Assembly: GCA_017635875.1 (NCBI GenBank)
Contig: JAGBKP010000144.1
Location: 1 to 49,940 of the forward strand
Direction: 5' to 3'
Source: Selenomonadaceae bacterium
GTDB taxonomy: Bacteria; Bacillota; Negativicutes; Selenomonadales; Selenomonadaceae
Length of the DNA stretch: 49,940 nucleotides
Shown: positions 1 through 49,940 of the stretch, piece by piece
Layout: each line of letters begins with the position of its first letter
Numbering within the stretch: the first letter of the stretch is position 1
Program-made: the position numbers and the translations under genes
The notes under the pieces: generated by a model
Told to the model about the DNA's origin: nothing
Database searches by the model: none
Seen by the model: the letters and a program-made list of their open reading frames with translations, nothing else

Positions 1-233
1 ACGAGTTTTGCGAGTCTTCTTGCGATTTCGGTTTTACCTACGCCGGTAGAGCCTATCATCAAAATATTTTTCGGCGCAACGTCGTCCTGCATTGAAAGGG
101 AAAGTTTACGACTGCGCCAACGGTTTCTTAAAGCGATGGCGACGGATTTTTTCGCCGCCTCCTGCCCCACTATGAATTTATCGAGTTCCGCCACTATTTC
201 TCTCGGCGTTTGTTCGTTTACTCCTATATCCAT
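1..233 (-). CDS. hslU: ATP-dependent protease ATPase subunit HslU, N-terminal part (gene runs off the left edge)
   Basis: Reverse-strand translation from the ATG at 233-231 gives [40 protein letters not shown]...[22 protein letters not shown]. This is an HslU-type N-terminus with a Walker A motif. The start overlaps the hslV stop (TAATG). Confidence 0.9.
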
Positions 234-772
234 TATTCAAGTTCCTCCGTCACAATATTTTGATTCGTAAAGACGCAAATATCTCCCGCTATGGAAAGAG
301 CCTCCTTTGCAATCTCAATCGCCGAAAGCTCCGTATGCTTCACCATAGCGCGCGCCGCCGCCAAAGCGTAAAATCCGCCCGAGCCAATCGCCGCCGCGTC
401 CCCTTCCGGCTCTATCACTTCCCCCGTGCCGGAGAGCATCAAAATCGTGTCCTTATCCGCGACCAAGAGCAACGCTTCAAGTTTACGGAGCACTCTGTCC
501 GTGCGCCATTCTTTTGCAAGCTCCACCGCGGCTCTTTGCAAATTTCCGTGATAAGCGTCCAGTTTTCCTTCAAATTTTTCAAACAGCGTAAAAGCGTCCG
601 CGACAGAGCCGGCAAACCCGGCAAGCACTTTTCCGTTATATAGTTTCCTAACCTTTTTGGCGTTGCCTTTCATAATCGTATTCTGTCCGAAAGTCACCTG
701 CCCGTCGCCTGCGATAGCGGTCTTACCGTCCCGCTTAACGCAACATATAGTAGTAGCGTGAAAATCACCCAT
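233..772 (-). CDS. hslV: ATP-dependent protease peptidase subunit HslV (ClpQ/CodW type)
   Basis: 179 aa. [29 protein letters not shown]... resembles the Bacillus ClpQ N-terminus. Sits directly upstream of hslU. Confidence 0.93.
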
Positions 773-809
773 ATTATCGGCTCCTTTCCTACTAGGTAGT
801 GCTATTTAC

Positions 810-889
810 CTACTTTCTTTTTTCTCTTTCTTTTTTATAAAAAAGAAAGAGAAAAAAGAAAGTAGCAAAGAAAAAAGAGAAAGAAAAAA
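810..889 (-). repeat. Tripartite pyrimidine/purine element, copy 1. Perfect 56-nt palindrome at 810-865 plus a mirror purine arm at 867-889. Reads Ym-Y-R on the minus (sense) strand.
   Basis: Arm 811-837 TACTTTCTTTTTTCTCTTTCTTTTTTA is the exact reverse complement of 838-864. Arm 867-889 AAAGAAAAAAGAGAAAGAAAAAA is the exact mirror (reverse, not complement) of purine arm 839-861. Confidence 0.9.
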
Positions 890-904
890 TTTTAATATAT
901 TTTT

Positions 905-1894
905 TTATTTTTCCTCTTTAAACGCTTCTATTCTTTTTTTCACGTTTTCCTGTAAATTTCTGTAGAAAAATTGATAATCGTAAATGTGATATACGCCCGG
1001 GGCGAATTGGGGCAATTTGTTCGGATAATCCTTTTCGTTTACGTCCGTTACTTTTAGCGTCCCTCTTTTTTTATCAATGTACGCGCCCGTAAAATGCGGA
1101 ATTTCCTTTTTGATTTTTCCGTTGTAATCCGTAAAACAAGCCCCTAAATTAAGCGATTTATCCGCGATTTTATTGTTCACGCGCCAAGAGAGAGGATTTA
1201 TGGAGATGGTTTTTACATTTCCCGGCACTATCACGGAAGATGTCACGCCTTCCGCTTCGGTGTTAAACGAGATAATAACGCCCGTATCCTTTTCGCCTTT
1301 GGCGGGTTTAAGATGCGGATATTTCACAATATCTTCCTTCGTAATGTACCAGCCGGGGGCGTAAGCCGCTATCATCCGTTCTTTTATAAACTTTTTATCG
1401 CCAAACTCTTTAAGCAAAAGCACAATATGATTGCTTCCCTGCGAAAAACCTGCCAAAATAAATGGTCTTCCCTTGTTGTAATGCTTTAGATAATGGAGAA
1501 AAGCGTCCCTTACGTCTTTATAAGCGTATTCGAGGGCGTTTTTACGGACATTTTCGCCGCCGCCGCGACTGCTGAAACCTGCCATACGATAATACGGCGC
1601 GAAAAATCTGGCGTTTTCGTCGTAAATTCCCTTCTCCATATTTATTGCGCCTACGAATTTTTTCTTGATTTTTTCGTCCGTCAGTTCCATATTGAGATGA
1701 GCCGCGTCTCCCGCAAAGACCGTGGGGCAGATAAAGAAAACGTCCGCGTCTTTAAAAGTTTTGTTTATTTCCAGAAACGCCCAATTTTTAGCGTCCGCAT
1801 AATCAACGGATTCTTCTTTGGGCGCGGCGAGGGAAATTTGAGAAAACAACAGCGCAAACGACAATAAGTATAAAAATTTTTTTACGCTTCTCAT
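905..1894 (-). CDS. Secreted alpha/beta-hydrolase (DUF3089-like lipase/esterase fold)
   Basis: 329 aa. N-terminal signal peptide ([16 protein letters not shown]), a GFSQGS nucleophile-elbow motif, and an APYYR motif typical of DUF3089-type hydrolases as I recall them. Start overlaps the trmFO stop by 4 nt. Confidence 0.55.
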
Positions 1895-3204
1895 AACTTC
1901 TCCTTAAACCTTTCAATATCCTCCAAAGCTCTTTTTGCGAAAGCCTTTTTCCGCTCTTTTTTATCGCGTATGCTGTGTTCTAAAGGTGGAAACAGTCCGA
2001 AATTTACGTTCATCGGTTGAAAATGTTTAGCTTCGGAAGTCACTATATAATTTATAAGCGCGCCGTGCGCCGTTGTAACGGGAAAACTTATCGGCTCTTT
2101 GCCGTTTACTGTTCGCGCCGCGTTTACTCCCGCTACAATCCCTGATGCGGCAGATTCAACATAACCTTCCACACCCGTCATTTGCCCCGCGAAAAATAAA
2201 TTTTTGTAGCCCTTTAGCTGCATAGTCGCTTTCATAAGGCGCGGCGCATTTAAAAACGTATTTCTGTGCATAACGCCGTAACGCACAAATTCCGCGCGCT
2301 CCAGTCCGGGTATCATACCGAAAACCCGCCTCTGTTCCGGCCAAGTGAGATGAGTTTGAAAACCTACGATGTTATAAAGCGTCCCTTCCGCGTTGTCTTG
2401 ACGAAGTTGAACGACGGCGTAAGGTCGCTCGCCTGTTTCGGGGTTTTCAAGTCCTACGGGTTTTAACGGGCCAAAGAGCAGCGTGTCTTCACCCCGCATT
2501 GCCATAACTTCGACGGGCATACAGCCTTCAAAAAATTTTTCCTTTTCAAAGGATTTTGCAGGCACAAGCTCCGCCGTCGTTAAGGCGTTCCAAAAAGCGA
2601 GGTATTCTTCCTTTGTCATCGGGCAATTTATATAATCCCCGCCGCCGCCTTTATTGTATCTTGACGCGCGATAGGCTTTCGTCATATCAATAGACTCAAG
2701 CGTTACGATAGGCGCGGCGGCGTCGTAAAAATACAGCGATTCTTCGCCCGTGATTTTTAAAATATTATCGTAAAGCGCGCCTTCGGTAAGCGGTCCTGTG
2801 GCTATTATCGTCACCGCGTCGTCCTTTAACGGAATTTGTTCAATTTCTTCACGAATTACCGTAATATTCGGATGGTTTTCGATTTTTTCCGTGATGAATT
2901 TGCTAAATCCCTCTCTATCCACTGCGAGCGCGCCGCCCGCCGGCACTTTTACCGCGTCAGCCGCCTGCATAACGATAGAATTTAATCGGCGCATTTCTTC
3001 TTTTAGCACGCCCACGGCGTTTTCAAAACCTGCGCCGCGAAGAGAATTGCTGCATACAAGCTCCGCAAAATTTGCGGTTTTATGGGCGGGCGTCTGTTTA
3101 TGTGGACGCATTTCATAAAGAGCGACTTTTGCGCCTGATTCTGCCGCATAGTACGCCGCTTCAACGCCTGCTAATCCCGCTCCCACTATGATTATATCCG
3201 TCAC
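1891..3204 (-). CDS. trmFO: Methylenetetrahydrofolate--tRNA-(uracil-5-)-methyltransferase TrmFO (Gid)
   Basis: 437 aa. N-terminal FAD motif [13 protein letters not shown]. Full-length similarity to TrmFO. Conserved position after topA, as in Bacillus. Confidence 0.9.
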
Positions 3205-3213
3205 TTTTTCGCC

Positions 3214-5445
3214 TCATTTCGCTTTTGTTGTATTCTTTTTCGTAGCTTTTGCGTCTTTTTCTTGCTTCGCTTCTTCTTCAAGTTTCTTCAGCCGCTCTTC
3301 TTCTCGCTTCTTATTCTTCTCAAGCTCTTTATTTATCGGGTGATTTACTCTTGTCTTGCAATTATCGTTTAAGCAGTAGACAATTCCGCGTCCGCCTCTG
3401 AAATTGTGACGAAGCATAAGCGAGCCGCACTCTTTGCAAGGCTCTTTCAGCGGCATATCCCAAGACACAAAATCGCAATCGGGGTAATTTTCGCAACCGA
3501 AGAATTTGCGTCCGCGACGGGATTTTCTCTCTAAAATTCTGCCTCCGCATTTTGGGCATTTTGCCCCCGTATCCACTAAAATCGGCTTCGTATTTCTGCA
3601 CTCGGGAAAACCCGGACAAGCTAAAAATTTGCCGTAACGCCCGAGTTTATACACCATTTTTCGCCCGCAAAGCTCGCATACTACGTCGGATTCCTCATCT
3701 TTTATATCTATATGACCAATAGCTTCGTCCGCTTTTTCGAGAGTTTTTTCAAACGGGTCGTAAAATTCCTTTAAAAGCGCGGAGCTTTTTATCTTGCCCT
3801 CCGCCACTTCGTCGAGTTCGTTCTCTAAATTCGCCGTGAATTTAACGTCCACTATATCCTTAAAATATTCTTCAAGCATATCGAGGACTATAAACCCAAG
3901 CTCCGTCGGTTGAAATTGTTTATCGCGGCGCACGACGTAGCCTCTCGCTTGAATTGTTTCGATAATCGGCGCGTAGGTGCTTGGTCTGCCGATTTCCTTT
4001 TCTTCCAAAGTTTTGACAAGCGACGCGTCGTTATAGCGCGGCGGCGGCTCGGTGAAATGTTGCTCCGGCAAAACTTCGTCAAGTTTCAGCTTATCACCCG
4101 CTACAAGCTCGGGGAGCGTTATATCTTTTTCTTTTTTGTTTGCGTCGACGCCTGCGTACACCGCTTTAAACCCGTCGAATTTTAACTTTGAGCCTGCGGT
4201 TTTTACCTTAAAGCGATTTCCCGCATCAACCGAAACGGACATTGTGTCGTACACGGCCGGCGTCATCTGGCTTGCCATAAATCGCTGCCATATAAGGTTA
4301 TAGAGCTTAAATTGGTCTTTATTTAAATACCCCTCCACGCTTTCGGGCGTGAGGTCTATATGGGTGGGGCGAATACCTTCGTGCGCGTCCTGCGCCTTTT
4401 TCGACGAATAATTGTTGAATTTTGCGGGAACATAGTCTTTCCCGTATTTTTTTAATATAAACTCTTTCGCCTCGTTTTGCGCAACGTCCGATATTCTGAC
4501 CGAATCCGTTCTCATATAGGTTATAAGCCCGACGGAATTTTTGCCGACTGTCACGCCCTCGTAGAGTTGCTGGGCTATCATCATCGTCTTCCTAGACACA
4601 AAGCCGAGTTTATTTGCCGCGTCCTGTTGCAAACTGCTTGTTGTAAAAGGAGGCGCGGGGTTTCTTTTACGCGAGCCGCGTTTTACTTCTTTTACGGTAA
4701 AATCGGATTTTTTTAGTTCGTTTACGATTTTTTTCGTGTCGCTCTCGTTTTTGAGGTCGATTTTTTTGCCGTCAATCTCCGTTAGTTCCGCTTTAAAGGC
4801 TTTTGTCTTGCCCTTTTGAAGCTTTAAATCAACCGTCCAATATTCTTCCGACACAAAATTTTGTATCTCTTTTTCCCTGTCGCAGATAAGTTTCACCGTG
4901 ACGGACTGCACTCTCCCTGCGGAGAGCCCCCTTCGCACTTTTCGCCACAGAAGCGGGCTTAATTTGTAGCCTACTATGCGGTCGAGCATTCTTCTTGCTT
5001 GTTGCGCGTCCACCCTATCCATATCTATGGGTTTTGGGTCGTTCACCGCCGCTTGTATGGCAGGTTTTGTGATTTCGTTAAAGACTATGCGGCATTTTTT
5101 CTTCGGGTCTACGTCCAAAATATAGGAAAGATGCCAAGCTATAGCCTCTCCCTCGCGGTCGGGATCGCTTGCTAGATACACTTTGTCCGCGTTTTTCGCG
5201 TCTTTTTTGAGTGCCTTTATCAAATCGCCTTTGCCGCGAATGTTTATGTATTTCGGCTCAAAATTGTTGTCAACGTCTATCCCGAACTGGCTTTTGGGCA
5301 AATCCCTCAAATGCCCCATAGAGGCGCGAACTATATAATTTTTTCCCAAATATTGCTCTATCGTCTTTGCTTTAGCGGGAGACTCCACCACGACTAAAGT
5401 CTTTGCGCTTGTCTTTTTTGGCGCGGATTTTTTTGCGACGGGCAT
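3214..5445 (-). CDS. topA: DNA topoisomerase I
   Basis: 743 aa. Toprim start LVVVESPAKAKTI, catalytic region ITYMRTDS, and several C-terminal CxxC zinc ribbons. Confidence 0.96.
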   Translation of the reverse strand: MPVAKKSAPKKTSAKTLVVVESPAKAKTIEQYLGKNYIVRASMGHLRDLPKSQFGIDVDNNFEPKYINIRGKGDLIKALKKDAKNADKVYLASDPDREGEAIAWHLSYILDVDPKKKCRIVFNEITKPAIQAAVNDPKPIDMDRVDAQQARRMLDRIVGYKLSPLLWRKVRRGLSAGRVQSVTVKLICDREKEIQNFVSEEYWTVDLKLQKGKTKAFKAELTEIDGKKIDLKNESDTKKIVNELKKSDFTVKEVKRGSRKRNPAPPFTTSSLQQDAANKLGFVSRKTMMIAQQLYEGVTVGKNSVGLITYMRTDSVRISDVAQNEAKEFILKKYGKDYVPAKFNNYSSKKAQDAHEGIRPTHIDLTPESVEGYLNKDQFKLYNLIWQRFMASQMTPAVYDTMSVSVDAGNRFKVKTAGSKLKFDGFKAVYAGVDANKKEKDITLPELVAGDKLKLDEVLPEQHFTEPPPRYNDASLVKTLEEKEIGRPSTYAPIIETIQARGYVVRRDKQFQPTELGFIVLDMLEEYFKDIVDVKFTANLENELDEVAEGKIKSSALLKEFYDPFEKTLEKADEAIGHIDIKDEESDVVCELCGRKMVYKLGRYGKFLACPGFPECRNTKPILVDTGAKCPKCGGRILERKSRRGRKFFGCENYPDCDFVSWDMPLKEPCKECGSLMLRHNFRGGRGIVYCLNDNCKTRVNHPINKELEKNKKREEERLKKLEEEAKQEKDAKATKKNTTKAK

Positions 5446-5449
5446 TTTT

Positions 5450-6616
5450 TCACGACCTTTCGACTCTTATATATTTATGCAAATCCGTTTCTTTTGCGAT
5501 ACCTTTCATAATTAAATTTAAAAGCGTCATATTAAGATTTTGAATATCAATATGGGAAGGCATACTGATATAGATTTCTTCTTTAGAGAGCGGCGCGTGA
5601 AAAGAAAGAAGTTGATACACCAGCTTTTCGTCTTCCGTCATCTCCGGCAGAGTTTTTTCTTTAGGTTTCGTATCTTCGATTTTTTTTATTTCAACAACGG
5701 GTTTATCGCTTTCGTCGTTGTTTTGATAGGCTTTAACCCTGCGATTTCCCCTGTACTCCTTTAAAATATCCTCTGCGCACCGCGCGGGAATAGCGCCTTC
5801 CGTTAGTAACCAATTAGGGCCCGCGCTCATATTTGAAAAAATACTGCCGGGCACCGCGAAAACGTCGCGGTTATCGTTTACGGCGTGGTCAGCCGTTATA
5901 AGCGCGCCGCTTTTTCTGCCCGCCTCAACCACCACAGTGCCGTGTGAAAGCCCGCTTATGATGCGGTTCCTCGCGGGGAAAAACGCGGGATACGGCGAAG
6001 TCCCGGGCTTATATTCCGAAATAATAGCGCCGCCTTTTTCCACTATCTCATAAAAAAGTTTGCGATTTTCGGGCGGATAGACGTAATCAATTCCGCAACC
6101 AAGTACCGCTACGGTACGCCCCGCTTTTAGCGCGCCTACGTGCGCGGCGGTGTCAATGCCGCGAGCCGCGCCCGATACCACGACTACGCCGTATCTTGCG
6201 AGGTCTTCGGCTATCATCTCGGCCGCTTCTTTGCCGTAATTTGTAAAATTTCTTGAGCCCACCATAGCTATACATAAATCTGTTTTAGCTGGAAGAGTTC
6301 CCTTATAATAGAGCATAGACGGAGGATTTTTGAGTTCTTTAAGCATAAAGGGAAAGTTTTCGTCCGTTATCGCGACGGTCTTTGCGTTGCATTTTTTGCA
6401 CGACTCCATAAGTTTTTCGGGGAAATATGGATTGCTCGCCCTAAATTTTATAAAATTTTTCAATACGTCTTCTTTTAAAACCTCGGCTTGTTTTAACTCG
6501 CCTTCGTCAGCCTCCCAAACCGCTTTCGCAAAAGAAAAGCGCGCGAGCAGGTCTTGCAAGACTTTATCGCCTATCCCGTGCGTTTCTTTCAACGCGGCGA
6601 TATAATAACCTTCCAT
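5450..6616 (-). CDS. dprA: DNA processing protein DprA (Smf)
   Basis: Rossmann-like DprA core (GSRNFTNYG...VVSGAARGIDTAAH...PARNRIISGLS). I prefer the internal ATG at 6616 (MEGYY...), which is preceded by GAGGAG. The ORF track extends to 6676. Confidence 0.85.
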   Translation of the reverse strand: MEGYYIAALKETHGIGDKVLQDLLARFSFAKAVWEADEGELKQAEVLKEDVLKNFIKFRASNPYFPEKLMESCKKCNAKTVAITDENFPFMLKELKNPPSMLYYKGTLPAKTDLCIAMVGSRNFTNYGKEAAEMIAEDLARYGVVVVSGAARGIDTAAHVGALKAGRTVAVLGCGIDYVYPPENRKLFYEIVEKGGAIISEYKPGTSPYPAFFPARNRIISGLSHGTVVVEAGRKSGALITADHAVNDNRDVFAVPGSIFSNMSAGPNWLLTEGAIPARCAEDILKEYRGNRRVKAYQNNDESDKPVVEIKKIEDTKPKEKTLPEMTEDEKLVYQLLSFHAPLSKEEIYISMPSHIDIQNLNMTLLNLIMKGIAKETDLHKYIRVERS

Positions 6617-6765
6617 AAATATACTCCTCGTAAAAAATTTTTCTTCCATAATATTATTATTTGCAAAATTTTTCAAGTAGAATTATGTATCTTTCAAAAT
6701 TTCAATGGAAAAAGTTAAAAAATTATTATATAATTAAAAAACCAAATTTTAAAGGAAAGTGACTT

Positions 6766-8271
6766 ATGACGAATGTTTACGACAGATTGAACGATTTTTA
6801 TCTTAAAAATCCGGATGCAAAGTTTTATTTTCAACGGAAAATATTTGAGCGTCATTTAAGAAAATGCGCTTGGAAGGGCGATGATAAAAGCAAGCTGAAT
6901 TTGCGATTTGAACTTCTTTCGCGTATTGTTCTTTTTGCAATAGAAATTGATTTGGATTCTATCTGCGATTTAGTGCCGGAAGATTATTTGGAAATTTTTT
7001 ATAAACTTGCGGAAATAGAAAATAAAAATTTAGATGAAAAAACGGTTTTAAAATATATTAAATTTGTGAAGGAATTGTTTTTGGAAAGAGAGCCTGACGG
7101 CTTTGAAGGAAATATAGAAGAAATAGAATTCTTAAGGATGTTTTTTTACGACGAAGGCAAATTTCATCTCTTAAAAAGAGAAAATAAAAACAGCTATAAA
7201 AGCTGTATAAGACGAGATAAAACATCTTATGAAGAAATGCGGCAAATTGAATTTTTAAAAGAAAATTGGCTTGTAAAAATCAAGGAATATTTTAACAATT
7301 CCATTTTTGAAAAAGATTTAAAACGAGCCTTAACGATGTTTATTAACGGCAAGAAAAAATATGAAAAAGATGAAGAAAGCGAGAAGAAATTCCGCGATTA
7401 TTTCTTGTTTAATTATCGCTTAATCAGAACGGATGAAACTCCGCTTGAATTTTTTTATAAGAGGGAAAAAGAAAATTTAGACGATATTTCAACGCAAATA
7501 ATTGAGGAATATCTAAACTCAAAATTCACGATTTTTTATGTAAAACGAGAGGACGGCGATTCCTTTTTATGCAGGGATTTTTTCCGCGAACGCGAATTTT
7601 TTATTCCCTATTCGTCCGCTGATTTTCCGGAATATAAAAGCATCGTTTTCTCCGCTAATATTGAGGAAGGAACGATAGTAGCCCCTGCTTTTTTAAACGC
7701 TATATTTGCCGAAGAAGGCGAAATGGACAAGATAGTTAAAGAGATAAATTCCGCGTATAAGCTTTACGCCTATCAAGAAAAAAATCCCACTTACGCAAAA
7801 TTTTTTGCAAGGCACAATATGGCGGTTCGTCAAATAATAGCAGAAGTCGCCGTATTTCATAAAACGGACGTAATTCCGGAAGCCGTTGATATTGAAAATA
7901 TAAAAAGCGATTTAAATTTAACGGGGGATTATGAAAAACCAATAAACAAACTTATCAATATAGCGAAAAAAATAGAATTAAGCGAATATTCCATAAAACT
8001 TTTAAAGAAATATTACTCGGATTTTTTAACTAAATCAAAATTTACCAGATGGCAAAACGAAAACGACCTCGCGCTCTTTGCCGTGTTAAAAAATTTTGCG
8101 GAGCTAAACGGAGCAAAAAATTTTTATAAAATCGACGAATATTTCCCTCCCGACTTAGATATTGAAAAACTTCAAATTATGTCGACCGATATAAAAAATT
8201 TATTAAAAAGTGAAACATTTGATCCGCGTTATTTAACGGAAGAGGGATTTTTCAATTTGGTATGCAGTTAA
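6766..8271 (+). CDS. Hypothetical protein, 501 aa, no domain recognised
   Basis: Long uninterrupted ORF in a visibly AT-rich stretch, opposite in orientation to both neighbours. Followed by a bidirectional terminator. Confidence 0.6.
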   Translation: MTNVYDRLNDFYLKNPDAKFYFQRKIFERHLRKCAWKGDDKSKLNLRFELLSRIVLFAIEIDLDSICDLVPEDYLEIFYKLAEIENKNLDEKTVLKYIKFVKELFLEREPDGFEGNIEEIEFLRMFFYDEGKFHLLKRENKNSYKSCIRRDKTSYEEMRQIEFLKENWLVKIKEYFNNSIFEKDLKRALTMFINGKKKYEKDEESEKKFRDYFLFNYRLIRTDETPLEFFYKREKENLDDISTQIIEEYLNSKFTIFYVKREDGDSFLCRDFFREREFFIPYSSADFPEYKSIVFSANIEEGTIVAPAFLNAIFAEEGEMDKIVKEINSAYKLYAYQEKNPTYAKFFARHNMAVRQIIAEVAVFHKTDVIPEAVDIENIKSDLNLTGDYEKPINKLINIAKKIELSEYSIKLLKKYYSDFLTKSKFTRWQNENDLALFAVLKNFAELNGAKNFYKIDEYFPPDLDIEKLQIMSTDIKNLLKSETFDPRYLTEEGFFNLVCS

Positions 8272-8274
8272 AAT

Positions 8275-8304
8275 AAAAAAGCCCGCAAAATGCGAGCTTT
8301 TTTT
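8275..8304. terminator. Bidirectional rho-independent terminator
   Basis: AAAAAA-GCCCGCA-AAA-TGCGAGC-TTTTTTT. Imperfect 7-bp stem flanked by an A-run and a T-run, between convergent genes. Confidence 0.7.
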
Positions 8305-8316
8305 ATTCTCAAAAAA

Positions 8317-8874
8317 TTATATTATCTTTTCGCCGTGGTAAATTTCGCCGCCTATTTCGGGATAAACTCCGTAATACACCGCCCATTCGGTTTTGTATTT
8401 TATCGCTTGGGCGTGAATACTTTCGATGCGGTCTATAGTTTTTTTCACCACTGCCGGCGAACCAACTACCAATGAATTTTCGGGAATAACCGCGTTTTCT
8501 TTAACAAGCGCGCCCGCGCCTATTATAGAGCCGCGTCCTATTTTCGCGCCCGTTAACACCGTCGCGCTCATACCGATTAAAACGTGGTCTGCAATTTCGC
8601 AACCGTGCAACACCGCGCCGTGACCTATCGTTACATAATCGCCGATAATGCAGGGCTTATTGTCCGCAACGTGCAAACAAACCAAATCTTGCACATTTGA
8701 ACATTCGCCTATTTTAATGTAGCAAACGTCGCCCCTAGCCACAACGCCGGGCCATATACTCGAATATTTCCCGACGGTAACGTCGCCGGACAAAAAAACC
8801 TGCGGCGCAACAAAAGCCTCTTCGTCAATAACGGGCTTTTTTCCTTGAAATTCAATTCCTTTAAGCGTATACAC
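8317..8874 (-). CDS. Gamma-class carbonic anhydrase-like / left-handed beta-helix hexapeptide-repeat protein (YrdA/PaaY family)
   Basis: 185 aa. Hexapeptide repeats and the His pattern VTIGHGAVLHGC, typical of the gamma-CA family. Confidence 0.85.
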   Translation of the reverse strand: MYTLKGIEFQGKKPVIDEEAFVAPQVFLSGDVTVGKYSSIWPGVVARGDVCYIKIGECSNVQDLVCLHVADNKPCIIGDYVTIGHGAVLHGCEIADHVLIGMSATVLTGAKIGRGSIIGAGALVKENAVIPENSLVVGSPAVVKKTIDRIESIHAQAIKYKTEWAVYYGVYPEIGGEIYHGEKII

Positions 8875-8884
8875 AAATTCACCT

Positions 8885-9916
8885 TCAAATCATATTATTT
8901 TCAATCATATATTCCGCGATTTGAAGCGCGTTTAACGCCGCGCCTTTTCTTATCTGGTCACCGCATACCCAAAGATTCAGGCCGTGTTCTATGGATTCGT
9001 CTTTTCTTATGCGTCCCACTTCAACGTCGTCTTTGCCGGAAGTAAATAGCGGCATAGGATATAGCATTTCATCGGGGTCGTCCACAACTTTTGCGCCTTT
9101 AAAGCTCGCTATAGCCTTTTTTGCTTCCTCAACCGTAACTTCGCCTTCAAACTCCACATTCACCGATTCGGCGTGGGAACGATAAACGGGAACGCGAATT
9201 GTGGTGGCGGTGATTTTCATACCGTCGTCTTCCATAATCTTCTTCGTTTCGTCTATCATCTTCATTTCTTCTTTGGTGTAGAGATTATCCTTAAAGACGT
9301 CGATTTGAGGAATGAGGTTAAAAGCTATTTGATAGTGTTTCGGAAGAGACGCGCCCGGCAAAATTTTGGGCGTGACTTCTTTACCTGCGGAAATATCCGC
9401 GACTTGCTCCTCAAGTTCCGCCATTGCCTCTTTGCCGCCGCCGGATACCGCTTGATAAGTGGAAACCACAACGCGCTTAATCTTTTTTAAATCATAAAGC
9501 GGTTTTAACGCCATAACCATAATAATGGTGGAGCAGTTCGGGTTTGCGATAATGCCCTTGTGACGCTTAATAGCGTCAGGGTTTACTTCAGGCACGACAA
9601 GCGGCACGTCTTTATCCATTCTAAACGTGCTGGAATTGTCTATAACAACCGCGCCGGCTTTAACAGCCGCGGGAGCGAAAGTTTTGCTCGCAGAGCCGCC
9701 GGCGAAAAGCGCTATGTCTATATCTTTAAAAGAATCCTCTGTCGCTTCTTCCACCGTATAGGTTTTGCCCATAAAATCAATTTTCGTACCCGCGGAACGC
9801 TTCGACGCCAAAAGTTTAAGTTCGCCGAAGGGAAATTTTCTTTCTTCGATAAGATTTAAAAATTCCTGCCCGACCGCGCCCGTCGCACCCAAGATAGCCA
9901 CTCTGTAATTTTTCAT
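8885..9916 (-). CDS. asd: Aspartate-semialdehyde dehydrogenase
   Basis: 343 aa. ILGATGAVGQ NADP-binding motif and active-site region IIANPNCSTI. Confidence 0.95.
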   Translation of the reverse strand: MKNYRVAILGATGAVGQEFLNLIEERKFPFGELKLLASKRSAGTKIDFMGKTYTVEEATEDSFKDIDIALFAGGSASKTFAPAAVKAGAVVIDNSSTFRMDKDVPLVVPEVNPDAIKRHKGIIANPNCSTIIMVMALKPLYDLKKIKRVVVSTYQAVSGGGKEAMAELEEQVADISAGKEVTPKILPGASLPKHYQIAFNLIPQIDVFKDNLYTKEEMKMIDETKKIMEDDGMKITATTIRVPVYRSHAESVNVEFEGEVTVEEAKKAIASFKGAKVVDDPDEMLYPMPLFTSGKDDVEVGRIRKDESIEHGLNLWVCGDQIRKGAALNALQIAEYMIENNMI

Positions 9917-9928
9917 CTTGTTTTCTCC

Positions 9929-10720
9929 TTAATCCATAATTTTATCAAGACCGATTGTCATACCTTTTAAGCCCAAAACTTTTTTGCAAGCAAGCGCAAC
10001 GCCAGGCATAAAAGACATTCTGTCCATAGAATCGTGGCGAATTGTTAAAGTTTCGCCTAATCCGCCGAAGATAACCTGCTGATGCGCCACAAATCCCGGA
10101 AGCCTTACGCTGTGGATATGCATACCGTCAACTTCCGCGCCCCTTGCGCCTTGAAGTTTTTCTTTTTCGTCGGGGTGTCCCTGTTTCATACTTTTACGCA
10201 CTTCTTTTATCATTTCGGCAGTTTGCACCGCAGTGCCGGACGGCGCGTCTAATTTTTTGTCGTGGTGAAGCTCTATTATCTCAACATTCGGCAAATATTT
10301 TGCCGCCTGCTTACTCATAAGCATCATCAAGACCGCGCCAATCGCGAAGTTCGGCGCGATAAATATGGGCGTGTCGTTTTCTTTTGCGATTTTTTCAAGC
10401 TCTTTTTTCTGCTCGTCGGTCAGTCCCGTAGTTCCCACAACAGGCGCGACTTTTAATTCCAAGGCGGTTTTTACGTTGTCAAACACAACGTCAGGGCGTG
10501 TAAAATCCACCATAACCTGCGGCTTTTTGGAATTTATCGCCTCTTTTAAATCCGTTTCGATTATAACGCCGTTCGCTTTTAGTCCCACAAGTTCGCCCGC
10601 ATCTTTTCCGCCTGCAATATCCACAGCCGCGACAAGATTAAGGTCGTTGTCCTCTATTACGGTTTTTACCACCGCCTGTCCCATTCGACCGCATGCGCCG
10701 TTTACCAATATGTTTATCAA
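9929..10720 (-). CDS. dapB: 4-hydroxy-tetrahydrodipicolinate reductase
   Basis: 263 aa. NGACGRMG nucleotide-binding motif and EIIELHHDKKLDAPSGTA signature. TTG start preceded by AGGAGG. Confidence 0.9.
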   Translation of the reverse strand: MINILVNGACGRMGQAVVKTVIEDNDLNLVAAVDIAGGKDAGELVGLKANGVIIETDLKEAINSKKPQVMVDFTRPDVVFDNVKTALELKVAPVVGTTGLTDEQKKELEKIAKENDTPIFIAPNFAIGAVLMMLMSKQAAKYLPNVEIIELHHDKKLDAPSGTAVQTAEMIKEVRKSMKQGHPDEKEKLQGARGAEVDGMHIHSVRLPGFVAHQQVIFGGLGETLTIRHDSMDRMSFMPGVALACKKVLGLKGMTIGLDKIMD

Positions 10721-10740
10721 ATTAAACGCCTCCTGTTTTC

Positions 10741-10767
10741 AAAAAAAAAGGAGCAAACGCTCCTTTA
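10741..10767 (-). terminator. Rho-independent terminator after ftsZ
   Basis: On the minus strand: AAGGAGC-GTTT-GCTCCTT followed by T9. Confidence 0.7.
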
Positions 10768-10772
10768 TATTT

Positions 10773-11963
10773 TTATTTTTTTCTTAACCACGAAGGTATG
10801 TCAAGACCTATATCCAAAGGTTGCGGAGCTTGGGGTTGAGAAACTGTATTTTGATTAGGCGCGCCTGTAACGCCGATTTTGTTTTGCGAATTGTTTTCGC
10901 CTGCAGGAGTCGGATTTGCCACAGATTTAAAAGCGTTTTTGCCCAATCCCAAAACGTCGCTCGCGTCAAGACCCGAAGGTTTAAACGGCGTATTAAATCC
11001 CGTAGCTATAACGGTGACGCTTATCTTATCCCCCATAGACTCGTCTAAAGACGCGCCGAAGATTATGTTTACGTCAGGATGCGCCGCCTCTTGAATAGTT
11101 ACGAAAGCCTCGTTTACTTCCATCATAGAAAGAGAATCCGGCGCGCCCGCGATGTTTAACAAAATACCTTTCGCGCCCTTTATGTCGATTTCAAGGAGCG
11201 GAGATTCCACTGCGCGTTTTGCCGCTTCCACCGCCGCGTTTTCGCCGCTTGCTTCCCCTATGCCCATAAGAGCAGAGCCCGCGTCGCTCATAATGGTTTT
11301 TACGTCCGCAAAGTCAAGATTTATAAGTCCCGGTTTCATTATAAGGTCGGAAATACCTTTAACGCCTTGATAAAGAACATCGTTTGCGATACTAAACGCT
11401 TGCGTCACCGGCGTTGTTCTGTCTATAACCTGCAAAAGTCTGTCGTTTGGTATTGTGATTATGGTGTCAACGTGATTTTGCAAATTTTCAATGCCCATCT
11501 CCGCGTTTTTGCGCCTTGACGGTCCTTCAAAAGAGAAGGGTTTTGTGACGACGCCTACGATTAGAGCGCCCACTTCTTTGGCGCACTGCGCAACTATAGG
11601 CGCTGCTCCCGTTCCCGTGCCGCCGCCCATACCCGCGGTGACAAAGACCATATCCGAATTTCTTAACGCTTCCTTAATATCTTCGTAACTTTCTTCCGCG
11701 GCTTTTTCGCCGATAATCGGTTTTGCGCCCGCACCAAGTCCGCGGGTAAGTTTTTCGCCTATCTGCATTCTCTTTGTGGCGTTAGAGTGGCGAAGAGCCT
11801 GCGCGTCTGTATTTACCGCGATAAAATCCACACCGTCAAGCCCGAGTTCTATCATACGATTGACGGCGTTACTGCCGCCGCCGCCAACGCCAACGACTTT
11901 AATCTTTGCGTATTGATCGAGTCCTGCAATATCATCAAGTTCAAACACGTTTGTAACCTCCAT
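10773..11963 (-). CDS. ftsZ: Cell division protein FtsZ
   Basis: 396 aa. Tubulin signature [10 protein letters not shown] and NTDAQAL. Confidence 0.97.
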
Positions 11964-12083
11964 CTTAATTATGATTTATATATGGTATATTTATAATTGC
12001 TATACTATGAATTAAAATAACGACTACATTTTATCATATTTTTTATAACAATGCGAATATTTTTTTTCTAATTTTTTACAACA

Positions 12084-12467
12084 TTATTCTACTACTTCGT
12101 TTAGCGTAGATTTTTCTTCGACGGTGGGAGAGTGCATGCTTTTTCGTATGTAATGACGCCTTAAAGACGCAAGGTTTTTGAAAATTCTAAAACCGAAGGC
12201 AAGAAGCGCGACGTAGTATAAATCTATCCCAAGTCTGTCGCCTATATAAACCAAAAGCGTCGCCATTAAAGCGTTTGAAAAAAATCCCGTGATAAAAACC
12301 ACGTTTTCAAATTTATTGTTTGCGGCGGCGCGAAGTCCGCCGAAAATCGCGTCCAAAGATACCAAAATCGCGACAGAAAAGAGTTTTGAATACGCGATCG
12401 GTATTAAAATCGGGCAGAGCGTGCCGAGTATAAGCCCCAGTATCAGCCCTATTATGGGAAGCGCCAT
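12084..12467 (-). CDS. sbp: Small basic protein Sbp (DUF1290 membrane protein of the dcw cluster)
   Basis: 127 aa multi-TM protein in the conserved position between the DUF881 gene and ftsZ, as in Firmicutes. Confidence 0.7.
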   Translation of the reverse strand: MALPIIGLILGLILGTLCPILIPIAYSKLFSVAILVSLDAIFGGLRAAANNKFENVVFITGFFSNALMATLLVYIGDRLGIDLYYVALLAFGFRIFKNLASLRRHYIRKSMHSPTVEEKSTLNEVVE

Positions 12468-12468
12468 A

Positions 12469-13143
12469 TTATTCCTCCTCGGCTACTTTTGCGTAATTAA
12501 ATCGAATAACTCCGCGATACGGCGGAACGTATACCGCGTCTGATACCGTAATTTCCATTTGTATGCCCCAAACTTTAAGAGTTTCGGCAACGCCGCCCCT
12601 CATTTTTAACGCGTTTTCCAAATCTTTGCCTTTTCCTATGGCGCGAATTTCAAAAGGAGTTGAAGAGCGCACGTTGTTTACGGAAATCGTAGGCCCTGCG
12701 CAGCGCACCTCGCTTGTGCCGATAAGCCGCTGCCCGTTTATTGAAACAGCTTCTGCGCCTGCCGCTCGAAGTTCGTTTATAACTCGCAAAATATCGTCAT
12801 CGTGGATAATATATAAATTTTGATTTTCTCCCGCGCGGGAATTTTGCTTGCTGTCGTCCATTCTTATGATGACGCCTTCGCCCTTCATAGGCGTAAGCCC
12901 CGCCCGCTGTTTTAACACGGTTTCGGTTTCTCCGCCAAGTCTGGACGATAAATTCGCCACCTCTTTTAAGAGCGCGTCCCTTTCTTTTTCAACGGAGAGA
13001 AGTCTGTCAGAGAGCTCTTCTATTCTTTGGTAGGGAATGGTAGCTCTCATATCTTCCGTCATACGGAACTGCAAGGCGAGCAAAAATCCCACGACCATAC
13101 AGACGGAAGCTATAGAGATTTGACCTTTTTTTATTATCCTCAT
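12469..13143 (-). CDS. DUF881 division/sporulation-associated membrane protein (YlxW/YlxX-like)
   Basis: 224 aa. N-terminal TM segment, a coiled coil, and a C-terminal region (VINELRAAGAEAVSINGQRL) typical of DUF881. Consistent dcw context. Confidence 0.72.
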   Translation of the reverse strand: MRIIKKGQISIASVCMVVGFLLALQFRMTEDMRATIPYQRIEELSDRLLSVEKERDALLKEVANLSSRLGGETETVLKQRAGLTPMKGEGVIIRMDDSKQNSRAGENQNLYIIHDDDILRVINELRAAGAEAVSINGQRLIGTSEVRCAGPTISVNNVRSSTPFEIRAIGKGKDLENALKMRGGVAETLKVWGIQMEITVSDAVYVPPYRGVIRFNYAKVAEEE

Positions 13144-13856
13144 TCTATTTCTTCTTTCATCTTTATAAAAGGCGCGTCGTACTTAAAATCCACGTATTCC
13201 GCGTTTATTGGGTTACGCTTTACGTCCTCCAAAAAATTTTCTGTAAGATGCGCTTTTAGTTCGACGTTTGACAAATCTCCCAGACGAATAACGACGCCCG
13301 CTGTGGTTTTGCCAATTATGGTGTCATCCGTAAATTTCAGCTCGCTTAATTCTTTTAAATATTCGTAATTTAAAGCGCTCAAAAACGAAAGTATTTTTTT
13401 TAAATTTTCATCTGCGATTTTGTCGCCGATAAAAATATTTTCGAGATATACCCCGTTAATGTTTGGAATTTGCCCGAATTTTGGCGCGCTGTACGCGTCT
13501 ATAACCAAGCCTTGTTTATCGACGGCGTAATAGTGATTATCTTTAGCGACGGTGACAACGGGCACGCGTTCCGTTATATGAATATCAAGATAAGATGGAA
13601 GAGAGCGGCGCACGACGGCTTCTTCAACGCGCAAATCCGAAAGCAAACGTTTTGAAATCTCGTCTGTTTCAAGGGAAAAGAGCGGCGCGCCGTAGGTAAC
13701 GCCGCAAATTTGGACAATATCTTCGTTAGTTAAGTTAGTCATACCCGACGCGCGAATTTCACGGAGCGTAAAAATAGGTGAATACACAAATATAAGAAGC
13801 ATCGCGGCAACGGCAATAAGAAGCAAAACGCCGGGTCGAATGTTTCTTTTTTTCAT
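13140..13856 (-). CDS. ftsQ: Cell division protein FtsQ/DivIB (POTRA domain)
   Basis: 238 aa. N-terminal TM anchor, a POTRA-like region (I...G...L....I......G......L......I...L......V..A.V.R..P), and dcw context. Confidence 0.7.
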   Translation of the reverse strand: MKKRNIRPGVLLLIAVAAMLLIFVYSPIFTLREIRASGMTNLTNEDIVQICGVTYGAPLFSLETDEISKRLLSDLRVEEAVVRRSLPSYLDIHITERVPVVTVAKDNHYYAVDKQGLVIDAYSAPKFGQIPNINGVYLENIFIGDKIADENLKKILSFLSALNYEYLKELSELKFTDDTIIGKTTAGVVIRLGDLSNVELKAHLTENFLEDVKRNPINAEYVDFKYDAPFIKMKEEIE

Positions 13857-13888
13857 CCGCGTTTCCCCCTATCTTAAAAATTCGCAAT

Positions 13889-15010
13889 CTATTTTTCCAC
13901 ATCGTAAATTTTTTTGCTGATAATTTTTGCGCCGCTCGCGTTTAGATGCACTAAATCAAAAAAGCAGTCGTCGTTTAGCTCTTCGTAAAACAGATTTATA
14001 AAATCTGCGCTGTGGTCTTTTAAAACTTCCGCTAAATTGCTTTTAAAATATTCGTAAACTTCTTTCCTTAAAGTTTTTTGAACAAGCGTTGTATGCGGTA
14101 AAGTAAACAAAATCGGTTTTGCGCCGTTTGCTTTGCATAAATCTATGTAATTTGCCAAAATTTTTTTGTTTTTTTCCGCTGTTTTGGGATAAATCGGCTT
14201 ATCAAGAGTCTTTAACGTCGATTCGTAATCTATATAATCTTTAAGAGAAACGGTATTGTTTTGCCAAGGGTGACGAATACCGCACCTTTCCGACTCCTCC
14301 GCTATGGGCGTATTGTCATATATGGCGAAAAATCTATCGTTCGCGAGATTTATTAAATCTTTGTCGGGAAAATCCTCATCAAAATTCGGCAAAAACGCCC
14401 TATAGTGGTACGCTTGCCAATTTGCCGAAAACGAACGGCTGATGTCGTAAGAAAAAGCATATATCGGCAGTTCTATAAGCGCAAATTTTACTTTTCTTTT
14501 TGAAAAAACAAGTTTTGCGATTTCATAGCCGCTCCATAAATCCTGCCCCGAAAAAGCGAGGTTGATGCCGCGCATATCCTTAAATTCGTCAATATAGAGA
14601 GCGGCTTCCGCATACGATATGCCCGTTGCAAAAAAATCCAACGGCAGAGGATGTAGCGTCGCGTATTTTACTTGGCTCAAATGCCTTTGAAATACGGAAA
14701 GCGAAAAATTATGGATACTTTTTTTATCCGCTCCAAAAGATACCATAAGGTCCCTTATGTTCTTCGTATCGGAAAGATTTGTTTGATAACCGATTAAAAA
14801 GTATCGCGCCTCACCGGGGGGGGTACTCGATTCCACTAAATATCGAAGCTTTGAAAAGTCACAACTCGGAATTTTCTTTTCGTTTAATCTTACGTCAAGT
14901 TTATCGCCGTTTTCAATAACAATTCCCGATAAATTTATCTTTGAAAAATCCATAAAACTCGAAAGCGAATCGAGCATATTTGAATTTATAACCACAAAAT
15001 AATCGCGCAT
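13889..15010 (-). CDS. Hypothetical protein, possibly an SGNH/DltD-like hydrolase or acyltransferase
   Basis: 373 aa. The C-terminal DLVHLNASGAKIISKKIY resembles SGNH block V (DxxH). No other motif could be verified. Confidence 0.35.
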   Translation of the reverse strand: MRDYFVVINSNMLDSLSSFMDFSKINLSGIVIENGDKLDVRLNEKKIPSCDFSKLRYLVESSTPPGEARYFLIGYQTNLSDTKNIRDLMVSFGADKKSIHNFSLSVFQRHLSQVKYATLHPLPLDFFATGISYAEAALYIDEFKDMRGINLAFSGQDLWSGYEIAKLVFSKRKVKFALIELPIYAFSYDISRSFSANWQAYHYRAFLPNFDEDFPDKDLINLANDRFFAIYDNTPIAEESERCGIRHPWQNNTVSLKDYIDYESTLKTLDKPIYPKTAEKNKKILANYIDLCKANGAKPILFTLPHTTLVQKTLRKEVYEYFKSNLAEVLKDHSADFINLFYEELNDDCFFDLVHLNASGAKIISKKIYDVEK

Positions 15011-15057
15011 ACGATACTCCTAAAACAAAATTACTCGACACCATCGCTTAATTTAGT

Positions 15058-15456
15058 TTATTGACTTTGCTCCAAAGGGTCGTCCCCGTAGTCGTTTTTT
15101 CCGACGGTTCCCGGCGCAAATATGACGTAAAGCCCCGCTACTAAATCCACCCAAGGAATAAAAAGCAAAATCACCCACCAGCCGGAACGGTTCAAATCGT
15201 GCAAACGGCGAACGGACAAACTTATGTTGCATACGGTAATCGCTATAATCGCGCATCCCGTAAGAACATAGCCGAGTATTTCCGAAAAGCTGAAAAGGAA
15301 ACCTGCCGCAAGGCAAATTACGACAAAAACCGCGAACGCTTTTAAACCCATAACGCAAAAAGCGAGCCGATTAAGCCGTCCTTCAAAAGTAGTGTAAGCG
15401 TTTGTTATATTTTCGGATACTTTTTCCTCGTTTGCGGTTTCGTTATTTTCCGACAT
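15058..15456 (-). CDS. DUF805 family inner-membrane protein
   Basis: 132 aa. GRLNRLAF start, several TM segments, and the hallmark VRRLHDLNRSGWW motif. Confidence 0.78.
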   Translation of the reverse strand: MSENNETANEEKVSENITNAYTTFEGRLNRLAFCVMGLKAFAVFVVICLAAGFLFSFSEILGYVLTGCAIIAITVCNISLSVRRLHDLNRSGWWVILLFIPWVDLVAGLYVIFAPGTVGKNDYGDDPLEQSQ

Positions 15457-16063
15457 AGCGATAAACTTCTTTCCAACCGCGATTCTCTACATTGTATATA
15501 TCAATCTCTCCGCCTTGGTCGCCGGTTTTATAATCTCCGCCTTTGGGATTGTTTACGCCTCTCGCCTCAACGGTAAGCCCACCGCCTATGTAAATCGCAA
15601 CATGGCGCATAGGGTCGCATACAATATCGCCGCGCTGTAAATTGTTTTTAATCTCGTCCCAAGTAAATTTTTTAAACCCGCCGAGTCTTTGCATATCCGG
15701 CCAGATAGTATCCGCGTCGCCGCTAAATTGCTTGCCGTTATAGAGTTTCATATAATCGGGATTTTTTTTCCACGCGCCTATCATATCAAATCCCGCGTAT
15801 TGAAGCGCGTGATAGACAAAAGCGGAGCAATCATAGTCCGGACCTTCCCTGCTCCCCGTATACGGATTTTTTGCAGTAGCGTTTTCCGCTCCTTGCGAAT
15901 AGCCGTGCACCGGGTCTCTTGCGATAGCTTCCGCCCACAAGACGTACCTTTCTATTCTGTTTTGAACTTCGTTATTTGTCGCCGCAGATACGGTCTCAAT
16001 GTTGCAAAGGTTTACAGCGACAAATGCCGCTAAACCCAAAGCTAAACCTATGAAATTTTTCAT
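15443..16063 (-). CDS. Secreted NlpC/P60-family cell-wall peptidase
   Basis: 206 aa. Signal peptide, catalytic Cys context YDCSAFVYHAL, and His context RHVAIYIGGG. Confidence 0.8.
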   Translation of the reverse strand: MKNFIGLALGLAAFVAVNLCNIETVSAATNNEVQNRIERYVLWAEAIARDPVHGYSQGAENATAKNPYTGSREGPDYDCSAFVYHALQYAGFDMIGAWKKNPDYMKLYNGKQFSGDADTIWPDMQRLGGFKKFTWDEIKNNLQRGDIVCDPMRHVAIYIGGGLTVEARGVNNPKGGDYKTGDQGGEIDIYNVENRGWKEVYRYVGK

Positions 16064-16119
16064 ACTAAAATTCCTTTCAATATAAAATAGGGGGAAAGAT
16101 ATTCCTTACCCCCGTTTAC

Positions 16120-16584
16120 TTAATTTGTGTCAACCGCTATATCAAGTTCCACTATCTGACCGCCTAAATCCATTTCCACCGTCAGATACTGCGCGTCGCT
16201 GATTTTTATTTGAAAACTTTCTCCTATAGAAAGGCTCGGCGTTGAAATATCAACCTCTAAACCCATACCCGTAATATTTGTGGCTGCGTTTGCGGTTAGC
16301 ATATTGCTAAGTTCAGAGATTGCGCTTTGCGCCATAGCGTCAAAATCCGCTATTGGCATACCCATCATCATAGTCGAGGCTATGGATTTTGCCGTGTCTA
16401 CGGACATATTATATACTACGTTTCCGCGAATTTGTTTGGTAAAGCCGACAACAACCGCGACTCCGCGACTTACCGCGTTTTTTTCGCGCACGTAGAGTTT
16501 GGCGCGTTTGGGTTCTGGGAAACCCATCTGCGGCATAACGGACGTGAATGCGTCCACGAAAGGATTAACCAATTTTGCATCCAT
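16120..16584 (-). CDS. cheX: Chemotaxis CheY-P phosphatase CheX
   Basis: 154 aa. INPFVDAFTSVMPQMG start and overall CheX-like pattern. Adjacent to a REC-CheX gene. Confidence 0.72.
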   Translation of the reverse strand: MDAKLVNPFVDAFTSVMPQMGFPEPKRAKLYVREKNAVSRGVAVVVGFTKQIRGNVVYNMSVDTAKSIASTMMMGMPIADFDAMAQSAISELSNMLTANAATNITGMGLEVDISTPSLSIGESFQIKISDAQYLTVEMDLGGQIVELDIAVDTN

Positions 16585-16588
16585 CCTA

Positions 16589-17461
16589 TCATTCTCCTTC
16601 CGCGAATCCGACGCTTAAATTTATATCGCCGATTTTTGTGGCGGCGGTTATCTTAAACGTGGTAAGTTTTGGACTTGCTATTCTTATGTGATTTCCCGAA
16701 ATAGTGCCGGGCGGCGTAATTCTTAATTCTTTATCCTTAAACACGTCGTTTACGTTCGACGCGCCTCTTCCTATGATGATGTTTACGGCTTCCTCGACGG
16801 AATCCGCCGCTTCTTCGTCGGAGAGTTCCTCGCCCTCTTCGATTCCAAGCATAAGAGACGCGTATTTTTTCATAGTGTCAAAATCCATATGCATTATGGC
16901 GCGTCCCGTGGGATAACCGGTAAGACCGACAATAACGGCGATGCCGTCCACGTCTAAAAATCTGCGCTCGTCCACTTCAAGAGAAACTTCGGCGTGCACT
17001 CCTATCATACTGTAGATGCCTTGTTGAAGCGCTCTTACGAAAGCTTTGGCGTAAGATTCTCTAAGAATCGCAATTTTTCCCACTTCGCTTTGGCAAAGAG
17101 TCATCATAGTTTCTATAAGCTCGTTCGTTGAGATTGGTTTTTGCAAAAAAGAGCTTATGCCGACTTCTCTTCCCGCAGTCATCAGACTTGCGTCTTTCAT
17201 CGCGCTTATCATCACTATTTTAACGGTTGGGTCTATAAGATGTATGCGACGGCTGCATTCGATTCCGTCCGCATCGGGAAGGTTCATATCCATTGTAATT
17301 ATTTGAGGACGCATTTCGCTAAACATTTCAACTGCCTCTGCGACGGTTTTTGCTTCGGCGCACACTTCGAAATTTGTTTTGGCGAGATGTCCTTTTATCA
17401 TAGCGCGACTGACCTTGGAGTCGTCCACTATCATAACTTTGACTTTCTCCATAAATTTCAC
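16589..17461 (-). CDS. Response-regulator receiver domain fused to a CheX/CheC-like phosphatase domain
   Basis: 290 aa. REC domain (VMIVDDS...MDMNLPDADG...K) followed by a CheX-like C-terminal half (IAVIVGLTGYPTGRAIMHMD...EAVNIIIGR). Confidence 0.78.
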   Translation of the reverse strand: MKFMEKVKVMIVDDSKVSRAMIKGHLAKTNFEVCAEAKTVAEAVEMFSEMRPQIITMDMNLPDADGIECSRRIHLIDPTVKIVMISAMKDASLMTAGREVGISSFLQKPISTNELIETMMTLCQSEVGKIAILRESYAKAFVRALQQGIYSMIGVHAEVSLEVDERRFLDVDGIAVIVGLTGYPTGRAIMHMDFDTMKKYASLMLGIEEGEELSDEEAADSVEEAVNIIIGRGASNVNDVFKDKELRITPPGTISGNHIRIASPKLTTFKITAATKIGDINLSVGFAEGE

Positions 17462-17562
17462 CTGCCCAAAATTATCGTCAATATTTTACTCTTCTATTTT
17501 CTACCAAAAATAAAAAATCCCTGCTAATTTTTTTCAAGGTAAATTTTTTATTTTCCTTAACC

Positions 17563-17591
17563 TTGCGAAAACGATAATTTTCATATAAAAT
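17563..17591 (+). promoter_or_regulatory. Putative sigma-70-type promoter of the PLD-NTPase gene
   Basis: TTGCGA, 17-nt spacer, TAAAAT. About 40 nt upstream of the ATG at 17631, which is preceded by GGAGG. Confidence 0.4.
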
Positions 17592-17630
17592 GAGAACATA
17601 TTTCGTCTCGTTGTTTTTGGAGGAAAATCA

Positions 17631-19715
17631 ATGAAAGAGCTTTTTGCGGAGCCTTCTCTTTTTGTTTTGCATAACGGCGCATCTTGCGAATTTACGACTG
17701 ATGAAATATTTGACGCTTCTCGTTTTACAAAATTTTACGGCGTAAGTTATGTGTCAAGTCCTAAATTTTTCGCTGAAACCGTTCGCGATTTTAAAGAAGT
17801 TACGTTTATTTTGGGAATCCCCGATACCGATGTTTCTGGGAAATTCACCGACGCTTTAATAAACATTTTGGCCGAATCAGAAAACGGCGCGCTGTTTTTT
17901 AATTCGCTTTCAGGCGCGGCAAAAAATAAAATTGTCGATGGTTGTATGAATATCAGGTACGGCAGAGCCGGCGTTATGATTCACGACAAAATATATCTCT
18001 TGGCAAACGATGATACGAACGATTACAGGGTAATTATGGGCTCTGCGAATTTTTCCGCATCAGCTTTTAATGCAGAAAACAAAAATTACGAAAATATTCG
18101 GATAGACGATAATAAAGATCTGTATGATATATACAAAAAGCGTTGGGATTATCTTTATTCCGAAACGGAAGATTTTATACCGGAAATTTGCAAAAAGCAA
18201 TATAAGGACACAAAGACACAGATAGTGTTGGACGCGGAAACAAAATTTAATCTTTTGGTGGATAGGTTGGACGAAAATCGCGCAAATCTTATCGTGCCGG
18301 AAAATTATTTACAGGACATTCATAAAGAAACTCTATACATAAAGAAAAAACTTGAAAACGTCGAACAGACAAAGAAACTTTTGGGAGCGGTTCTTTCCGG
18401 CAAACGCAAAGACAATACGTATCGCGTTAAACTAAAGGAAAGCATAATAAAATCAAAACAGGGCATTAAAAATTATTTGGTAAAGACAAACAAGGACAGC
18501 GAAGATTTAAACGCATCACGCGAACTGTTGCTCTCTTCGGACGAAGAATACCTCTATAAAAAAATTAAAAACGAAGACGAGAGCGAAAACGGCGAATTAA
18601 CGTTATACTCCAAACTTGCGACGACAGACGAAATAAAATCCGCGCTTACCAAAATAGACGCTTTTACAAAGGCTTATTACGATTTTGCGATTGTCCCGAA
18701 CGAAGAAATACCGGGTAAAATTTACGAATCCATACTTTACGCATTCACTGCGCCTTTTATTTGGAGACTGAAGCAGGAATACGCGCTTCAGTACGACAGA
18801 GCGTCTGTAGGAGATATTCCTATGTTTTTGGTTATAGGCGGCGTAAGGGAGTCGGGGAAATCTACGCTTTTAAATTTTCTTGCGGGGCTTTTGGGGGAAT
18901 CCGGCGCAGATATTTACGATTACGCAAGAAGTCTGGATAAAGCCGGAAATCTTATGGATATGCTTGAAAGTTCAAATCTTTTGCCGATTATGACGGATGA
19001 AATTTCAAACAGCTTTTTCGGAAAATCTTCAAGCCCAAGAAAAGGAGAAAATTTAGTGAAACTTTTGTCCAATACAGTGCCTGAACATTCTATGGGCACG
19101 CTTATAGGTACGACGAATTACGCCGATTTTTCGTCTGCGGGGCAAGTGATAAGACGAATTTATTATCTTGAAGTAAACAATATGTTCGATTCCAAGAAGA
19201 AAAAGGAGTCGATGAATATTTTAAGAGATTTAAACGATGGTATAAGCGACGCGCTGTTTCGCGATTTTTCCTATCGTTTCGCGACTGAACTCAGAAACAG
19301 GGGCGAGGTCTTTCAAATCGACGATTTTCTTATACTTACGCGGCGTATTTTTAAAGACTACTACAAAGAATGTTCGATGACACCGCCAAAGTATTTCCCC
19401 GAGAAAAGATTTTTGGATTATGAAACCCGAAAAAAACTTGTTTGGAAACAGCTTTATTTTTCCACCGACAAGGAATATTTCAAAGACAACGGCGATATTT
19501 TGCAGGTGAACATCGACGCGCTTTTAAAGAACACCACGGGAAGCGCGCAGAAAAAGAAAAATCAACTCTTTGACTATATGGATGAAACTTGCTGGGCAAC
19601 GGACGCGGGTATAGGAATGTATTGGTTTTTGAAAAAGAAAGAATTTTTCAGATTTATCGAATACGAGCCTTCGTTTATACGCAAAACTCTTGATTTCCTT
19701 AAAATAAAATGGTAG
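17631..19715 (+). CDS. Fusion protein: N-terminal single-HKD PLD-family nuclease domain plus C-terminal SF3-helicase-like P-loop NTPase (candidate defence or mobile-element protein)
   Basis: 694 aa. HKD motif MIHDKIYLLANDD...IMGSANFSASAF (H118, K120, G137-S-x-N140). Walker A GGVRESGKST (403-412), Walker B LLPIMTDE (D456 E457), SF3 motif C LIGTTN (N496), and candidate arginine finger RR (508-509). Confidence 0.6.
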   Translation: MKELFAEPSLFVLHNGASCEFTTDEIFDASRFTKFYGVSYVSSPKFFAETVRDFKEVTFILGIPDTDVSGKFTDALINILAESENGALFFNSLSGAAKNKIVDGCMNIRYGRAGVMIHDKIYLLANDDTNDYRVIMGSANFSASAFNAENKNYENIRIDDNKDLYDIYKKRWDYLYSETEDFIPEICKKQYKDTKTQIVLDAETKFNLLVDRLDENRANLIVPENYLQDIHKETLYIKKKLENVEQTKKLLGAVLSGKRKDNTYRVKLKESIIKSKQGIKNYLVKTNKDSEDLNASRELLLSSDEEYLYKKIKNEDESENGELTLYSKLATTDEIKSALTKIDAFTKAYYDFAIVPNEEIPGKIYESILYAFTAPFIWRLKQEYALQYDRASVGDIPMFLVIGGVRESGKSTLLNFLAGLLGESGADIYDYARSLDKAGNLMDMLESSNLLPIMTDEISNSFFGKSSSPRKGENLVKLLSNTVPEHSMGTLIGTTNYADFSSAGQVIRRIYYLEVNNMFDSKKKKESMNILRDLNDGISDALFRDFSYRFATELRNRGEVFQIDDFLILTRRIFKDYYKECSMTPPKYFPEKRFLDYETRKKLVWKQLYFSTDKEYFKDNGDILQVNIDALLKNTTGSAQKKKNQLFDYMDETCWATDAGIGMYWFLKKKEFFRFIEYEPSFIRKTLDFLKIKW

Positions 19716-19745
19716 ATTTCAATAATTTAAGAAAGACGTGATATT

Positions 19746-20768
19746 TTGGAAAAAGATGTTTCAAAACAGGCGGGGTATTTTATCAAATACGGCTTGATTG
19801 TTTTTGTGGGAATTACTCTTATAATTTCATACGCGATATTTTCATATATGGATAAATCCGAAACTTTAACCATACGCGACGCAAAAATCGCGGGTACTTT
19901 CGTCAGTATAAAAGCGCAAGCGAACGGAAAACTTACGGAAATTCGAGTTAAAGACGGAGAAAACGTATCTGCGGGCGACGTACTAGCGACCGTTGAGGTT
20001 GCCGTTACCGAAGACACCATAAAACAGTTGGAGCAAAACGTTGCGCTTGCAAAAGAAAATTTAGAGCAACTTAAAAAGGGACAGGATATAAAGGTGCCCG
20101 TATCAACAGGCGTTGATTTAAGCGCGGCGAATGCGGATTTAGCGAGAGCCGAATCGCGTAAAAATCGTATGGAAGAACTCTTTAAAATGGGCGCGATAAG
20201 CAAGGTGCAAAGAAACGAAGCCGTAGCGGATTACGAGGCGGCAAAAGCGAGAGCGACGGCGAGCGCGCCGACATCTTACCAAACCCTGCATAAAGATACC
20301 GCGCCGGAAATTTTAGAAAGCGCGGCTCTTAATGTGCGTCAAGCGGAAGCCGCTTTAAAACGGGCAAAAGAAGACGCGTCCGCGACTGAAATAACTTCTC
20401 CCATAGACGGCGCGTTTTATTTGGCGAGCGTTGAAGAAGGAAGCGAAATTCACGCAGGCGAGCGGCTTTTTAACATAGGCGACGCTACGAATATGTGGAT
20501 AGAAGCGAGATTAAATTCGGAAACGCTCTCAAAAATCCGTCTCGGAGAACTTGTGACTTACGAGATAAACGGCAAAAAATTATCCGGCACGGTGACCGAA
20601 ATCGAAGAAGAAATAGCGTCAGACGAAAATGCTCCGCTTGCTACGGAGGGGGGCGCGCCAAAAGTGGAGGGGTCAGACGGCAAACGCGCCGTTAAGATTT
20701 CACTCGCGGACGAGGCTCTTGAAAATCTAAAACCCGGCGCGACCGTTTCCGTTACTTTTCGTTCGTGA
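19746..20768 (+). CDS. HlyD/EmrA-family membrane-fusion (periplasmic adaptor) protein with no adjacent transporter
   Basis: 340 aa. N-terminal TM segment, lipoyl-like hairpin (GKLTEIRVKDGENVSAGDVLATVE), a long coiled coil, and a beta-barrel segment (ITSPIDGAFY...GERLFNIGD). TTG start. Confidence 0.75.
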   Translation: MEKDVSKQAGYFIKYGLIVFVGITLIISYAIFSYMDKSETLTIRDAKIAGTFVSIKAQANGKLTEIRVKDGENVSAGDVLATVEVAVTEDTIKQLEQNVALAKENLEQLKKGQDIKVPVSTGVDLSAANADLARAESRKNRMEELFKMGAISKVQRNEAVADYEAAKARATASAPTSYQTLHKDTAPEILESAALNVRQAEAALKRAKEDASATEITSPIDGAFYLASVEEGSEIHAGERLFNIGDATNMWIEARLNSETLSKIRLGELVTYEINGKKLSGTVTEIEEEIASDENAPLATEGGAPKVEGSDGKRAVKISLADEALENLKPGATVSVTFRS

Positions 20769-20861
20769 AATATGAATAAAAACCTCGTATTTTTTCTTCT
20801 AAAATCTATATATACTCAAAATTTTTAAATAATTTTTATTGCAGAATAAAGGTGTTTATCA

Positions 20862-21863
20862 TTGAATTACATAGGTTCAAAATATTCTTTGCTTGATTTT
20901 TTGACGGAAACAATATCTAGCGTAACTGGGTATAAGAGTGGAGATTCATATATTTTTGCAGATTTGTTTGCGGGAACCGGCATTGTCGGACAAACTTTTA
21001 AAAGTATGGGGTGTAAAGTTATTGCAAATGATATTCAATATTACAGTTATACATTAAATAAGCATTTTATTGAGAATGTACCGAAAATGGACAACAGTTT
21101 AACCGATTATTTAAATTCCCTTACCCCAATACAAGGATTTGTATATAATAATTATTGCGCCGGAGGAGATAAAGGCAGAAATTATTTCATTGATGATAAC
21201 GGTATGCTTTGCGACGCTATAAGGAATGAACTTGAAAAATTAAGATTTAACAAAGATATTGACGAAGGAACTTATTTTTATTATCTTGCCAGTTTAATCA
21301 ATTCGATTGACAAATACGCAAATACTGCTTCTGTTTATGGAGCATATTTAAAGCATGTAAAAAAATCTGCGGCAAAACCTTTTAAATTGGAACTGCTTCC
21401 CGTTATAGACGGCGAAAAAGGCAAGGTCTACAACGAAGATATCAATAAACTGATAAAAACCGTTGAGGGAGATGTTTTATATTTAGACCCCCCGTATAAT
21501 TCAAGACAGTATTCGTCAAATTATCATGTTTTGGAAACGATTTCAAGATACGATAATCCAATATTAATCGGTAAAACCGGACTTAGAGATTCAACATCGC
21601 AGAAGAGTAAATACTGTTCCAAAAGAACAGTTGTAGATATGTTTGAAGATTTGATAAAACGCGCTAAATTTAAATATATTTTCCTTTCTTACAATAATGA
21701 GGGTTTAATGGACTTGAACACCATAAAAAACATAATGTCAAAATACGGCAAATATATTATTTTTACCAAAGATTATAAAAGATTTAAGGCGGATAGCGAG
21801 AAAAACCGAAATATTAAAGCAAATTCAACTACCGAATATTTGCATGCTCTGATAAAGGAGTAA
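20862..21863 (+). CDS. N6-adenine DNA methyltransferase, Dam/D12-class (alpha motif order)
   Basis: 333 aa. N-terminal NYIGSK box, AdoMet motif FADLFAGTG (32-40), and catalytic DPPY (209-212). TTG start after AAAGGTG. Confidence 0.85.
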   Translation: MNYIGSKYSLLDFLTETISSVTGYKSGDSYIFADLFAGTGIVGQTFKSMGCKVIANDIQYYSYTLNKHFIENVPKMDNSLTDYLNSLTPIQGFVYNNYCAGGDKGRNYFIDDNGMLCDAIRNELEKLRFNKDIDEGTYFYYLASLINSIDKYANTASVYGAYLKHVKKSAAKPFKLELLPVIDGEKGKVYNEDINKLIKTVEGDVLYLDPPYNSRQYSSNYHVLETISRYDNPILIGKTGLRDSTSQKSKYCSKRTVVDMFEDLIKRAKFKYIFLSYNNEGLMDLNTIKNIMSKYGKYIIFTKDYKRFKADSEKNRNIKANSTTEYLHALIKE

Positions 21864-21865
21864 TT

Positions 21866-22654
21866 ATGGCAAGGTATAATGATTTAGATCCTAAAAAGTG
21901 GAAAGAATATGCGGACATCATAACGGATTCTCTTTGGCTGATAGATAAAAGAGATAATTCCGGAGCGCATAGCGGGGACTATCACGGAAATTTTGTGCCA
22001 CAAATACCGCATCAACTTTTTACAAGATATACAAAAAAAGGCGATTGGATTTTAGATCCATTTGCGGGCAGCGGCACTACCTTAATAGAGGCTCAACGCA
22101 TGGAACGAAATTCCATAGGCATAGAATTATTGCCGAAAGTGGCAAAGAAGGCGCATGAAGCGATTCAAACGGAACATAAGCGAAATATAGTTTCCAAAAT
22201 AATTACAGGCGACAGTAGAAATATTGATTTAAGCGAGTTATTGTCAATTTTTCAAATTAAGAAAGTACAATTTATTATTATGCATCCCCCATATTGGGAC
22301 ATAATTAAATTTTCTGACAATAAAAACGATTTATCAAATACTTTAACTCTTGGCGATTTTTTAGACGCTTTTGGAGAGGTAATTGAGAATACTTCAAAAT
22401 ATTTGGAAAGATACAGATATTTGGCCTGCGTTATTGGCGATAAATACATGAACGGACAAGTAGTGCCTTTAGGCTTCCATTGTATGAATAAGTTTTTGGA
22501 AAAAGGTTTTTTACTAAAGGCTATATTGGTAAAAAACTTCGGAGAAACAAGAGGCAAAGCGGGAAATCAAGGAATATGGCGATATAGAGCCATTGCCAAC
22601 GATTTTTATATCTTTAAACATGAATATATTTTTGTGTTTAAGAAACTGAAGTAA
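21866..22654 (+). CDS. Second DNA methyltransferase of the R-M cassette (amino-MTase; motif I precedes motif IV; catalytic tetrapeptide HPPY)
   Basis: 262 aa. ILDPFAGSGTTLIEA (63-77), GDSRNI, and IIMHPPYWD (137-145). Starts 2 nt after the first methyltransferase gene. Confidence 0.72.
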   Translation: MARYNDLDPKKWKEYADIITDSLWLIDKRDNSGAHSGDYHGNFVPQIPHQLFTRYTKKGDWILDPFAGSGTTLIEAQRMERNSIGIELLPKVAKKAHEAIQTEHKRNIVSKIITGDSRNIDLSELLSIFQIKKVQFIIMHPPYWDIIKFSDNKNDLSNTLTLGDFLDAFGEVIENTSKYLERYRYLACVIGDKYMNGQVVPLGFHCMNKFLEKGFLLKAILVKNFGETRGKAGNQGIWRYRAIANDFYIFKHEYIFVFKKLK

Positions 22655-22658
22655 AATA

Positions 22659-23258
22659 TTATTTGTCTTCTTTCAAATGTCTTTTAAATTCCAGCGGATC
22701 ATACCAATAACAACCTATACAGGCATTTTCTTCGTTGTTGTGATGGGCTTCGCCCGCATAATAACTCATAGGATAACCCAGTTTTTTTGCGTCGTATCTA
22801 ATTTTATTTTTTTTACACTCTTTACAAAATTGTCTTTTAGCATCGTTTGCGGCTTTTGATAAAGGTTGAAAATCCGAAAGTTTTTGATCTTCGTTTTTCA
22901 TTACTCGGCTTTCGTTTTTCATACCGTTTTTATGATCTACTTCCGGATTGGAGGTGCCTAAAACTACACAACGCTGACTTTTTATGACTTTTTTAATGTC
23001 GCTCCTAATATGTTGAGAAAATTCATCATTATTAAAACCGTTTAATCGTATTCTGTCTATACTGTTGCCGGCAGTTATGGATTTATCAAATTCGATAATG
23101 TATTTTTTAGCGAGAGCAGACTCTTTTCTTGCCCAAGACGCACCGTTTCCAAATGTTAGATGCTTGTATTCTCCAACGAATTCAGATATGCTTACCCAGC
23201 GACTTACACCATCTTTATTGGGATTTGCTAATTTTAAAAACAACTCCGTTTTAGTCAT
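22659..23258 (-). CDS. Small HNH (beta-beta-alpha-Me) restriction endonuclease with a Cys4 zinc ribbon
   Basis: 199 aa. EVDHKNGMKNE...FQPLSKAANDAKR (H109, N138), plus CKEC (145-148) and CIGC (180-183). Convergent with the methyltransferases (4-nt gap) and immediately downstream of the C gene. Confidence 0.62.
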   Translation of the reverse strand: MTKTELFLKLANPNKDGVSRWVSISEFVGEYKHLTFGNGASWARKESALAKKYIIEFDKSITAGNSIDRIRLNGFNNDEFSQHIRSDIKKVIKSQRCVVLGTSNPEVDHKNGMKNESRVMKNEDQKLSDFQPLSKAANDAKRQFCKECKKNKIRYDAKKLGYPMSYYAGEAHHNNEENACIGCYWYDPLEFKRHLKEDK

Positions 23259-23259
23259 T

Positions 23260-23469
23260 TCAATCCTCCATAAGTAGCTTATATGCGTCTATATTTAAAG
23301 CCCCCGCAATTTTTTGAATATTGTTGATAGAAACATTCCTTTCTCCTCGTTCGATATCGCTGATGTATGTTCTGTGCAAATCGCATAGTTCAGCGAATTT
23401 TTCTTGCGATATTTCTAAATTTTTGCGATGTTTACGAACATTTTTGCCAAAAATATGCGCCAATTCCAT
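23260..23469 (-). CDS. R-M controller (C) protein, XRE-family HTH
   Basis: 69 aa. LEISQEKFAELCDLHRTYISDIERGERNVSINNIQKIAGAL closely matches the C-protein HTH pattern. Its stop lies 1 nt before the endonuclease ATG. Confidence 0.78.
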   Translation of the reverse strand: MELAHIFGKNVRKHRKNLEISQEKFAELCDLHRTYISDIERGERNVSINNIQKIAGALNIDAYKLLMED

Positions 23470-23515
23470 AATTTACCTCCATAACCAACTTTAAAAATTA
23501 TGTTATAAACTCTCA

Positions 23516-23540
23516 TACAATAAGTCTACAGACAATAAGT
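23516..23540 (-). promoter_or_regulatory. C-box-like operator upstream of the C gene
   Basis: Minus strand reads ACTTATTGTC-TGTA-GACTTATTGT. Two ACTTATTGT boxes lie around a TGTA core, similar to my recollection of GACTnnnAGTC-type C-boxes. Located about 50 nt upstream of the C start. Confidence 0.45.
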
Positions 23541-23555
23541 AAAAATATTTATATC

Positions 23556-24368
23556 ATGTTGTGTTTAAAGCGAGGATTACCAATGCAACCAGAACTTCCC
23601 AAACCATATTTCAGCAAACTAATGCGAGCCATTACGGAATTTAATATGATTACAGGCGGCGACAAGATTTTAATAGGCCTGTCCGGCGGAAAGGACAGCC
23701 TTTTTTTGCTTTACGCTATGGCGTATTTAAAAGAAAAACTTCACAATAAATTCTCTCTTTACGCTTTAAATATCGACCCGATGTTTAGCGAAAATTTTTC
23801 TGTTGAGAAAATGGAAAATTATTGTCAAAGTTTAGACGTTCCGTTTAAGAGCCAAACTGTCGATATAAAAGGCGCAATAGAGGCGCAGGACGGCAAAACG
23901 CCGTGTTTTACCTGTTCTTATTTTCGTCGCGGCGCGATAAACCGCATAGCAAAAGAAATGGGCTGCAACAAAATAGCTTACGCCCACCATAACGACGACG
24001 CTGTTGAAACTTTTTTTATGAATCTTATTTATTCGGGTCAACTTGGAACGTTTTCGCCGGTAACATATTTAAGCCGTATGGATTTAACAGTTATAAGACC
24101 GCTTGTTTATTTTCGCGAATACGAAATAGAAGAAAGCGTAAAAATCCATAATTTTTCGCCGATAAAAAATCCCTGCCCTTTCGACGGAAATACAAAACGC
24201 CAAAGAGCAAAGGAACTTATCGCAAATTTAAGCGAAGAAATAAAGGATTTTTATCCGCATCTTGCCTCCGCTATGCGAAAAAGCGCGATAAACGAACTGT
24301 GGGATAAAGAAAAAACAAAGGCGGAGATGAAAGAAACTTATTTTAAGTATATAAGCGGGAAATATTGA
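23556..24368 (+). CDS. ttcA: PP-loop ATPase, tRNA 2-thiocytidine synthetase TtcA-like
   Basis: 270 aa. PP-loop GLSGGKDS and CFTCSYFRRG cysteine motif. The true start may be the ATG at 23584. Confidence 0.78.
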   Translation: MLCLKRGLPMQPELPKPYFSKLMRAITEFNMITGGDKILIGLSGGKDSLFLLYAMAYLKEKLHNKFSLYALNIDPMFSENFSVEKMENYCQSLDVPFKSQTVDIKGAIEAQDGKTPCFTCSYFRRGAINRIAKEMGCNKIAYAHHNDDAVETFFMNLIYSGQLGTFSPVTYLSRMDLTVIRPLVYFREYEIEESVKIHNFSPIKNPCPFDGNTKRQRAKELIANLSEEIKDFYPHLASAMRKSAINELWDKEKTKAEMKETYFKYISGKY

Positions 24369-24460
24369 AAAATATTTGAAAGAATTTAAAAATTTTGCTT
24401 AACTTTTCAAAAAAACAACCGATATATATTTTGTAGAAGGAGGGGAACTTCTATAAAGGG

Positions 24461-24500
24461 CTCTCGCTAATGTATTTACATTATGCGAGGGTCTTTTTTG
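24461..24500 (+). terminator. Rho-independent terminator after ttcA
   Basis: Stem 24461-24473 pairs with 24478-24491 (one bulge), followed by TCTTTTTTG. Confidence 0.7.
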
Positions 24501-24600
24501 CGTTTTTACGATTTCAAATTTGCAGGAAATTCAAAAGATAATGTAGAAGATAAAAATGAAAAAATACATAACGCTATTGATGAAAACAAATTATAAAATT

Positions 24601-24710
24601 GTGGTCAAGGGGGACGAGTTCCCCTTGCGAGTGCAGCGACGCGAAGCTAGTCCCTTTAGGGAGGCAGAGTCCTGCTGGGACTTGGGGCAACGCCCCAAAG
24701 GAGGAGTATT
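24601..24710 (+). promoter_or_regulatory. Structured GC-rich 5' leader of the purine permease gene (candidate riboswitch or attenuator, class not assignable)
   Basis: Hairpins CAAGGGG/CCCCTTG (24607-24628) and TGGGGC/GCCCCA (24682-24696). Two AGTCC segments (24649-24653 and 24668-24672) compete for one GGACT (24678-24682). AGGAGG and the GTG start follow directly. Confidence 0.35.
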
Positions 24711-26069
24711 GTGGAAAAATTTTTTAAATTTAACGAGCACGGCACGGATTTAAAAACCGAGATACGCGCAGGAATGGTCACTTTTATGACTATGGCTTAT
24801 ATTTTAGCCGTAAACCCGAGCATACTTTCCGTCACGGGAATGGATCCCGGCGCGATTTTTACCGCTACCGTTGTAGCGTCCGCTATCGCTTGCTTTATTA
24901 TGGGACTGTACGCGAATATGCCCTTTGCGCTTTCTGCGGGTATGGGGCTTAACGCTTATTTTGCTTTTACTATCGTGCTTTCAATGGGATATACTTGGCA
25001 GGAAGCGTTGGGCGCGATTTTATTCGAAGGCGTTATCTTTATACTTTTAACACTTACAAGCGTTCGAGAGGCGATTTTTAACGCGATACCTCTTTCGCAA
25101 AAACACGCGCTTACCGTCGGCATAGGGCTTTTCCTATGCTTTATCGGGCTTCAGAGTTCGCATCTTGTCGTTGACGCTCCCACTTTAATCGGCGCGTTTT
25201 CCTTTTCGGGGGCGATAAAGAACGGCACTTTTTCTTCCGAGGGAATGTTTGCGCTCTTGGCTTTTATCGGAATTTTATTGAACGCCTTTCTTATAGTAAA
25301 AAAAGTGCCGGGCGCGCTTTTAATCGGCATATTTGCGGTATGGCTCCTAGGAATTGTCGCAGAAGTTGTGGGACTTTACGTACCCGCTCCCGAAAGCGGA
25401 TTCTTTAGCGTTATTCCTCATCAATTCGTATCCGCTCCCGCCTCGATGTCCTCCACTTTTTTAGCGTTTGATATTTCGAATATCTTTTCCTTTAATTTTT
25501 TAACCATATTGCTTGCCTTTTTAATAGTAGATTTATTTGATACTTTAGGAACAGTCATAGGCGTTGCTTCAAGACTGAATATACTTGACGAAAAGGGAAG
25601 ACTGCCGGGCATAAAAAAAGTGCTCTTGGCAGACGCAATAGGTACGACCGCATCGGCTCTTTGCGGCACAAGCACGGTGACAACTTACGTCGAGTCCTCA
25701 ACGGGCGTTGAAGAAGGCGGTCGCACGGGTTTTACCGCCGTAGTCGTAGGCTTGCTGTTTCTTTTCGCGCTCTTCTTTTCGCCGCTTTTTCTCTCGATTC
25801 CGTCTTTTGCAACCGCGCCTGTGCTTGTTATAGTCGGATTTATGATGATGCAACAGGTAGCGAAAATTGATTGGCAAGATTTGCTTGAATCAATCCCCGC
25901 ATACATAGCGATAATCGCGCTTGTGTTCTTCTATTCAATATCCGAGGGCATCGCCTTTGGCATAATTTCCTACACCTTTTTAAATTTTGCGGCGGGAAGA
26001 CGCGACAAAATTACGCCGCTAATGTATATTTTATCCTTTGTATTTATACTTCATTATTTTGTGATTTAA
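24711..26069 (+). CDS. NCS2/AzgA-family purine (guanine/hypoxanthine/adenine) permease
   Basis: 452 aa. TDLKTEIRAGMVTFMTMAYILAVNPSIL start typical of PbuG/PbuO/GhxP. About 13 TM segments. Confidence 0.9.
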   Translation: MEKFFKFNEHGTDLKTEIRAGMVTFMTMAYILAVNPSILSVTGMDPGAIFTATVVASAIACFIMGLYANMPFALSAGMGLNAYFAFTIVLSMGYTWQEALGAILFEGVIFILLTLTSVREAIFNAIPLSQKHALTVGIGLFLCFIGLQSSHLVVDAPTLIGAFSFSGAIKNGTFSSEGMFALLAFIGILLNAFLIVKKVPGALLIGIFAVWLLGIVAEVVGLYVPAPESGFFSVIPHQFVSAPASMSSTFLAFDISNIFSFNFLTILLAFLIVDLFDTLGTVIGVASRLNILDEKGRLPGIKKVLLADAIGTTASALCGTSTVTTYVESSTGVEEGGRTGFTAVVVGLLFLFALFFSPLFLSIPSFATAPVLVIVGFMMMQQVAKIDWQDLLESIPAYIAIIALVFFYSISEGIAFGIISYTFLNFAAGRRDKITPLMYILSFVFILHYFVI

Positions 26070-26081
26070 GGAGGAATTTTT

Positions 26082-26312
26082 ATGTCAATAACGATAGATT
26101 TAAGCCCAGAAGACACCGCTTTTGTCGAAGAACAAGCGAAAACCGAAAATTTAACGGCGGAAGCGTTTTCTAAAGCCGCCGTGATGAAAGCGGCAAGAAA
26201 CGCCGCTTATATGGAAAGCATAAGGCGGGCGAAGAAAAATCTTGACGAGGGTAAAGGCGTTTGGGTAACAGACGAAGAATTAAGGAGAATAGTTTATGGG
26301 AACGCTGTTTGA
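26082..26312 (+). CDS. Type II antitoxin partnered with YoeB
   Basis: 76 aa, overlapping the yoeB-like gene by 17 nt. Small acidic protein. Family (YefM versus RHH) not resolved. Confidence 0.6.
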   Translation: MSITIDLSPEDTAFVEEQAKTENLTAEAFSKAAVMKAARNAAYMESIRRAKKNLDEGKGVWVTDEELRRIVYGNAV

Positions 26313-26556
26313 CGATAAAGCGTTTGAACAGTTGATGTATTGGGTTCGCGAAGACCGTAAAATTGCCGCAAAAATACATTCGCTTATAAACGATATACAC
26401 CGTAACGGAATATCGGAAGGAATAGGAAAACCCGAACATTTAAAGAGAGACGATGGGTGGAGTCGCCGTATAGACCACGAAAATCGTTTGGTTTATGATA
26501 CAGATAAAGACGGTAATGTCAGAATAATCTCTTGCAAAGGGCATTATGAAGATTAA
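26296..26556 (+). CDS. yoeB: YoeB/Txe-family mRNA interferase toxin
   Basis: 86 aa. YW..ED.K...KI..LI.DI...G....GKPE.LK....GWSRRI...NRLVY....HY matches the YoeB pattern. Confidence 0.85.
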   Translation: MGTLFDDKAFEQLMYWVREDRKIAAKIHSLINDIHRNGISEGIGKPEHLKRDDGWSRRIDHENRLVYDTDKDGNVRIISCKGHYED

Positions 26557-26589
26557 ATTTAGATAAAATATTAACTGTTGAGGCGCGTT

Positions 26590-28389
26590 ATGACGGAAAT
26601 TGTAAAGGAAAAGTTATCGCTATTGTCAGACTCCCCAGGCATCTATATTATGAAAGACGAACACGGAAAAATAATTTACGTGGGCAAGGCGCGCGTATTA
26701 AAAAATCGCGTGCGTCAATATTTTCAACACACAGCTAATCATACGCCGAAAGTCCGCGCGATGGTGGCTAAAATCGCGGATTTTGAAACAATACTCACCC
26801 ATACGGAAGTGGAAGCCCTTATTTTAGAGTGCAATCTTATAAAAAAACATCGCCCGCGCTACAATATCAGCCTAAAGGACGATAAGAGCTATCCTTACGT
26901 AAAAGTGACGCTTCGGGACGATTATCCGAGACTTATAATCACGCGGCGCATTTTAAAGGACGGCGCGAGATACTTTGGACCTTATACGGACGCGGGCGCG
27001 CTTCACAGCAGCGTAAGACTTTTAAGAAAACTCTTTCCTATTCGTTCTTGTAAAAATATGGGGGAGCGACCTTGTTTAGAGCATCACATCAAGAGATGCC
27101 TCGCCCCTTGCGCGGGAAAAGTGGACAAAAGCGAATATTTTTCGATGATAAATTCCGTTTGTCTGTTTTTGGAAGGACGCACGGCGGAAGTTGAAAAAAC
27201 TCTGCAAAAAAATATGGAGGATGCCGCCGAAAATTTTGAATTTGAAAAGGCGGCGAGACTTCGCGACCAGCTTGCGGCGGTTAAAAAGACGGCGGAAAAG
27301 CAAAACATAGTGACGGGCGCGGGCGACCAAGATGTTATAGGCATAGCGCGGTCAAATTCTTTTGCTTGCGTTGAAATTTTAATCGTGCGCGAAGGGAAGA
27401 TGATAGGCAGGGAACATTTTATCTTGAAAGGCAGCGAGGACGAAGCGGACGCGGATATTTTGTACGCGTTTTTATCTCAATACTATAACCACGCGGCTTT
27501 TTTGCCCAAAGAAGTTTTACTGCCGTTTATGATAAACGACGCGAGCGTGTTGGAAAAATTTTTGGAAGAAAAAAAAGGGACCCGCGTATATTTGCTCTCG
27601 CCGATTAGAGGAACGAAAAAAGATTTAATAGATATGGCGGCGGGAAACGCCCAAAAATATCTGGACGACGAAGAAAAGCGCCTTGAAAAGGATAACGCTC
27701 AAACAATCGGCGCGGTTTTGGAACTGCAAAAATATTTGATGCTTAAAAATCCGCCGCATAGAATGGAATGTTTCGATATTTCGCATATACAAGGCTCCGA
27801 AACGGTTGCGTCAATGGTGGTCTTTGAGGACGGCGCGCCGAAAAAGAGCGATTACAGAAGATTTAAAATAAAAAGCGCGGAAGGAAAACCAGACGATTTT
27901 AAGTCCATGAGAGAGGTCACGACACGCCGTTACGGAAAATTGAAAGAGGAAGAACTCCCCGACCTTATCGTAATAGACGGCGGCAAGGGGCAACTTTCAT
28001 CCGCCCTTGAAATAATTCGCGGCGCAGGGCATAAAACAGTGCCCGTGGTGGGGCTTGCAAAGCAATTTGAACTTATATTTGTGGAAGGACAAAGCGAACC
28101 TGTGGAACTTCCGAGAAACTCGGAATCTCTCTATCTTATGCAGCGGATACGCGACGAAGCGCATAGATTTGCAATAACTTACCATAGAAAACTTCGGAAT
28201 AAAAGAAATTTAGTTTCGGTTTTAGACCATATCGAAGGAATAGGAAGCGTGCGGCGAAACGCGCTTTTGGCGCATTTCGGCTCAGTGCAAAAGATAAAAG
28301 AAGCGGGTATCGAGGAAATTGCGAAAGTAAACGGTATGAATGAATCAGCCGCGCTTGCCGTCGCAAATTTCTTCGCGGCGCACAGATGA
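26590..28389 (+). CDS. uvrC: Excinuclease ABC subunit C
   Basis: GIY-YIG start (PGIYIMKDEHGKIIYVGKA), UVR domain (FEKAARLRDQL), and C-terminal RNase H-like plus HhH2 regions. ATG at 26590 preferred over the TTG at 26578. Confidence 0.95.
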   Translation: MTEIVKEKLSLLSDSPGIYIMKDEHGKIIYVGKARVLKNRVRQYFQHTANHTPKVRAMVAKIADFETILTHTEVEALILECNLIKKHRPRYNISLKDDKSYPYVKVTLRDDYPRLIITRRILKDGARYFGPYTDAGALHSSVRLLRKLFPIRSCKNMGERPCLEHHIKRCLAPCAGKVDKSEYFSMINSVCLFLEGRTAEVEKTLQKNMEDAAENFEFEKAARLRDQLAAVKKTAEKQNIVTGAGDQDVIGIARSNSFACVEILIVREGKMIGREHFILKGSEDEADADILYAFLSQYYNHAAFLPKEVLLPFMINDASVLEKFLEEKKGTRVYLLSPIRGTKKDLIDMAAGNAQKYLDDEEKRLEKDNAQTIGAVLELQKYLMLKNPPHRMECFDISHIQGSETVASMVVFEDGAPKKSDYRRFKIKSAEGKPDDFKSMREVTTRRYGKLKEEELPDLIVIDGGKGQLSSALEIIRGAGHKTVPVVGLAKQFELIFVEGQSEPVELPRNSESLYLMQRIRDEAHRFAITYHRKLRNKRNLVSVLDHIEGIGSVRRNALLAHFGSVQKIKEAGIEEIAKVNGMNESAALAVANFFAAHR

Positions 28390-28533
28390 AAATTCGCTTG
28401 ACGCTGATTTTGAAATAATTTAAAATATAGCTTGTGTTAATAATTTATAAAAATAATAAAGTTTTTTCAGGCTGTAAATAAAACTAAAAATTAAAAGCAA
28501 TAACAAAAAATTAATCAATAGAGTTTAGTAAAG

Positions 28534-28616
28534 TTTTCTTTCTCTCTTTTCTTCTTTGTTACTTTCTTCTTTTCTCTCTTTCTTTTTCAAAAGAAAGAGA
28601 GAAAAGAAGAAAGTAA
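28534..28616 (+). repeat. Tripartite pyrimidine/purine element, copy 2 (Ym 28534-28557, hairpin 28559-28616)
   Basis: Y arm 28559-28586 is the exact reverse complement of R arm 28589-28616 (2-nt loop). Ym TTTTCTTTCTCTCTTTTCTTCTTT is the exact mirror of the Y tract. Confidence 0.9.
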
Positions 28617-28647
28617 ATAAACAAACTAAAAAATACGAGGAGAAATC

Positions 28648-29277
28648 GTGAGGATAACGAAAAAGATAAAAGAAGAACAGATGAAAATTTTGGAAGAAAC
28701 GTATTTTGGGGCAAAACCGGCGTTAAAGTTTTCATCCGATTTTGAACTTTTGGTTGCGGTAATTTTATCCGCGCAGTGTACGGATATAAGAGTAAATGTT
28801 GTAACGGAAAGGCTTTTTAAAAAGGCTAATACGCCGGAAAAAATTTTAGAAATGGGAATAGAAGAACTCGAAAAAGAAATACACGATTGCGGATTTTTTA
28901 GAGCGAAAGCGAAACATATTTTTGAAACGTCAAATATTTTATTGCAAAAATTTAACGGAAAAGTGCCGTCCGATTTTGAAGAACTAACAAAACTTCCGGG
29001 CGTAGGGAGAAAAACCGCAAATGTAATCATGAGCGTCGCCTTTAATAAACCCGCGATAGCGGTGGACACTCATGTCTTTAGAGTGTCGAACAGATTGGGA
29101 CTAGCTAAAGGAGAAACACCGCTTGCGGTTGAAGAAGGATTACAAAAGGCGATACCCAAAGAAAAATGGGGAAATTTTCATCACTATTTAATATGGCACG
29201 GAAGAAAAATTTGCAAAGCAAAAAATCCGCTATGCGACGAGTGTATGTTGAAAGAAGTATGCGAATATAAAAATTGA
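28648..29277 (+). CDS. nth: Endonuclease III (DNA-(apurinic or apyrimidinic site) lyase)
   Basis: 209 aa. HhH-GPD motif LPGVGRKTANV, catalytic K/D context, and C-terminal 4Fe-4S cluster CKAKNPLCDECMLKEVC. GTG start after GAGGAG. Confidence 0.93.
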   Translation: MRITKKIKEEQMKILEETYFGAKPALKFSSDFELLVAVILSAQCTDIRVNVVTERLFKKANTPEKILEMGIEELEKEIHDCGFFRAKAKHIFETSNILLQKFNGKVPSDFEELTKLPGVGRKTANVIMSVAFNKPAIAVDTHVFRVSNRLGLAKGETPLAVEEGLQKAIPKEKWGNFHHYLIWHGRKICKAKNPLCDECMLKEVCEYKN

Positions 29278-29297
29278 ATTTAAAAAATAAAAAGTGT

Positions 29298-29332
29298 AAA
29301 AAACAATATAGAAAAAACAATATAGAAAAAAC
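29298..29332 (+). repeat. Tandem 14-nt repeat (AAAAAACAATATAG, 2.5 copies) in the flank of element copy 3
   Basis: Direct reading: AAAAAACAATATAG AAAAAACAATATAG AAAAAAC. Confidence 0.85.
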
Positions 29333-29354
29333 TAATCAACAGAGTCTATTAAAA

Positions 29355-29431
29355 TTTTTTCTCTCTCTTTTTCTTTGCTACTTTCTTTTTCTCTCTCTTT
29401 TTTATAAAAAAGAGAGAGAAAAAGAAAGTAG
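29355..29431 (+). repeat. Tripartite pyrimidine/purine element, copy 3 (Ym 29355-29376, perfect 54-nt palindrome 29378-29431)
   Basis: Ym TTTTTTCTCTCTCTTTTTCTTT, Y CTTTCTTTTTCTCTCTCTTTTTT (29381-29403), R AAAAAAGAGAGAGAAAAAGAAAG (29406-29428). Y/R are exact reverse complements and Ym/Y are exact mirrors. Confidence 0.92.
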
Positions 29432-29454
29432 ATAAAAAACATAGAGGTGAAAAA

Positions 29455-29946
29455 ATGATAGAATACAGAAAACCTAAATTTTCGGATGTTGAAGGCGTTT
29501 ACGAGCTTGTAATGGATTACGCGAACGAGGGGCAGATGCTTGCGCGGTCTAGGAACGTTTTGTACGAAACTTTAAGAGAAATGATAATCGCGGTTGAAGA
29601 CGGAAAAGTCATAGGCGTAGGCGCGCTTCATATTCTTTGGGCGGAACTTGCGGAAGTGAGATCTGTCGCCGTAGCTAGGGAAAAGAGACGGCTTGGAATA
29701 GGGAAAGAAATAGTTGAAAAGCTGATGGAAGAAGGTCGCGCTTTCGGCGTAAAAAAATTCTTTACCCTTACGTATCAGCCGAAATTCTTTTCTTCGCTGG
29801 ATTTTACGATAATCACAAAAAACGAACTTCCGCATAAGGTGTGGAAAGAGTGTATAGATTGCCCAAAATTTCCCGATTGCGACGAAATTCCGATGCTCCA
29901 CGATGAGTCAAAAGGCGATAAAAATACGGAGATTTTGTGGGAATAG
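29455..29946 (+). CDS. GNAT-family N-acetyltransferase (ArgA-like amino-acid N-acetyltransferase type)
   Basis: 163 aa. Acetyl-CoA motif RSVAVAREKRRLGIGKEIVEKL. Confidence 0.78.
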   Translation: MIEYRKPKFSDVEGVYELVMDYANEGQMLARSRNVLYETLREMIIAVEDGKVIGVGALHILWAELAEVRSVAVAREKRRLGIGKEIVEKLMEEGRAFGVKKFFTLTYQPKFFSSLDFTIITKNELPHKVWKECIDCPKFPDCDEIPMLHDESKGDKNTEILWE

Positions 29947-29959
29947 CGAGGTGTAGTTT

Positions 29960-32395
29960 TTGCCTATTGCAGATATAGCGGCTAATCTTCCGCTTAAAGA
30001 AATAAACCGAACGTATACTTATAACGTGCCTGCCGAATTGTCTTTTATAGACGTAGGTTGGCGCGTTTTTGTGCCTTTTGGGGGAAGAAAAGTCGAAGGT
30101 TTTGTCGTAAATGTAAGAGAAGAAAACGAAGATAACGTCGAGAATAAAATCAAGTTAAAAAATATAATAAGCGCAGTTGATGATGAACAGTGGTTTTCTA
30201 AAGAAACTATAGAAACCTGCAAAAAACTTTCGGATTTTTATTTATGTTCTCTTGCGGAAATGATGAGACTTTTTATGCCCGGAAAAAGCGGACTGAAAAT
30301 TTCATTTTTATACGCGATAAACGAAGAAAATACGAATAAAATTTTAAACGAAGAGCCTTTCGCTTCTGTTTATGGTTTAATAAAGAATAAAGGCGCGATT
30401 TCTAAAAACGATATAGAAAAAAATGTGGGTTTTGATAAAAAAACGATAAATAATTCCATTGAAAAAATGCTCCGTTTAAAACTTATAGAAAAAGTTTATA
30501 CGGCGAAGAAAAAAGCGTCGGATTTGTACGAAACATTTATCGAAAAAAATTCCGTAATAACGGACGATATTATCGAAAATTTTTCCAAAAGAAAACCGGC
30601 GCAGGCAAGATTATTAAAAGTCTTAAATGAAAAAAACAGTTTGAGTTTAAATGAAACAAAAGCGGAAAAAATTTCTTCCGATACCGTAAAAAAATTAGAA
30701 GAAGCTGGTTTTATTCGTCGCGTAAAAAAAAGAATTTACAGGAACAGTTACAAAAATTTTGAAACGGCAAACGAAAATCGCGCTCTTACAGACGAGCAAA
30801 AAAACGCTTACGCTGAAATTGCCGCATCAATAAAAAAAGCCGAATATAAATCCTTTTTGCTTTTTGGCGTTACGGGGAGCGGCAAAACCGAAGTGTACAT
30901 AAGAGCCGCAGAAACGGCGATAGCAGAAGGTCGCCGCGTAATTGTGCTTGTGCCTGAAATAGGCTTAACGGGGCAGCTTGTAAAGAGTTTCTATGAAAAA
31001 TTCGCGGGCGACATCGCCATAATCCACAGCCGTTTAACCGTATCGGAGCGTAACGACGCTATGATGAGAGTAAAGCGAAACGAGGCGCATATTGTAATCG
31101 GCGCGCGCTCTGCGCTTTTTACGCCTGCGGAAAACGTCGGGCTTATAATATTAGACGAAGAACACGATTATTCATATAAGCAGGACGAATCGCCACGCTA
31201 TCACGCCAAAGTAGTCGCTAATATTTTGGCTAAAGAACACGGCGCGACGCTTGTTTTTGGCAGCGCAACGCCTTCACTTGAAACTTTTTACGCTGCAAAA
31301 ACAGGCGAAGTTAAACTTTTGACGCTAAAGCGTCGTATAGGAGATATGCCGCTGCCGGAAGTTTCTTGCGTTGATATGCGCACGGAGTTAAAAAGCGGTA
31401 ATCGCCGTATACTTTCGCGTCCTCTTGAAAAACTTATAAAGGATACGATAGCCAAAAAAGAGCAGGTTATAATTTTATTAAATCGCAGAGGATTTTCCAC
31501 TTTCGTACTTTGCCGTTCTTGCGGAGAACCGCTCGTATGCAAAGATTGCGGCTTGCCTCTCGTGTATCACAAAAACGGCTCGCTTGCTTGTCATCACTGC
31601 GATAAAACGGAGATTATGCCCAAAACCTGCCCAAAATGCGGCAGCAAATACATAAAATATTTTGGCTCGGGGACGGAAAAACTTGAGGAAGAATTAAGAG
31701 AAATTATTCCCGCCGCCCGCGTAATTCGTATGGATAGGGACACCACCACAACAAAATTTGCTCATTCCGAGATTTTGGAAAAGTTTAAAAAAGGCGAATA
31801 CGATATACTTTTGGGAACGCAAATGGTAGCTAAAGGTCACGACGTGCCAAACGTAACGGCTGTTGGCATAATAAGCGCGGATTCTACACTTCATCTGCCG
31901 GATTTTCGCGCCGCCGAACGCGCTTTTACGCTTATTACGCAAACGTCGGGCAGAGCTGGGCGTCACGAGATAAAGGAGCATTTGCGCGGCAAAGTCATTG
32001 TGCAGTGCTACAATACGGAGCATTACGCTGTAGAATACGCCGCAAAAAACGATTACGAAGGCTTTTACGAAAAGGAAATTGAAATAAGAAAAGAACTTTC
32101 TTACCCGCCTTTTTGCAGACTTGTTAAACTTGTTTTTCAAGGAGAGGACGAAGAAAAAACCAAGGGAAACGCAAAAAAATTCATAGAAAAATTCAAGGCG
32201 TATTTTAACGAAAACGACGGCAATAATGCGATAGGTCCCGCGCCGGCGCTAATTGCAAATTTACGCGGAATTTACCGATTTGTAGTCCTAATAAAAGCCA
32301 AAGATTTAAAAAAAGCGAGCGAATTTTTAAAAAGTGAAAATATGCGCGCTTTAAGAGATGTGGCGATAGATATTGACCCCATTATAATGTTTTGA
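29960..32395 (+). CDS. priA: Primosomal protein N' (replication restart helicase PriA)
   Basis: 811 aa. Walker A GVTGSGKTEVY, DEEH box, and zinc-binding CRSCGEPLVCKDCG...CHHC...CPKCG insertion. Confidence 0.94.
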   Translation: MPIADIAANLPLKEINRTYTYNVPAELSFIDVGWRVFVPFGGRKVEGFVVNVREENEDNVENKIKLKNIISAVDDEQWFSKETIETCKKLSDFYLCSLAEMMRLFMPGKSGLKISFLYAINEENTNKILNEEPFASVYGLIKNKGAISKNDIEKNVGFDKKTINNSIEKMLRLKLIEKVYTAKKKASDLYETFIEKNSVITDDIIENFSKRKPAQARLLKVLNEKNSLSLNETKAEKISSDTVKKLEEAGFIRRVKKRIYRNSYKNFETANENRALTDEQKNAYAEIAASIKKAEYKSFLLFGVTGSGKTEVYIRAAETAIAEGRRVIVLVPEIGLTGQLVKSFYEKFAGDIAIIHSRLTVSERNDAMMRVKRNEAHIVIGARSALFTPAENVGLIILDEEHDYSYKQDESPRYHAKVVANILAKEHGATLVFGSATPSLETFYAAKTGEVKLLTLKRRIGDMPLPEVSCVDMRTELKSGNRRILSRPLEKLIKDTIAKKEQVIILLNRRGFSTFVLCRSCGEPLVCKDCGLPLVYHKNGSLACHHCDKTEIMPKTCPKCGSKYIKYFGSGTEKLEEELREIIPAARVIRMDRDTTTTKFAHSEILEKFKKGEYDILLGTQMVAKGHDVPNVTAVGIISADSTLHLPDFRAAERAFTLITQTSGRAGRHEIKEHLRGKVIVQCYNTEHYAVEYAAKNDYEGFYEKEIEIRKELSYPPFCRLVKLVFQGEDEEKTKGNAKKFIEKFKAYFNENDGNNAIGPAPALIANLRGIYRFVVLIKAKDLKKASEFLKSENMRALRDVAIDIDPIIMF

Positions 32396-32409
32396 TTTTG
32401 GAGACGAAT

Positions 32410-33093
32410 ATGAAAAAAATTAAAATTATAGCCTTTCTTTTGATAGTTTTTCTTTTCCTTTTAATACACATTATAGAGCCGAATTTTTTTCCGTATTTGT
32501 GGAAAACGCTTCTTTCGGGAGATATAATAGAAACGGCAAAATATATCGAATCATTCGGAGCGTGGGCCGTTGTTTTCAGTTTCTTTCTCACGCTTTTTGT
32601 AAACGCTTTGGGCTTTCCTCCCGCTATTATTTTTTCAACGGCAAACACAATAATTTTTGGCATAGTGCCCGGCATAATTTTATCCTGCGTTGCCGAAACC
32701 GTCGGAGTAGCCATAAGTTTTTTATTGCTTCGTTTCTTTTTTCGCGAGAGCGCGGAAAAAATCATAAATAAGAGCAAAACTCTTACAAACATAGACAAAT
32801 ACAGCGGCGAAAAAGGTTTCATATTTATGCTTATAGCGCGTATGGTGCCGTATATTCCCTCCGTGCTTTTAAACGCTGTGGGCGCGCTTTCGTCTTTAAG
32901 TTTCAGAAATTATTGCGTGGCGTCTTTTATAGGAAAATTTCCCTCAACCGGCATTGAAGCGATAATAGGTCACGATGCTATTTTGCAGGAAGAAAATCCC
33001 ACGCGAATTATAATTACGATAATTTTTGCGATAATTTTAATAGCGGGCGCGTATTTTTATCAACGCTATGAAAATAGAAAAAATAAGAAATAG
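32410..33093 (+). CDS. TVP38/TMEM64 (DedA superfamily, SNARE-associated) membrane protein
   Basis: Multi-TM protein with the pattern G.PP.....A.....G...G..L...........F...R, typical of the family. ATG at 32410 (after GGAG) preferred over the TTG at 32392. Confidence 0.75.
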   Translation: MKKIKIIAFLLIVFLFLLIHIIEPNFFPYLWKTLLSGDIIETAKYIESFGAWAVVFSFFLTLFVNALGFPPAIIFSTANTIIFGIVPGIILSCVAETVGVAISFLLLRFFFRESAEKIINKSKTLTNIDKYSGEKGFIFMLIARMVPYIPSVLLNAVGALSSLSFRNYCVASFIGKFPSTGIEAIIGHDAILQEENPTRIIITIIFAIILIAGAYFYQRYENRKNKK

Positions 33094-33103
33094 GAGGATT
33101 TTT

Positions 33104-33853
33104 ATGAGATTTGTTTCTTGGAACGTAAACGGGCTTCGGGCTTGTTTAAAGAAGGATTTTATGGGCTCTTTTAAAAAACTGAACGCGGATATATTTGCGC
33201 TTCAAGAGATAAAAATGGAAAAAGACCAAGCGATTTTAGAGCTTAACGGCTATGAAGAATACTGGTACAGCGCGGAGAAAAAAGGCTATTCGGGGACGGC
33301 TGTTTTTACCAGAATAAAGCCGATAAACGCGTCTTACGGCATAGGAATAGACGAGCACGACCACGAAGGCAGAGTTATAACGTTAGAGTTTGAGGATTAT
33401 TATTTTGTAACGGTTTATACTCCAAATTCAAGGCGGGAACTTGAAAGGCTCTCGTACAGAATGGAATGGGAGGACGCGTTTAGGAATTATTTAACGGAAC
33501 TTGACAAAAAAAAGCCCGTGATAGTCTGCGGAGATTTAAACGTGGCGCATAAGGAAATAGACTTAAAAAATCCAAAAACAAATCGCAGAAACGCAGGTTT
33601 TACGGACGAAGAGCGAAATAAATTTACGGAACTTTTAAAGAGCGGGTTTACCGATACTTTTAGGGCGTTTTACCCGGATAAAACAGGGGCGTATACTTGG
33701 TGGTCATATTTAAGAAAAGCAAGAGAAAATAACGCGGGATGGCGTATCGATTATTTTTTGGTTTCAAATCGCTTTATGGAAAACGTAAAGGACGCTACGA
33801 TAGAAAATGATATTTACGGGAGCGACCATTGCCCCGTAGGAATAACTCTGTAA
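33104..33853 (+). CDS. xth: Exodeoxyribonuclease III
   Basis: MRFVSWNVNGLRA start, LQEIK, GDLNVAH, and SDHCPV motifs. ATG at 33104 preceded by AGGAGG. Confidence 0.94.
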   Translation: MRFVSWNVNGLRACLKKDFMGSFKKLNADIFALQEIKMEKDQAILELNGYEEYWYSAEKKGYSGTAVFTRIKPINASYGIGIDEHDHEGRVITLEFEDYYFVTVYTPNSRRELERLSYRMEWEDAFRNYLTELDKKKPVIVCGDLNVAHKEIDLKNPKTNRRNAGFTDEERNKFTELLKSGFTDTFRAFYPDKTGAYTWWSYLRKARENNAGWRIDYFLVSNRFMENVKDATIENDIYGSDHCPVGITL

Positions 33854-33857
33854 GAAA

Positions 33858-33893
33858 ACACCTCCCGTCGGCAAAGACGACGGGAGGTGTTTT
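33858..33893. terminator. Bidirectional rho-independent terminator (13-bp GC-rich stem)
   Basis: ACACCTCCCGTCG-GCAAAGA-CGACGGGAGGTGT-TTT, between convergent xth and brnA. Confidence 0.85.
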
Positions 33894-33900
33894 CATTTCC

Positions 33901-34194
33901 TTAAGCCGCTCTTCTCGGCTGAGAATCTTTACCGCTACGATTCTGCGGTTTCTTGTTATTTGTTTCTTTCTCCGTTTTCATTTTAGCTTCGGCAACTTTA
34001 ACTCTAGCCATAATTTCTATCTCGGGAGGAATGTATTTGTGATGACGAAACCTAGAAAGTTCTTCTTTTGTAAGCGGAGGATTTTCGACATCATATTCGT
34101 CGATATGGTTTTTCAGCCTCTCATTCTCTGACGCTATACGCTCCGGCGTCATTTCCTCCATAATTTCTTCCATTGTTTTAACAACTATTGCCAT
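33901..34194 (-). CDS. brnA: BrnA-like antitoxin (partner of the DUF497 toxin)
   Basis: 97 aa, immediately downstream of and overlapping the BrnT-like gene (the usual toxin-first order of BrnTA). Family assignment is by context. The start may be the ATG at 34173. Confidence 0.5.
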   Translation of the reverse strand: MAIVVKTMEEIMEEMTPERIASENERLKNHIDEYDVENPPLTKEELSRFRHHKYIPPEIEIMARVKVAEAKMKTEKETNNKKPQNRSGKDSQPRRAA

Positions 34195-34453
34195 AGTATG
34201 CGCTCCTTTCTTCTTGGGTTGCCTTTCTTGCCGATATAATTCTTACTGTGTCTTTTTCACGATATGTAACTATCACGCATAAAACTTGGTCAACCATTCC
34301 GATTATCCTATATCTGTCTTCATCAAAACTGTGTATTTCGTCGTAATCTTCAATGTAGTTTGGGTCTTTAAAGATATATGCCGCTCTCTCAAATGAAATG
34401 CCGTGTTTTTGAATGTTAATCTTGTTCTTATTTTCATCCCATACAAATTTCAT
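34178..34453 (-). CDS. brnT: BrnT (DUF497) ribonuclease toxin
   Basis: MKFVWDENKNKINIQKHGISFERAAYIFKDP...RYRIIGM....L.VV.T.R....RIISARKA matches the DUF497 pattern. ATG at 34453 (after GAAGGTG) preferred over 34498. Confidence 0.8.
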   Translation of the reverse strand: MKFVWDENKNKINIQKHGISFERAAYIFKDPNYIEDYDEIHSFDEDRYRIIGMVDQVLCVIVTYREKDTVRIISARKATQEERSAYYGNSC

Positions 34454-34642
34454 TATCTTCACCTTCTCTATTTTAATATAAAGTAACAAAGAAAACAACC
34501 AAAAATTAACGCGCTTCCAAAATGACGGACAGTTTATTTTTAAAAAATGAAAAATACTTGTAAAATTTACTTGAATAAGAAAAAAGAGTTTGCTATAATA
34601 TGAAAAGTCTTTAAACTATATGTTATGAAAAGGAGAAATCTT

Positions 34643-35107
34643 ATGGTACAGTTGGAGAAGAAGCATGTTAAAATAATCAGCGTTCTTATCGCGCTTGTAT
34701 TTATCGGCAGCGTTGTGGCGATAGCTCTTACGCAAAGCGGCGCAGGCATTGCTTCTGCCGCCGGTAACGGAAACGTCGGCGTTGTGGATTATCGTCAGAT
34801 TATGAGTCAGCATCCCAATCTTCAGAGCGCAAACGAGCAAATGCAAAAAGCAGTGACCGACGCGCAGAAAGAATTTGAGGAAAAATCCGCCAATATGAGC
34901 GATCAAGAAAAAGCGAATTACTATAACCAAACTCAAGAGCGTTTGCAGGTAAAACAGCAGGAACTCTTAGACCCCATCGAAAAATCCGTTGACGATGCGG
35001 TGAAAAAAGTTGCGGACGCTAAAGGTCTTTCCGTTGTGCTTGACAAGAACACCGTGGTTTACGGCGGACAAGATATTACAAACGACGTTGTAAGTCGCTT
35101 GAAGTAA
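34643..35107 (+). CDS. Skp/OmpH-family periplasmic chaperone, paralog 1
   Basis: Signal/anchor sequence, then VGVVDYRQIMSQHP...KGLSVVLDKNTVVYGGQDITNDVVSRL, an OmpH-like pattern. ATG at 34643 after AAAGGAG. Confidence 0.7.
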   Translation: MVQLEKKHVKIISVLIALVFIGSVVAIALTQSGAGIASAAGNGNVGVVDYRQIMSQHPNLQSANEQMQKAVTDAQKEFEEKSANMSDQEKANYYNQTQERLQVKQQELLDPIEKSVDDAVKKVADAKGLSVVLDKNTVVYGGQDITNDVVSRLK

Positions 35108-35116
35108 TACGCGCAA

Positions 35117-35150
35117 AATACCGAGCAAAATCTGCTCGGTATTTTTTAAA
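35117..35150 (+). terminator. Rho-independent terminator
   Basis: ATACCGAGCA-AAATC-TGCTCGGTAT followed by TTTTT. Confidence 0.75.
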
Positions 35151-35165
35151 GAAGGGAGGGGGCGT

Positions 35166-36254
35166 ATGGCTGAAGTCGGCGAAAATAATGAAAACGAAGA
35201 ACGCGCAGGCAAAGAGAAAACATCAAAAACCGATAAGCGGATATTTTTCGCTATGGTAGCCGCGCTCCTAATTATTTTCTTTTTGATTTGCGGCTATATC
35301 GCGCATATTATAAACGCGCCGAAAAAAGAATCCGGCGCACCTCAAAAGCCTACCATCGGAATTATTCGTATAAAAGACGCGATAAAGTCACATAAATCTT
35401 ACGCAGATATTGAAAAGCTAAAAAGCGAATACGAGTCCGTTATGACGGAGATTATGGCTCTTTCCGCTCCGACGGAGATAAATGTCCCAAAAGTAGACGA
35501 CGAGCTCTTTAAAGATTCGGCAAGACAGAAATTATCTCAAACGATAGTGGATAAAATCGCGGCGCTTGAAGAAAAGCGCAGGGCGGCTGTGGAAAAATAC
35601 GCTAAAGACACCGAACCCGCTTATGAAAAAAAGAGAGCGGAGATAGACGCGCGCTATTTGACGGTTATAGCGGATTTGCGTATGAAACTCGATAATTCCG
35701 ATATACTTCGCTTATCGGACGCGAAAATAAACGAATTATCCGAGCAGTTGACCAAACTCCAACACGAGCGCGGCGACGCGCAGGAGGCGTTAAAGGCGGA
35801 ACGCGAGCAAGATATTTATAATTACGGCGAAAAAGTCATAAAGGAAATGGCAGGCGAAATCGCAACCGTTGACAAAGAGGCGCAAAAACTAATGTCGGAA
35901 GCCGCTTTAAAAGAAAGCGAAGTTACGGAACGCAATATGCGCCTGCTTGAAGAAGCTGCCGGCACGGGAAGAATAGTAAAGATAAGGGAAAAAGAAGCCG
36001 TTCTTGAAAAGCTGCGGGAAGAAATCGCCGAAAAAGAAGAACAGGTTTTAACGGATATTGCAAGTATTGCCGCAAAGTACGCTATGCAAAACGAACTTGA
36101 CATTGTGGTATCTGATACCGGGGTAAATATAAAATCCCTGTTGCCTGCGGAGTTTCAGCCGGCGGAAAACGAAAAATATTCGCGGGTAATAACCCTAAAT
36201 ACCCTTGATATAACAGATGATATAATACAGGATTTATTGATAGACGAAAGGTGA
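35166..36254 (+). CDS. Membrane-anchored long coiled-coil protein with OmpH/Skp-like ends, paralog 2
   Basis: 362 aa. TM anchor, IGIIRIKDAI start, an extended Glu/Lys-rich coiled coil, and a C-terminal NELDIVVSDTGV...DITDDIIQDL resembling the OmpH C-terminus. Confidence 0.5.
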   Translation: MAEVGENNENEERAGKEKTSKTDKRIFFAMVAALLIIFFLICGYIAHIINAPKKESGAPQKPTIGIIRIKDAIKSHKSYADIEKLKSEYESVMTEIMALSAPTEINVPKVDDELFKDSARQKLSQTIVDKIAALEEKRRAAVEKYAKDTEPAYEKKRAEIDARYLTVIADLRMKLDNSDILRLSDAKINELSEQLTKLQHERGDAQEALKAEREQDIYNYGEKVIKEMAGEIATVDKEAQKLMSEAALKESEVTERNMRLLEEAAGTGRIVKIREKEAVLEKLREEIAEKEEQVLTDIASIAAKYAMQNELDIVVSDTGVNIKSLLPAEFQPAENEKYSRVITLNTLDITDDIIQDLLIDER

Positions 36255-36255
36255 T

Positions 36256-36681
36256 ATGATGAAAAAAGCAACGCTTATTGTGGGAATTTTGATGTGTACG
36301 CTTCTTACGGGCTGCGGGCAGGTGAAAGTCGGATATATAAACGGCGAACGCATAACAAAAGAGGCTCCGCAGATAAAGGCGACAATGGATGAAGGCTCCA
36401 AGAAAATGCAAGAGGTGCAACAGGACCTCGTGAAGAAAATGGAAGAAAATCCCAATATGAGCCAAGAAGAATCCGAAAAACTTCAAACCGAAGCCCAAAG
36501 AAAGGCGATGGGCTACAGTCAGCAATATATTACCCAAGTACAACAAAAATTAAACGTCGCCCTTGAAGAAATCTCCAAAGAAAAGAAAATTGACGTTGTA
36601 CTGGACAACAGCGCTTACCAAAAATCCGTCTTCATGGGCGGCGAGGATTTAACCGACGAGGCTATTAAAAAATTACAGTAA
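36256..36681 (+). CDS. Skp/OmpH-family lipoprotein, paralog 3
   Basis: 141 aa. Lipobox LLTGC, VKVGYINGERI start, and C-terminal IDVVLDNSAY...DLTDEAIKKL. Confidence 0.7.
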   Translation: MMKKATLIVGILMCTLLTGCGQVKVGYINGERITKEAPQIKATMDEGSKKMQEVQQDLVKKMEENPNMSQEESEKLQTEAQRKAMGYSQQYITQVQQKLNVALEEISKEKKIDVVLDNSAYQKSVFMGGEDLTDEAIKKLQ

Positions 36682-36686
36682 AAACC

Positions 36687-36766
36687 TTACTTTCTTTTTC
36701 TCTTTTCTTTTTTGAAAAAAAGAAAAGAGAAAAAGAAAGTAACAAAGAAAAAGAGAAAAGAAAAAA
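36687..36766 (-). repeat. Tripartite pyrimidine/purine element, copy 4 (hairpin 36687-36742, mirror purine arm 36744-36766). Reads Ym-Y-R on the minus strand.
   Basis: Y arm TTACTTTCTTTTTCTCTTTTCTTTTTT pairs with R arm AAAAAAGAAAAGAGAAAAAGAAAGTAA. Arm AAAGAAAAAGAGAAAAGAAAAAA is the exact mirror of R. Starts 6 nt after the skp3 stop. Confidence 0.9.
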
Positions 36767-36821
36767 CTTTAATATAATTAAATTATGTACTTGAACATAT
36801 TTTTTGTCTTTTATATTAAAG

Positions 36822-36895
36822 TTCTTTTTCTTTCTTTCTTTTGGTAATTTTCTTTCTTTCTTTTTCTTTCAAGAAAAAGAAAGAAAGAAAAGTAC
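36822..36895 (+). repeat. Tripartite pyrimidine/purine element, copy 5 (Ym 36822-36842, Y 36848-36868, R 36871-36891)
   Basis: Ym TTCTTTTTCTTTCTTTCTTTT is the exact mirror of Y TTTTCTTTCTTTCTTTTTCTT. R AAGAAAAAGAAAGAAAGAAAA is the exact reverse complement of Y (2-nt loop). Confidence 0.9.
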
Positions 36896-36929
36896 GGTTT
36901 TGATATAAAACTTTAAGGATGTGGGGGCT

Positions 36930-37952
36930 ATGAGAAAGACATTGACCGAAATAGCGGCTTTTGTTGGCGGCGAAGTTGTCGGCGATGGCAATTTAGAAAT
37001 AGTTGGGCTTGAGTCTATTGAAGGCGCGGGGGAAAACGATTTAATTTTTGCCGTAGAGCCTCATATCGAAGAAGCGAAAGACAGCAAAGCCGCCGCCGTT
37101 ATGCTTGGTCGTCACATCGGCGAATTTCCGAAACCCACTATTAGGGTAGACGACCCAAGAGCCTCTTTTGCCAAACTTCTCGATATGTTTGCGCCGCGTC
37201 TTAATGTGCCCACCGAAATTAGCGACAAGGCGTATATAGGAAAAAATGTAACTATCGGAAAAGACGTTACGATTTATCCGCTTGCTATGATAGACGATAA
37301 CGCTATCATAGGCGATAGAGTCGTAATCTATCCGCATGCGTACATCGGACAGTATACAGAAATCGAATCGGACAGCGTGATATATCCGTCGGTCGTTATT
37401 CGCGAATATACGCATATAGGAAAGCGTTGCGTAATTCATAACGGCGCGTCGATAGGCGCGGACGGTTTCGGTTTTACCACCGCCGAAGGCGTGCATACGA
37501 AAGTGCCGCAGATTGGAAACATTATAATAGAAGACGACGTCGAAATCGGCGCAAACGTGGGCATAGACCGCGCAGCTATGGGGTCTACCGTTATAGGAAA
37601 AGGCACGAAGATAGATAATCTCGTGCATATCGGACACAACTGCAAAATCGGCGCAAATTGCTTAATAGTGGCGCAAACGGGAATTTCAGGTTCAACCGTC
37701 GTCGGCGACAACGTAACTTTCGGCGGACAGACGGGAACTGTCGGGCATATTAAAATCGGCGGAAATTCCACTTTTGCGGCGCGCTCGGGCATAACGAACG
37801 ACACGCCGGAAAATTATTTCGCGGCTGGTTTCCCCGCCCAGCCTCACGCGTCTTGGCTCCGCTTGAAAGCGTCGCTAAATCACGTGCCGGAGATGCGAAA
37901 AGAGTTGAAACGGCTTGCAAAAGTTGTTGAAGAACTTATAAAGGGCAAATGA
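36930..37952 (+). CDS. lpxD: UDP-3-O-acylglucosamine N-acyltransferase
   Basis: LbH hexapeptide repeats, the GADGFGF catalytic region, and IGHNCKIG. The ORF track starts at GTG 36921; the ATG at 36930 is equally possible. Confidence 0.9.
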
Positions 37953-38818
37953 TGTTTGTATATTATTTTGCGAAACTGTGCGCGTTTTTCGCTTGCAAAT
38001 TGCCTTCTTCCGCGTGCGAAACAATCGGAAATATTTTGGGCGAAATCGCTTGGGCTGTTATTCCGAAATGGCGCAAAACTCTTGCCATAAATAACGCCAA
38101 GGACTGCTTAAACGTCGATGAAAAAAAAGCGGAAGACATAGCGAAAAAATCCACCACTCGTTTTGGCGCAATGGTTATGGAAGTTTTGCGCTTTTCCGTG
38201 ATAAAAAAAGATATAAAGAATTATGTGGAGCTTGTCGGCGGGGAATATTTGGCTGAAGCGGTAAAAGAAGGCAAAGGCGGCATAATCGCGACGGGACACA
38301 GCGGAAATTGGGAGCTTATGGGCGGCGCGCTCGCCTGCTACGGTTTTCCTCTCGTCGGGGTCGCGAAAAAGCAACGCGGCGCAGGCTCGGATAAATTCAT
38401 AAACGAGGAGCGGCGCGGCATCGGTATGCACATCACATATAAGGACGACGTGCGCGAAATGTATAAAATGCTCGAAAAGGGTTATTTTATCGGGCTTATT
38501 ATGGATCAAGACACCAATCGTCACGACGGCGTTGTGCTTAACTTTTTCAATCGCCCGACAAACTGCACGCCCGGGGCGGCAAGTATGGCGAGGTTTAAAA
38601 AGGTTCCGATTTTTCCCGGATTTATCCACAGAAAAGAGGACGGAACTCATATTATAACGATTTATCCTCCGCTTAAAATCGAATGGACGAAGGATAAGCG
38701 CGAGGATTTAAAGCGAGTTACGCAGGAAATAGTTACACTGACGGAAGAACATATAAAAAAATATCCCGAAGAATGGTTCTGGCTTCACGACAGGTGGAAG
38801 TCTATGCGGGACGATTAA
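37949..38818 (+). CDS. Lipid A biosynthesis late (lauroyl/myristoyl) acyltransferase, LpxL/HtrB family
   Basis: 289 aa. H(x)4E acyltransferase motif [10 protein letters not shown]-terminal [13 protein letters not shown] is typical of the family. Overlaps the lpxD stop. Confidence 0.8.
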
Positions 38819-38825
38819 ATTTATA

Positions 38826-38856
38826 GCCGCTCAAAGGAGCGGTTATTTTTTTGGAC
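38826..38856 (+). terminator. Rho-independent terminator
   Basis: CCGCTC-AAAG-GAGCGG followed by TTATTTTTTT. Confidence 0.75.
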
Positions 38857-38913
38857 TCTGCCCTACGGACTGCCGCAAGGGACTTACGCCCCTTGACCCC
38901 ATAATAAATATAT

Positions 38914-40056
38914 ATGGAGAAAATTGTTATGGTTGTTGCGAAATATTTTAAAAGAAATATAGATTTAACTCTTGCCGTTATATTCGCCTTTGTTACGGGA
39001 ATATTCGCGCCGCCCTCCCCTTTTGAAATAGCGGAGCGGCTGAATTTGCCGCTTTTGCTCTTGTTGATTTTTTTAATGTGCATCGTTGCAGGGCTGCGCG
39101 TTTCGGGCTTTTTTTCGGTCGTGTTTGAAAAATTTTTTCACGGCTACGTTAAAAGCGGTACGCTCTGTCGCTTTTTTATATTTTCCTGCTATTTTTCCTC
39201 TATGCTCATAACAAACGATGTCGCGCTTATTGTTTTTGTGCCGCTAGCAATATCTACGCTTACGGAGCTTCGCCGTATTCGTCTTATTGCGCCTACCGTC
39301 GTATGGCAGACTATCGCGGCAAATCTCGGAAGTATGCTTACGCCTATCGGAAATCCTCAAAACCTCTTTATATATTCAAGGTATAATTTAAATTTAGGCG
39401 AATTTTTAACCGTTACCGCGCCTTTCGTCGTTATAGGCGGCGTTTTAATCTATGTAGGCTCGCGATTTATCTTAAACGTTCGACTGAAACTTTCAAAACG
39501 CAGAGAAAAAGTTTTGCCTCGTAAAAAAATATTGTTTCTTATCGCTCTGTTCGCGCTTTGCATTTTACACGTTTTGCATATAGTGGATTTTTGGCTTCTC
39601 GCGATAATCGTTTTTCCCGCGATATATGTTGTCGACAAGAAACTTTTTCTCTTGGCGGATTATAAGTTGATTTTTCTTTTTGCCGCCCTTTTTGTGGGCG
39701 TCGGCAACCTTTCTCATATTCCGTTTTTCCAAAATATTCCCCAATACGTTTCGGGGAACGTATTTATAATATCTTTGCTTTTAAGCCAAATAATCTCGAA
39801 TGTTCCCGCCACCGTTTTGCTTGCGGAGTTTACGAACGAATATTCGCCTTTGCTTTTGGGCGTAAATATCGGCGGGCTTGGCACGATAATTGCGTCTATG
39901 GCGAGCGTCATCTCCTTTAAAGCGTATGTTGAAAGCAGATTTTGCAACCCCATTCATTATCTTAACATTTTTACGCTTTATAATGTCGCGATACTTTTAG
40001 TTTTGCTTTTGTACTATTATTTTCAGTTAAATTTTACAATGTTTTGGTATAAGTAA
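38914..40056 (+). CDS. ArsB/NhaD-superfamily (CitMHS-like) anion permease
   Basis: About 375-380 aa polytopic protein. ANLGSMLTPIGNPQNLFIYS motif typical of this superfamily. The ATG at 38929 (after GGAG) may be the true start. Confidence 0.68.
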   Translation: MEKIVMVVAKYFKRNIDLTLAVIFAFVTGIFAPPSPFEIAERLNLPLLLLLIFLMCIVAGLRVSGFFSVVFEKFFHGYVKSGTLCRFFIFSCYFSSMLITNDVALIVFVPLAISTLTELRRIRLIAPTVVWQTIAANLGSMLTPIGNPQNLFIYSRYNLNLGEFLTVTAPFVVIGGVLIYVGSRFILNVRLKLSKRREKVLPRKKILFLIALFALCILHVLHIVDFWLLAIIVFPAIYVVDKKLFLLADYKLIFLFAALFVGVGNLSHIPFFQNIPQYVSGNVFIISLLLSQIISNVPATVLLAEFTNEYSPLLLGVNIGGLGTIIASMASVISFKAYVESRFCNPIHYLNIFTLYNVAILLVLLLYYYFQLNFTMFWYK

Positions 40057-40084
40057 CAGGTCAAAATATTTTGTGGAGATAAAA

Positions 40085-41917
40085 ATGGGAAATTTAGAAA
40101 AACCAAAACTTTTGCTAAAAAAATATTTCGGCTTCGACAGTTTTCGTCCCGCGCAGGAAAAGGTTATTGAAAGTATATTAAAAGGAAAAGACACGCTCGC
40201 GCTTATGCCGACGGGCGCAGGGAAATCCGTATGCTTTCAAATCCCCGCGCTTATGTTTGACGGGCTTACCGTGGTTATTTCGCCTCTTATTTCGCTTATG
40301 AAAGACCAAGTAGATTCTCTAAACGCCGAAGGGATTCCCGCTACTTTTCTGAACGGGACTTTAAAGAGAGCGGAAATAAGCGACAGGATTGACGCGATAA
40401 TCGCGGGAAAATACAAACTTCTCTACATCGCCCCCGAACGGATGAGTTCGTATGATATGGAAAAAATACGGCAAAATCGCAAAATCTCTATGATAGTGGT
40501 GGATGAAGCGCATTGTATCAGCCATTGGGGACACGATTTTCGTCCGCATTACGCGGATATTTGCCGCTTTGTGAATATGTTTTTTCCGCGCCCCGTGGTT
40601 GCGGCTTTTACGGCTACGGCTACGCCAAAGGTAAGAGAAGATATTGCTTCTCTCTTGAAACTGCAAAATCCCGCCGTTCATATAAGCGGTTTTGATAGAC
40701 CCAACCTCTTTTTTAAAGTTTTGAGAAACATCGGGAAAAACGAATTTATATTGGATTATACGAAAAAACATAAGGGTTATTCGGGGATAATTTACGCCTC
40801 CACCCAAAAAGAAGTGGAAAAAGTGCATCTGTTTTTGATGCAGAACGGAATAAAAGCGGCGCGCTATCACGCGGGGCTTAGCGATATCGAAAGAACTCGC
40901 GCCCAAGACGATTTTATATTCGACAGAGCGGACGTTATCGTGGCTACCCTCGCTTTTGGTATGGGGATAGACAAGAGCAATATTCGCTATGTTATACATT
41001 ACAATATGCCAAAGAGCGTGGAAGGATATTATCAAGAAGCGGGCAGAGCGGGACGCGACGGCGAAAAAAGCGAGTGCATTCTCCTTTATTCGCCACAAGA
41101 CGTTGAAATTCAAAAATTCATAATAACGGCGGCGTCCGACGATTATGAAGTTGACCCCGAACGCGTCTCCGTAAATATGGGGCTTTTGCAAAAAATGGTG
41201 AATTATTGCCACACGCCGGGGTGTTTAAGGCATTATCTCCTCTCTTATTTTAACGATGACGAGGCAAAAACAAATTGCGGCAACTGCGGAAACTGTCTTG
41301 CCGATACCGAAGAAAGGGACATCACAACGGAAGCGCAGATGATACTTTCCTGCGTATACCGCATAAAAGAAAAAGCAGGCGTAACCTACGGCGCGTCCAT
41401 AACCGCCGACGTGCTCGCAGGCTCTAAAAGCGTAAGGGTGAGAAATTTAGGTTTTCAAACACTTTCTACTTACGGGCTTATGAAGGGAAAAAGCGTAAAA
41501 TTCATCAGAGAACTTATAAATACTCTAATGGCTATGGGTTATTTGGGGGCGACAAAAAGCGAATATCCCTCGTTATTTTTGACTGACAAAGCGGCAAAGA
41601 TGTTAAAGGAAAAAGAAAGAGTGATTTGCCGTATGAAAATCGAAAACAAAATTCCCAAAGAAAACGCAAAGATTACGGATGCAAGCTACGACGAAAGCGA
41701 CGAAACGACTGCTCTCTTTGAAAAGTTAAGGAAATTAAGAAAAGAAATTGCAGACAGCCAGCATAAGCCGGCTTTTATGATATTTTCGGACGCGACGCTA
41801 AAGTTTATAGCAAGCAAAAAGCCGCGCTCTTTAGCGGAATTTAGAGAGGTACAAGGCGTTGGCGAAAAGAAACTCGCGGAATTCGGAGAGACTTTTTTGC
41901 GTGCTATAAACGGATAA
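40085..41917 (+). CDS. recQ: ATP-dependent DNA helicase RecQ
   Basis: FRPAQEKVI, MPTGAGKS, and DEAHCISHWGHDFRP motifs, a zinc-binding Cys cluster, RQC, and a C-terminal HRDC domain (IFSDATL...GVGEKKLAEFG). ATG at 40085 after GGAG. Confidence 0.94.
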   Translation: MGNLEKPKLLLKKYFGFDSFRPAQEKVIESILKGKDTLALMPTGAGKSVCFQIPALMFDGLTVVISPLISLMKDQVDSLNAEGIPATFLNGTLKRAEISDRIDAIIAGKYKLLYIAPERMSSYDMEKIRQNRKISMIVVDEAHCISHWGHDFRPHYADICRFVNMFFPRPVVAAFTATATPKVREDIASLLKLQNPAVHISGFDRPNLFFKVLRNIGKNEFILDYTKKHKGYSGIIYASTQKEVEKVHLFLMQNGIKAARYHAGLSDIERTRAQDDFIFDRADVIVATLAFGMGIDKSNIRYVIHYNMPKSVEGYYQEAGRAGRDGEKSECILLYSPQDVEIQKFIITAASDDYEVDPERVSVNMGLLQKMVNYCHTPGCLRHYLLSYFNDDEAKTNCGNCGNCLADTEERDITTEAQMILSCVYRIKEKAGVTYGASITADVLAGSKSVRVRNLGFQTLSTYGLMKGKSVKFIRELINTLMAMGYLGATKSEYPSLFLTDKAAKMLKEKERVICRMKIENKIPKENAKITDASYDESDETTALFEKLRKLRKEIADSQHKPAFMIFSDATLKFIASKKPRSLAEFREVQGVGEKKLAEFGETFLRAING

Positions 41918-41943
41918 GAAACAAGAATATTTTGCGGCTCTCC

Positions 41944-41972
41944 TTGTCAATTTTCATATAAAATGATATACT
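41944..41972 (+). promoter_or_regulatory. Putative extended -10 sigma-70 promoter
   Basis: TTGTCA, 17-nt spacer ending in TGA, then TATACT. Confidence 0.5.
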
Positions 41973-42000
41973 GTATAAAAACGGACAAGAGGGTGAAGAA

Positions 42001-42315
42001 ATGCAAAAAGTAGCCTTAAGAGGAAGAGTATCGCAAACTGATTGGCGAGAGCGTTATTATGACGAAGCAACCGGCAATATGAAAGAGGATATACGGGAAT
42101 TAAAACAAGACGTAAAAGAGATAAAACAGGATTTAAATGCGTTTAAGACGGAGATGCGCGGAGAAATCAGAGATTTACGCGGAGAAATCGGAGATTTGCG
42201 CGGAGAAATCGGCGGTTTGCGCGAAAAAATCGACGGTATGTTTTGGAAACTTCTTCTTGGTATAAGCGCAATTTTAGGCGCGTTCTTAGGGTTTACAAAA
42301 TATTTTTCAGGTTAA
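42001..42315 (+). CDS. C-terminally membrane-anchored coiled-coil protein with heptad tandem repeats (Bdr/XhlA-like architecture)
   Basis: 104 aa. GEIRDLR-GEIGDLR-GEIGGLR repeats, then a hydrophobic tail WKLLLGISAILGAFLGF. Followed by a terminator. Confidence 0.6.
   Translation: MQKVALRGRVSQTDWRERYYDEATGNMKEDIRELKQDVKEIKQDLNAFKTEMRGEIRDLRGEIGDLRGEIGGLREKIDGMFWKLLLGISAILGAFLGFTKYFSG
42151..42236 (+). repeat. In-frame 21-nt tandem repeat (about 3.5-4 units) inside the coiled-coil gene
   Basis: GGAGAAATCAGAGATTTACGC / GGAGAAATCGGAGATTTGCGC / GGAGAAATCGGCGGTTTGCGC, with partial units on both sides. Confidence 0.85.
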
Positions 42316-42341
42316 GCGGGGAGCGTACCCCGCTTATTTTT
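42314..42341 (+). terminator. Rho-independent terminator
   Basis: AAGCGGGG-AGCGTA-CCCCGCTT followed by ATTTTTT. Confidence 0.8.
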
Positions 42342-42360
42342 TATCATAGGAGATGTATTT

Positions 42361-43548
42361 ATGCAAACAACGCCAAATTCAAACAGACTTCAAATAGGGC
42401 TTTTCGGCGTAAGAAACGCGGGGAAATCCTCGCTTTTAAACGCTGTCGTAAACGAAAATACGGCGACGGTCTCCGATATTCCCGGCACTACCACAGACCC
42501 TGTGCGACGCGCTATGGAACTTCCCAATATCGGCGCGACGCTCTTTATAGACACGGCTGGGATAGACGACGAAGGGGAACTCGGGAAATTAAGAGTGGAA
42601 AAAACGCTTGAAGCAGCAAAGAGAGTCGATATTGCCCTGCTTTTCTTTGACGAAAATAATTTTGACGCTATTATAAAATTTTTACCGAATTTAAAGAGCG
42701 CGAAAACCGTAGCCGTGATAAATAAAATCGACGAACTAAAGGATAAAGGCGAAAGCATAAGAGAAAAAATCAAACAGGCTACAAAACTTCCCGTTGTTTC
42801 CGTTAGCGCGAAAACACGAGAAGGAATAGACGATTTGCTAAAGGAAATACTTCGCGCCATGCCGGAAGACTTTGAAAGCGTTAGCATTACGGGAAATTTA
42901 GTAACTGCGGGCGACGTGGTTATGCTCGTTATGCCAGAAGACTCAGGCGCGCCGAAGGGCAGGCTTATCTTGCCGCAAGTCCAAACCATAAGGGAACTCT
43001 TGGATAAAAACGCGATTCCTATGTGTACGGTTGTGGAAAAAATCCCCGAAGCCTTAAAAAGCCTTAAAAATCCGCCCAAACTTATAATCACGGATTCGCA
43101 GGCGTTTAAGAGAGTTTACGAATTAACCCCTAAAGATACGCCGCTCACTTCGTTTTCAATACTTTTCGGGAACTATAAGGGAGATATAGATTTTTTTGTG
43201 AAATCCGCAAAAAAAATGCTCGAATTAAAAAAGGACGCAAGCATATTGATAGCGGAAGCCTGCGCTCATCGCCCGCTTGAAGAAGACATCGGAAGGGTAA
43301 AAATCCCCAAACTTTTAAGAAAAAAACTGGGCGACGATATAAAGATAGAATTTACGAACGGCGCGGATTTCCCAAAAGATTTGTCGCCGTACGACTTAAT
43401 AATTCACTGCGGCGCGTGTATGTTTAACAGAAGATACGTGCTTAAAAGAATCGAAGAAGCAAAAAGCCAAAACATCCCGATGACCAATTACGGCGTCGCT
43501 ATAGCCGCGCTTTTAGGCATTTTAGACAATGTGGTTTATCCTAATTGA
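42361..43548 (+). CDS. hydF: [FeFe]-hydrogenase maturation GTPase HydF
   Basis: 395 aa. G1 GVRNAGKSS, G3 DTAGIDD, G4 NKID, and C-terminal cluster-binding CAH...HCGACMFNRR. Confidence 0.85.
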   Translation: MQTTPNSNRLQIGLFGVRNAGKSSLLNAVVNENTATVSDIPGTTTDPVRRAMELPNIGATLFIDTAGIDDEGELGKLRVEKTLEAAKRVDIALLFFDENNFDAIIKFLPNLKSAKTVAVINKIDELKDKGESIREKIKQATKLPVVSVSAKTREGIDDLLKEILRAMPEDFESVSITGNLVTAGDVVMLVMPEDSGAPKGRLILPQVQTIRELLDKNAIPMCTVVEKIPEALKSLKNPPKLIITDSQAFKRVYELTPKDTPLTSFSILFGNYKGDIDFFVKSAKKMLELKKDASILIAEACAHRPLEEDIGRVKIPKLLRKKLGDDIKIEFTNGADFPKDLSPYDLIIHCGACMFNRRYVLKRIEEAKSQNIPMTNYGVAIAALLGILDNVVYPN

Positions 43549-43641
43549 TACAATTTTTGCAATATTTTGAAGGAATTTAAATATTTTATGTAGAATTTAA
43601 TATTAGGAATAATACGAAAATTTATTTTGGGGGGAAATTAT

Positions 43642-45366
43642 ATGCAGTTTTTCAGAGATTTGAGCGTCAAAGGCAAGCTCCTGTCGCTTGCCGTTATCGC
43701 GGCGATAGGACTCCTCTTTATGGTGCGCTCCGCTTATGTGTCTATGGAAGAATCCAAAACAGACACGGACAGAATGTTCACGCAAAATGTGCGCGCGCTG
43801 TACGCTATCGGCAACTGTCGTCACGCTATGCGCTATATGCAGGGTATGATGCTTATAGCGACTTCATCTAATGATCCGAAGCGCATAAAGGATGTTACCG
43901 CAAAATATGAAACGGGCAAAAAAGAGATACAGACCAACTGGGCGGCTTTTGAGGAACTTGCCAAAAATGACCCCGATATGGCCGAATCCACCGGCGAAGC
44001 AAAAAAAGCTCTCGATACTTACGTAAAAGCCCTTGACTAAGCTATGAGCCTTGCCGGAAACGGCGACGGTCCTGCGGGTCGCGCACATTACGACAAACAC
44101 GGCGCGTCGGTTGCTACGGCTCTCGGCAAACACCTTACATCTTTGTCCGATATAGCGGATAAAGCGGCGGAAACAATAAACAAGCAAAACGAAGAAAAAA
44201 TGGATACGGCGGCGTACACCTCCATTACTTACGGCGTAGCCATCGTTATCGTGCTTACGATAGCCAGCCTTTTCGTAACTCGCGAAATAGTAAGTCCTTT
44301 AAGCATTTTAATAGGCTCTTGCGAAAAGATGAAAGCAGGCGACTTCAGACGTCCCCCTGAAGCAGACAGCTTTAACAGAGGCGATGAATTCGGCACGATG
44401 CAACATCATTTTGCCGCTATGCGCGAAAATATCCGCGCTCTTATGGGCAAAATCGCCTCAAGCGCGGACGAACTTTCGTCTTCCGCTCAAGCCTTAACCG
44501 ACAGCGCGTCGCAATCCGCGCAAGCCTCCGACCAAGTGGCTCATTCCGTCACAAACGCGGCGGGCGCGGTAGTGGAACAGCAACAAAACGTGGCGGACAC
44601 AATGGAATCCGTCGATATTTGCCTTGACGCCATCGGAAGACTTACAAGCGAGTCTAAAGACGTTGCGGCGAACGCCAACCAGTCCGAGCAAAACGCGGTG
44701 CAAGGCGCAAAAGCCATTGAAGAATCGGTTGCGACAATTATGGGACTTGAAAAAATCGTCAACCATTCGGCTGAAACAGTTGATAAACTTGGTCAAAGCT
44801 CCGAAGAAATCGGCACTATCGTAGAAGCAATTTCCTCCATTTCCGAGCAGACAAACTTACTCGCCCTTAACGCTGCGATAGAAGCGGCGCGCGCGGGCGA
44901 ACACGGCAGAGGTTTTGCCGTTGTCGCGGACGAAGTGCGAAAGCTTGCCGAAGAATCGCAAAACGCCGCGTCTAAAATCACAACGCTTATTAACGTTATT
45001 CAGTCCGATACATCAGAAGCCGTCAACTCTATGCGCGAAGGCAGCAAGGCGGTTAAAGAAGGCACACGCTCGGTTGAAGCTCTACGCGATACTTTCGATC
45101 AAATTCGCGTATCGTCGGGCGACGTTGCGGGAAGAGTCCGCGGTATGACGGAAGACCTTTCGGGAGTATCGGAAGAAGCGAACAAGATAAAAGAAAAATC
45201 CGAACAAATTTCAGACAGCGGCGGCAAGGTTTCAACCGAAATGGAAACTGTATCGGCCGCCTCCGAGCAGCAATCCGCCTCATCAAACGAAATCGCCCAC
45301 GCAAGCGATTCCTTGGCGCATCTTGCCTCCGATTTGCAGGATTCTTTGAAGAGATATAAATTTTAA
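43642..45366 (+). pseudogene. Methyl-accepting chemotaxis protein interrupted by one in-frame TAA (44038-44040)
   Basis: ORFs 43627-44040 (TM1 plus a 4HB-like sensor half) and 44044-45366 (rest of the sensor, TM2, HAMP, MA domain with [36 protein letters not shown]) are in the same frame, separated only by TAA-GCT. Confidence 0.8.
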
Positions 45367-45545
45367 ATTTTAATCGGATTTCTCTTCATAGTAAACTTTC
45401 ATTTTTGGTACATAATTCCATTCAATATAATTTTTCATATAGGTTGCGTATATCTTTCAAAACATGACGATCAATTCTTCGATTGTCTAAAGGCGTACCA
45501 AAATAAAAAGAATTATTATACGACCTAACAAAGTAAATTGATTTT

Positions 45546-45893
45546 TTGGGTTTTATGATATATAATTATCAGAAATATATGAGAAAATTGAATGGAATGA
45601 ATTTTATGTTTTATCCTTTTTTATCGCTATCAGACGGAACAGAAATTGTTTATTCCGATTTAAAACAAAAAGATATCAAAAATTATGTAATTGTTAAATT
45701 TGAACGTTGGAATGAAAAGCGAGATGATTTTGACAGTATGGAATGTGAATTGCCTAATGGGAATATGAAAAAAATTATAGGTTTTACGGATGAAGAGGTT
45801 AAGCATTATCATAAGAAAATGATACATCTTCAAGATATGATTCTTGAATGTTCTAAGGAAGATACGGAGATGGAATTATGCAAAAGAATATAA
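45546..45893 (+). CDS. Hypothetical small protein
   Basis: 115-aa ORF in the AT-rich island. The true start is possibly an internal Met (MNFMFYPF...). No recognisable domain. Confidence 0.4.
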   Translation: MGFMIYNYQKYMRKLNGMNFMFYPFLSLSDGTEIVYSDLKQKDIKNYVIVKFERWNEKRDDFDSMECELPNGNMKKIIGFTDEEVKHYHKKMIHLQDMILECSKEDTEMELCKRI

Positions 45894-46120
45894 ATTTTAA
45901 ATACAAATACAATCCTAGTGATTTTGAAGATGAAGAAGAAAAATATTTCAAAGATTGGTTGGATAAAATGTATAAAGGATATGAAGATAAAGACCCAGTA
46001 CAATTTGAAATGTATCGCGCATTTGCAACGGATGAATTAAAGTGTCTATGGAAAAGCGGAGTCATAGCTAAAGTAAAGGCAGATGAAATAAAAGAATATA
46101 TTTGGGGGTTAAAAGTATAA
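45878..46120 (+). CDS. Hypothetical small acidic protein
   Basis: 80-aa ORF overlapping the previous ORF by 16 nt and followed by a strong terminator. Confidence 0.4.
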   Translation: MQKNINFKYKYNPSDFEDEEEKYFKDWLDKMYKGYEDKDPVQFEMYRAFATDELKCLWKSGVIAKVKADEIKEYIWGLKV

Positions 46121-46190
46121 TTGATTTAACTGAAGCAAAAATGTAAAGAAAAACGAATTATAGTCTATAACATTATATAGGTATTGCAAT

Positions 46191-46222
46191 AAAAAAAGAC
46201 TGTCAACCGACAGTTTTTTTTG
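46191..46222. terminator. Bidirectional rho-independent terminator
   Basis: AAAAAAA-GACTGTC-AACC-GACAGT-TTTTTTTT. Confidence 0.8.
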
Positions 46223-46366
46223 CAATATTTACATATTTTCTTCAGATGTTAGAAACTCTAACACGCCATCTTCATAATTAGCATAACCTGCATTGACCAT
46301 TAAGGCTATTAACAAATCAAAATCGTTGCCGCGATTTAATGATAAATTTAAGGAAGGTGAGAAATA

Positions 46367-47467
46367 ATGCAAATAAACTTAATGCATCTCGATATTCCTG
46401 TTGCTTTTCTTAATATCGACGATGAAAGAGGATATATTCACAGCGATATTAAAATTATTACTAAAGAACATTTGCCAATATCAGTCCTAACTTCTAGTAA
46501 TATTGCGCTATCGTTACAAAATTGGGTGGATAATAGAAGCATACCTCTATCCCGAAAAAATCTAAATATGCTTTTAAACGATAAAATAAATTCACCTCGT
46601 ATGCTTTCCTTTAAAAGTCTTGGACTGAATTTATCCGATTGTTATTGGTTTAAACCTGTTGCTCTTGATTTGACTTGGAAACAAGTCAATCTATTTAACA
46701 ACGATTTTACTTCTAAAATTTTTTTAGAAAATAATTTAAAAATAAATCCCGATTATAGTTCTAATGGAGAATTACTAAAATATTGGAAAATAGAAAACGG
46801 AAAAAGATTTCTCTATAAAGAGGGAACTTTGCCTTTTTATCAAGAACCCTTTAATGAGGTTTTTGCTTCAAAACTACTAAAAAAATTAAATTTACCGCAC
46901 ATAAAATACGAATTAACAACAATAGATAATAATATTTATAGCGTATGTGAAACTTTTTCCAACGAAAATACAGAATATATTCCCGCCAATGAAATTTTAA
47001 ATGTCAGAACAAAGTTAAACCACGAAAGCGCATATTTACACTTTATTGAATGTATCAAATCTCTAAATATTCCTATCGGACAGAATTTTTTAGATAATAT
47101 GATTTGTTTTGATTATTTAATTCATAATGAAGATAGGCATTACGGCAATTTTGGTTTTTTGCGTAATGCAGAAACTCTTGAATTTATAAATACCGCTCCT
47201 ATTTTTGATAGTGGAAACAGTCTTTGGTATCATAATCTTACAAAAGATATAAAATTTAAAGACCGCCCCGCTAAACCGTTTAAAGACACACAAGAAAAAC
47301 AAATTAAATTAGTAAAAAATATTTTTCCTGTAAATATTACAAACGAATGGATTAAAGACACTTTATATGAAATTTATTCACAAAACGAATTATTTGACGA
47401 TGAAAGAATTGAAAAATTAACTGACGTTGTAATAACCTTAAAAAGTTTTTTACTAAAAAGGAGTTGA
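46367..47467 (+). CDS. HipA-like serine/threonine kinase (toxin-type) with no adjacent HipB
   Basis: 366 aa. Catalytic loop IHNEDRHYGNFGF (D256-x-H-x-x-N261) and Mg-binding APIFDSGNS (D281), spaced as in the HipA C-terminal domain. N-terminal SLSDCYWFKP-type motif. Confidence 0.72.
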   Translation: MQINLMHLDIPVAFLNIDDERGYIHSDIKIITKEHLPISVLTSSNIALSLQNWVDNRSIPLSRKNLNMLLNDKINSPRMLSFKSLGLNLSDCYWFKPVALDLTWKQVNLFNNDFTSKIFLENNLKINPDYSSNGELLKYWKIENGKRFLYKEGTLPFYQEPFNEVFASKLLKKLNLPHIKYELTTIDNNIYSVCETFSNENTEYIPANEILNVRTKLNHESAYLHFIECIKSLNIPIGQNFLDNMICFDYLIHNEDRHYGNFGFLRNAETLEFINTAPIFDSGNSLWYHNLTKDIKFKDRPAKPFKDTQEKQIKLVKNIFPVNITNEWIKDTLYEIYSQNELFDDERIEKLTDVVITLKSFLLKRS

Positions 47468-47832
47468 AATCAATGTCGGACAAAACATTTAAAAATATAA
47501 AAAAAGCCGCCCCTTTTTTATTCGGAGCGGCTCAAGTATTCGGAAGCGCAATATTTACTTTAATACTTGCAATTTTTTTGCTTGCAAATGTTATAATCGG
47601 AAGTATGAAAATAAATTCTTTATCCGAGCGAATTGAAGCATTGGAAGAAAAAAATCAAAACATTGTCGAAATTCAAAAAGAAATGGAAGAGCAACGAAAA
47701 ACTTTAGAAATTTTGATAGGCGAAAGAAAGCAACAAACAGAAGTAAATAAATTTGACGATGCTCTCGACAAGTTTTTGGAGCGAACCATAAAATTAAGCG
47801 AAGCTATTAAAGAGCAGGAAAATAAGAAGTAA
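47464..47832 (+). CDS. Membrane-anchored coiled-coil protein, translationally coupled to the HipA-like gene
   Basis: 122 aa. One TM segment (FGSAIFTLILAIFLLANVIIG), then a Glu/Lys-rich coiled coil. The TTG at 47464 overlaps the kinase TGA; an alternative ATG lies at 47473. Confidence 0.5.
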   Translation: MKSMSDKTFKNIKKAAPFLFGAAQVFGSAIFTLILAIFLLANVIIGSMKINSLSERIEALEEKNQNIVEIQKEMEEQRKTLEILIGERKQQTEVNKFDDALDKFLERTIKLSEAIKEQENKK

Positions 47833-47850
47833 AATAGACAAATATATAAC

Positions 47851-47891
47851 CGCCAGAAACTAGATTTTATCTAAGTTTCTAGCGTTTTTTT
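47851..47891 (+). terminator. Rho-independent terminator
   Basis: CGCCAGAAACT...AGTTTCTAGCG stem followed by T7. Confidence 0.75.
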
Positions 47892-47905
47892 ATATTTACT
47901 CTGAA

Positions 47906-47934
47906 TTGACAGAATTTTATATAAATGATATAAT
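47906..47934 (+). promoter_or_regulatory. Consensus sigma-70 promoter (TTGACA, 17 nt, TG-n-TATAAT)
   Basis: TTGACA at 47906-47911, a 17-nt spacer ending in TGA, and TATAAT at 47929-47934. This is a perfect match to both hexamers plus the extended -10. Confidence 0.65.
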
Positions 47935-48040
47935 GAAACAAAAATATTGCTTTTTCTTCAAATACAAAAAGGATTTCGCACCCCTTATCTCGAATATATC
48001 TTCAGTAGTAAATCGAGAGAAAGGGTGTGAAACTTCATAT

Positions 48041-49024
48041 ATGGCAGAAAATACAAGCAATACGCCTTTTGATGATGCATACAGAACTTTATCCGCAAAG
48101 GGTACAAGGTTGATGATACCTTTGATAAATTATATGTTTCATCAAAAGTATTCGATGGATGTACCTATAACGCTTTTAAATAATGAAACCAACGAAGATA
48201 ATTCAAAGGCAATTACAGATTCAAGATTTATGGTTGGGGATAATCATTTATATAATATCTTTATTATCGAAGAACAAACAAATTTAGATAAAGATATTCC
48301 ATATCGTTTATACGATTATATGTTAAGGCATGCGCTTTCTCATCTATCTAAAATGTATAAAAACGGGAAAATTATTCTTCCAAGCGTAGGCGTTTTAAAT
48401 CTTCGTGATGACAATAAAGATATAAAACCTATGACATTAGTGCATACAAACAGTGAAATTGATGTTACTATGAAGGACATCAGTATGCAAAATGTTGAAA
48501 ATCTTGAAAAATTAGCGGAAAACAAATTATACTGTTTAATGCCGTTTTACGCTTTTATGATGGAAAAGCGGTTAAGAAATTCCGATACCGAAGAAGCAAA
48601 GAAATTGTATTTGCAAGAACTTAGTAAGTATCGTGATATAATAGAGAAAGCTAAAAATAATGGAGATTTAATTGCTGACGAATCGTATACTTTAGACGAT
48701 ATAAGGCAAATGGTAATAGATGGTCTTAAATTTGAAAAAGATGGTTTAAATACAAAGGAGTTGGAAAAAATGGGAGGAAGAATTGTAGAATTAGAACATG
48801 AAAAAAGATTTAGAGAAGGACAAGAAAAAGCTGAATTTTCTGTGTTCCAAAATTTAATGACTCCAATATTAAAGAAACATAAAAATATTGAAGATGGGAA
48901 AAGATTATGCAATACATTATTACCAAATTGGGGAATGGCAAAGATTAATAGTAAAGTAGCTGAGTTAGCTCATAAACTCAATGTTGATTTAGGTCCCACA
49001 TCTCCGCCGCTTCCCCCACGTTAA
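48041..49024 (+). CDS. PD-(D/E)XK nuclease, Rpn/YhgA-like ('transposase_31'-type) protein
   Basis: NTPFDDAYRTL start resembles the Rpn N-terminal box. The D...EEQ core (ITDSRFMVGD...IFIIEEQT) fits the family pattern as I recall it. ATG at 48041 preferred, because the ORF-track TTG at 47906 is the promoter -35 box. Confidence 0.55.
   Translation: MAENTSNTPFDDAYRTLSAKGTRLMIPLINYMFHQKYSMDVPITLLNNETNEDNSKAITDSRFMVGDNHLYNIFIIEEQTNLDKDIPYRLYDYMLRHALSHLSKMYKNGKIILPSVGVLNLRDDNKDIKPMTLVHTNSEIDVTMKDISMQNVENLEKLAENKLYCLMPFYAFMMEKRLRNSDTEEAKKLYLQELSKYRDIIEKAKNNGDLIADESYTLDDIRQMVIDGLKFEKDGLNTKELEKMGGRIVELEHEKRFREGQEKAEFSVFQNLMTPILKKHKNIEDGKRLCNTLLPNWGMAKINSKVAELAHKLNVDLGPTSPPLPPR
48728..48819 (+). repeat. 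92-nt direct repeat, copy A (inside the Rpn-like gene)
   Basis: About 85 of 92 nt identical to 49052-49143 (AAATTTGAAAAAGATGGTTTAAATACAAAGGAGTTGGAAAAAATGGGAGGAAGAATTGT...). Confidence 0.9.
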
Positions 49025-49294
49025 GGTACTTCAACTAATGATACCTTTGATAAATTTGAAAAAAATGGTTTAAATACAAAGGAGTTGGAAAAAATGGGAG
49101 GAAGAATTGTTGAGTTAGGACATGAAAAGAGATATAGAGAAGGCATTGAACAAGGTAGACGAGAAGCCACCGCTAAATATGGAGCAGAAAATGCAAAATT
49201 AAAAGCACAAATTGCAGAACTTCAACAATATAAGAAAAGATACGATAAGTTGGAAGCAAAATTTAACAAAAAAACCGCCGCCCCCCAACGCTAA
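49024..49294 (+). pseudogene. Internally deleted remnant of a second Rpn-like paralog
   Basis: 49024-49057 matches 48100-48133 (GGTAC...ATGATACCTTTGATAAATT). 49052-49143 matches 48728-48819. The two 3' ends are also similar (CCGCCGC..CCCC.ACG.TAA). About 600 nt of internal gene sequence is missing. Confidence 0.6.
49052..49143 (+). repeat. 92-nt direct repeat, copy B
   Basis: See copy A. Confidence 0.9.
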
Positions 49295-49311
49295 CAAACA
49301 AAAGAAAGGTC

Positions 49312-49605
49312 GTGAACATAGTGGAATTTAACAGTAGACCTATGGAAGTCGGTTTTGCATTTGCCGATAAAGAAGCATATAATTTATATGAAATAACAGA
49401 AAATCTCGAAGAATATTACAGACAAAAAGCTCCGAATTTATGGAACGCTTGGATTAGAACAAATAATATGTTGGTGGAACAGCAAGAACGGTTAGATAAA
49501 CAAGGTGTGAAATTAAATAATTTAAATACAACATTAAATAATTTGAACAAAAAATTAGATTTTTTGATAAATCAACAAGAAAAACAAAATAATTTTTCAA
49601 GGTAA
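49312..49605 (+). CDS. Hypothetical coiled-coil protein
   Basis: 97-aa ORF with a GTG start and an Asn/Leu-rich coiled-coil C-terminus. Followed by a terminator hairpin (AAGAAGCC...GGCTTCTT plus T-run) at 49611-49650. Confidence 0.4.
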   Translation: MNIVEFNSRPMEVGFAFADKEAYNLYEITENLEEYYRQKAPNLWNAWIRTNNMLVEQQERLDKQGVKLNNLNTTLNNLNKKLDFLINQQEKQNNFSR

Positions 49606-49650
49606 ATTAAAAGAAGCCGAGGATTTGATTCCTAGGCTTCTTTTTTTTGA

Positions 49651-49940
49651 TTATTTTTTTCCTTTTTTATCAGCTAAATCTTTATGACTAACTGTTCCGG
49701 TTGCGGGAGCTGATACCGGCACCCACGCAAATGTGCTGTTAGTTCCGCTAGGCGACATAACCTGCGCTTTTGCAAATTTTCCATCGCTAGAAATATTGCT
49801 GGGGTCAGAATTGGGAAGTTTAGAATATTGTAAACCTCCCGCGCTTCCTTGAGGTAAAACTGCCGAAAATGTTGGTAATTGCGGTTTATCCGAATTACGA
49901 ACGGGAATATTGGGATTTAATCCTTGCAACATTCTTTCAA
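49651..49940 (-). CDS. Hypothetical protein, C-terminal part (may continue beyond the right edge)
   Basis: Open frame to the window edge. Ser/Pro/Gly-rich with a Lys-rich tail. No domain recognised. Confidence 0.3.
   Translation of the reverse strand, partial: ERMLQGLNPNIPVRNSDKPQLPTFSAVLPQGSAGGLQYSKLPNSDPSNISSDGKFAKAQVMSPSGTNSTFAWVPVSAPATGTVSHKDLADKKGKK

Follow-up and report, generated by a model that had tools for sequence, protein, structure and literature searches.

In a contig stretch of 49,940 nucleotides from a Selenomonadaceae bacterium (the window), five repeats carry a purine tract (R), its Watson–Crick partner arm (Y) and a mirror arm (Ym) on the same strand. The preliminary description of this DNA had proposed that the mirror arm is maintained and not accidental, either by selection on a three-stranded structure or by a mechanism that copies a single template into all three arms. 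The question raised by the locus is which of the two explains the third arm and, if a fold is preserved, in which form it would work.

Architecture of the five cassettes in the window

From 5' to 3', each cassette of about 85 bases is composed of a box TTATTAAA(G/A), Ym, a G, a 4-bp clamp, Y, a 2-nt loop, R and the closing clamp strand (Table 1). Ym is the parallel complement of R, with T over A and C over G, and the cassette sense strand is a predicted pyrimidine-motif intrastrand triplex of class IV. Exactly five three-arm copies were found in the window by purine/pyrimidine tract scanning and direct reading. A degenerate pattern of the architecture gave five window matches, all of them these cassettes, and none in 100 dinucleotide-preserving shuffles.

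In the parallel register, Ym and R showed no mismatch in any of the five window copies (lengths of 23, 24, 22, 23 and 21), while the Watson–Crick arms were matched over 21–25 positions. Scan and reading thus agree with the preliminary description, which had quoted five purine tracts and no mirror-arm mismatch over 21–24 positions. It had also stated that both the Watson–Crick and the mirror arm of every copy carry the matching changes; this holds with two amendments. The "extra" purines of copy 4 are part of the loop, and copy 5 has a single A.G mismatch, which affects the first stem pair beneath the triplex and not the triplex itself. This mismatch comes from a window-specific C→A change at 36847; other strains have C at this position, and their GGTAC linker results in a perfect GTAC/GTAC clamp.

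Cassette density in the window is about 1 per 10 kb, and none was detected within any gene. The sequence of copy 1 is identical in 9 independent contigs (metagenome or MAG). The five copies are members of a high-copy dispersed intergenic family of rumen Selenomonadaceae, which are outer-membrane-bearing Firmicutes. The whole window gave no Rfam match at the gathering threshold and, at relaxed thresholds, only generic long-hairpin (miRNA-precursor) matches far below the cut-offs, and no tRNA or tmRNA was detected; a known RNA family was rejected on these grounds. A look-up of the window Skp protein found nothing recorded. A promoter-like TTGACG-17-TAAAAT sequence is present about 100 nt upstream of copy 2.

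Table 1. Position, context, arm matching and parts of the window cassettes (WC, Watson–Crick arms).
Feature	Position	Strand	Context	WC	Third arm	Parts
Copy 1	810-898	-	upstream of hslV	24/24	23/23	minus strand: box ATATTAAAA 898-890; Ym 889-867; linker G + clamp CTA 866-863; Y 862-839; loop AT 838-837; R 836-813; 3' clamp TAG 812-810
Copy 2	28525-28616	+	upstream of nth	25/25	24/24	box TTAGTAAAG 28525-28533; Ym 28534-28557; linker GTTA 28558-28561; Y 28562-28586; loop TC 28587-28588; R 28589-28613; clamp TAA 28614-28616
Copy 3	29346-29431	+	upstream of GNAT acetyltransferase gene	23/23	22/22	box CTATTAAAA 29346-29354; Ym 29355-29376; GCTA 29377-29380; Y 29381-29403; loop AT 29404-29405; R 29406-29428; clamp TAG 29429-29431
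Copy 4	36687-36775	-	left half of divergent pair, pointing into skp 3' end	24/24	23/23	plus strand: clamp TTA 36687-36689; R complement 36690-36713; loop 36714-36715; Y complement 36716-36739; TAAC 36740-36743; Ym complement 36744-36766; box reverse complement 36767-36775
Copy 5	36813-36895	+	right half of divergent pair, upstream of lpxD	21/21	21/21	box ATATTAAAG 36813-36821; Ym 36822-36842; linker GGTAA 36843-36847; Y 36848-36868; loop TC 36869-36870; R 36871-36892; clamp TAC 36893-36895
Divergent pair, copies 4 + 5	36767-36821					box-to-box spacer, 55 nt

Covariation of the three arms and exchange of whole cassettes

The family was studied on a set of 107 distinct copies, collected in the window species, in rumen metagenomes and in two Selenomonadaceae MAGs; all of these data are metagenome assemblies. 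Since the collection scans were keyed on the junction TCTTTGYT(A/W)CTTTCTT, the sample is biased towards subtypes A and B. All copies follow the block order Ym, linker of 1–5 nt, Y, loop of 2–4 nt, R, with arms of 14–25 nt (up to 29 nt in one imperfect copy) and about 80% A/T. The three arms were perfect in 84 of the 107 copies, and 39 different arm sequences were present among the perfect ones. Arms are hypervariable from copy to copy, yet consistent inside each copy: in the first set of 87 copies, the match of Ym with its own R was perfect in 87%, versus 1.2% with the R of another copy. Furthermore, in 17 pairs of variants the only difference was a single A/G change carried by every arm, and in another 15 it was a 1-nt indel, likewise present in every arm.

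In the gapless class of 32 sequences, 99.9% of the third-arm cells were paired and 7 of 23 positions had changed on both sides; for the Watson–Crick arms, the values were 99.8% and 8 of 27. The covariation noticed in the five window copies thus extends to the larger sample. Pairing dropped to 69–82% in a shifted register. None of 500 shuffles equaled the observed pairing or covariation score for the third arm or the Watson–Crick arms, a significance that is inflated because the copies share descent. Defects of a single arm were roughly equal in number (Y 8, R 3–4, Ym 3–7), and the copy census contained essentially no hairpins without a third arm. Mismatches of Ym accumulating freely over an intact hairpin, which the preliminary description had set beforehand as the pattern that would speak against it, were not seen, and its proposal of a maintained mirror arm is borne out.

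Covariation was also found at the two ends of the hairpin. A G in the box is accompanied by a loop C in 80 of 82 cases and an A in the box by a loop T in 24 of 24, and this coupling holds on 6 arm backgrounds, each known with both box types. The clamp, in which the outer pair covaries, occurs as GTTA..TAA (50), GCTA..TAG (22) and GGTA..TAC (3–4), with no cross combinations. Adjacent G/C triples were observed in 2 of the 39 variants, versus 20 ± 2.9 expected. C+.G-C triples are stable only if they are isolated and flanked by U.A-U (PMC7583470), and their avoidance as neighbors in the cassettes agrees with this published rule. Three-arm covariation, cap contact, clamp rule and C+ avoidance would make sense only with a selected three-stranded fold. 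Since copying templated by Watson–Crick pairing cannot yield a mirror arm, we infer that the fold is what selection preserves.

Compensated triples had also been proposed as a check at orthologous regions of related strains. Concordant differences between strains and orthologs were instead en-bloc replacements of the cassette, bounded by the element, and not stepwise compensated triples. In strains with identical Nth protein, a second allele of copy 3 has a different loop, a different final base of the box and other sequences in every arm, between unchanged flanks, and copy 2 shows single-arm variants in three individual strain contigs. At the orthologous loci of two MAGs, the arms were different but perfect at 6 of 9. 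The orthologous skp-lpxD spacer of MAG RGIG9261 does not contain copy 4, and its site orthologous to copy 5 (lpxD) is occupied by a copy with different arms; the lpxD site is filled in two distant species, about 73% identical, with differing arms. Taken as a whole, the pair of copies 4 and 5 shares 80% identity with a pair located elsewhere in RGIG9261 (L051).

The cassette itself is the sole homology common to the dispersed copies, and the overwriting of whole cassettes by other copies is probably gene conversion among them. The perfect "triples" between strains or orthologous loci are explained by this overwriting, and, replacement being frequent, perfection at one locus need not mean selection at that locus. 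Conversion from copy to copy would spread three-arm consistency; the 39 perfect variants would still require selection on the fold.

Proposed fold and its working form

In the proposed fold, a Y/R hairpin of 24–29 bp would form on a single strand, and the 5' arm Ym would lie in the major groove of this hairpin, running in the direction of the purine arm and giving 14–25 T(U).A-T(U) and isolated C+.G-C triples (17–25 in all but one copy). A single G would connect Ym to the hairpin, crossing the 4-bp triplex-free clamp. In H-type pseudoknots, loop 1 crosses the deep groove, and the 1-nt linker of the cassette over its 4-bp clamp recalls such geometry. As a cap, the base immediately 5' of Ym would contact the second loop base, which is complementary to it. 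It is the covariation that suggests triplex formation in vivo.

With moderate confidence, the working form may be RNA, within intergenic or 5'-leader mRNA, as a REP-like element with a triple-helical cap that insulates or protects the neighboring mRNA. Such a very stable structure would shield the adjoining mRNA segments from exonucleases, and the AU-rich box directly 5' of it would be a single-stranded processing site. RNA is favored because solo copies have the same direction as the downstream gene in 42 cases and the opposite in 22 (p ~0.02, weak), and because the Watson–Crick defects are mostly of G.U type (7–8, versus 3 of A.C type; p ~0.2, weak). It is also favored because many copies lie within short operon-like spacers, where they must be transcribed, and because folding of the RNA gives a very stable hairpin (z-scores of −3.4 to −7.3). 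The 1-nt linker over the clamp is a further point for RNA, since H-type pseudoknots, whose geometry it recalls, are a class that contains pyrimidine-motif RNA triplexes. The presence of three arms on one strand leans to RNA as well, whereas duplex H-DNA would need only two.

Counting against RNA, antisense solo copies (one third) are as perfect as the others (19/22 vs. 26/32), and cassettes occupy tandem, divergent and convergent spacers alike, which is the pattern expected of a DNA-level or selfish element. Faster decay of antisense copies, expected if only the sense mRNA mattered, was not observed.

More tentatively, transcribed cassettes could be by far the longest natural RNA triplexes (14–25 consecutive triples), with hundreds per genome and a general role in mRNA-end protection or insulation, and they could also act as a pH switch. 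A protonation-dependent switch is conceivable since every copy has 3–6 isolated C+.G-C triples. Ym was also considered as a copy-specific anti-Shine-Dalgarno strand, as suggested by folding, and rejected: since its own site was no better than that of another copy (−8.69 vs. −8.50 kcal/mol, p = 0.10), the pairing of Ym with ribosome-binding sites is generic CU/AG complementarity.

It is possible, though rather doubtful, that DNA is the working form and that the cassette extrudes under negative supercoiling or on single-stranded fork DNA. The top strand would then fold as a pyrimidine-motif and the bottom strand as a purine-motif triplex, with three arms per strand and no strand unpaired, in a REP/BIME-like role (supercoil sink, protein-binding or fork-pausing site, or recombination hot spot). 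Cassette integrity is independent of orientation and copies are contained in all classes of intergenic region, as this role would predict. Inverted pairs are organized as in BIMEs: the 11 close pairs are all divergent and box-to-box, ten of them 54–71 nt and one 125 nt apart, and the arms of the two partners are always different. The A6/T6 center and the AT-rich box would favor extrusion. Whole-cassette exchange is what recombinogenic triplex DNA might produce, as are the breaks of assemblies at the elements, and Holder et al. tie intrastrand triplex motifs to local genome instability (PMC4666352). However, the composition, in which C is sparse and isolated, suits the pyrimidine motif alone, the 2:1 orientation bias and the excess of G.T over A.C are not expected if the strands matter equally, and the best-studied bacterial triplex motif, as double-stranded DNA, gave no triplex in vitro or in vivo. 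In addition, the purine-motif partner strand would consist of about 80% A.A-T triples, which are expected to be weak.

An unlikely reading is that of a selfish non-autonomous mobile element, REP/RAYT- or IS200/IS605-like, in which a nuclease or transposase acting in trans would cut at the TTATTAAAG box. The enzyme would recognize the folded single-stranded DNA, and the triplex would be required only for mobilization. Copies are many, in both orientations and strictly intergenic, and the conserved single-stranded box adjoins a structure of freely varying sequence. Composite inverted pairs recur at unrelated loci, and orthologous sites show presence/absence and subtype swaps. Nevertheless, no target-site duplication is evident, the filled and empty orthologous sites compared being only ~73% identical, and the degenerate fossil copies typical of MITE/REP families are nearly absent. 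Occupancy is conserved across ~73%-identical species while the content changes, which conversion fits better than excision and reinsertion. No true cassette copy was found in IMG/VR viral contigs, which also counts against mobility of this kind and led to the rejection of a phage origin. About 150 chance matches of the junction motif (51 viral loci, ~97/120 metagenome loci) included none with three arms.

A promoter/terminator module is very unlikely. Here, the box would be a −10 element (TAAAGT or TATTAA, often after TG), the hairpin a terminator or attenuator, and the divergent pairs, always box-to-box at the spacings given above, back-to-back promoters. TTGACA is found 17 nt upstream of the box in some copies (L042, L053, L067), TTTAAA-17-TATATT lies ahead of copy 1, and GGTTTT(T) follows shortly after the hairpin in ~30% of copies, 2–5 nt past the stem. 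Yet the candidate −10 elements would start transcripts 5–8 nt inside Ym, whose first bases covary with R (T7/T6/T4/T2 runs matched by A7/A6/A4/A2), no −35 is conserved across copies, and such a role leaves the third arm unexplained. A sigma-70 promoter was rejected, with promoter-like matches at background rate and predicted starts inside the covarying Ym. An intrinsic terminator was rejected too: the terminator scan flagged 0 of the 5 window copies, and the cassettes lack the immediate U-run after the hairpin.

Scarcely credible, and already contradicted by the data, is an origin of the arms without triplex selection, as a by-product of foldback or template switching, low-complexity chance or misassembly: the arms are indeed low-complexity sequence and quasi-palindrome template switching is an established way of making two hairpin arms identical, but Ym is Y read backwards and is not complementary to it, and thus has no Watson–Crick template, the architecture pattern is absent from the 100 window shuffles and from the ~150 chance junction matches, and identical cassettes were recovered from different assemblers, samples and databases. 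Judging from these sequence relations, the single-template mechanism offered in the preliminary description would make Y from R and could not make Ym.

Relation to known triplexes and repeats, and meaning of the family

The cassette family is a previously unrecorded variant of the bacterial intrastrand triplex motif repeats, known as PIT elements (BoxC, TM_ECO) and from the ITxF catalogue of prokaryotic intrastrand triplex motifs (Hoyne et al. 2000; Holder et al. 2015, PMC4666352). Like the cassette, PIT/ITxF motifs have Hoogsteen, pyrimidine and purine blocks consecutive on one strand, which makes an intrastrand triplex possible, are repeated, intergenic and sometimes in inverted pairs, and are tied to local genome variability. 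A motif on one strand always implies the complementary triplex class on the other, and by the ITxF scheme the cassette sense strand falls in class IV and the other strand in class II. Block order, short loops and the parallel third block (T.A-T and C+.G-C triads) are those of an intrastrand triplex motif. TM_ECO differs in being a G/C-rich purine motif with 9-nt stems and the fixed consensus CCCTCNCCC N3-6 GGGNGAGGG N3 GGGNGAGGG, whereas the 14–25-nt, A/T-rich cassette arms are tuned to the pyrimidine motif and hypervariable, and come with a 4-bp clamp, a cap contact and a box that is conserved on the 5' side. The ITxF search range was stems of 6–15 nt only, and no Hoogsteen covariation is reported in the passages of Holder et al. 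2015 (PMC4666352) considered here. Evolutionary evidence that long triplexes may be maintained in bacteria, as provided here by sequence comparison, is apparently without precedent in the literature found.

As in the RNA triplexes of telomerase RNA, the SAM-II and preQ1-II riboswitches, PAN and MALAT1, the transcribed cassette would have a U-rich strand in the major groove that runs along the purine strand in parallel orientation. H-type pseudoknots and ENEs share with it U.A-U and isolated C+.G-C triples, the avoidance of consecutive C+.G-C, and a third strand that reaches the 5' end of the Watson strand via a very short linker. The topology Ym, Y, R agrees with that of an H-type pseudoknot, in which case nothing more than the one covarying contact between box and loop would stand for "stem 1" in the cassette. 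Most natural RNA triplexes comprise 3–6 triples, compared with 14–25 in the cassette RNA triplex predicted from sequence. They also belong to one conserved gene each, whereas cassettes exist as hundreds of hypervariable copies per genome. The ENE of PAN and MALAT1 is a U-rich internal loop clamping an A-rich tract or poly(A); the cassette clamps no A-rich 3' tail, its hairpin is continuous and its third strand is the 5' pyrimidine arm.

Among small repeats, REP/BIME, ERIC, BOX and Correia elements are likewise high-copy structured intergenic palindromes in both orientations, in inverted pairs and inside operons, with concerted evolution between copies. The placement of the cassettes is REP/BIME-like in its density, intergenic location and 11 divergent pairs of fixed spacing. 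However, REP stems keep one conserved sequence throughout a genome and lack a third arm, while the cassette arms are hypervariable and triple-consistent, with 39 perfect variants among 107 copies. Compared with MITEs, the composite pairs have inverted ends by construction, and no duplication is definable at filled and empty sites that are only ~73% identical. Finally, Ym-GYTA-Y is a canonical mirror repeat, Ym being the reverse of Y across a 4–5-nt spacer, with the GAA/GAAA/GA-like composition of H-DNA mirror repeats, including GAA.TTC "sticky DNA". H-DNA needs the mirror pair only, whereas the inverted third arm is obligatory in the cassette, and a single strand would fold without a duplex partner.

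Bacterial sequences capable of intrastrand triplexes have been catalogued for 25 years, and the best-studied of them has resisted demonstration both of a function and of triplex formation in vivo. The cassette family supplies the missing type of evidence: in its natural copies the Hoogsteen arm covaries extensively, and no less strongly than the Watson–Crick arms do. The family is a testable system, with dozens of natural compensated triple mutants, such as the arms of L017 and L062, and with single-arm defects as controls, such as a T→C change in Ym of L043 or an A→G change in R of L014, and it lets one ask whether long RNA or DNA triple helices work in living bacteria. It is also a clear case of concerted evolution via cassette exchange among dispersed repeats, and in practice the cassettes cause breaks in the assemblies of rumen MAGs. 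Were RNA the active form, natural RNA triplexes would span a size range several times that known so far, and orthogonal, programmable triplex modules would become available. If the cassettes do act as a pH-sensitive switch, this would fit bacteria that live through the pH swings of the rumen.

Cassette architecture and genomic setting

The window covers part of a bacterial chromosome. Among the genes encoded there are hslV, a DUF3089 gene, uvrC, nth, a GNAT gene, priA, skp/ompH, lpxD and lpxL. Scanning it for purine or pyrimidine runs of at least 15 nt gave five clusters of three tracts apiece, one per copy of the intergenic repeat (cassette) of about 85 bases. When set in the order pyrimidine-pyrimidine-purine, all five share the layout box TTATTAAA(G/A), Ym, G(C/T)TA, Y, 2-nt loop, R and TA(G/A). 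The reverse complement of the R arm is the Y arm, so the two form a Watson-Crick hairpin, and the third arm, Ym, complements R in parallel (T over A, C over G, in the same 5'-to-3' order) and mirrors Y. This geometry is that of a predicted one-strand pyrimidine-motif triplex (T.A-T, C+.G-C). Under the Hoyne/Holder scheme (PMC4666352), such a strand is 'class IV' and its complement automatically a 'class II' purine-motif candidate. Third-arm matches in copies 1 to 5 were 23/23, 24/24, 22/22, 23/23 and 21/21, with Watson-Crick arms of 21-25 positions. The purine tracts quoted in the preliminary description were correct, as was its count of zero mirror-arm mismatches over 21-24 positions. A degenerate pattern of the architecture matched only the five cassettes in the window and nothing in 100 shuffles.

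Coordinates of the cassettes and of other features (window positions unless a contig is named)
Feature	Position	Basis or remark
Three-tract cluster, copy 1	813-889	purine/pyrimidine tract scan
Three-tract cluster, copy 2	28534-28613	purine/pyrimidine tract scan
Three-tract cluster, copy 3	29355-29428	purine/pyrimidine tract scan
Three-tract cluster, copy 4	36690-36766	purine/pyrimidine tract scan
Three-tract cluster, copy 5	36822-36892	purine/pyrimidine tract scan
Sixth copy, window species	L001:12723-12807, also L005, L006	between convergent Fic and esterase genes; Ym and Y agree with each other, R lacks 1 nt relative to them; TTTTTT directly after; Y arm rearranged in L006
501-aa ORF	6766-8271 (+)	no Pfam match; low-GC patch (0.32); strand opposite all neighbours; conserved in other contigs of the window species
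Sign flip of gene strand and GC skew	near 17.5 kb	
AT-rich stretch	17500-23300	may be a restriction-modification island
PLD/NgoFVII-like nuclease	17631-19715	in the AT-rich stretch
IceA-like protein	22659-23258	in the AT-rich stretch
Tandem duplication of 14 nt, ACAATATAGAAAAA x2	29296-29323	upstream of copy 3; one unit in strains with copy 3 allele 2
Low-GC region (0.29-0.35)	45500-49900	may be an accessory island; includes ORFs without Pfam match
HipA-like kinase gene	46367-47467	in the low-GC region

With gene context taken from ORF-based calls, every copy detected is intergenic, and about 60% are followed by a ribosome-binding site and start codon 6-60 nt downstream. Solo copies are found in spacers of every type, tandem, divergent and convergent. 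Close pairs number 11, and each is divergent and box-to-box, with 54-71 nt between the members in ten pairs and 125 nt in one; the partners carry different arms in every pair. Simple functional readings did not hold: an intrinsic terminator was rejected by the scan, promoter-like matches were at background only, and pairing of Ym with the ribosome-binding site had no copy specificity. In some copies TTGACA stands 17 nt upstream of the box; transcription from such a promoter would begin inside the covarying Ym. A further dispersed repeat, the G/C-rich ..GCCAAAGGGCnnnGCCCTCTGGACTCCCGG.., is present in both rumen Selenomonadaceae MAGs, RGIG9261 and RGIG6591, and lacking from the window. It often lies directly upstream of a triplex cassette (L067:5770-5880, L042, L046, L053, L058, L023, L033), sometimes followed by TTGACA 17 nt before the box.

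The same cassettes accompany the hslV, nth and lpxD proteins in MAG GCA_017940025.1 and on contigs assembled from several ruminant gut metagenomes. When species-representative genomes were scanned with a junction motif, the choice of which biases the copies sampled in the collection scans, RGIG9261 and RGIG6591 held nearly all the matches listed; the metagenome scan added copies from at least about 23 loci in rumen samples. Shared genes of the window species and RGIG9261 are about 73% identical, so the family spans well-diverged species, at a density of about one cassette per 10 kb (five in the window, one in the adjacent 10 kb). Among the viral matches listed there were only chance hits, none with the three-arm architecture. 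No Rfam family matched the cassette, and the literature found by searching does not describe it. Every sequence is a metagenome assembly, and several contigs end within or beside a cassette (L005, L006, L252, L253, L254), as expected of a dispersed repeat; short-read assemblies of the host genomes appear to break at the family's copies.

Covariation of the three arms

The pooled sample comprised at least 107 distinct copies from the window species, the two MAGs and rumen metagenomes. All three arms are perfect in 84 of the 107 distinct copies listed; these 84 carry 39 different arm sequences of 14-25 nt, mostly 21-24. Seventeen pairs of perfect variants are separated by one A/G substitution shared by all three arms, that is, T.A-T swapped for C+.G-C (for example, L017 and L062), and 15 pairs by one 1-nt indel common to the three. 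In the first set of 87 copies, 87% showed a perfect fit between Ym and R of the same copy, against 1.2% when Ym was set beside R from another copy.

Formal counts were made on a gapless class of 32 non-identical sequences, in which Ym was reversed to let the parallel pairs nest. For the third arm and the Watson-Crick arms, respectively, 99.9% and 99.8% of cells were matched, 7/23 and 8/27 positions were changed on both sides, and a register slide of 1-3 columns reduced matching to 74-82% and 69-77%. No shuffle reached the observed pairing/covariation score in either case (0/500 each), counts that overstate significance given the shared ancestry of the copies; the comparison between third arm and Watson-Crick arms is fair despite this. 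Lone-arm defects affect Y in 8 copies, R in 3-4 and Ym in 3-7, and the pattern named beforehand as refuting, mismatches piling up in Ym over an intact hairpin, is absent. Only seven purine/pyrimidine hairpins without a recognisable third arm were found in about 1 Mb of loci, three of them cut by contig ends and one a decayed copy. Single-base differences in one arm or clamp are limited to individual contigs (window position 36847, GGTAA in copy 5 versus GGTAC in other contigs; L249, copy 4 linker; L194, L196 and L197, copy 2, with Ym C to A in L194) and may stem from recent mutation or from errors in assembly.

Further couplings were found outside the arms. The second base of the apical loop changes in step with the last base of the box, next to Ym (box G with loop C in 80/82 copies, box A with loop T in 24/24), and this coupling is kept on six arm variants found with both types. 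Such a cap is predicted by the triplex fold, since the 5' end of Ym sits exactly at the apical loop; the contact would tie Ym to the R side, not the Y side. At the hairpin foot, a clamp of 4 bp is uncovered by Ym, and its outermost pair covaries (GTTA..TAA 50, GCTA..TAG 22, GGTA..TAC 3-4, cross combinations 0). A single G joins Ym to the clamp in each of the three subtypes, A (G+YTAC/GTAR), B (G+CTTC/GAAG) and C (G+GTAC/GTAC). Of the 39 variants, 2 contain adjacent G/C triples (20 +/- 2.9 expected), both with the doublet in all three arms. At cellular pH, natural RNA triplexes are made less stable by consecutive C+.G-C triples, and isolated ones are stabilised by U/T.A-U/T on either side (PMC7583470). 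Among perfect variants, G-to-G spacings of 2, 4 and 6 nt are favoured (54, 27 and 16 cases), 5 nt is intermediate (13), and 3 and 7 nt are rare (5 and 4).

Cassette replacement and origin of the concordance

At the copy 3 site, contigs with identical Nth protein carry two alleles, one in the window and five other contigs (arms ..GAGAGAGAAAAAG.., box ..AAAA, loop AT) and the other in three contigs (arms ..GAAAGAGAAAAAAG.., the commonest family variant, box ..AAAG, loop TC), with identical flanks immediately outside. RGIG9261 and RGIG6591 have different arms at 6/9 orthologous loci with flanks roughly 90-97% identical; two of the six are subtype swaps, and all copies are perfect except one with a lone R-arm change. 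The site upstream of lpxD is filled in both the window species and RGIG9261, with different arms, and the left member of the window's divergent pair is missing from RGIG9261. Independent mutation over such distances would not give changes this numerous and this coordinated; whole cassettes are replaced, instead of the stepwise compensated triples sought at orthologous sites. This exchange is a newly found process. Judged from sequence comparison, its likeliest route would be gene conversion between dispersed copies, because the cassette is their sole homology.

Conversion would spread and repair arm variants and could not originate them. Foldback synthesis or template switching can equalise Y and R only, because the mirror arm has no Watson-Crick template. 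The 39 perfect variants thus require selection on a three-stranded fold; the single-step neighbours and the 2-of-3 intermediates such as L122, where Y and R changed and Ym did not, also speak for it. Of the two explanations first offered, selection on the fold is upheld and copying of all arms from a single template is not.

Working form and relation to known triplex motifs

Three arms on one strand favour a single-stranded working form, as duplex H-DNA needs the mirror pair alone. That this form is RNA has about an even chance. The 2:1 orientation bias of solo copies (42 in the direction of the downstream gene, 22 opposite), the excess of G.U-type over A.C-type defects (7-8 versus 3) and the unavoidable transcription of copies in operon-like spacers all favour RNA. 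The 1-nt linker over a 4-bp clamp resembles loop 1 of an H-type pseudoknot, which crosses the deep groove, a likeness that would also point to RNA. The composition, tuned to the pyrimidine motif, favours it too; the existence of purine-motif triplexes whose third strand is RNA is contested (PMC4666352, PMC7583470). A structure acting at the DNA level is possible although rather unlikely. It would agree with integrity independent of orientation (19/22 antisense and 26/32 sense copies intact), copies in every spacer class, BIME-like pairs, an AT-rich centre and box, and the recombination behaviour. A selfish element driven by a transposase is improbable, and the remaining readings are lower still.

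Intrastrand triplex motifs, BoxC/TM_ECO included, are already catalogued in bacteria, so the family is of a known kind with distinct features. The catalogue (PMC4666352) describes short motifs of 6-15 nt, and its flagship TM_ECO as G/C-rich, of fixed sequence, with neither a function nor an in vivo triplex found. In contrast, the cassettes have longer arms (14-25 triples), an A/T-rich pyrimidine-motif design, arms that are hypervariable yet triple-consistent, and an added cap, clamp and conserved box; the fold also stands out by how strong the comparative evidence for it is. Known natural RNA triplexes mostly have 3-6 triples, so that, if the fold is indeed RNA, the cassette would be far longer than any of these.

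What the first reader, a model, noticed from the sequence alone, without database searches (positions are those of the whole stretch)
17631..19715. PLD-nuclease / SF3-like NTPase fusion protein: candidate uncharacterised single-gene defence (or mobile-element) module
Seen in the translation: one HKD motif (H118-D-K120 ... G137-S-A-N140), as in the Nuc/BfiI-type PLD nucleases that act as dimers. This is followed by an alpha-helical linker of about 200 aa. The C-terminal NTPase carries Walker A GVRESGKST, Walker B IMTDE, the SF3-specific motif C (LIGTTN) and an RR pair. Motif order and spacing resemble D5/P4-type SF3 helicases. From established knowledge, PLD nucleases serve as effectors in several defence systems (DISARM DrmC, Mokosh, and some Type I/III-like enzymes), and NTPase-plus-nuclease fusions are a recurring defence architecture. 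I cannot match this particular N-terminal PLD plus C-terminal SF3 combination to any named system. The gene has its own promoter, is divergent from the chemotaxis operon, and lies about 1.1 kb from a complete R-M cassette (guilt by association).
Basis: partly seen in the sequence, partly recalled or inferred. Interest (0 to 1): 0.8.

Follow-up and report, generated by a model that had tools for sequence, protein, structure and literature searches.

The report
Stand-alone PLD nuclease–SF3 helicase fusion
This gene encodes a previously uncharacterised enzyme that joins a DNA-cutting (PLD) domain to a virus-type ring-helicase motor; it is rare, scattered across distant bacteria and archaea, and often sits beside restriction-modification or BREX genes, so it is most likely a new single-gene system for destroying foreign DNA.

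Summary
ORF 17631-19715 (+) encodes a 694-aa protein. It has an N-terminal single-HKD PLD nuclease domain that just passes the Pfam cut-offs for PLDc_2 and RE_NgoFVII. It has a variable, mostly helical linker and a C-terminal P-loop module. The Walker A, Walker B, motif C and Arg motifs of that module are invariant in 34 homologs. Its predicted fold best matches SF3 primase-helicases (Cch, NrS-1, D5/E5, LTag). The fused architecture is conserved end to end in a rare family (255 clusters at E<=1e-30). The family is patchily distributed across many bacterial phyla and some archaea. Its NTPase half is Pfam PF27394 'Aq_aa27', named after an uncharacterised ORF. The gene has no universal partner, no conserved ends, no integrase or primase neighbour, and no hit in 50,697 phage genomes. 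It matches no PADLOC model. At 12 or more of about 45 independent loci it lies within 10 kb of Type I/II/III R-M, BREX or other defence genes. At 7-8 of these the defence gene is immediately adjacent, usually on the same strand. The best reading is an ATP-driven ring translocase-nuclease that restricts foreign DNA (confidence about 0.55). Function and trigger are untested. I found no paper describing this architecture.

The parts
17563..17591 (+). Sigma-70-like promoter candidate (TTGCGA-17-TAAAAT) in the 169-nt divergent intergenic region
   Evidence: This is a consensus match only; the number of hits in the region is not above the shuffled expectation.
17619..17623 (+). Ribosome-binding site GGAGG, 7 nt upstream of the ATG
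   Evidence: Sequence read.
17631..19715 (+). Complete ORF, 694 aa: PLD nuclease - linker - SF3-like NTPase - C-terminal domain
17631..18170 (+). N-terminal PLD-fold domain (aa 1-180) with one HKD half-site, of the BfiI/NgoFVII/Nuc/Zucchini type
   Evidence: Pfam PF13091 and PF09565 pass their cut-offs. A PDB profile hits MitoPLD, Nuc and NucT. AF2 gives a beta/alpha fold with pLDDT mostly 80-95.
17982..18050 (+). Catalytic motif H118-x-K120 ... G137-S-A-N140. The invariant E154 and D160 follow at 18090-18110.
   Evidence: Invariant or near-invariant columns in alignment A1.
18171..18620 (+). Poorly conserved, mostly helical linker with a small beta insert (aa ~181-330)
   Evidence: AF2 helices at 185-295 with pLDDT 55-80. 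Alignment conservation is low here.
18621..19400 (+). SF3-type AAA+ helicase-like module (aa ~331-590): N-terminal helical bundle, P-loop core and helical lid. This is Pfam PF27394 'Aq_aa27'.
   Evidence: Precomputed PF27394 on all homologs. Foldseek against PDB and viral libraries. C-terminal-only model has pLDDT 88.9.
18840..18863 (+). Walker A, G404-VRES-G409-K410-S411
   Evidence: G409 and K410 invariant.
18984..19001 (+). Walker B, P452-IMT-D456-E457
   Evidence: P452, D456 and E457 invariant.
19101..19118 (+). Motif C / sensor-1, L491-IGTT-N496
   Evidence: T494 and N496 invariant.
19152..19157 (+). R508-R509, candidate arginine finger
   Evidence: R509 invariant. The finger role is inferred from SF3 precedent.
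19416..19712 (+). C-terminal small alpha/beta domain (aa 596-694), possibly a winged-helix-like DNA-binding domain as in Cch/P4/D5
   Evidence: AF2 secondary structure. The Foldseek alignment to Cch spans 389-457 columns. The DNA-binding role is inferred.
20862..23469 (.). Neighbouring context, not part of the gene: an IceA/NlaIII-type Type II R-M cassette (two MTases on +, REase and C-protein on -)
   Evidence: GC is 0.32-0.35, against 0.45-0.47 for the flanking core genes.

Best explanation
The gene encodes a stand-alone, ATP-powered nuclease-motor that restricts foreign DNA. It is effectively a D5/P4/Cch-type primase-helicase in which the primase has been replaced by a BfiI/NgoFVII/Nuc-type PLD endonuclease.

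Proposed mechanism: the SF3 module assembles into a ring (hexamer) on DNA, probably helped by the C-terminal domain. ATP hydrolysis drives translocation or unwinding. Assembly brings the single-HKD N-terminal domains of neighbouring subunits, or of two rings, into the dimer that a PLD active site requires. Metal-independent cleavage via a phospho-histidine intermediate is therefore coupled to oligomerisation on a target.

Shown: domain identities, conservation of both catalytic centres, solitary gene organisation, patchy horizontal distribution, and repeated physical linkage to R-M/BREX.

Inferred: oligomerisation, PLD pairing, the DNA substrate and the defence phenotype. How self is spared is unknown. 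Candidates are recognition of replication forks or free ends of invading DNA, or of a modification state.
For: Both active sites are invariant across relatives with 25-84% identity to the query. The PLD subfamily is the restriction-endonuclease/Nuc type.

The motor's best structural matches are SF3 helicases. In PDB these are Cch at E 3e-5 and 1.3e-5, PriRep1, MPXV E5, VACV D5, LTag and NrS-1. In the viral library there are 100 hits at E<=1e-3, nearly all primase-helicases. There are also weak sequence hits to 'DNA primase' PHROGs on the P-loop.

The full-length fusion is conserved in a family of 255 clusters at E<=1e-30. The family is rare and phylogenetically patchy: 50 loci in 185,579 species genomes, spanning Bacillota, Campylobacterota, Spirochaetota, Nitrospirota, Thermotogota and archaea. 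There is no conserved partner gene.

Defence neighbours are frequent:
- BrxL/PglZ/PglX directly upstream in L018
- Type III Mod-Res adjacent in L048, L036 and pATS1, and 1.6 kb away in L062
- Type I hsdMSR adjacent in L061 and L053, and 3.7 kb away in L035
- Type II MTase + MjaI REase 28 nt downstream in L060
- NlaIII-type R-M 1.1 kb away in the window
- a PLD-helicase and a PD-Lambda-4-like protein in L025
- GmrSD about 7.3 kb away in L003

About 8 of 13 such systems are the immediately adjacent gene, against roughly 12% expected if they were spread evenly over +/-10 kb (rough binomial 3e-5). Six of them are on the same strand.

The gene's GC (0.387) is below that of the flanking core genes (0.45-0.47). 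Some copies are decayed or truncated (L047, L053, L055, L056), as is typical of accessory genes. There are no hits in 50,697 phage genomes.
Against: There are no functional data of any kind. The protein matches no PADLOC v2 model. That makes it novel, but it also means nothing validates the defence role.

Roughly two thirds of loci show only housekeeping neighbours. My 'far' control set (6 kb or more away) also contained defence genes, so I have no clean background rate.

In the window's own species the gene is present and nearly identical in all 8 places shown, out of 24 contigs read. There is no presence/absence polymorphism at that scale.

SF3 helicases are hallmarks of mobile-element replication. 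On an Arcobacter plasmid the gene sits next to parAB and 3.6 kb from Rep.

Fold-match TM-scores are low (0.3-0.4), and generic AAA+ proteins (RuvB, RFC, Msp1) follow closely.
Confidence: 0.55

Rival explanations
1. It is a mobile-element maintenance or competition factor, not a host defence gene. On this reading it is a plasmid/ICE-borne helicase-nuclease used for element replication, processing or incompatibility. The chromosomal copies would be remnants of integrated elements.
For: The motor is of the SF3 primase-helicase type typical of mobile elements. 16 plasmids carry relatives. In Arcobacter p82 the gene is divergent from parAB and near Rep and a DnaB-like helicase. L062 has a weak Rep3_C hit and a UvrD helicase nearby. 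A PrimPol-helicase lies 0.6 kb from a truncated copy in L047.
Against: The plasmids have their own Rep and helicase. Most are large and non-mobilizable. No integrase, primase or relaxase is conserved next to the gene. There are 0 phage hits. Most copies sit alone between housekeeping genes. Defence genes are themselves commonly carried on plasmids.
Confidence: 0.15
2. It is a Rep-like initiator or single-gene selfish element. The PLD would act as a covalent (phospho-histidine) nickase coupled to an SF3 helicase, analogous to the HUH+SF3 Rep proteins of parvoviruses and CRESS-DNA viruses. It would mobilise or replicate a DNA segment.
For: The domain order (nuclease then SF3) mirrors Rep. PLD chemistry proceeds through a covalent intermediate (established knowledge; also stated in 10.1101/2025.07.10.664194). 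The gene inserts as a compact single-ORF unit between unrelated genes.
Against: Nucleotide homology between the window and its 84%-identical relative stops at the ORF borders (17730-19714), so there are no conserved ends. No terminal inverted or direct repeats flank the gene beyond chance-level 14-16-mers. There is one copy per genome in the scan. No circular or viral records carry it.
Confidence: 0.07
3. It is a DNA repair or replication-fork-processing enzyme with a cellular housekeeping role, for example resolving stalled forks or protein-DNA adducts in the manner of Tdp1.
For: Neighbours are housekeeping genes in most loci. Ku is directly downstream in L044/L045. The gene is fixed and intact in the window's species. 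There is a weak sub-threshold Tdp1 Pfam hit.
Against: The family is extremely rare and patchy (50 loci in 185,579 species), with no conserved synteny and with pseudogenised copies. That pattern is not expected of a core repair function. The closest PLD families are restriction enzymes and Nuc, not Tdp1.
Confidence: 0.1
4. It is an auxiliary or back-up nuclease effector that works together with neighbouring methylation-based systems (R-M, BREX), rather than an autonomous system.
For: All the clearly identified immediate neighbours are methyltransferase-based systems: Type I, II and III R-M and BREX. Six are on the same strand with gaps of 28-574 nt. Auxiliary HKD nucleases in BREX loci are described in PMC12839542.
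Against: Most copies have no such neighbour. The partner type varies, so no specific protein-protein dependence is plausible. R-M systems are simply the commonest defence systems.
Confidence: 0.1

Closest known systems
D5/P4-alpha/Cch/PriRep1/NrS-1-type SF3 primase-helicases of viruses, plasmids and SCCmec
   Same: The order of Walker A, Walker B, motif C (sensor-1 Asn) and Arg is the same. There is a helical bundle before the P-loop core and a small C-terminal domain. These are the best fold matches in both PDB and viral libraries.
   Different: The N-terminal primase/PrimPol is replaced by a PLD nuclease. There is no significant sequence match to any Pfam SF3 family in my library. The gene is not in replication modules and is absent from phage genomes.
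Single-HKD PLD nucleases: BfiI, NgoFVII/NgoAVII/CglI R-proteins, Nuc, NucT, Zucchini/MitoPLD
   Same: It has the H-x-K ... G-S-x-N ... E catalytic pattern and one half-site per chain, so dimerisation is needed (established for Nuc and BfiI, from my own knowledge). Pfam RE_NgoFVII and PLDc_2 pass their cut-offs. A PDB profile matches them.
   Different: Those enzymes carry a B3-like DNA-recognition domain (BfiI, NgoAVII) or none, and NgoAVII/CglI use a separate ATPase protein. Here the motor is fused and is of the SF3 type. There is no cognate methyltransferase.
HKD + SF2-helicase restriction proteins (SauUSI-type Type IV, PbeA, Type I/III-like enzymes, BREX-related type-2 helicase; PADLOC 'PLD_Helicase')
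   Same: An N-terminal HKD endonuclease is fused to an NTP-driven DNA motor in one polypeptide, found in defence islands (PMC10853773, PMC12839542). One such protein lies 6.4 kb from the L025 homolog.
   Different: The motor is a RecA-like SF2 translocase, not a ring-forming AAA+/SF3. There was no PADLOC match of the query to those models.
McrBC and BrxL-HKD (ring AAA+ motor plus nuclease)
   Same: The logic is the same: an oligomeric AAA+ ring that loads on DNA is coupled to an endonuclease. BrxL variants carry a C-terminal HKD nuclease (PMC12839542).
   Different: McrB is a GTPase with a separate PD-(D/E)xK McrC. BrxL is MCM/Lon-like and has its HKD at the C-terminus. The query matches neither.
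HUH-SF3 Rep proteins (parvovirus NS1/Rep, CRESS-DNA virus Rep)
   Same: An N-terminal nuclease that can form a covalent intermediate is followed by an SF3 helicase.
   Different: The nuclease fold and chemistry differ (PLD phospho-His versus HUH phospho-Tyr). No origin-like repeats or conserved element ends are present.
Azaca (ZacABC) and Mokosh, the PLD-containing nuclease-NTPase defence systems
   Same: A PLD nuclease is paired with an NTPase in anti-phage defence (10.1101/2025.07.10.664194).
   Different: There is only a marginal ZacB hit, confined to the HKD motif (E 0.002). Their NTPases are different (Mokosh uses an RNA helicase), and Azaca is multi-gene.

Membership tests
PLD superfamily, single-HKD nuclease branch (Nuc/BfiI/NgoFVII) | Sequence-profile membership above the curated threshold | tested here: met
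   PF13091 scores 29.0 against a cut-off of 27. PF09565 scores 24.7 against 23.8. Both are marginal for the query, but they are precomputed on most homologs.
PLD superfamily, single-HKD nuclease branch (Nuc/BfiI/NgoFVII) | Catalytic H-x-K and G-S-x-N, conserved | tested here: met
   H118, S138 and A139 are invariant. K120, G137 and N140 are conserved in 90% or more of sequences. One clade (P0038) has H-x-R and G-S-A-D.
PLD superfamily, single-HKD nuclease branch (Nuc/BfiI/NgoFVII) | The Asp of H-x-K-x4-D | tested here: not met
   Position 125 is A/S/K/G/N across the family. The Asp is not catalytic in Nuc-type enzymes (my own knowledge), so this does not exclude activity.
PLD superfamily, single-HKD nuclease branch (Nuc/BfiI/NgoFVII) | Homodimerisation to form one active site; metal-independent DNA cleavage | not testable with these tools
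   Only monomer modelling was available.
SF3 helicases (AAA+) | Motifs A, B and C in order, plus an Arg finger after motif C | tested here: met
   G409-K410, D456-E457, T494/N496 and R509 are invariant.
SF3 helicases (AAA+) | Motif B' / DNA-binding beta-hairpin between motifs B and C | tested here: inconclusive
   F463, G472, E473 and K477 are conserved in that segment. However, AF2 models a loop and a helix there, not a clear hairpin.
SF3 helicases (AAA+) | Fold closest to solved SF3 helicases | tested here: met
   Top PDB hits are Cch, PriRep1, E5/D5, NrS-1 and LTag (E 1e-5 to 1e-3). The viral library gives 100 hits, mostly primase-helicases. TM-scores are only 0.3-0.4, and generic AAA+ proteins follow.
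SF3 helicases (AAA+) | Sequence-profile membership in a curated SF3 family | tested here: not met
   There is no significant Pfam or NCBIfam SF3 hit. The only hit is phrog_1139 'DNA primase' at E 0.004. The domain has its own Pfam entry, PF27394.
SF3 helicases (AAA+) | Hexamer formation and 3'-5' helicase activity | not testable with these tools
   -
Any named anti-phage system in PADLOC-DB v2.0.0 | Match to a system protein model | tested here: not met
   The only hits are ZacB at E 0.002 on 39 residues and Csx3 at 0.008 on the P-loop.
Defence-island gene (guilt by association) | Recurrent co-localisation with known defence systems in unrelated genomes | tested here: met
   12 or more of about 45 independent loci have a defence system within 10 kb, and 7-8 have one immediately adjacent. 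There is no clean background control.
Classical R-M restriction endonuclease | A conserved cognate methyltransferase | tested here: not met
   No neighbour is conserved across loci. MTases are present only in a minority and are of different types.
   There are 0 hits in 50,697 phage records. No integrase or primase cluster was found. 16 of 72,556 plasmids carry a relative.
Transposon / selfish single-gene element | Conserved termini, terminal repeats, multiple copies | tested here: not met
   Homology ends at the ORF. Only chance-level repeats are present. There is one locus per genome.

The most novel reading that the evidence does not exclude
The family is a domesticated viral or plasmid replication protein turned against invaders. 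On this reading an SF3 replicative-helicase module still recognises foreign replication origins or forks. Instead of priming DNA synthesis, it delivers a PLD nuclease that nicks or covalently attacks the replicating DNA. This would be a Rep-like (nuclease + SF3) enzyme using phospho-histidine chemistry. It would also be the first defence system whose sensor is a hijacked replicative helicase.
Probability: 0.12. Interest if true: 0.85.

Novelty: new variant of a known kind. Interest (0 to 1): 0.6.

Why it matters
Single-polypeptide nuclease-NTPase enzymes are a recurring theme in prokaryotic immunity. The known motors are SF1/SF2 helicases, ABC/OLD ATPases, McrB-type GTPases and MCM/Lon-like BrxL. 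An SF3 primase-helicase module with its primase swapped for a PLD endonuclease would add a new motor class. It would also be a clear example of a mobile-element replication protein recruited for, or against, defence.

The family is compact (about 690 aa, one gene), thermophile-rich, and has two easily mutated active sites. That makes it experimentally tractable and potentially useful as an ATP-gated, metal-independent nuclease. It would also give a function to Pfam PF27394, which is currently named only after an uncharacterised Aquifex ORF.

Tried and rejected
1. A single-sequence phmmer search against PDB gave no hits. The profile search hit only the PLD half.
2. A literature search for 'Aq_aa27'/'PF27394' returned only irrelevant URL-fragment matches.
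3. A search for a conserved partner gene found only synteny among close Selenomonadales relatives, plus a 3-gene cassette confined to L007/L014/L054. That cassette has a 293-316-aa protein upstream and a 69-aa protein downstream, and neither has a Pfam or PADLOC hit. I rejected these as universal components.
4. I considered HlyD, 30 nt downstream in the window, as an operon partner and rejected it. It is absent from every other locus, its GC is core-like (0.47), and one conspecific strain carries an ~820-nt internal deletion in it.
5. The 'far neighbour' PADLOC control (6 kb or more away) was meant as background, but it contains PglX, a PLD-helicase, JetA and PycC. Islands extend that far, so it is not a valid control.
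6. I searched for an empty site in conspecific contigs. All 8 places shown carry the gene.
7. I considered an oriC-related role, because the gene sits at a strand-switch and GC-skew minimum, and because Selenomonadales homologs sit next to rnpA-yidC-jag. I saw no DnaA boxes by eye in the 169-nt intergenic region, and the family is far too rare for this. I rejected the idea.
8. Modelling the C-terminal half alone raised model confidence (pTM 0.88). It did not raise TM-scores to solved SF3 structures above ~0.4.
Full report
OBSERVATION. A GGAGG site lies 7 nt upstream of the ATG. A sigma-70-like consensus match lies at 17563-17591, but promoter-like hits in the region are not above the shuffled expectation, so this is weak evidence. 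Pfam recognises the N-terminal region as a PLD domain. PLDc_2 scores 29.0 bits against a cut-off of 27, and RE_NgoFVII scores 24.7 against 23.8, both on aa 98-176. The C-terminal half gives only sub-threshold P-loop hits in Pfam and NCBIfam. It also gives a weak hit to a 'DNA primase' PHROG, E 0.004 on aa 402-460. PADLOC gives nothing significant.

FAMILY. A word-indexed search found 39 relatives, all carrying PLD plus a precomputed Pfam domain, PF27394. That domain is called 'Aq_aa27', after an uncharacterised Aquifex ORF. It is absent from my local Pfam copy. An exhaustive profile search found 1001 representative clusters at E<=1e-3, 645 at <=1e-10 and 255 at <=1e-30. Nearly all of the top 150 are 650-850 aa and match profile positions ~1-690 in one stretch, so the fusion is the ancestral architecture.

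In a 34-sequence alignment (25-84% identity to the query) the invariant residues are H118, S138, A139, E154, D160, G409, K410, P452, D456, E457, T494, N496 and R509. K120, G137 and N140 are conserved in 90% or more of sequences. One correction is needed: the eponymous Asp of H-x-K-x4-D is not conserved (A125 here). The linker (aa ~185-330) is the least conserved part. Public sources name members only 'phospholipase D family protein', 'HKD family nuclease' or 'ATP-binding protein'. A member of the query's own 90% cluster sits on a contig of exactly 49,940 bp, and another member is annotated to a Selenomonadaceae MAG. The window is therefore most likely a Selenomonadaceae MAG contig.

STRUCTURE. 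AF2 with the family alignment gave mean pLDDT 82.8. The domains are a PLD-fold domain (aa 1-180), a helical linker with a small beta insert, a helical bundle plus P-loop core plus lid (aa ~330-590), and a small alpha/beta C-terminal domain (596-694). A PDB sequence profile matched only the PLD part, to MitoPLD/Zucchini, Nuc and NucT.

Foldseek of the whole model against PDB put SCCmec Cch helicase first (E 3e-5). PriRep1, MPXV E5, VACV D5, SV40 LTag, NrS-1 and ASFV PrimPol followed, interleaved with generic AAA+ proteins. Against the viral library there were 100 hits at E<=1e-3, overwhelmingly D5/P4-type primase-helicases, PrimPol-helicases and VirE. A separate model of aa 330-694 (pLDDT 88.9, pTM 0.88) again gave Cch, NrS-1, LTag and E5/D5 first, with RuvB and RFC next. 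TM-scores are modest (0.3-0.4).

I therefore treat 'SF3-type' as the best-supported class, not as proven membership. The simplest description is a primase-helicase whose primase has been replaced by a PLD endonuclease.

GENOMIC CONTEXT. In a scan of one genome for each of 185,579 species, only 50 loci encode a relative. They are spread over Selenomonadales, Bacillales, Thermoanaerobacterales, Desulfurellales, Arcobacter, Spirochaetota, Thermodesulfovibrio, Gammaproteobacteria and two archaeal MAGs. This is a rare, patchy, horizontally transferred pattern.

Neighbours differ in almost every locus, including the 84%-identical relative. Clustering neighbour proteins found no universal partner. 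An iterative HMM search confirmed that the only candidate partners are confined to three closely related loci. Nucleotide homology between the window and its closest relative covers only 17730-19714 (77% identity), and the flanks are unrelated. No meaningful flanking repeats exist.

The gene's GC is 0.387, against 0.45-0.47 for the flanking CheY-CheX and HlyD genes and 0.32-0.35 for the R-M cassette. Some homologs are truncated. In conspecific metagenome contigs (identical CheX protein; 24 contigs read, 8 places shown) the gene is always present, with 0-1 amino-acid differences. It is therefore stably maintained in this lineage.

DEFENCE ASSOCIATION. The explicitly identified defence neighbours are as follows.
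- L018: BREX PglX, PglZ and BrxL. BrxL ends 90 nt before the gene, on the same strand.
- L048: Type III Mod-Res ending 226 nt upstream.
- L036: a Type III-like Mod 120 nt downstream, and HEC-05 further on.
- L053: Type I hsdM-S-R 123 nt downstream of a truncated copy.
- L061: Type I hsdMSR ending 574 nt upstream.
- L060: MTase + MjaI-type REase 28 nt downstream, with a Gp49/HTH pair upstream.
- L062: Type III Mod-Res 1.6 kb downstream.
- Plasmid pATS1: Type III Mod (E 1e-134), Res (E 1e-126) and a UvrD-like helicase, adjacent and divergent.
- L035: Type I MTase 3.7 kb away.
- L027: a REase_II/PDC-S02-like protein 2.1 kb away.
- L025: a full-length PLD-helicase 6.4 kb upstream and a PD-Lambda-4_A-like protein 386 nt downstream.
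- L003: GmrSD about 7.3 kb upstream.
- The window: an IceA/NlaIII-type R-M 1.1 kb downstream.

Bulk PADLOC tallies of 274 near and 150 far neighbours also list BrxD, a Type I specificity subunit, Type IIG, JetA, PycC, SoFic and several PDC candidates, which I could not assign to loci.

In total, 12 or more of about 45 independent loci have a recognised system within 10 kb. About 8 of 13 of those systems are the immediately adjacent gene. Under an even spread over +/-10 kb I would expect about 12% to be adjacent, giving a rough binomial of 3e-5. This is approximate, because I inspected adjacent genes more closely than distant ones. I lack a clean background, because the far set is itself contaminated by the same islands.

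tblastn found no relative in 50,697 phage records. Only 16 of 72,556 plasmids carry one, mostly large non-mobilizable replicons. On pATS1 the gene adjoins a Type III R-M, and the plasmid's Rep is 7 kb away. On Arcobacter p82 it is divergent from parAB, with Rep and a DnaB-like helicase 3.6 kb away. No integrase or primase is recurrently adjacent. The criterion is not met.

LITERATURE. Full-text searches found PLD nucleases in defence only in other pairings. Azaca and Mokosh are described in 10.1101/2025.07.10.664194. HKD+SF2 helicases such as PbeA and Type I/III-like enzymes are described in PMC10853773. BrxL-HKD and BREX-related type-2 helicases are described in PMC12839542. Tandem PLD domains occur in Type III-C CoCoNuTs (PMC10542128). 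D5-type SF3 modules are described as hallmarks of mobile elements, and inactive versions occur in HerA/FtsK capture systems (PMC10853773). I found no description of a PLD+SF3 fusion. Absence from this library is not proof of absence.

MECHANISM (inference). Single-HKD PLD nucleases must dimerise to form an active site, and they cleave without metal through a phospho-histidine intermediate. This is established for Nuc and BfiI, and the chemistry is summarised in the paper read. SF3 helicases act as hexameric rings. A fusion would naturally make nuclease activity conditional on ring assembly on DNA, and would couple it to ATP-driven translocation. That is the logic of McrBC or BrxL-HKD in a single chain.

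The poorly conserved linker and the C-terminal domain are candidates for target or trigger recognition. How self DNA is spared is unknown. Rival readings are a plasmid maintenance factor, a Rep-like nickase-helicase, a repair enzyme, and an auxiliary effector of R-M/BREX. They are less supported for the reasons given under each.

VERDICT. This is an uncharacterised, conserved, single-gene PLD-SF3 family. It is best classed as a new variant of the nuclease-NTPase defence theme. Interest is 0.6: it is a solid, testable candidate with an unusual motor, but it is not conceptually unprecedented and has no functional evidence.

Noticed in passing
window 20862-23469: A complete low-GC (0.32-0.35) Type II R-M cassette. 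It has a D12-class Dam-like MTase, an N6_N4 MTase, an IceA/NlaIII-family REase (PF05315, E 5e-73) and an HTH controller protein. It was probably acquired separately from the PLD-SF3 gene.
   Followed up: partly
window 19746-20768; L071 3728-3829: A solitary HlyD-family membrane-fusion protein has no adjacent transporter partner and sits between the PLD-SF3 gene and the R-M cassette. One conspecific strain (L071) has an ~820-nt internal deletion (window 19757-20576), which brings the R-M cassette within ~430 nt of the target gene.
   Followed up: yes
window ~17000-18000; L003/L010/L011: The gene sits at the window's strand-switch and cumulative GC-skew minimum. In other Selenomonadales the homolog lies next to rnpA-yidC-jag, which is normally origin-proximal. 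No DnaA boxes were seen by eye in the 169-nt intergenic region. The significance is unknown.
   Followed up: partly
L007 657-3924; L014 9006-12257; L054 8950-12259: A clade-specific three-gene cassette: a Cys/His-rich 293-316-aa protein upstream, the PLD-SF3 gene, and a 69-aa protein downstream. Neither partner has a Pfam or PADLOC match.
   Followed up: partly
P0038 / L008 / L065 (Limosilactobacillus): A divergent lactobacillus clade (771 aa, annotated 'ATP-binding protein') has H-x-R and G-S-A-D instead of H-x-K and G-S-A-N. This resembles the HRD variant reported for BrxL-HKD in PMC12839542. Pfam no longer detects its PLD domain.
   Followed up: no
L047 9848-11122, L053 9986-10666, L055 9965-10603, L056 1718-2746: Truncated or fragmented copies of the gene occur in several genomes. 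One (L053) lies directly upstream of a Type I R-M, and one (L047) lies 0.6 kb from a PrimPol-helicase gene.
   Followed up: partly
window 45000-49940 and 6766-8271: Other very low-GC segments (0.28-0.32) may be further acquired DNA. ORF 46367-47467 has a weak match to the H. pylori CtkA kinase (E 8e-7). ORFs 6766-8271 and 47906-49024 have no PDB sequence match.
   Followed up: partly
L044 7728-8495, L045: In two Thermodesulfovibrio-related loci a Ku homolog (PF02735, E 7e-48) lies 31-43 nt downstream of the PLD-SF3 gene on the same strand.
   Followed up: no

Follow-up and report, generated by a model that had tools for sequence, protein, structure and literature searches.

A high-copy intergenic repeat family of rumen Selenomonadaceae with three covarying arms, very likely kept foldable into an intramolecular pyrimidine-motif triple helix

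Architecture of the element at the locus

The window analysed here is a whole stretch of 49,940 nucleotides from a Selenomonadaceae bacterium (GenBank assembly GCA_017635875.1, contig JAGBKP010000144.1, forward strand). Five copies (c1 to c5) of an intergenic element roughly 90 nt long are found in this 50-kb window, next to genes such as hslV, nth, lpxD and that of a GNAT acetyltransferase. The parts of c3 and the positions of the other copies are as follows.

29346-29431, + strand: c3 whole (left motif, Ym, G linker and extended hairpin)
29346-29354, + strand: c3 left motif CTATTAAAA (family consensus TT[A/G]TTAAAG)
29355-29376, + strand: c3 Ym, the third (putative Hoogsteen) arm TTTTTTCTCTCTCTTTTTCTTT, parallel complement of R
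29377-29380, + strand: c3 single-G linker and 3-nt stem extension CTA, which pairs with TAG 29429-29431 and covaries family-wide
29381-29403, + strand: c3 Y, the Watson-Crick pyrimidine arm
29404-29405, + strand: c3 hairpin loop AT, with T6 and A6 on either side
29406-29431, + strand: c3 R purine arm (29406-29428) and stem extension TAG
28525-28616, + strand: c2, 24-triad arms, 31 nt before the GTG of nth (28648-29277)
810-898, - strand: c1, 23 triads, 37 nt before the ATG of hslV (233-772, - strand)
36687-36775, - strand: c4, 23 triads, antisense to the neighbouring genes
36813-36895, + strand: c5, 21 triads, junction variant GGTAA, about 34 nt before the lpxD start (36930-37952)
28452-28473, + strand: solo left-end remnant (AATAATAAAG TTTTTTC, then unrelated sequence) within the c2-associated insert

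The boundaries of the three arms of c3 can be read directly: the reverse complement of Y is R, and the mirror of Y is Ym at 22/22 positions. These coordinates and this Ym-Y-R geometry had been proposed by a sequence-only reading and held exactly. Its claim that four other copies share the architecture held as well, all of them being equally perfect (813-889 on the - strand, 28534-28613 on the + strand, 36690-36766 on the - strand and 36822-36892 on the + strand). The five copies carry five different arm sequences, with the three arms in agreement within every copy. In all five, Ym, the G with its following 3 nt, and Y together form a perfect pyrimidine mirror of about 50 bp.

Besides the arms, the copies share several small features. 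The Watson-Crick stem extends 3-4 bp past the triplex part (YTAC...GTAR), with extension pairs that covary, and one G alone links Ym to the stem. Immediately 5' of Ym stands a conserved motif of 9 nt, TT[A/G]TTAAAG, whose TAAA is invariant in the family logo. The end of c3 lies 23 nt from the ATG of the GNAT acetyltransferase gene (29455-29946), c1 lies 15 nt past the stop codon of a DUF3089 gene, and the R end of c4 follows the stop codon of an OmpH-family gene (36256-36681, + strand) by 5 nt. c4 and c5 form a back-to-back pair in which the Ym side of c5 faces c4 over a 55-nt spacer.

The family and the agreement of its arms

The copy set comprises 157 copies with unique flanks, drawn from two rumen Selenomonadaceae genome assemblies and from rumen metagenomes. 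Watson-Crick and Hoogsteen registers are both satisfied in 3,481 of its 3,530 triplet columns (98.6%), with arms of 12-29 triplets (mode 23, mostly 19-29). About 60-87 distinct arm sequences occur among these copies; they are composed of 79% T and 21% C and have no common consensus. The arm sequences are not self-symmetric, some hold short CTTT or CT runs, and an identical arm sequence can recur at unrelated loci. Inverted doublets with 54-67-nt spacers, of which at least 6 back-to-back pairs were counted, have partners that differ in arm sequence. Some copies were gathered with patterns containing the last bases of the third arm; the 29 copies obtained by the hairpin-first search alone are 98.4% consistent, and these pattern-independent copies behave alike.

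Frequent absence or misregister of the third arm had been named beforehand as what would refute the triple-helix design. It is not observed, as the third arm is present in 165 of the 176 Y-R hairpins. The 11 hairpins without it are detector errors, contig-end cuts or deletion derivatives.

The family is found only within a narrow lineage of rumen Selenomonadaceae, and the named genomes that carry it belong exclusively to the Selenomonadaceae (Negativicutes). This range is a lower bound, with at least 78 loci in genome contigs and only 72 in metagenomes. A thermophile origin (Aquificota), suggested at first by a Pfam family named Aq_aa27, was rejected, since the contigs come from a study labelled XIEF21, taken to be the Xie et al. 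2021 survey of the ruminant gut, and the family occurs in assemblies of rumen Selenomonadaceae. A phage origin was rejected, the viral-contig scan having given 6 chance matches and none with the triplex architecture.

Covariation and pyrimidine-motif chemistry

Covariation was measured on 22 distinct 93-nt members with 500 shuffles. The Watson-Crick helix is 99.5% paired, with 9 pairs changed on both sides and a covariation score of 0.286 against 0.130 in shuffles. The Hoogsteen register is 98.8% consistent, with 7 positions changed on both sides and a score of 0.246 against 0.129. Neither score was equalled in any of the 500 shuffles, and sliding the Hoogsteen register by 1-3 columns lowers its consistency to 71-82%. 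The purine arm covaries with the third arm no less strongly than with the Watson-Crick arm. Among 138 members, Ym is mismatched at 1.1% of positions with its own R and at 22.7% with the R of other members. By our own arithmetic, a 22-nt mirror match at a fixed register (79% T, 21% C) has a probability of about 1e-4 per copy. Chance is excluded as the source of the mirror match by this probability, by the own-versus-other R mismatch and by the shuffles.

The chemistry of the arms can be read from their composition and defects. Triplets of the C+·G-C type require protonation near neutral pH, and C content makes triplex stability pH-dependent. Third arms with adjacent C's number 5 of 157 copies, versus about 95 expected, an avoidance that the chemistry of the pyrimidine motif demands, and isolated C's make up some 21% of the third arm. 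Most Hoogsteen-only defects (17/23) fall at G-C columns. Stem mismatches are of the T·G type, which forms a wobble pair on the Ym-Y-R strand, in 13 cases and of the C·A type in 2, and the ratio is 10 to 1 in copies sense to the downstream gene. RNA is able to form pyrimidine-motif triplexes and unable to form purine-motif ones (PMC4666352, introduction).

A pyrimidine motif on the Ym-Y-R strand is favoured by the scarcity of G, by the rarity of CC and by G·T/U wobbles that outnumber the alternative mismatch 13:2. Thus, the suggestion of the sequence-only reading that the complementary strand satisfies the purine motif equally well fails where equal support is concerned. Its central proposal, a foldback pyrimidine-motif triplex design, is supported by covariation, CC avoidance and changes shared by three arms, its physical formation being inferred.

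Changes between related genomes and strains

Orthologous intergenic regions of two species, with flanks 80-91% identical, hold different arms that are each perfect across all three. In one orthologous pair, a 1-nt T-run indel is shared by the three arms, and two antisense copies are 100% identical across two species despite diverged flanks. The strain pair L125/L140 shows one intermediate between T·A-T and C+·G-C that passes through a G·T/U wobble.

Larger changes are also found. The c3 copy was replaced as a unit in strain contig L003, and a variable spacer and a tandem duplication lie upstream of c3. c2 sits within a segment of about 201 nt that is missing from strain contig L005, a presence/absence difference accompanied by an AAAATA duplication. 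A breakpoint falls at the hairpin apex in L172, deletion derivatives of the element are present, and one MAG holds a c2-type copy inside a larger repeat of at least about 145 nt with 12-nt inverted ends. L084 was rejected as a c4/c5 orthologue, no window-L084 BLAST match of 200 nt or more being found, and no claim is drawn from it.

Copies are probably spread and renewed as whole elements and also evolve in place by stepwise compensation. The route of renewal, whole-element copying or gene conversion, is inferred.

A MITE was also considered and rejected. Terminal inverted repeats do not rise above shuffled controls, the best inverted flank match equalling these controls in 133 of 136 elements, and the AAAATA duplication is found at a single insertion only.

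Placement relative to genes, promoters and terminators

The position of the element depends on its orientation. In sense copies (64%), the R end precedes the start codon by a median of 34 nt (IQR 28-41, n=89). In antisense copies (36%), on the opposite strand to both neighbours, the R end lies a median of 7 nt after the stop codon (range 0-16 nt). Hoogsteen defects amount to 0.82% in antisense copies versus 1.05% in sense copies. Some operon junctions are wholly filled by the element, in both orientations. Elements filling a whole intergenic junction are therefore co-transcribed, and a unidirectional transcription block is unlikely because such junctions are filled in both orientations. An orientation set by replication direction is contradicted by the back-to-back pairs and by c4, whose orientation is opposite to that of c2, c3 and c5 although all four lie on one side of the GC-skew switch.

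The left motif is possibly a -10-like box or a processing site. TAAA[G/A]T, which includes the first T of Ym, matches the -10 consensus at T1, A2 and T6, with an atypical G at hexamer position 5, and an extended -10 TGn occurs in 27% of copies. A canonical sigma-70 promoter is not supported, no -35 enrichment being found upstream of the left motif at any offset. The promoter scan returned only the native nth promoter (TTGACG-17-TAAAAT, 28398-28426).

An intrinsic terminator was rejected on the absence of a U-tract. No U-tract follows the hairpin on either strand, as [A/G]GAAC follows on one and an A-rich arm on the other, and the terminator scan of 28300-29600 reported none at c2 or c3. Canonical terminators occur in 5 of 49 element-bearing intergenic regions and in 15 of 75 regions without the element; this difference is not significant, and nearby terminator counts are uninformative.

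Predicted folding and Shine-Dalgarno pairing

The hairpin is predicted to be very stable, with a minimum free energy of -46 kcal/mol as RNA (z = -7.7) and -32.6 kcal/mol as DNA (z = -8.1). Folding of 68 sense leaders with no term for the triplex pairs at least 75% of the Shine-Dalgarno sequence with Ym in 51 of them, and in the minimum-free-energy fold of c3 a helix between Ym and the Shine-Dalgarno sequence encloses the hairpin. A co-adapted anti-Shine-Dalgarno pairing was rejected. Indeed, the complementarity is of a generic pyrimidine-purine kind, and a mirrored Ym scores alike against the Shine-Dalgarno region (-8.0 vs -8.1 kcal/mol for the real Ym).

Rfam 15 gave no match in the window at the gathering threshold, and in its E-value mode the sole matches, present on either strand and scoring far under the threshold, were to generic models of long hairpins (miRNA precursors). 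Known RNA families, including ENE, MALAT1 and riboswitch triple helices, were rejected on this result.

Relation to known repeats and triple helices

The closest relatives in design are the PIT elements, also named BoxC or TMECO, described by Hoyne/Maher 2000, by Holder et al. 2015 (PMC4666352) and in the ITxF database. The view of the sequence-only reading that this inverted-plus-mirror design had no described counterpart among bacterial repeats therefore failed. Both groups are interspersed bacterial intergenic repeats with three consecutive homopurine/homopyrimidine blocks on one strand, in which an inverted repeat is joined to a mirror arm so that one strand folds back twice into a triplex. 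Both are multi-copy, vary in copy number among close relatives, are associated with local rearrangements and have no known function. The elements fit the block-order definition of PIT/ITxF (Holder 2015), the sense strand falling in class IV and its complement in class II, but lie outside the ITxF size range (stem 6-15 nt, loops 1-6 nt), the arms being mostly 19-29 nt. The arms of TMECO are 9 nt long, G/C-rich and of fixed consensus (CCCTCNCCC...GGGNGAGGG...GGGNGAGGG); the element has a class II purine motif and 3-6-nt loops, and occurs in Proteobacteria. The rumen family does not belong to it, having A/T-rich arms of 20-29 nt in dozens of covarying sequences, a 2-nt loop, a 1-nt linker, a conserved 5' motif and a strict placement at start or stop codons. 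According to Hoyne/Maher, the orientation of BoxC in E. coli bears no significant relation to the genes associated with it (PMC4666352).

Likeness to REP, BIME and REPIN sequences lies in the high copy number of extragenic hairpins found in both orientations, near stop codons and within operons, in the short-spacer inverted doublets, and in the lack of terminal inverted repeats or target duplications. REPs, by contrast, are imperfect palindromes rich in G/C, 20-40 nt long, that conserve GTAG, are associated with RAYT transposases and have no mirror arm. The REP/REPIN sequence criteria are not met, as the stems are A/T-rich and perfect and the motif is TT[A/G]TTAAAG, and no RAYT was identified, without a systematic search.

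Among RNA structures, a 2026 review (PMC13541005) lists natural triple helices of the riboswitch and pseudoknot types, ENE and MALAT1. The likeness to these classes (ENE/MALAT1 and riboswitches or pseudoknots such as SAM-II, preQ1-II and telomerase RNA) consists of a major-groove pyrimidine-motif U·A-U stack broken by C+·G-C, in which two U-rich strands clamp an A-rich one. For ENE/MALAT1 types, the known role is to protect an RNA end from exonucleases. The known RNA triple helices have about 11 or fewer consecutive triples, are built on internal loops or pseudoknots, and serve to protect a 3' end or to bind a ligand, whereas the rumen element, in its inferred RNA form, would be a 5'-tail-on-hairpin foldback of 20-29 triples on the 5' side of cistrons.

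Finally, Ym, a 4-5-nt spacer and Y form a perfect pyrimidine mirror repeat like that of an H-palindrome. Classically, this is what a sequence needs to form H-DNA under negative supercoiling. All 5 window copies fit the H-palindrome definition, on sequence alone. H-DNA needs no purine arm on the same strand, whereas the rumen family keeps its purine arm as strictly as its mirror arm.

Proposed function and alternative explanations

The element is best explained as a high-copy, REP-like intergenic family in which selection very likely keeps the T/C-rich strand foldable into an intramolecular pyrimidine-motif triple helix. The physical triplex is inferred, in the absence of biophysical data. The fold would stack 20-29 T·A-T (U·A-U) and isolated C+·G-C triplets, with the 5' arm Ym lying in the major groove of a Y-R hairpin closed by a 2-nt loop, extended by 3-4 Watson-Crick bp and joined through the single-G linker. 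Architecture, covariation, strand asymmetry, genomic placement and replacement events are shown.

That the folded molecule is RNA, acting on stability or translation, is a working hypothesis, inferred without expression data, to which we give slightly less than even credit. According to this hypothesis, sense copies (two thirds) would be transcribed into leaders or intercistronic RNA, where the triple helix would constitute a very stable nuclease-resistant block. Thanks to this block, the 27-bp duplex may escape decay of the RNase J, Y or III type, as may the downstream cistron on its 5' side. The invariant AAAG before Ym may mark a processing site or contribute to a -10 box, and the fold would sequester a pyrimidine arm otherwise able to pair with the Shine-Dalgarno region.

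Several observations run counter to an RNA role. Antisense copies (36%) keep the third arm and are conserved between species; in the mRNA of their neighbours they can form a hairpin only, and under an RNA role they would need antisense or own-promoter transcripts. The all-A/T apex (T6-NN-A6) with its 2-nt loop is closer to a DNA cruciform centre than to the usual apex of a functional RNA hairpin. The -10-like left motif has no -35 signal with it, C+·G-C needs protonation near neutral pH, and Ym is only generically complementary to the Shine-Dalgarno region.

The main rival, which remains possible, is a role as single-stranded or non-B DNA, the T/C-rich strand folding when exposed. It would be exposed in the template of the lagging strand, as the non-template strand displaced by an R-loop, or in a cruciform driven by supercoiling whose hairpin captures Ym, with effects on replication, supercoil relaxation or recombination at gene boundaries. 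This reading is supported by an apparent independence of gene orientation, antisense copies retaining three arms and being conserved between species, and by the DNA hairpin energy (-32.6 kcal/mol, z = -8.1). The hairpin centre of 14 bp pure A/T and the conserved mirror centre favour DNA structural transitions. The flanks are unstable, as seen in the c2 difference of about 201 nt, the changes upstream of c3, the deletion derivatives and the L172 apex breakpoint, and the known analogue BoxC/TMECO, for which a DNA role of this kind has been proposed, has been studied as DNA and linked to rearrangements and genome instability (PMC4666352). However, H-DNA needs only the mirror pair and a cruciform only the inverted pair, whereas three arms on the same strand point to a free single strand. 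Moreover, orientation follows no single replication direction, a symmetric cruciform would not yield the 13:2 wobble asymmetry, and the 28-41-nt spacing to the start codon has no obvious reason at the DNA level.

A bolder form of the RNA hypothesis is also possible. The transcribed element would be a self-contained U·A-U/C+·G-C RNA triple helix of 20-29 consecutive triples, acting as a 5'-end or intercistronic RNase cap and maybe as a pH- or Mg-sensing switch over the Shine-Dalgarno sequence. Antisense copies would be expressed from their own -10-like motif, or would adopt the same fold in single-stranded DNA.

Selfish mobile repeats without host function, similar to REP/REPIN or derived from IS200/IS605, are an unlikely explanation, in which the triple fold and the 5' motif would be the recognition structure of a mobilising enzyme such as an HUH/Y1 transposase. 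In its favour are the high copy number, the recurrence of arm sequences at unrelated loci, the absence of terminal inverted repeats with a conserved motif on one side only, and the occurrence of both orientations, with inverted doublets whose 54-67-nt spacers recall REPINs. One presence/absence polymorphism with the AAAATA duplication, whole-element replacement between strains and the MAG copy of the c2 type within its inverted-ended repeat (at least about 145 nt, 12-nt ends) also fit. Against it, orthologous copies are 100% conserved while their flanks differ by 10-15%, which together with stepwise compensation implies selection on each copy, and placement is tightly coupled to orientation (about 34 nt to the start or about 7 nt to the stop). 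Furthermore, no transposase was identified, although no systematic search was made, and viral contigs gave no true pattern matches.

A conditional switch of translation, which is one variant of the RNA model and has no experimental support, is likewise unlikely. A docked third strand would leave the Shine-Dalgarno sequence free, and a melted triplex would let Ym pair with it and turn translation off. Melting would follow from a rise in pH with loss of C+, from scarce Mg or from warming, and the leader would sense pH or ions in a way suited to changing rumen acidity. The predicted pairing of the Shine-Dalgarno sequence with Ym in 51/68 sense leaders, the enclosing helix in the c3 fold, the constant spacing from R to the start codon, and the isolated C's (about 21% of the third arm), which by established triplex chemistry give pH-dependent stability, speak for it. 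Against it, the pairing is generic and not co-adapted (mirrored Ym -8.0 vs -8.1 kcal/mol), and antisense copies are left unexplained.

Ordinary hairpins (terminators or REP-like 3' stabilisers), with a mirror arm arising as an accidental by-product of T/C-rich microsatellite-like sequence, could account for the location 0-16 nt after the stop codon in 36% of copies, the lower terminator count with the element (5/49 vs 15/75, not significant) and the short CTTT or CT runs of some arms, but are all but excluded by the lack of a U-tract on either strand, the operon junctions filled in both orientations, and a third arm that tracks its own R (1.1% vs 22.7%, 0/500 shuffles, slid registers at 71-82%).

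Significance

Intrastrand-triplex repeats are already known as a kind, and what is new here is an A/T-rich, long-armed and covarying form. Triple-helix formation and its relevance in living bacteria is a long-standing open question, and on this question the joint change of three arms is evolutionary evidence of unusual strength for the use of a nucleic-acid triple helix by a living bacterium. The comparative data on BoxC/TMECO cannot show use of the third strand because the sequence is fixed, whereas the third arm of the rumen family covaries over dozens of variants and the compensatory change of L125/L140 is caught part-way. To our knowledge, evolutionary proof of this type can normally be had for Watson-Crick helices only, and it is applied here to Hoogsteen pairing. 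Existing triplex finders stop at 15-nt stems and miss such families.

The family offers a natural test system of about 80 nt, with many variants at defined positions relative to start or stop codons. It may serve to study triplex function in vivo, effects on RNA stability, translation and genome stability, and maybe rumen pH sensing. If the bolder reading is true, the element would form an RNA triple helix two to three times longer than any natural one in the 2026 review (PMC13541005), and the family would be the first dispersed, covarying RNA triple-helix repeat family in bacterial mRNA leaders.

Copies in the window and anatomy of the unit

From the sequence alone, positions 29355-29431 (copy c3) had been read as a third or Hoogsteen arm (Ym), a pyrimidine arm (Y) and a purine arm (R), with four further copies in the window. 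On re-reading, the arms, their order and their sequences held exactly, and all four further copies are present with three perfect arms in each. In c3, Ym (TTTTTTCTCTCTCTTTTTCTTT) is the exact mirror of Y (CTTTCTTTTTCTCTCTCTTTTTT), which is preceded by GCTA, and an AT loop separates Y from R (AAAAAAGAGAGAGAAAAAGAAAG), the exact reverse complement of Y. The arm sequence differs in each of the five copies, to which nearly all long purine/pyrimidine tracts of the window belong.

Copies in the window (sense or antisense: Ym-to-R direction relative to the neighbouring gene)
c1, 813-889 (-): sense, upstream of hslV
c2, 28534-28613 (+): sense, upstream of nth
c3, 29355-29431: sense, upstream of a GNAT acetyltransferase gene
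c4, 36690-36766 (-): antisense, immediately 3' of an OmpH-family gene
c5, 36822-36892 (+): sense, upstream of lpxD

The anatomy of the unit was derived from an alignment of 59, later 157, family members.

Parts of the unit, in order
1: 9-nt left motif TT[A/G]TTAAAG, with an invariant TAAA and 1-2 bits at each position
2: Ym, with T6-7 first, a variable T/C pattern, and CTTT last
3: single G between Ym and the stem extension
4: 3-nt stem extension (TTA, CTA, CTT, GTT or TTT), covarying with its partner
5: Y
6: 2-nt loop (AC, TC or AT) with T6 and A6 on either side
7: R, then the second half of the extension
8: [A/G]GAAC, weakly conserved

Conservation ends outside the left motif and [A/G]GAAC. 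Terminal inverted repeats are absent from the family, the elements carry no U-tract, and Rfam gave no match for them. Arm length ranges from 12 to 29 triplets, with a mode of 23 (157 copies). A subfamily with arms of 28-29 triplets, including metagenome loci L092-L096, L099, L101 and L114-L116, shows a conserved bulge of a single base (G, or A in L122) in Y at a distance of 9-10 nt from the loop. As this bulge occurs at many unrelated loci, it seems tolerated or functional.

The window has other features. Near 17.5 kb (~16000-20000), the GC skew reverses sign and the genes pass from the - to the + strand; no dnaA was seen there, and the site may mark an origin or a terminus of replication or the edge of an inversion. 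A restriction-modification cluster (17631-23469) and two toxin-antitoxin pairs were also observed.

Restriction-modification and toxin-antitoxin genes
17631-19715: PLD/NgoFVII-like nuclease-domain protein
20862-21863: Dam-like MethyltransfD12 gene
21866-22654: N6_N4 methyltransferase
22659-23258 (-): IceA-type nuclease
Within 17631-23469: HTH regulator
26082-26556: YoeB toxin (26296-26556) and a small ORF upstream
33901-34453: BrnT toxin (34178-34453, -) and an adjoining small ORF

Covariation of the third arm

Y-R hairpins were collected with a hairpin-first detector allowing gaps, and the mirror arm was present in 165 of 176; those without it are detector errors, contig-end truncations and a few deletion derivatives. 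Register statistics were restricted to 157 copies with unique flanks, comprising about 60-87 distinct arm sequences, and both registers are satisfied in 3,481 of their 3,530 triplet columns (98.6%). The collection method does not explain this result, since 29 copies outside both search patterns are 98.4% consistent. Ym mismatches its own R at 1.1% of positions, versus 22.7% against the R of other members.

Covariation was tested on a gap-free alignment of 22 distinct 93-nt members, with Ym reversed in silico to allow nested-bracket notation for the parallel register.

Covariation of the two registers (Watson-Crick helix; Hoogsteen register)
Cells paired or consistent: 99.5%; 98.8%
Pairs with a change in each partner: 9; 7
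Score, observed vs shuffled: 0.286 vs 0.130; 0.246 vs 0.129
Shuffles as high as observed: 0/500; 0/500
Paired after a slide of 1-3 columns: 69-76%; 71-82%

Thus, the third arm and the Watson-Crick arm track R equally tightly. To our knowledge, no copying process generates mirror repeats. A sequence-specific protein site is ruled out by the variable arm sequences. Selection for Hoogsteen pairing is the sole explanation found for this tracking and is a highly probable inference from sequence comparison. The foldback triple helix proposed by the sequence-only reading is supported and considerably strengthened by this comparative evidence.

Folding strand

The three-arm architecture is maintained by selection on the pyrimidine-motif strand. 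Only 5 of 157 copies have adjacent C's in their third arm, versus ~95 expected; neighbouring C+ destabilise a pyrimidine-motif triplex, and their scarcity therefore fits this motif. The G content is low (~21%) and unfavourable to a purine-motif triplex, and 17 of 23 Hoogsteen-only defects fall at G-C columns. Of the stem mismatches, spread over ~12 independent loci, 13 are T·G and 2 are C·A; the ratio is 10 to 1 among copies sense to the downstream gene and 2 to 1 among antisense copies, where numbers are too small to judge. Taken together, C-C avoidance, low G, defect positions and T·G excess designate Ym-Y-R as the folding strand. A symmetric cruciform as the selected structure was rejected on the same evidence. 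As a rare exception to C-C avoidance, L130 (1246-1325) and copies in L131, L136 and L156 have a CC/GG step in all three arms; at this column in L130, the Y/R pair is now A-T and Ym is still C.

Placement at gene boundaries

The elements are strictly placed at gene boundaries. Between same-direction genes, 62 copies are sense and 37 antisense, and a further 11 lie between divergent and 5 between convergent genes; the R end adjoins a gene end in every case. When the gene is same-sense, it stands a median 34 nt ahead of the start codon (IQR 28-41, n=89); when the gene is opposite-sense, it stands a median 7 nt past the stop codon (IQR 3-16, n=50). The Ym-side spacer is variable in length (median 120-162 nt), and six back-to-back pairs have their Ym sides face to face, 54-67 nt apart. 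Third-arm integrity is equal in sense and antisense classes. Some junctions are wholly occupied by the element in either orientation, so the elements are not strong terminators; counts of canonical terminators nearby were uninformative.

Evolution and turnover

The family disperses in a REP-like manner, and its turnover combines copying or conversion with in-place compensation. In orthologous elements of two MAG species, with flanks 80-91% identical, arm sequences differ, yet all three arms are perfect; in one pair, the difference is a T-run indel of 1 nt shared by all three arms. Other orthologous elements, two antisense copies among them, are 100% identical despite diverged flanks. The strain pair L125/L140 illustrates a stepwise path, with T·G·T in the former and C·G·T in the latter, on the way from T·A-T to C+·G-C via a G·T/U wobble. 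In the L003 copy of c3, the left motif and the loop are changed relative to the window, as are both arm-sequence features in all three arms; as these changed as a unit within ~99% identical flanks, whole-element replacement or gene conversion is indicated.

Strain contig L005 lacks c2 and ~125 nt upstream, a segment of ~201 nt (window 28427-28629 vs L005 2880-2900) starting directly downstream of TAAAAT, the -10 box in the native nth promoter (TTGACG-17-TAAAAT, 28398-28426). With AAAATA at both borders, the difference could stem from an insertion that duplicated 6 bp or from a microhomology-mediated deletion. Inside this insert, 28452-28473 carries a solo left motif and third-arm start (AATAATAAAG TTTTTTC) followed by unrelated sequence, possibly a truncated element.

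Ym-side spacers are hypervariable among strains. Upstream of c3, 29298-29325 is a tandem duplication (AAAAAACAATATAG x2), present as one copy in L003, and L005 has the entire spacer replaced by a 22-nt sequence. Metagenome assemblies break within elements, in one contig (L172) at the hairpin apex. Contigs L167 and L168 start within the R arm of c1; in L172 (725-959), unrelated upstream sequence runs into c1 precisely at this apex, and R carries an internal deletion. These breakpoints are either a real rearrangement hotspot or assembly chimeras at the repeat.

In RGIG9261, a c2-type arm sequence lies within a longer repeat unit, ~145 nt or more in size (L007 1-150; L013 3790-3931; L036 reverse complement ~1060-1215) with 12-nt inverted ends (TATAGTAAACGA ... 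TCGTTCACTATA) adjoining TA. This repeat resembles a MITE, whereas the rest of the family does not.

Distribution and known systems

The window proteins are also encoded on NCBI assembly GCA_017940025.1 and on ENA contigs labelled XIEF21, a label that presumably denotes the ruminant gut survey of Xie et al. 2021. Across 185,579 species genomes, a pattern scan gave at least 78 loci; ~45 are true elements, all in two Selenomonadaceae MAGs, RGIG9261 and RGIG6591, and other matches are due to chance. The family-wide pattern matched only 72 loci across the entire metagenome collection, and a pattern scan of viral contigs found no true elements. No match of ≥200 nt links the window to the MAG loci, and the window is therefore taken as a different, related organism. 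The family is likely restricted to a narrow rumen lineage, a range that is a lower bound.

The claim of the sequence-only reading that no such family is described did not hold, as potential intrastrand triplex (PIT) elements, named BoxC or TMECO, and the ITxF survey of such motifs cover the kind (PMC4666352). In contrast to these, the present family is A/T-rich, its 20-29-nt arms exceed the 15-nt ITxF limit, and it falls in class IV, a rare class with only 4% of the ITxF hits. Its arm sequences covary, whereas BoxC/TMECO-type elements have a fixed consensus, and, unlike PIT elements, it displays a conserved flank motif and orientation-position rules. Among named genomes, it was found only in Selenomonadaceae (Negativicutes). 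No paper dealing with triplex elements in Selenomonas or in the rumen came up in full-text literature searches, and natural RNA triple helices in a 2026 review are short ones only (PMC13541005).

Possible function

The function is unresolved. The fold may work as RNA in leaders and intercistronic regions, an inference that falls a little short of probable and whose main difficulty is the conserved antisense copies. These copies favour a role of the fold in single-stranded DNA or an R-loop, which remains possible, or else transcription of antisense copies from a promoter of their own. That the element is purely selfish is unlikely, as this fits poorly with between-species conservation and placement rules.

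In the RNA reading, the invariant AAAG before Ym could serve as a processing site or belong to a -10 box (TAAAGT). TGn precedes the -10-like TAAAGT in 27% of copies, and no -35 signal was found near the left motif. Folding calculations that lack a triplex term pair Ym with the Shine-Dalgarno sequence in 51 of 68 leaders, a complementarity that is generic. The RNA triple helix would form a nuclease-resistant block, and the fold would hold a strand capable of Shine-Dalgarno pairing out of the way.
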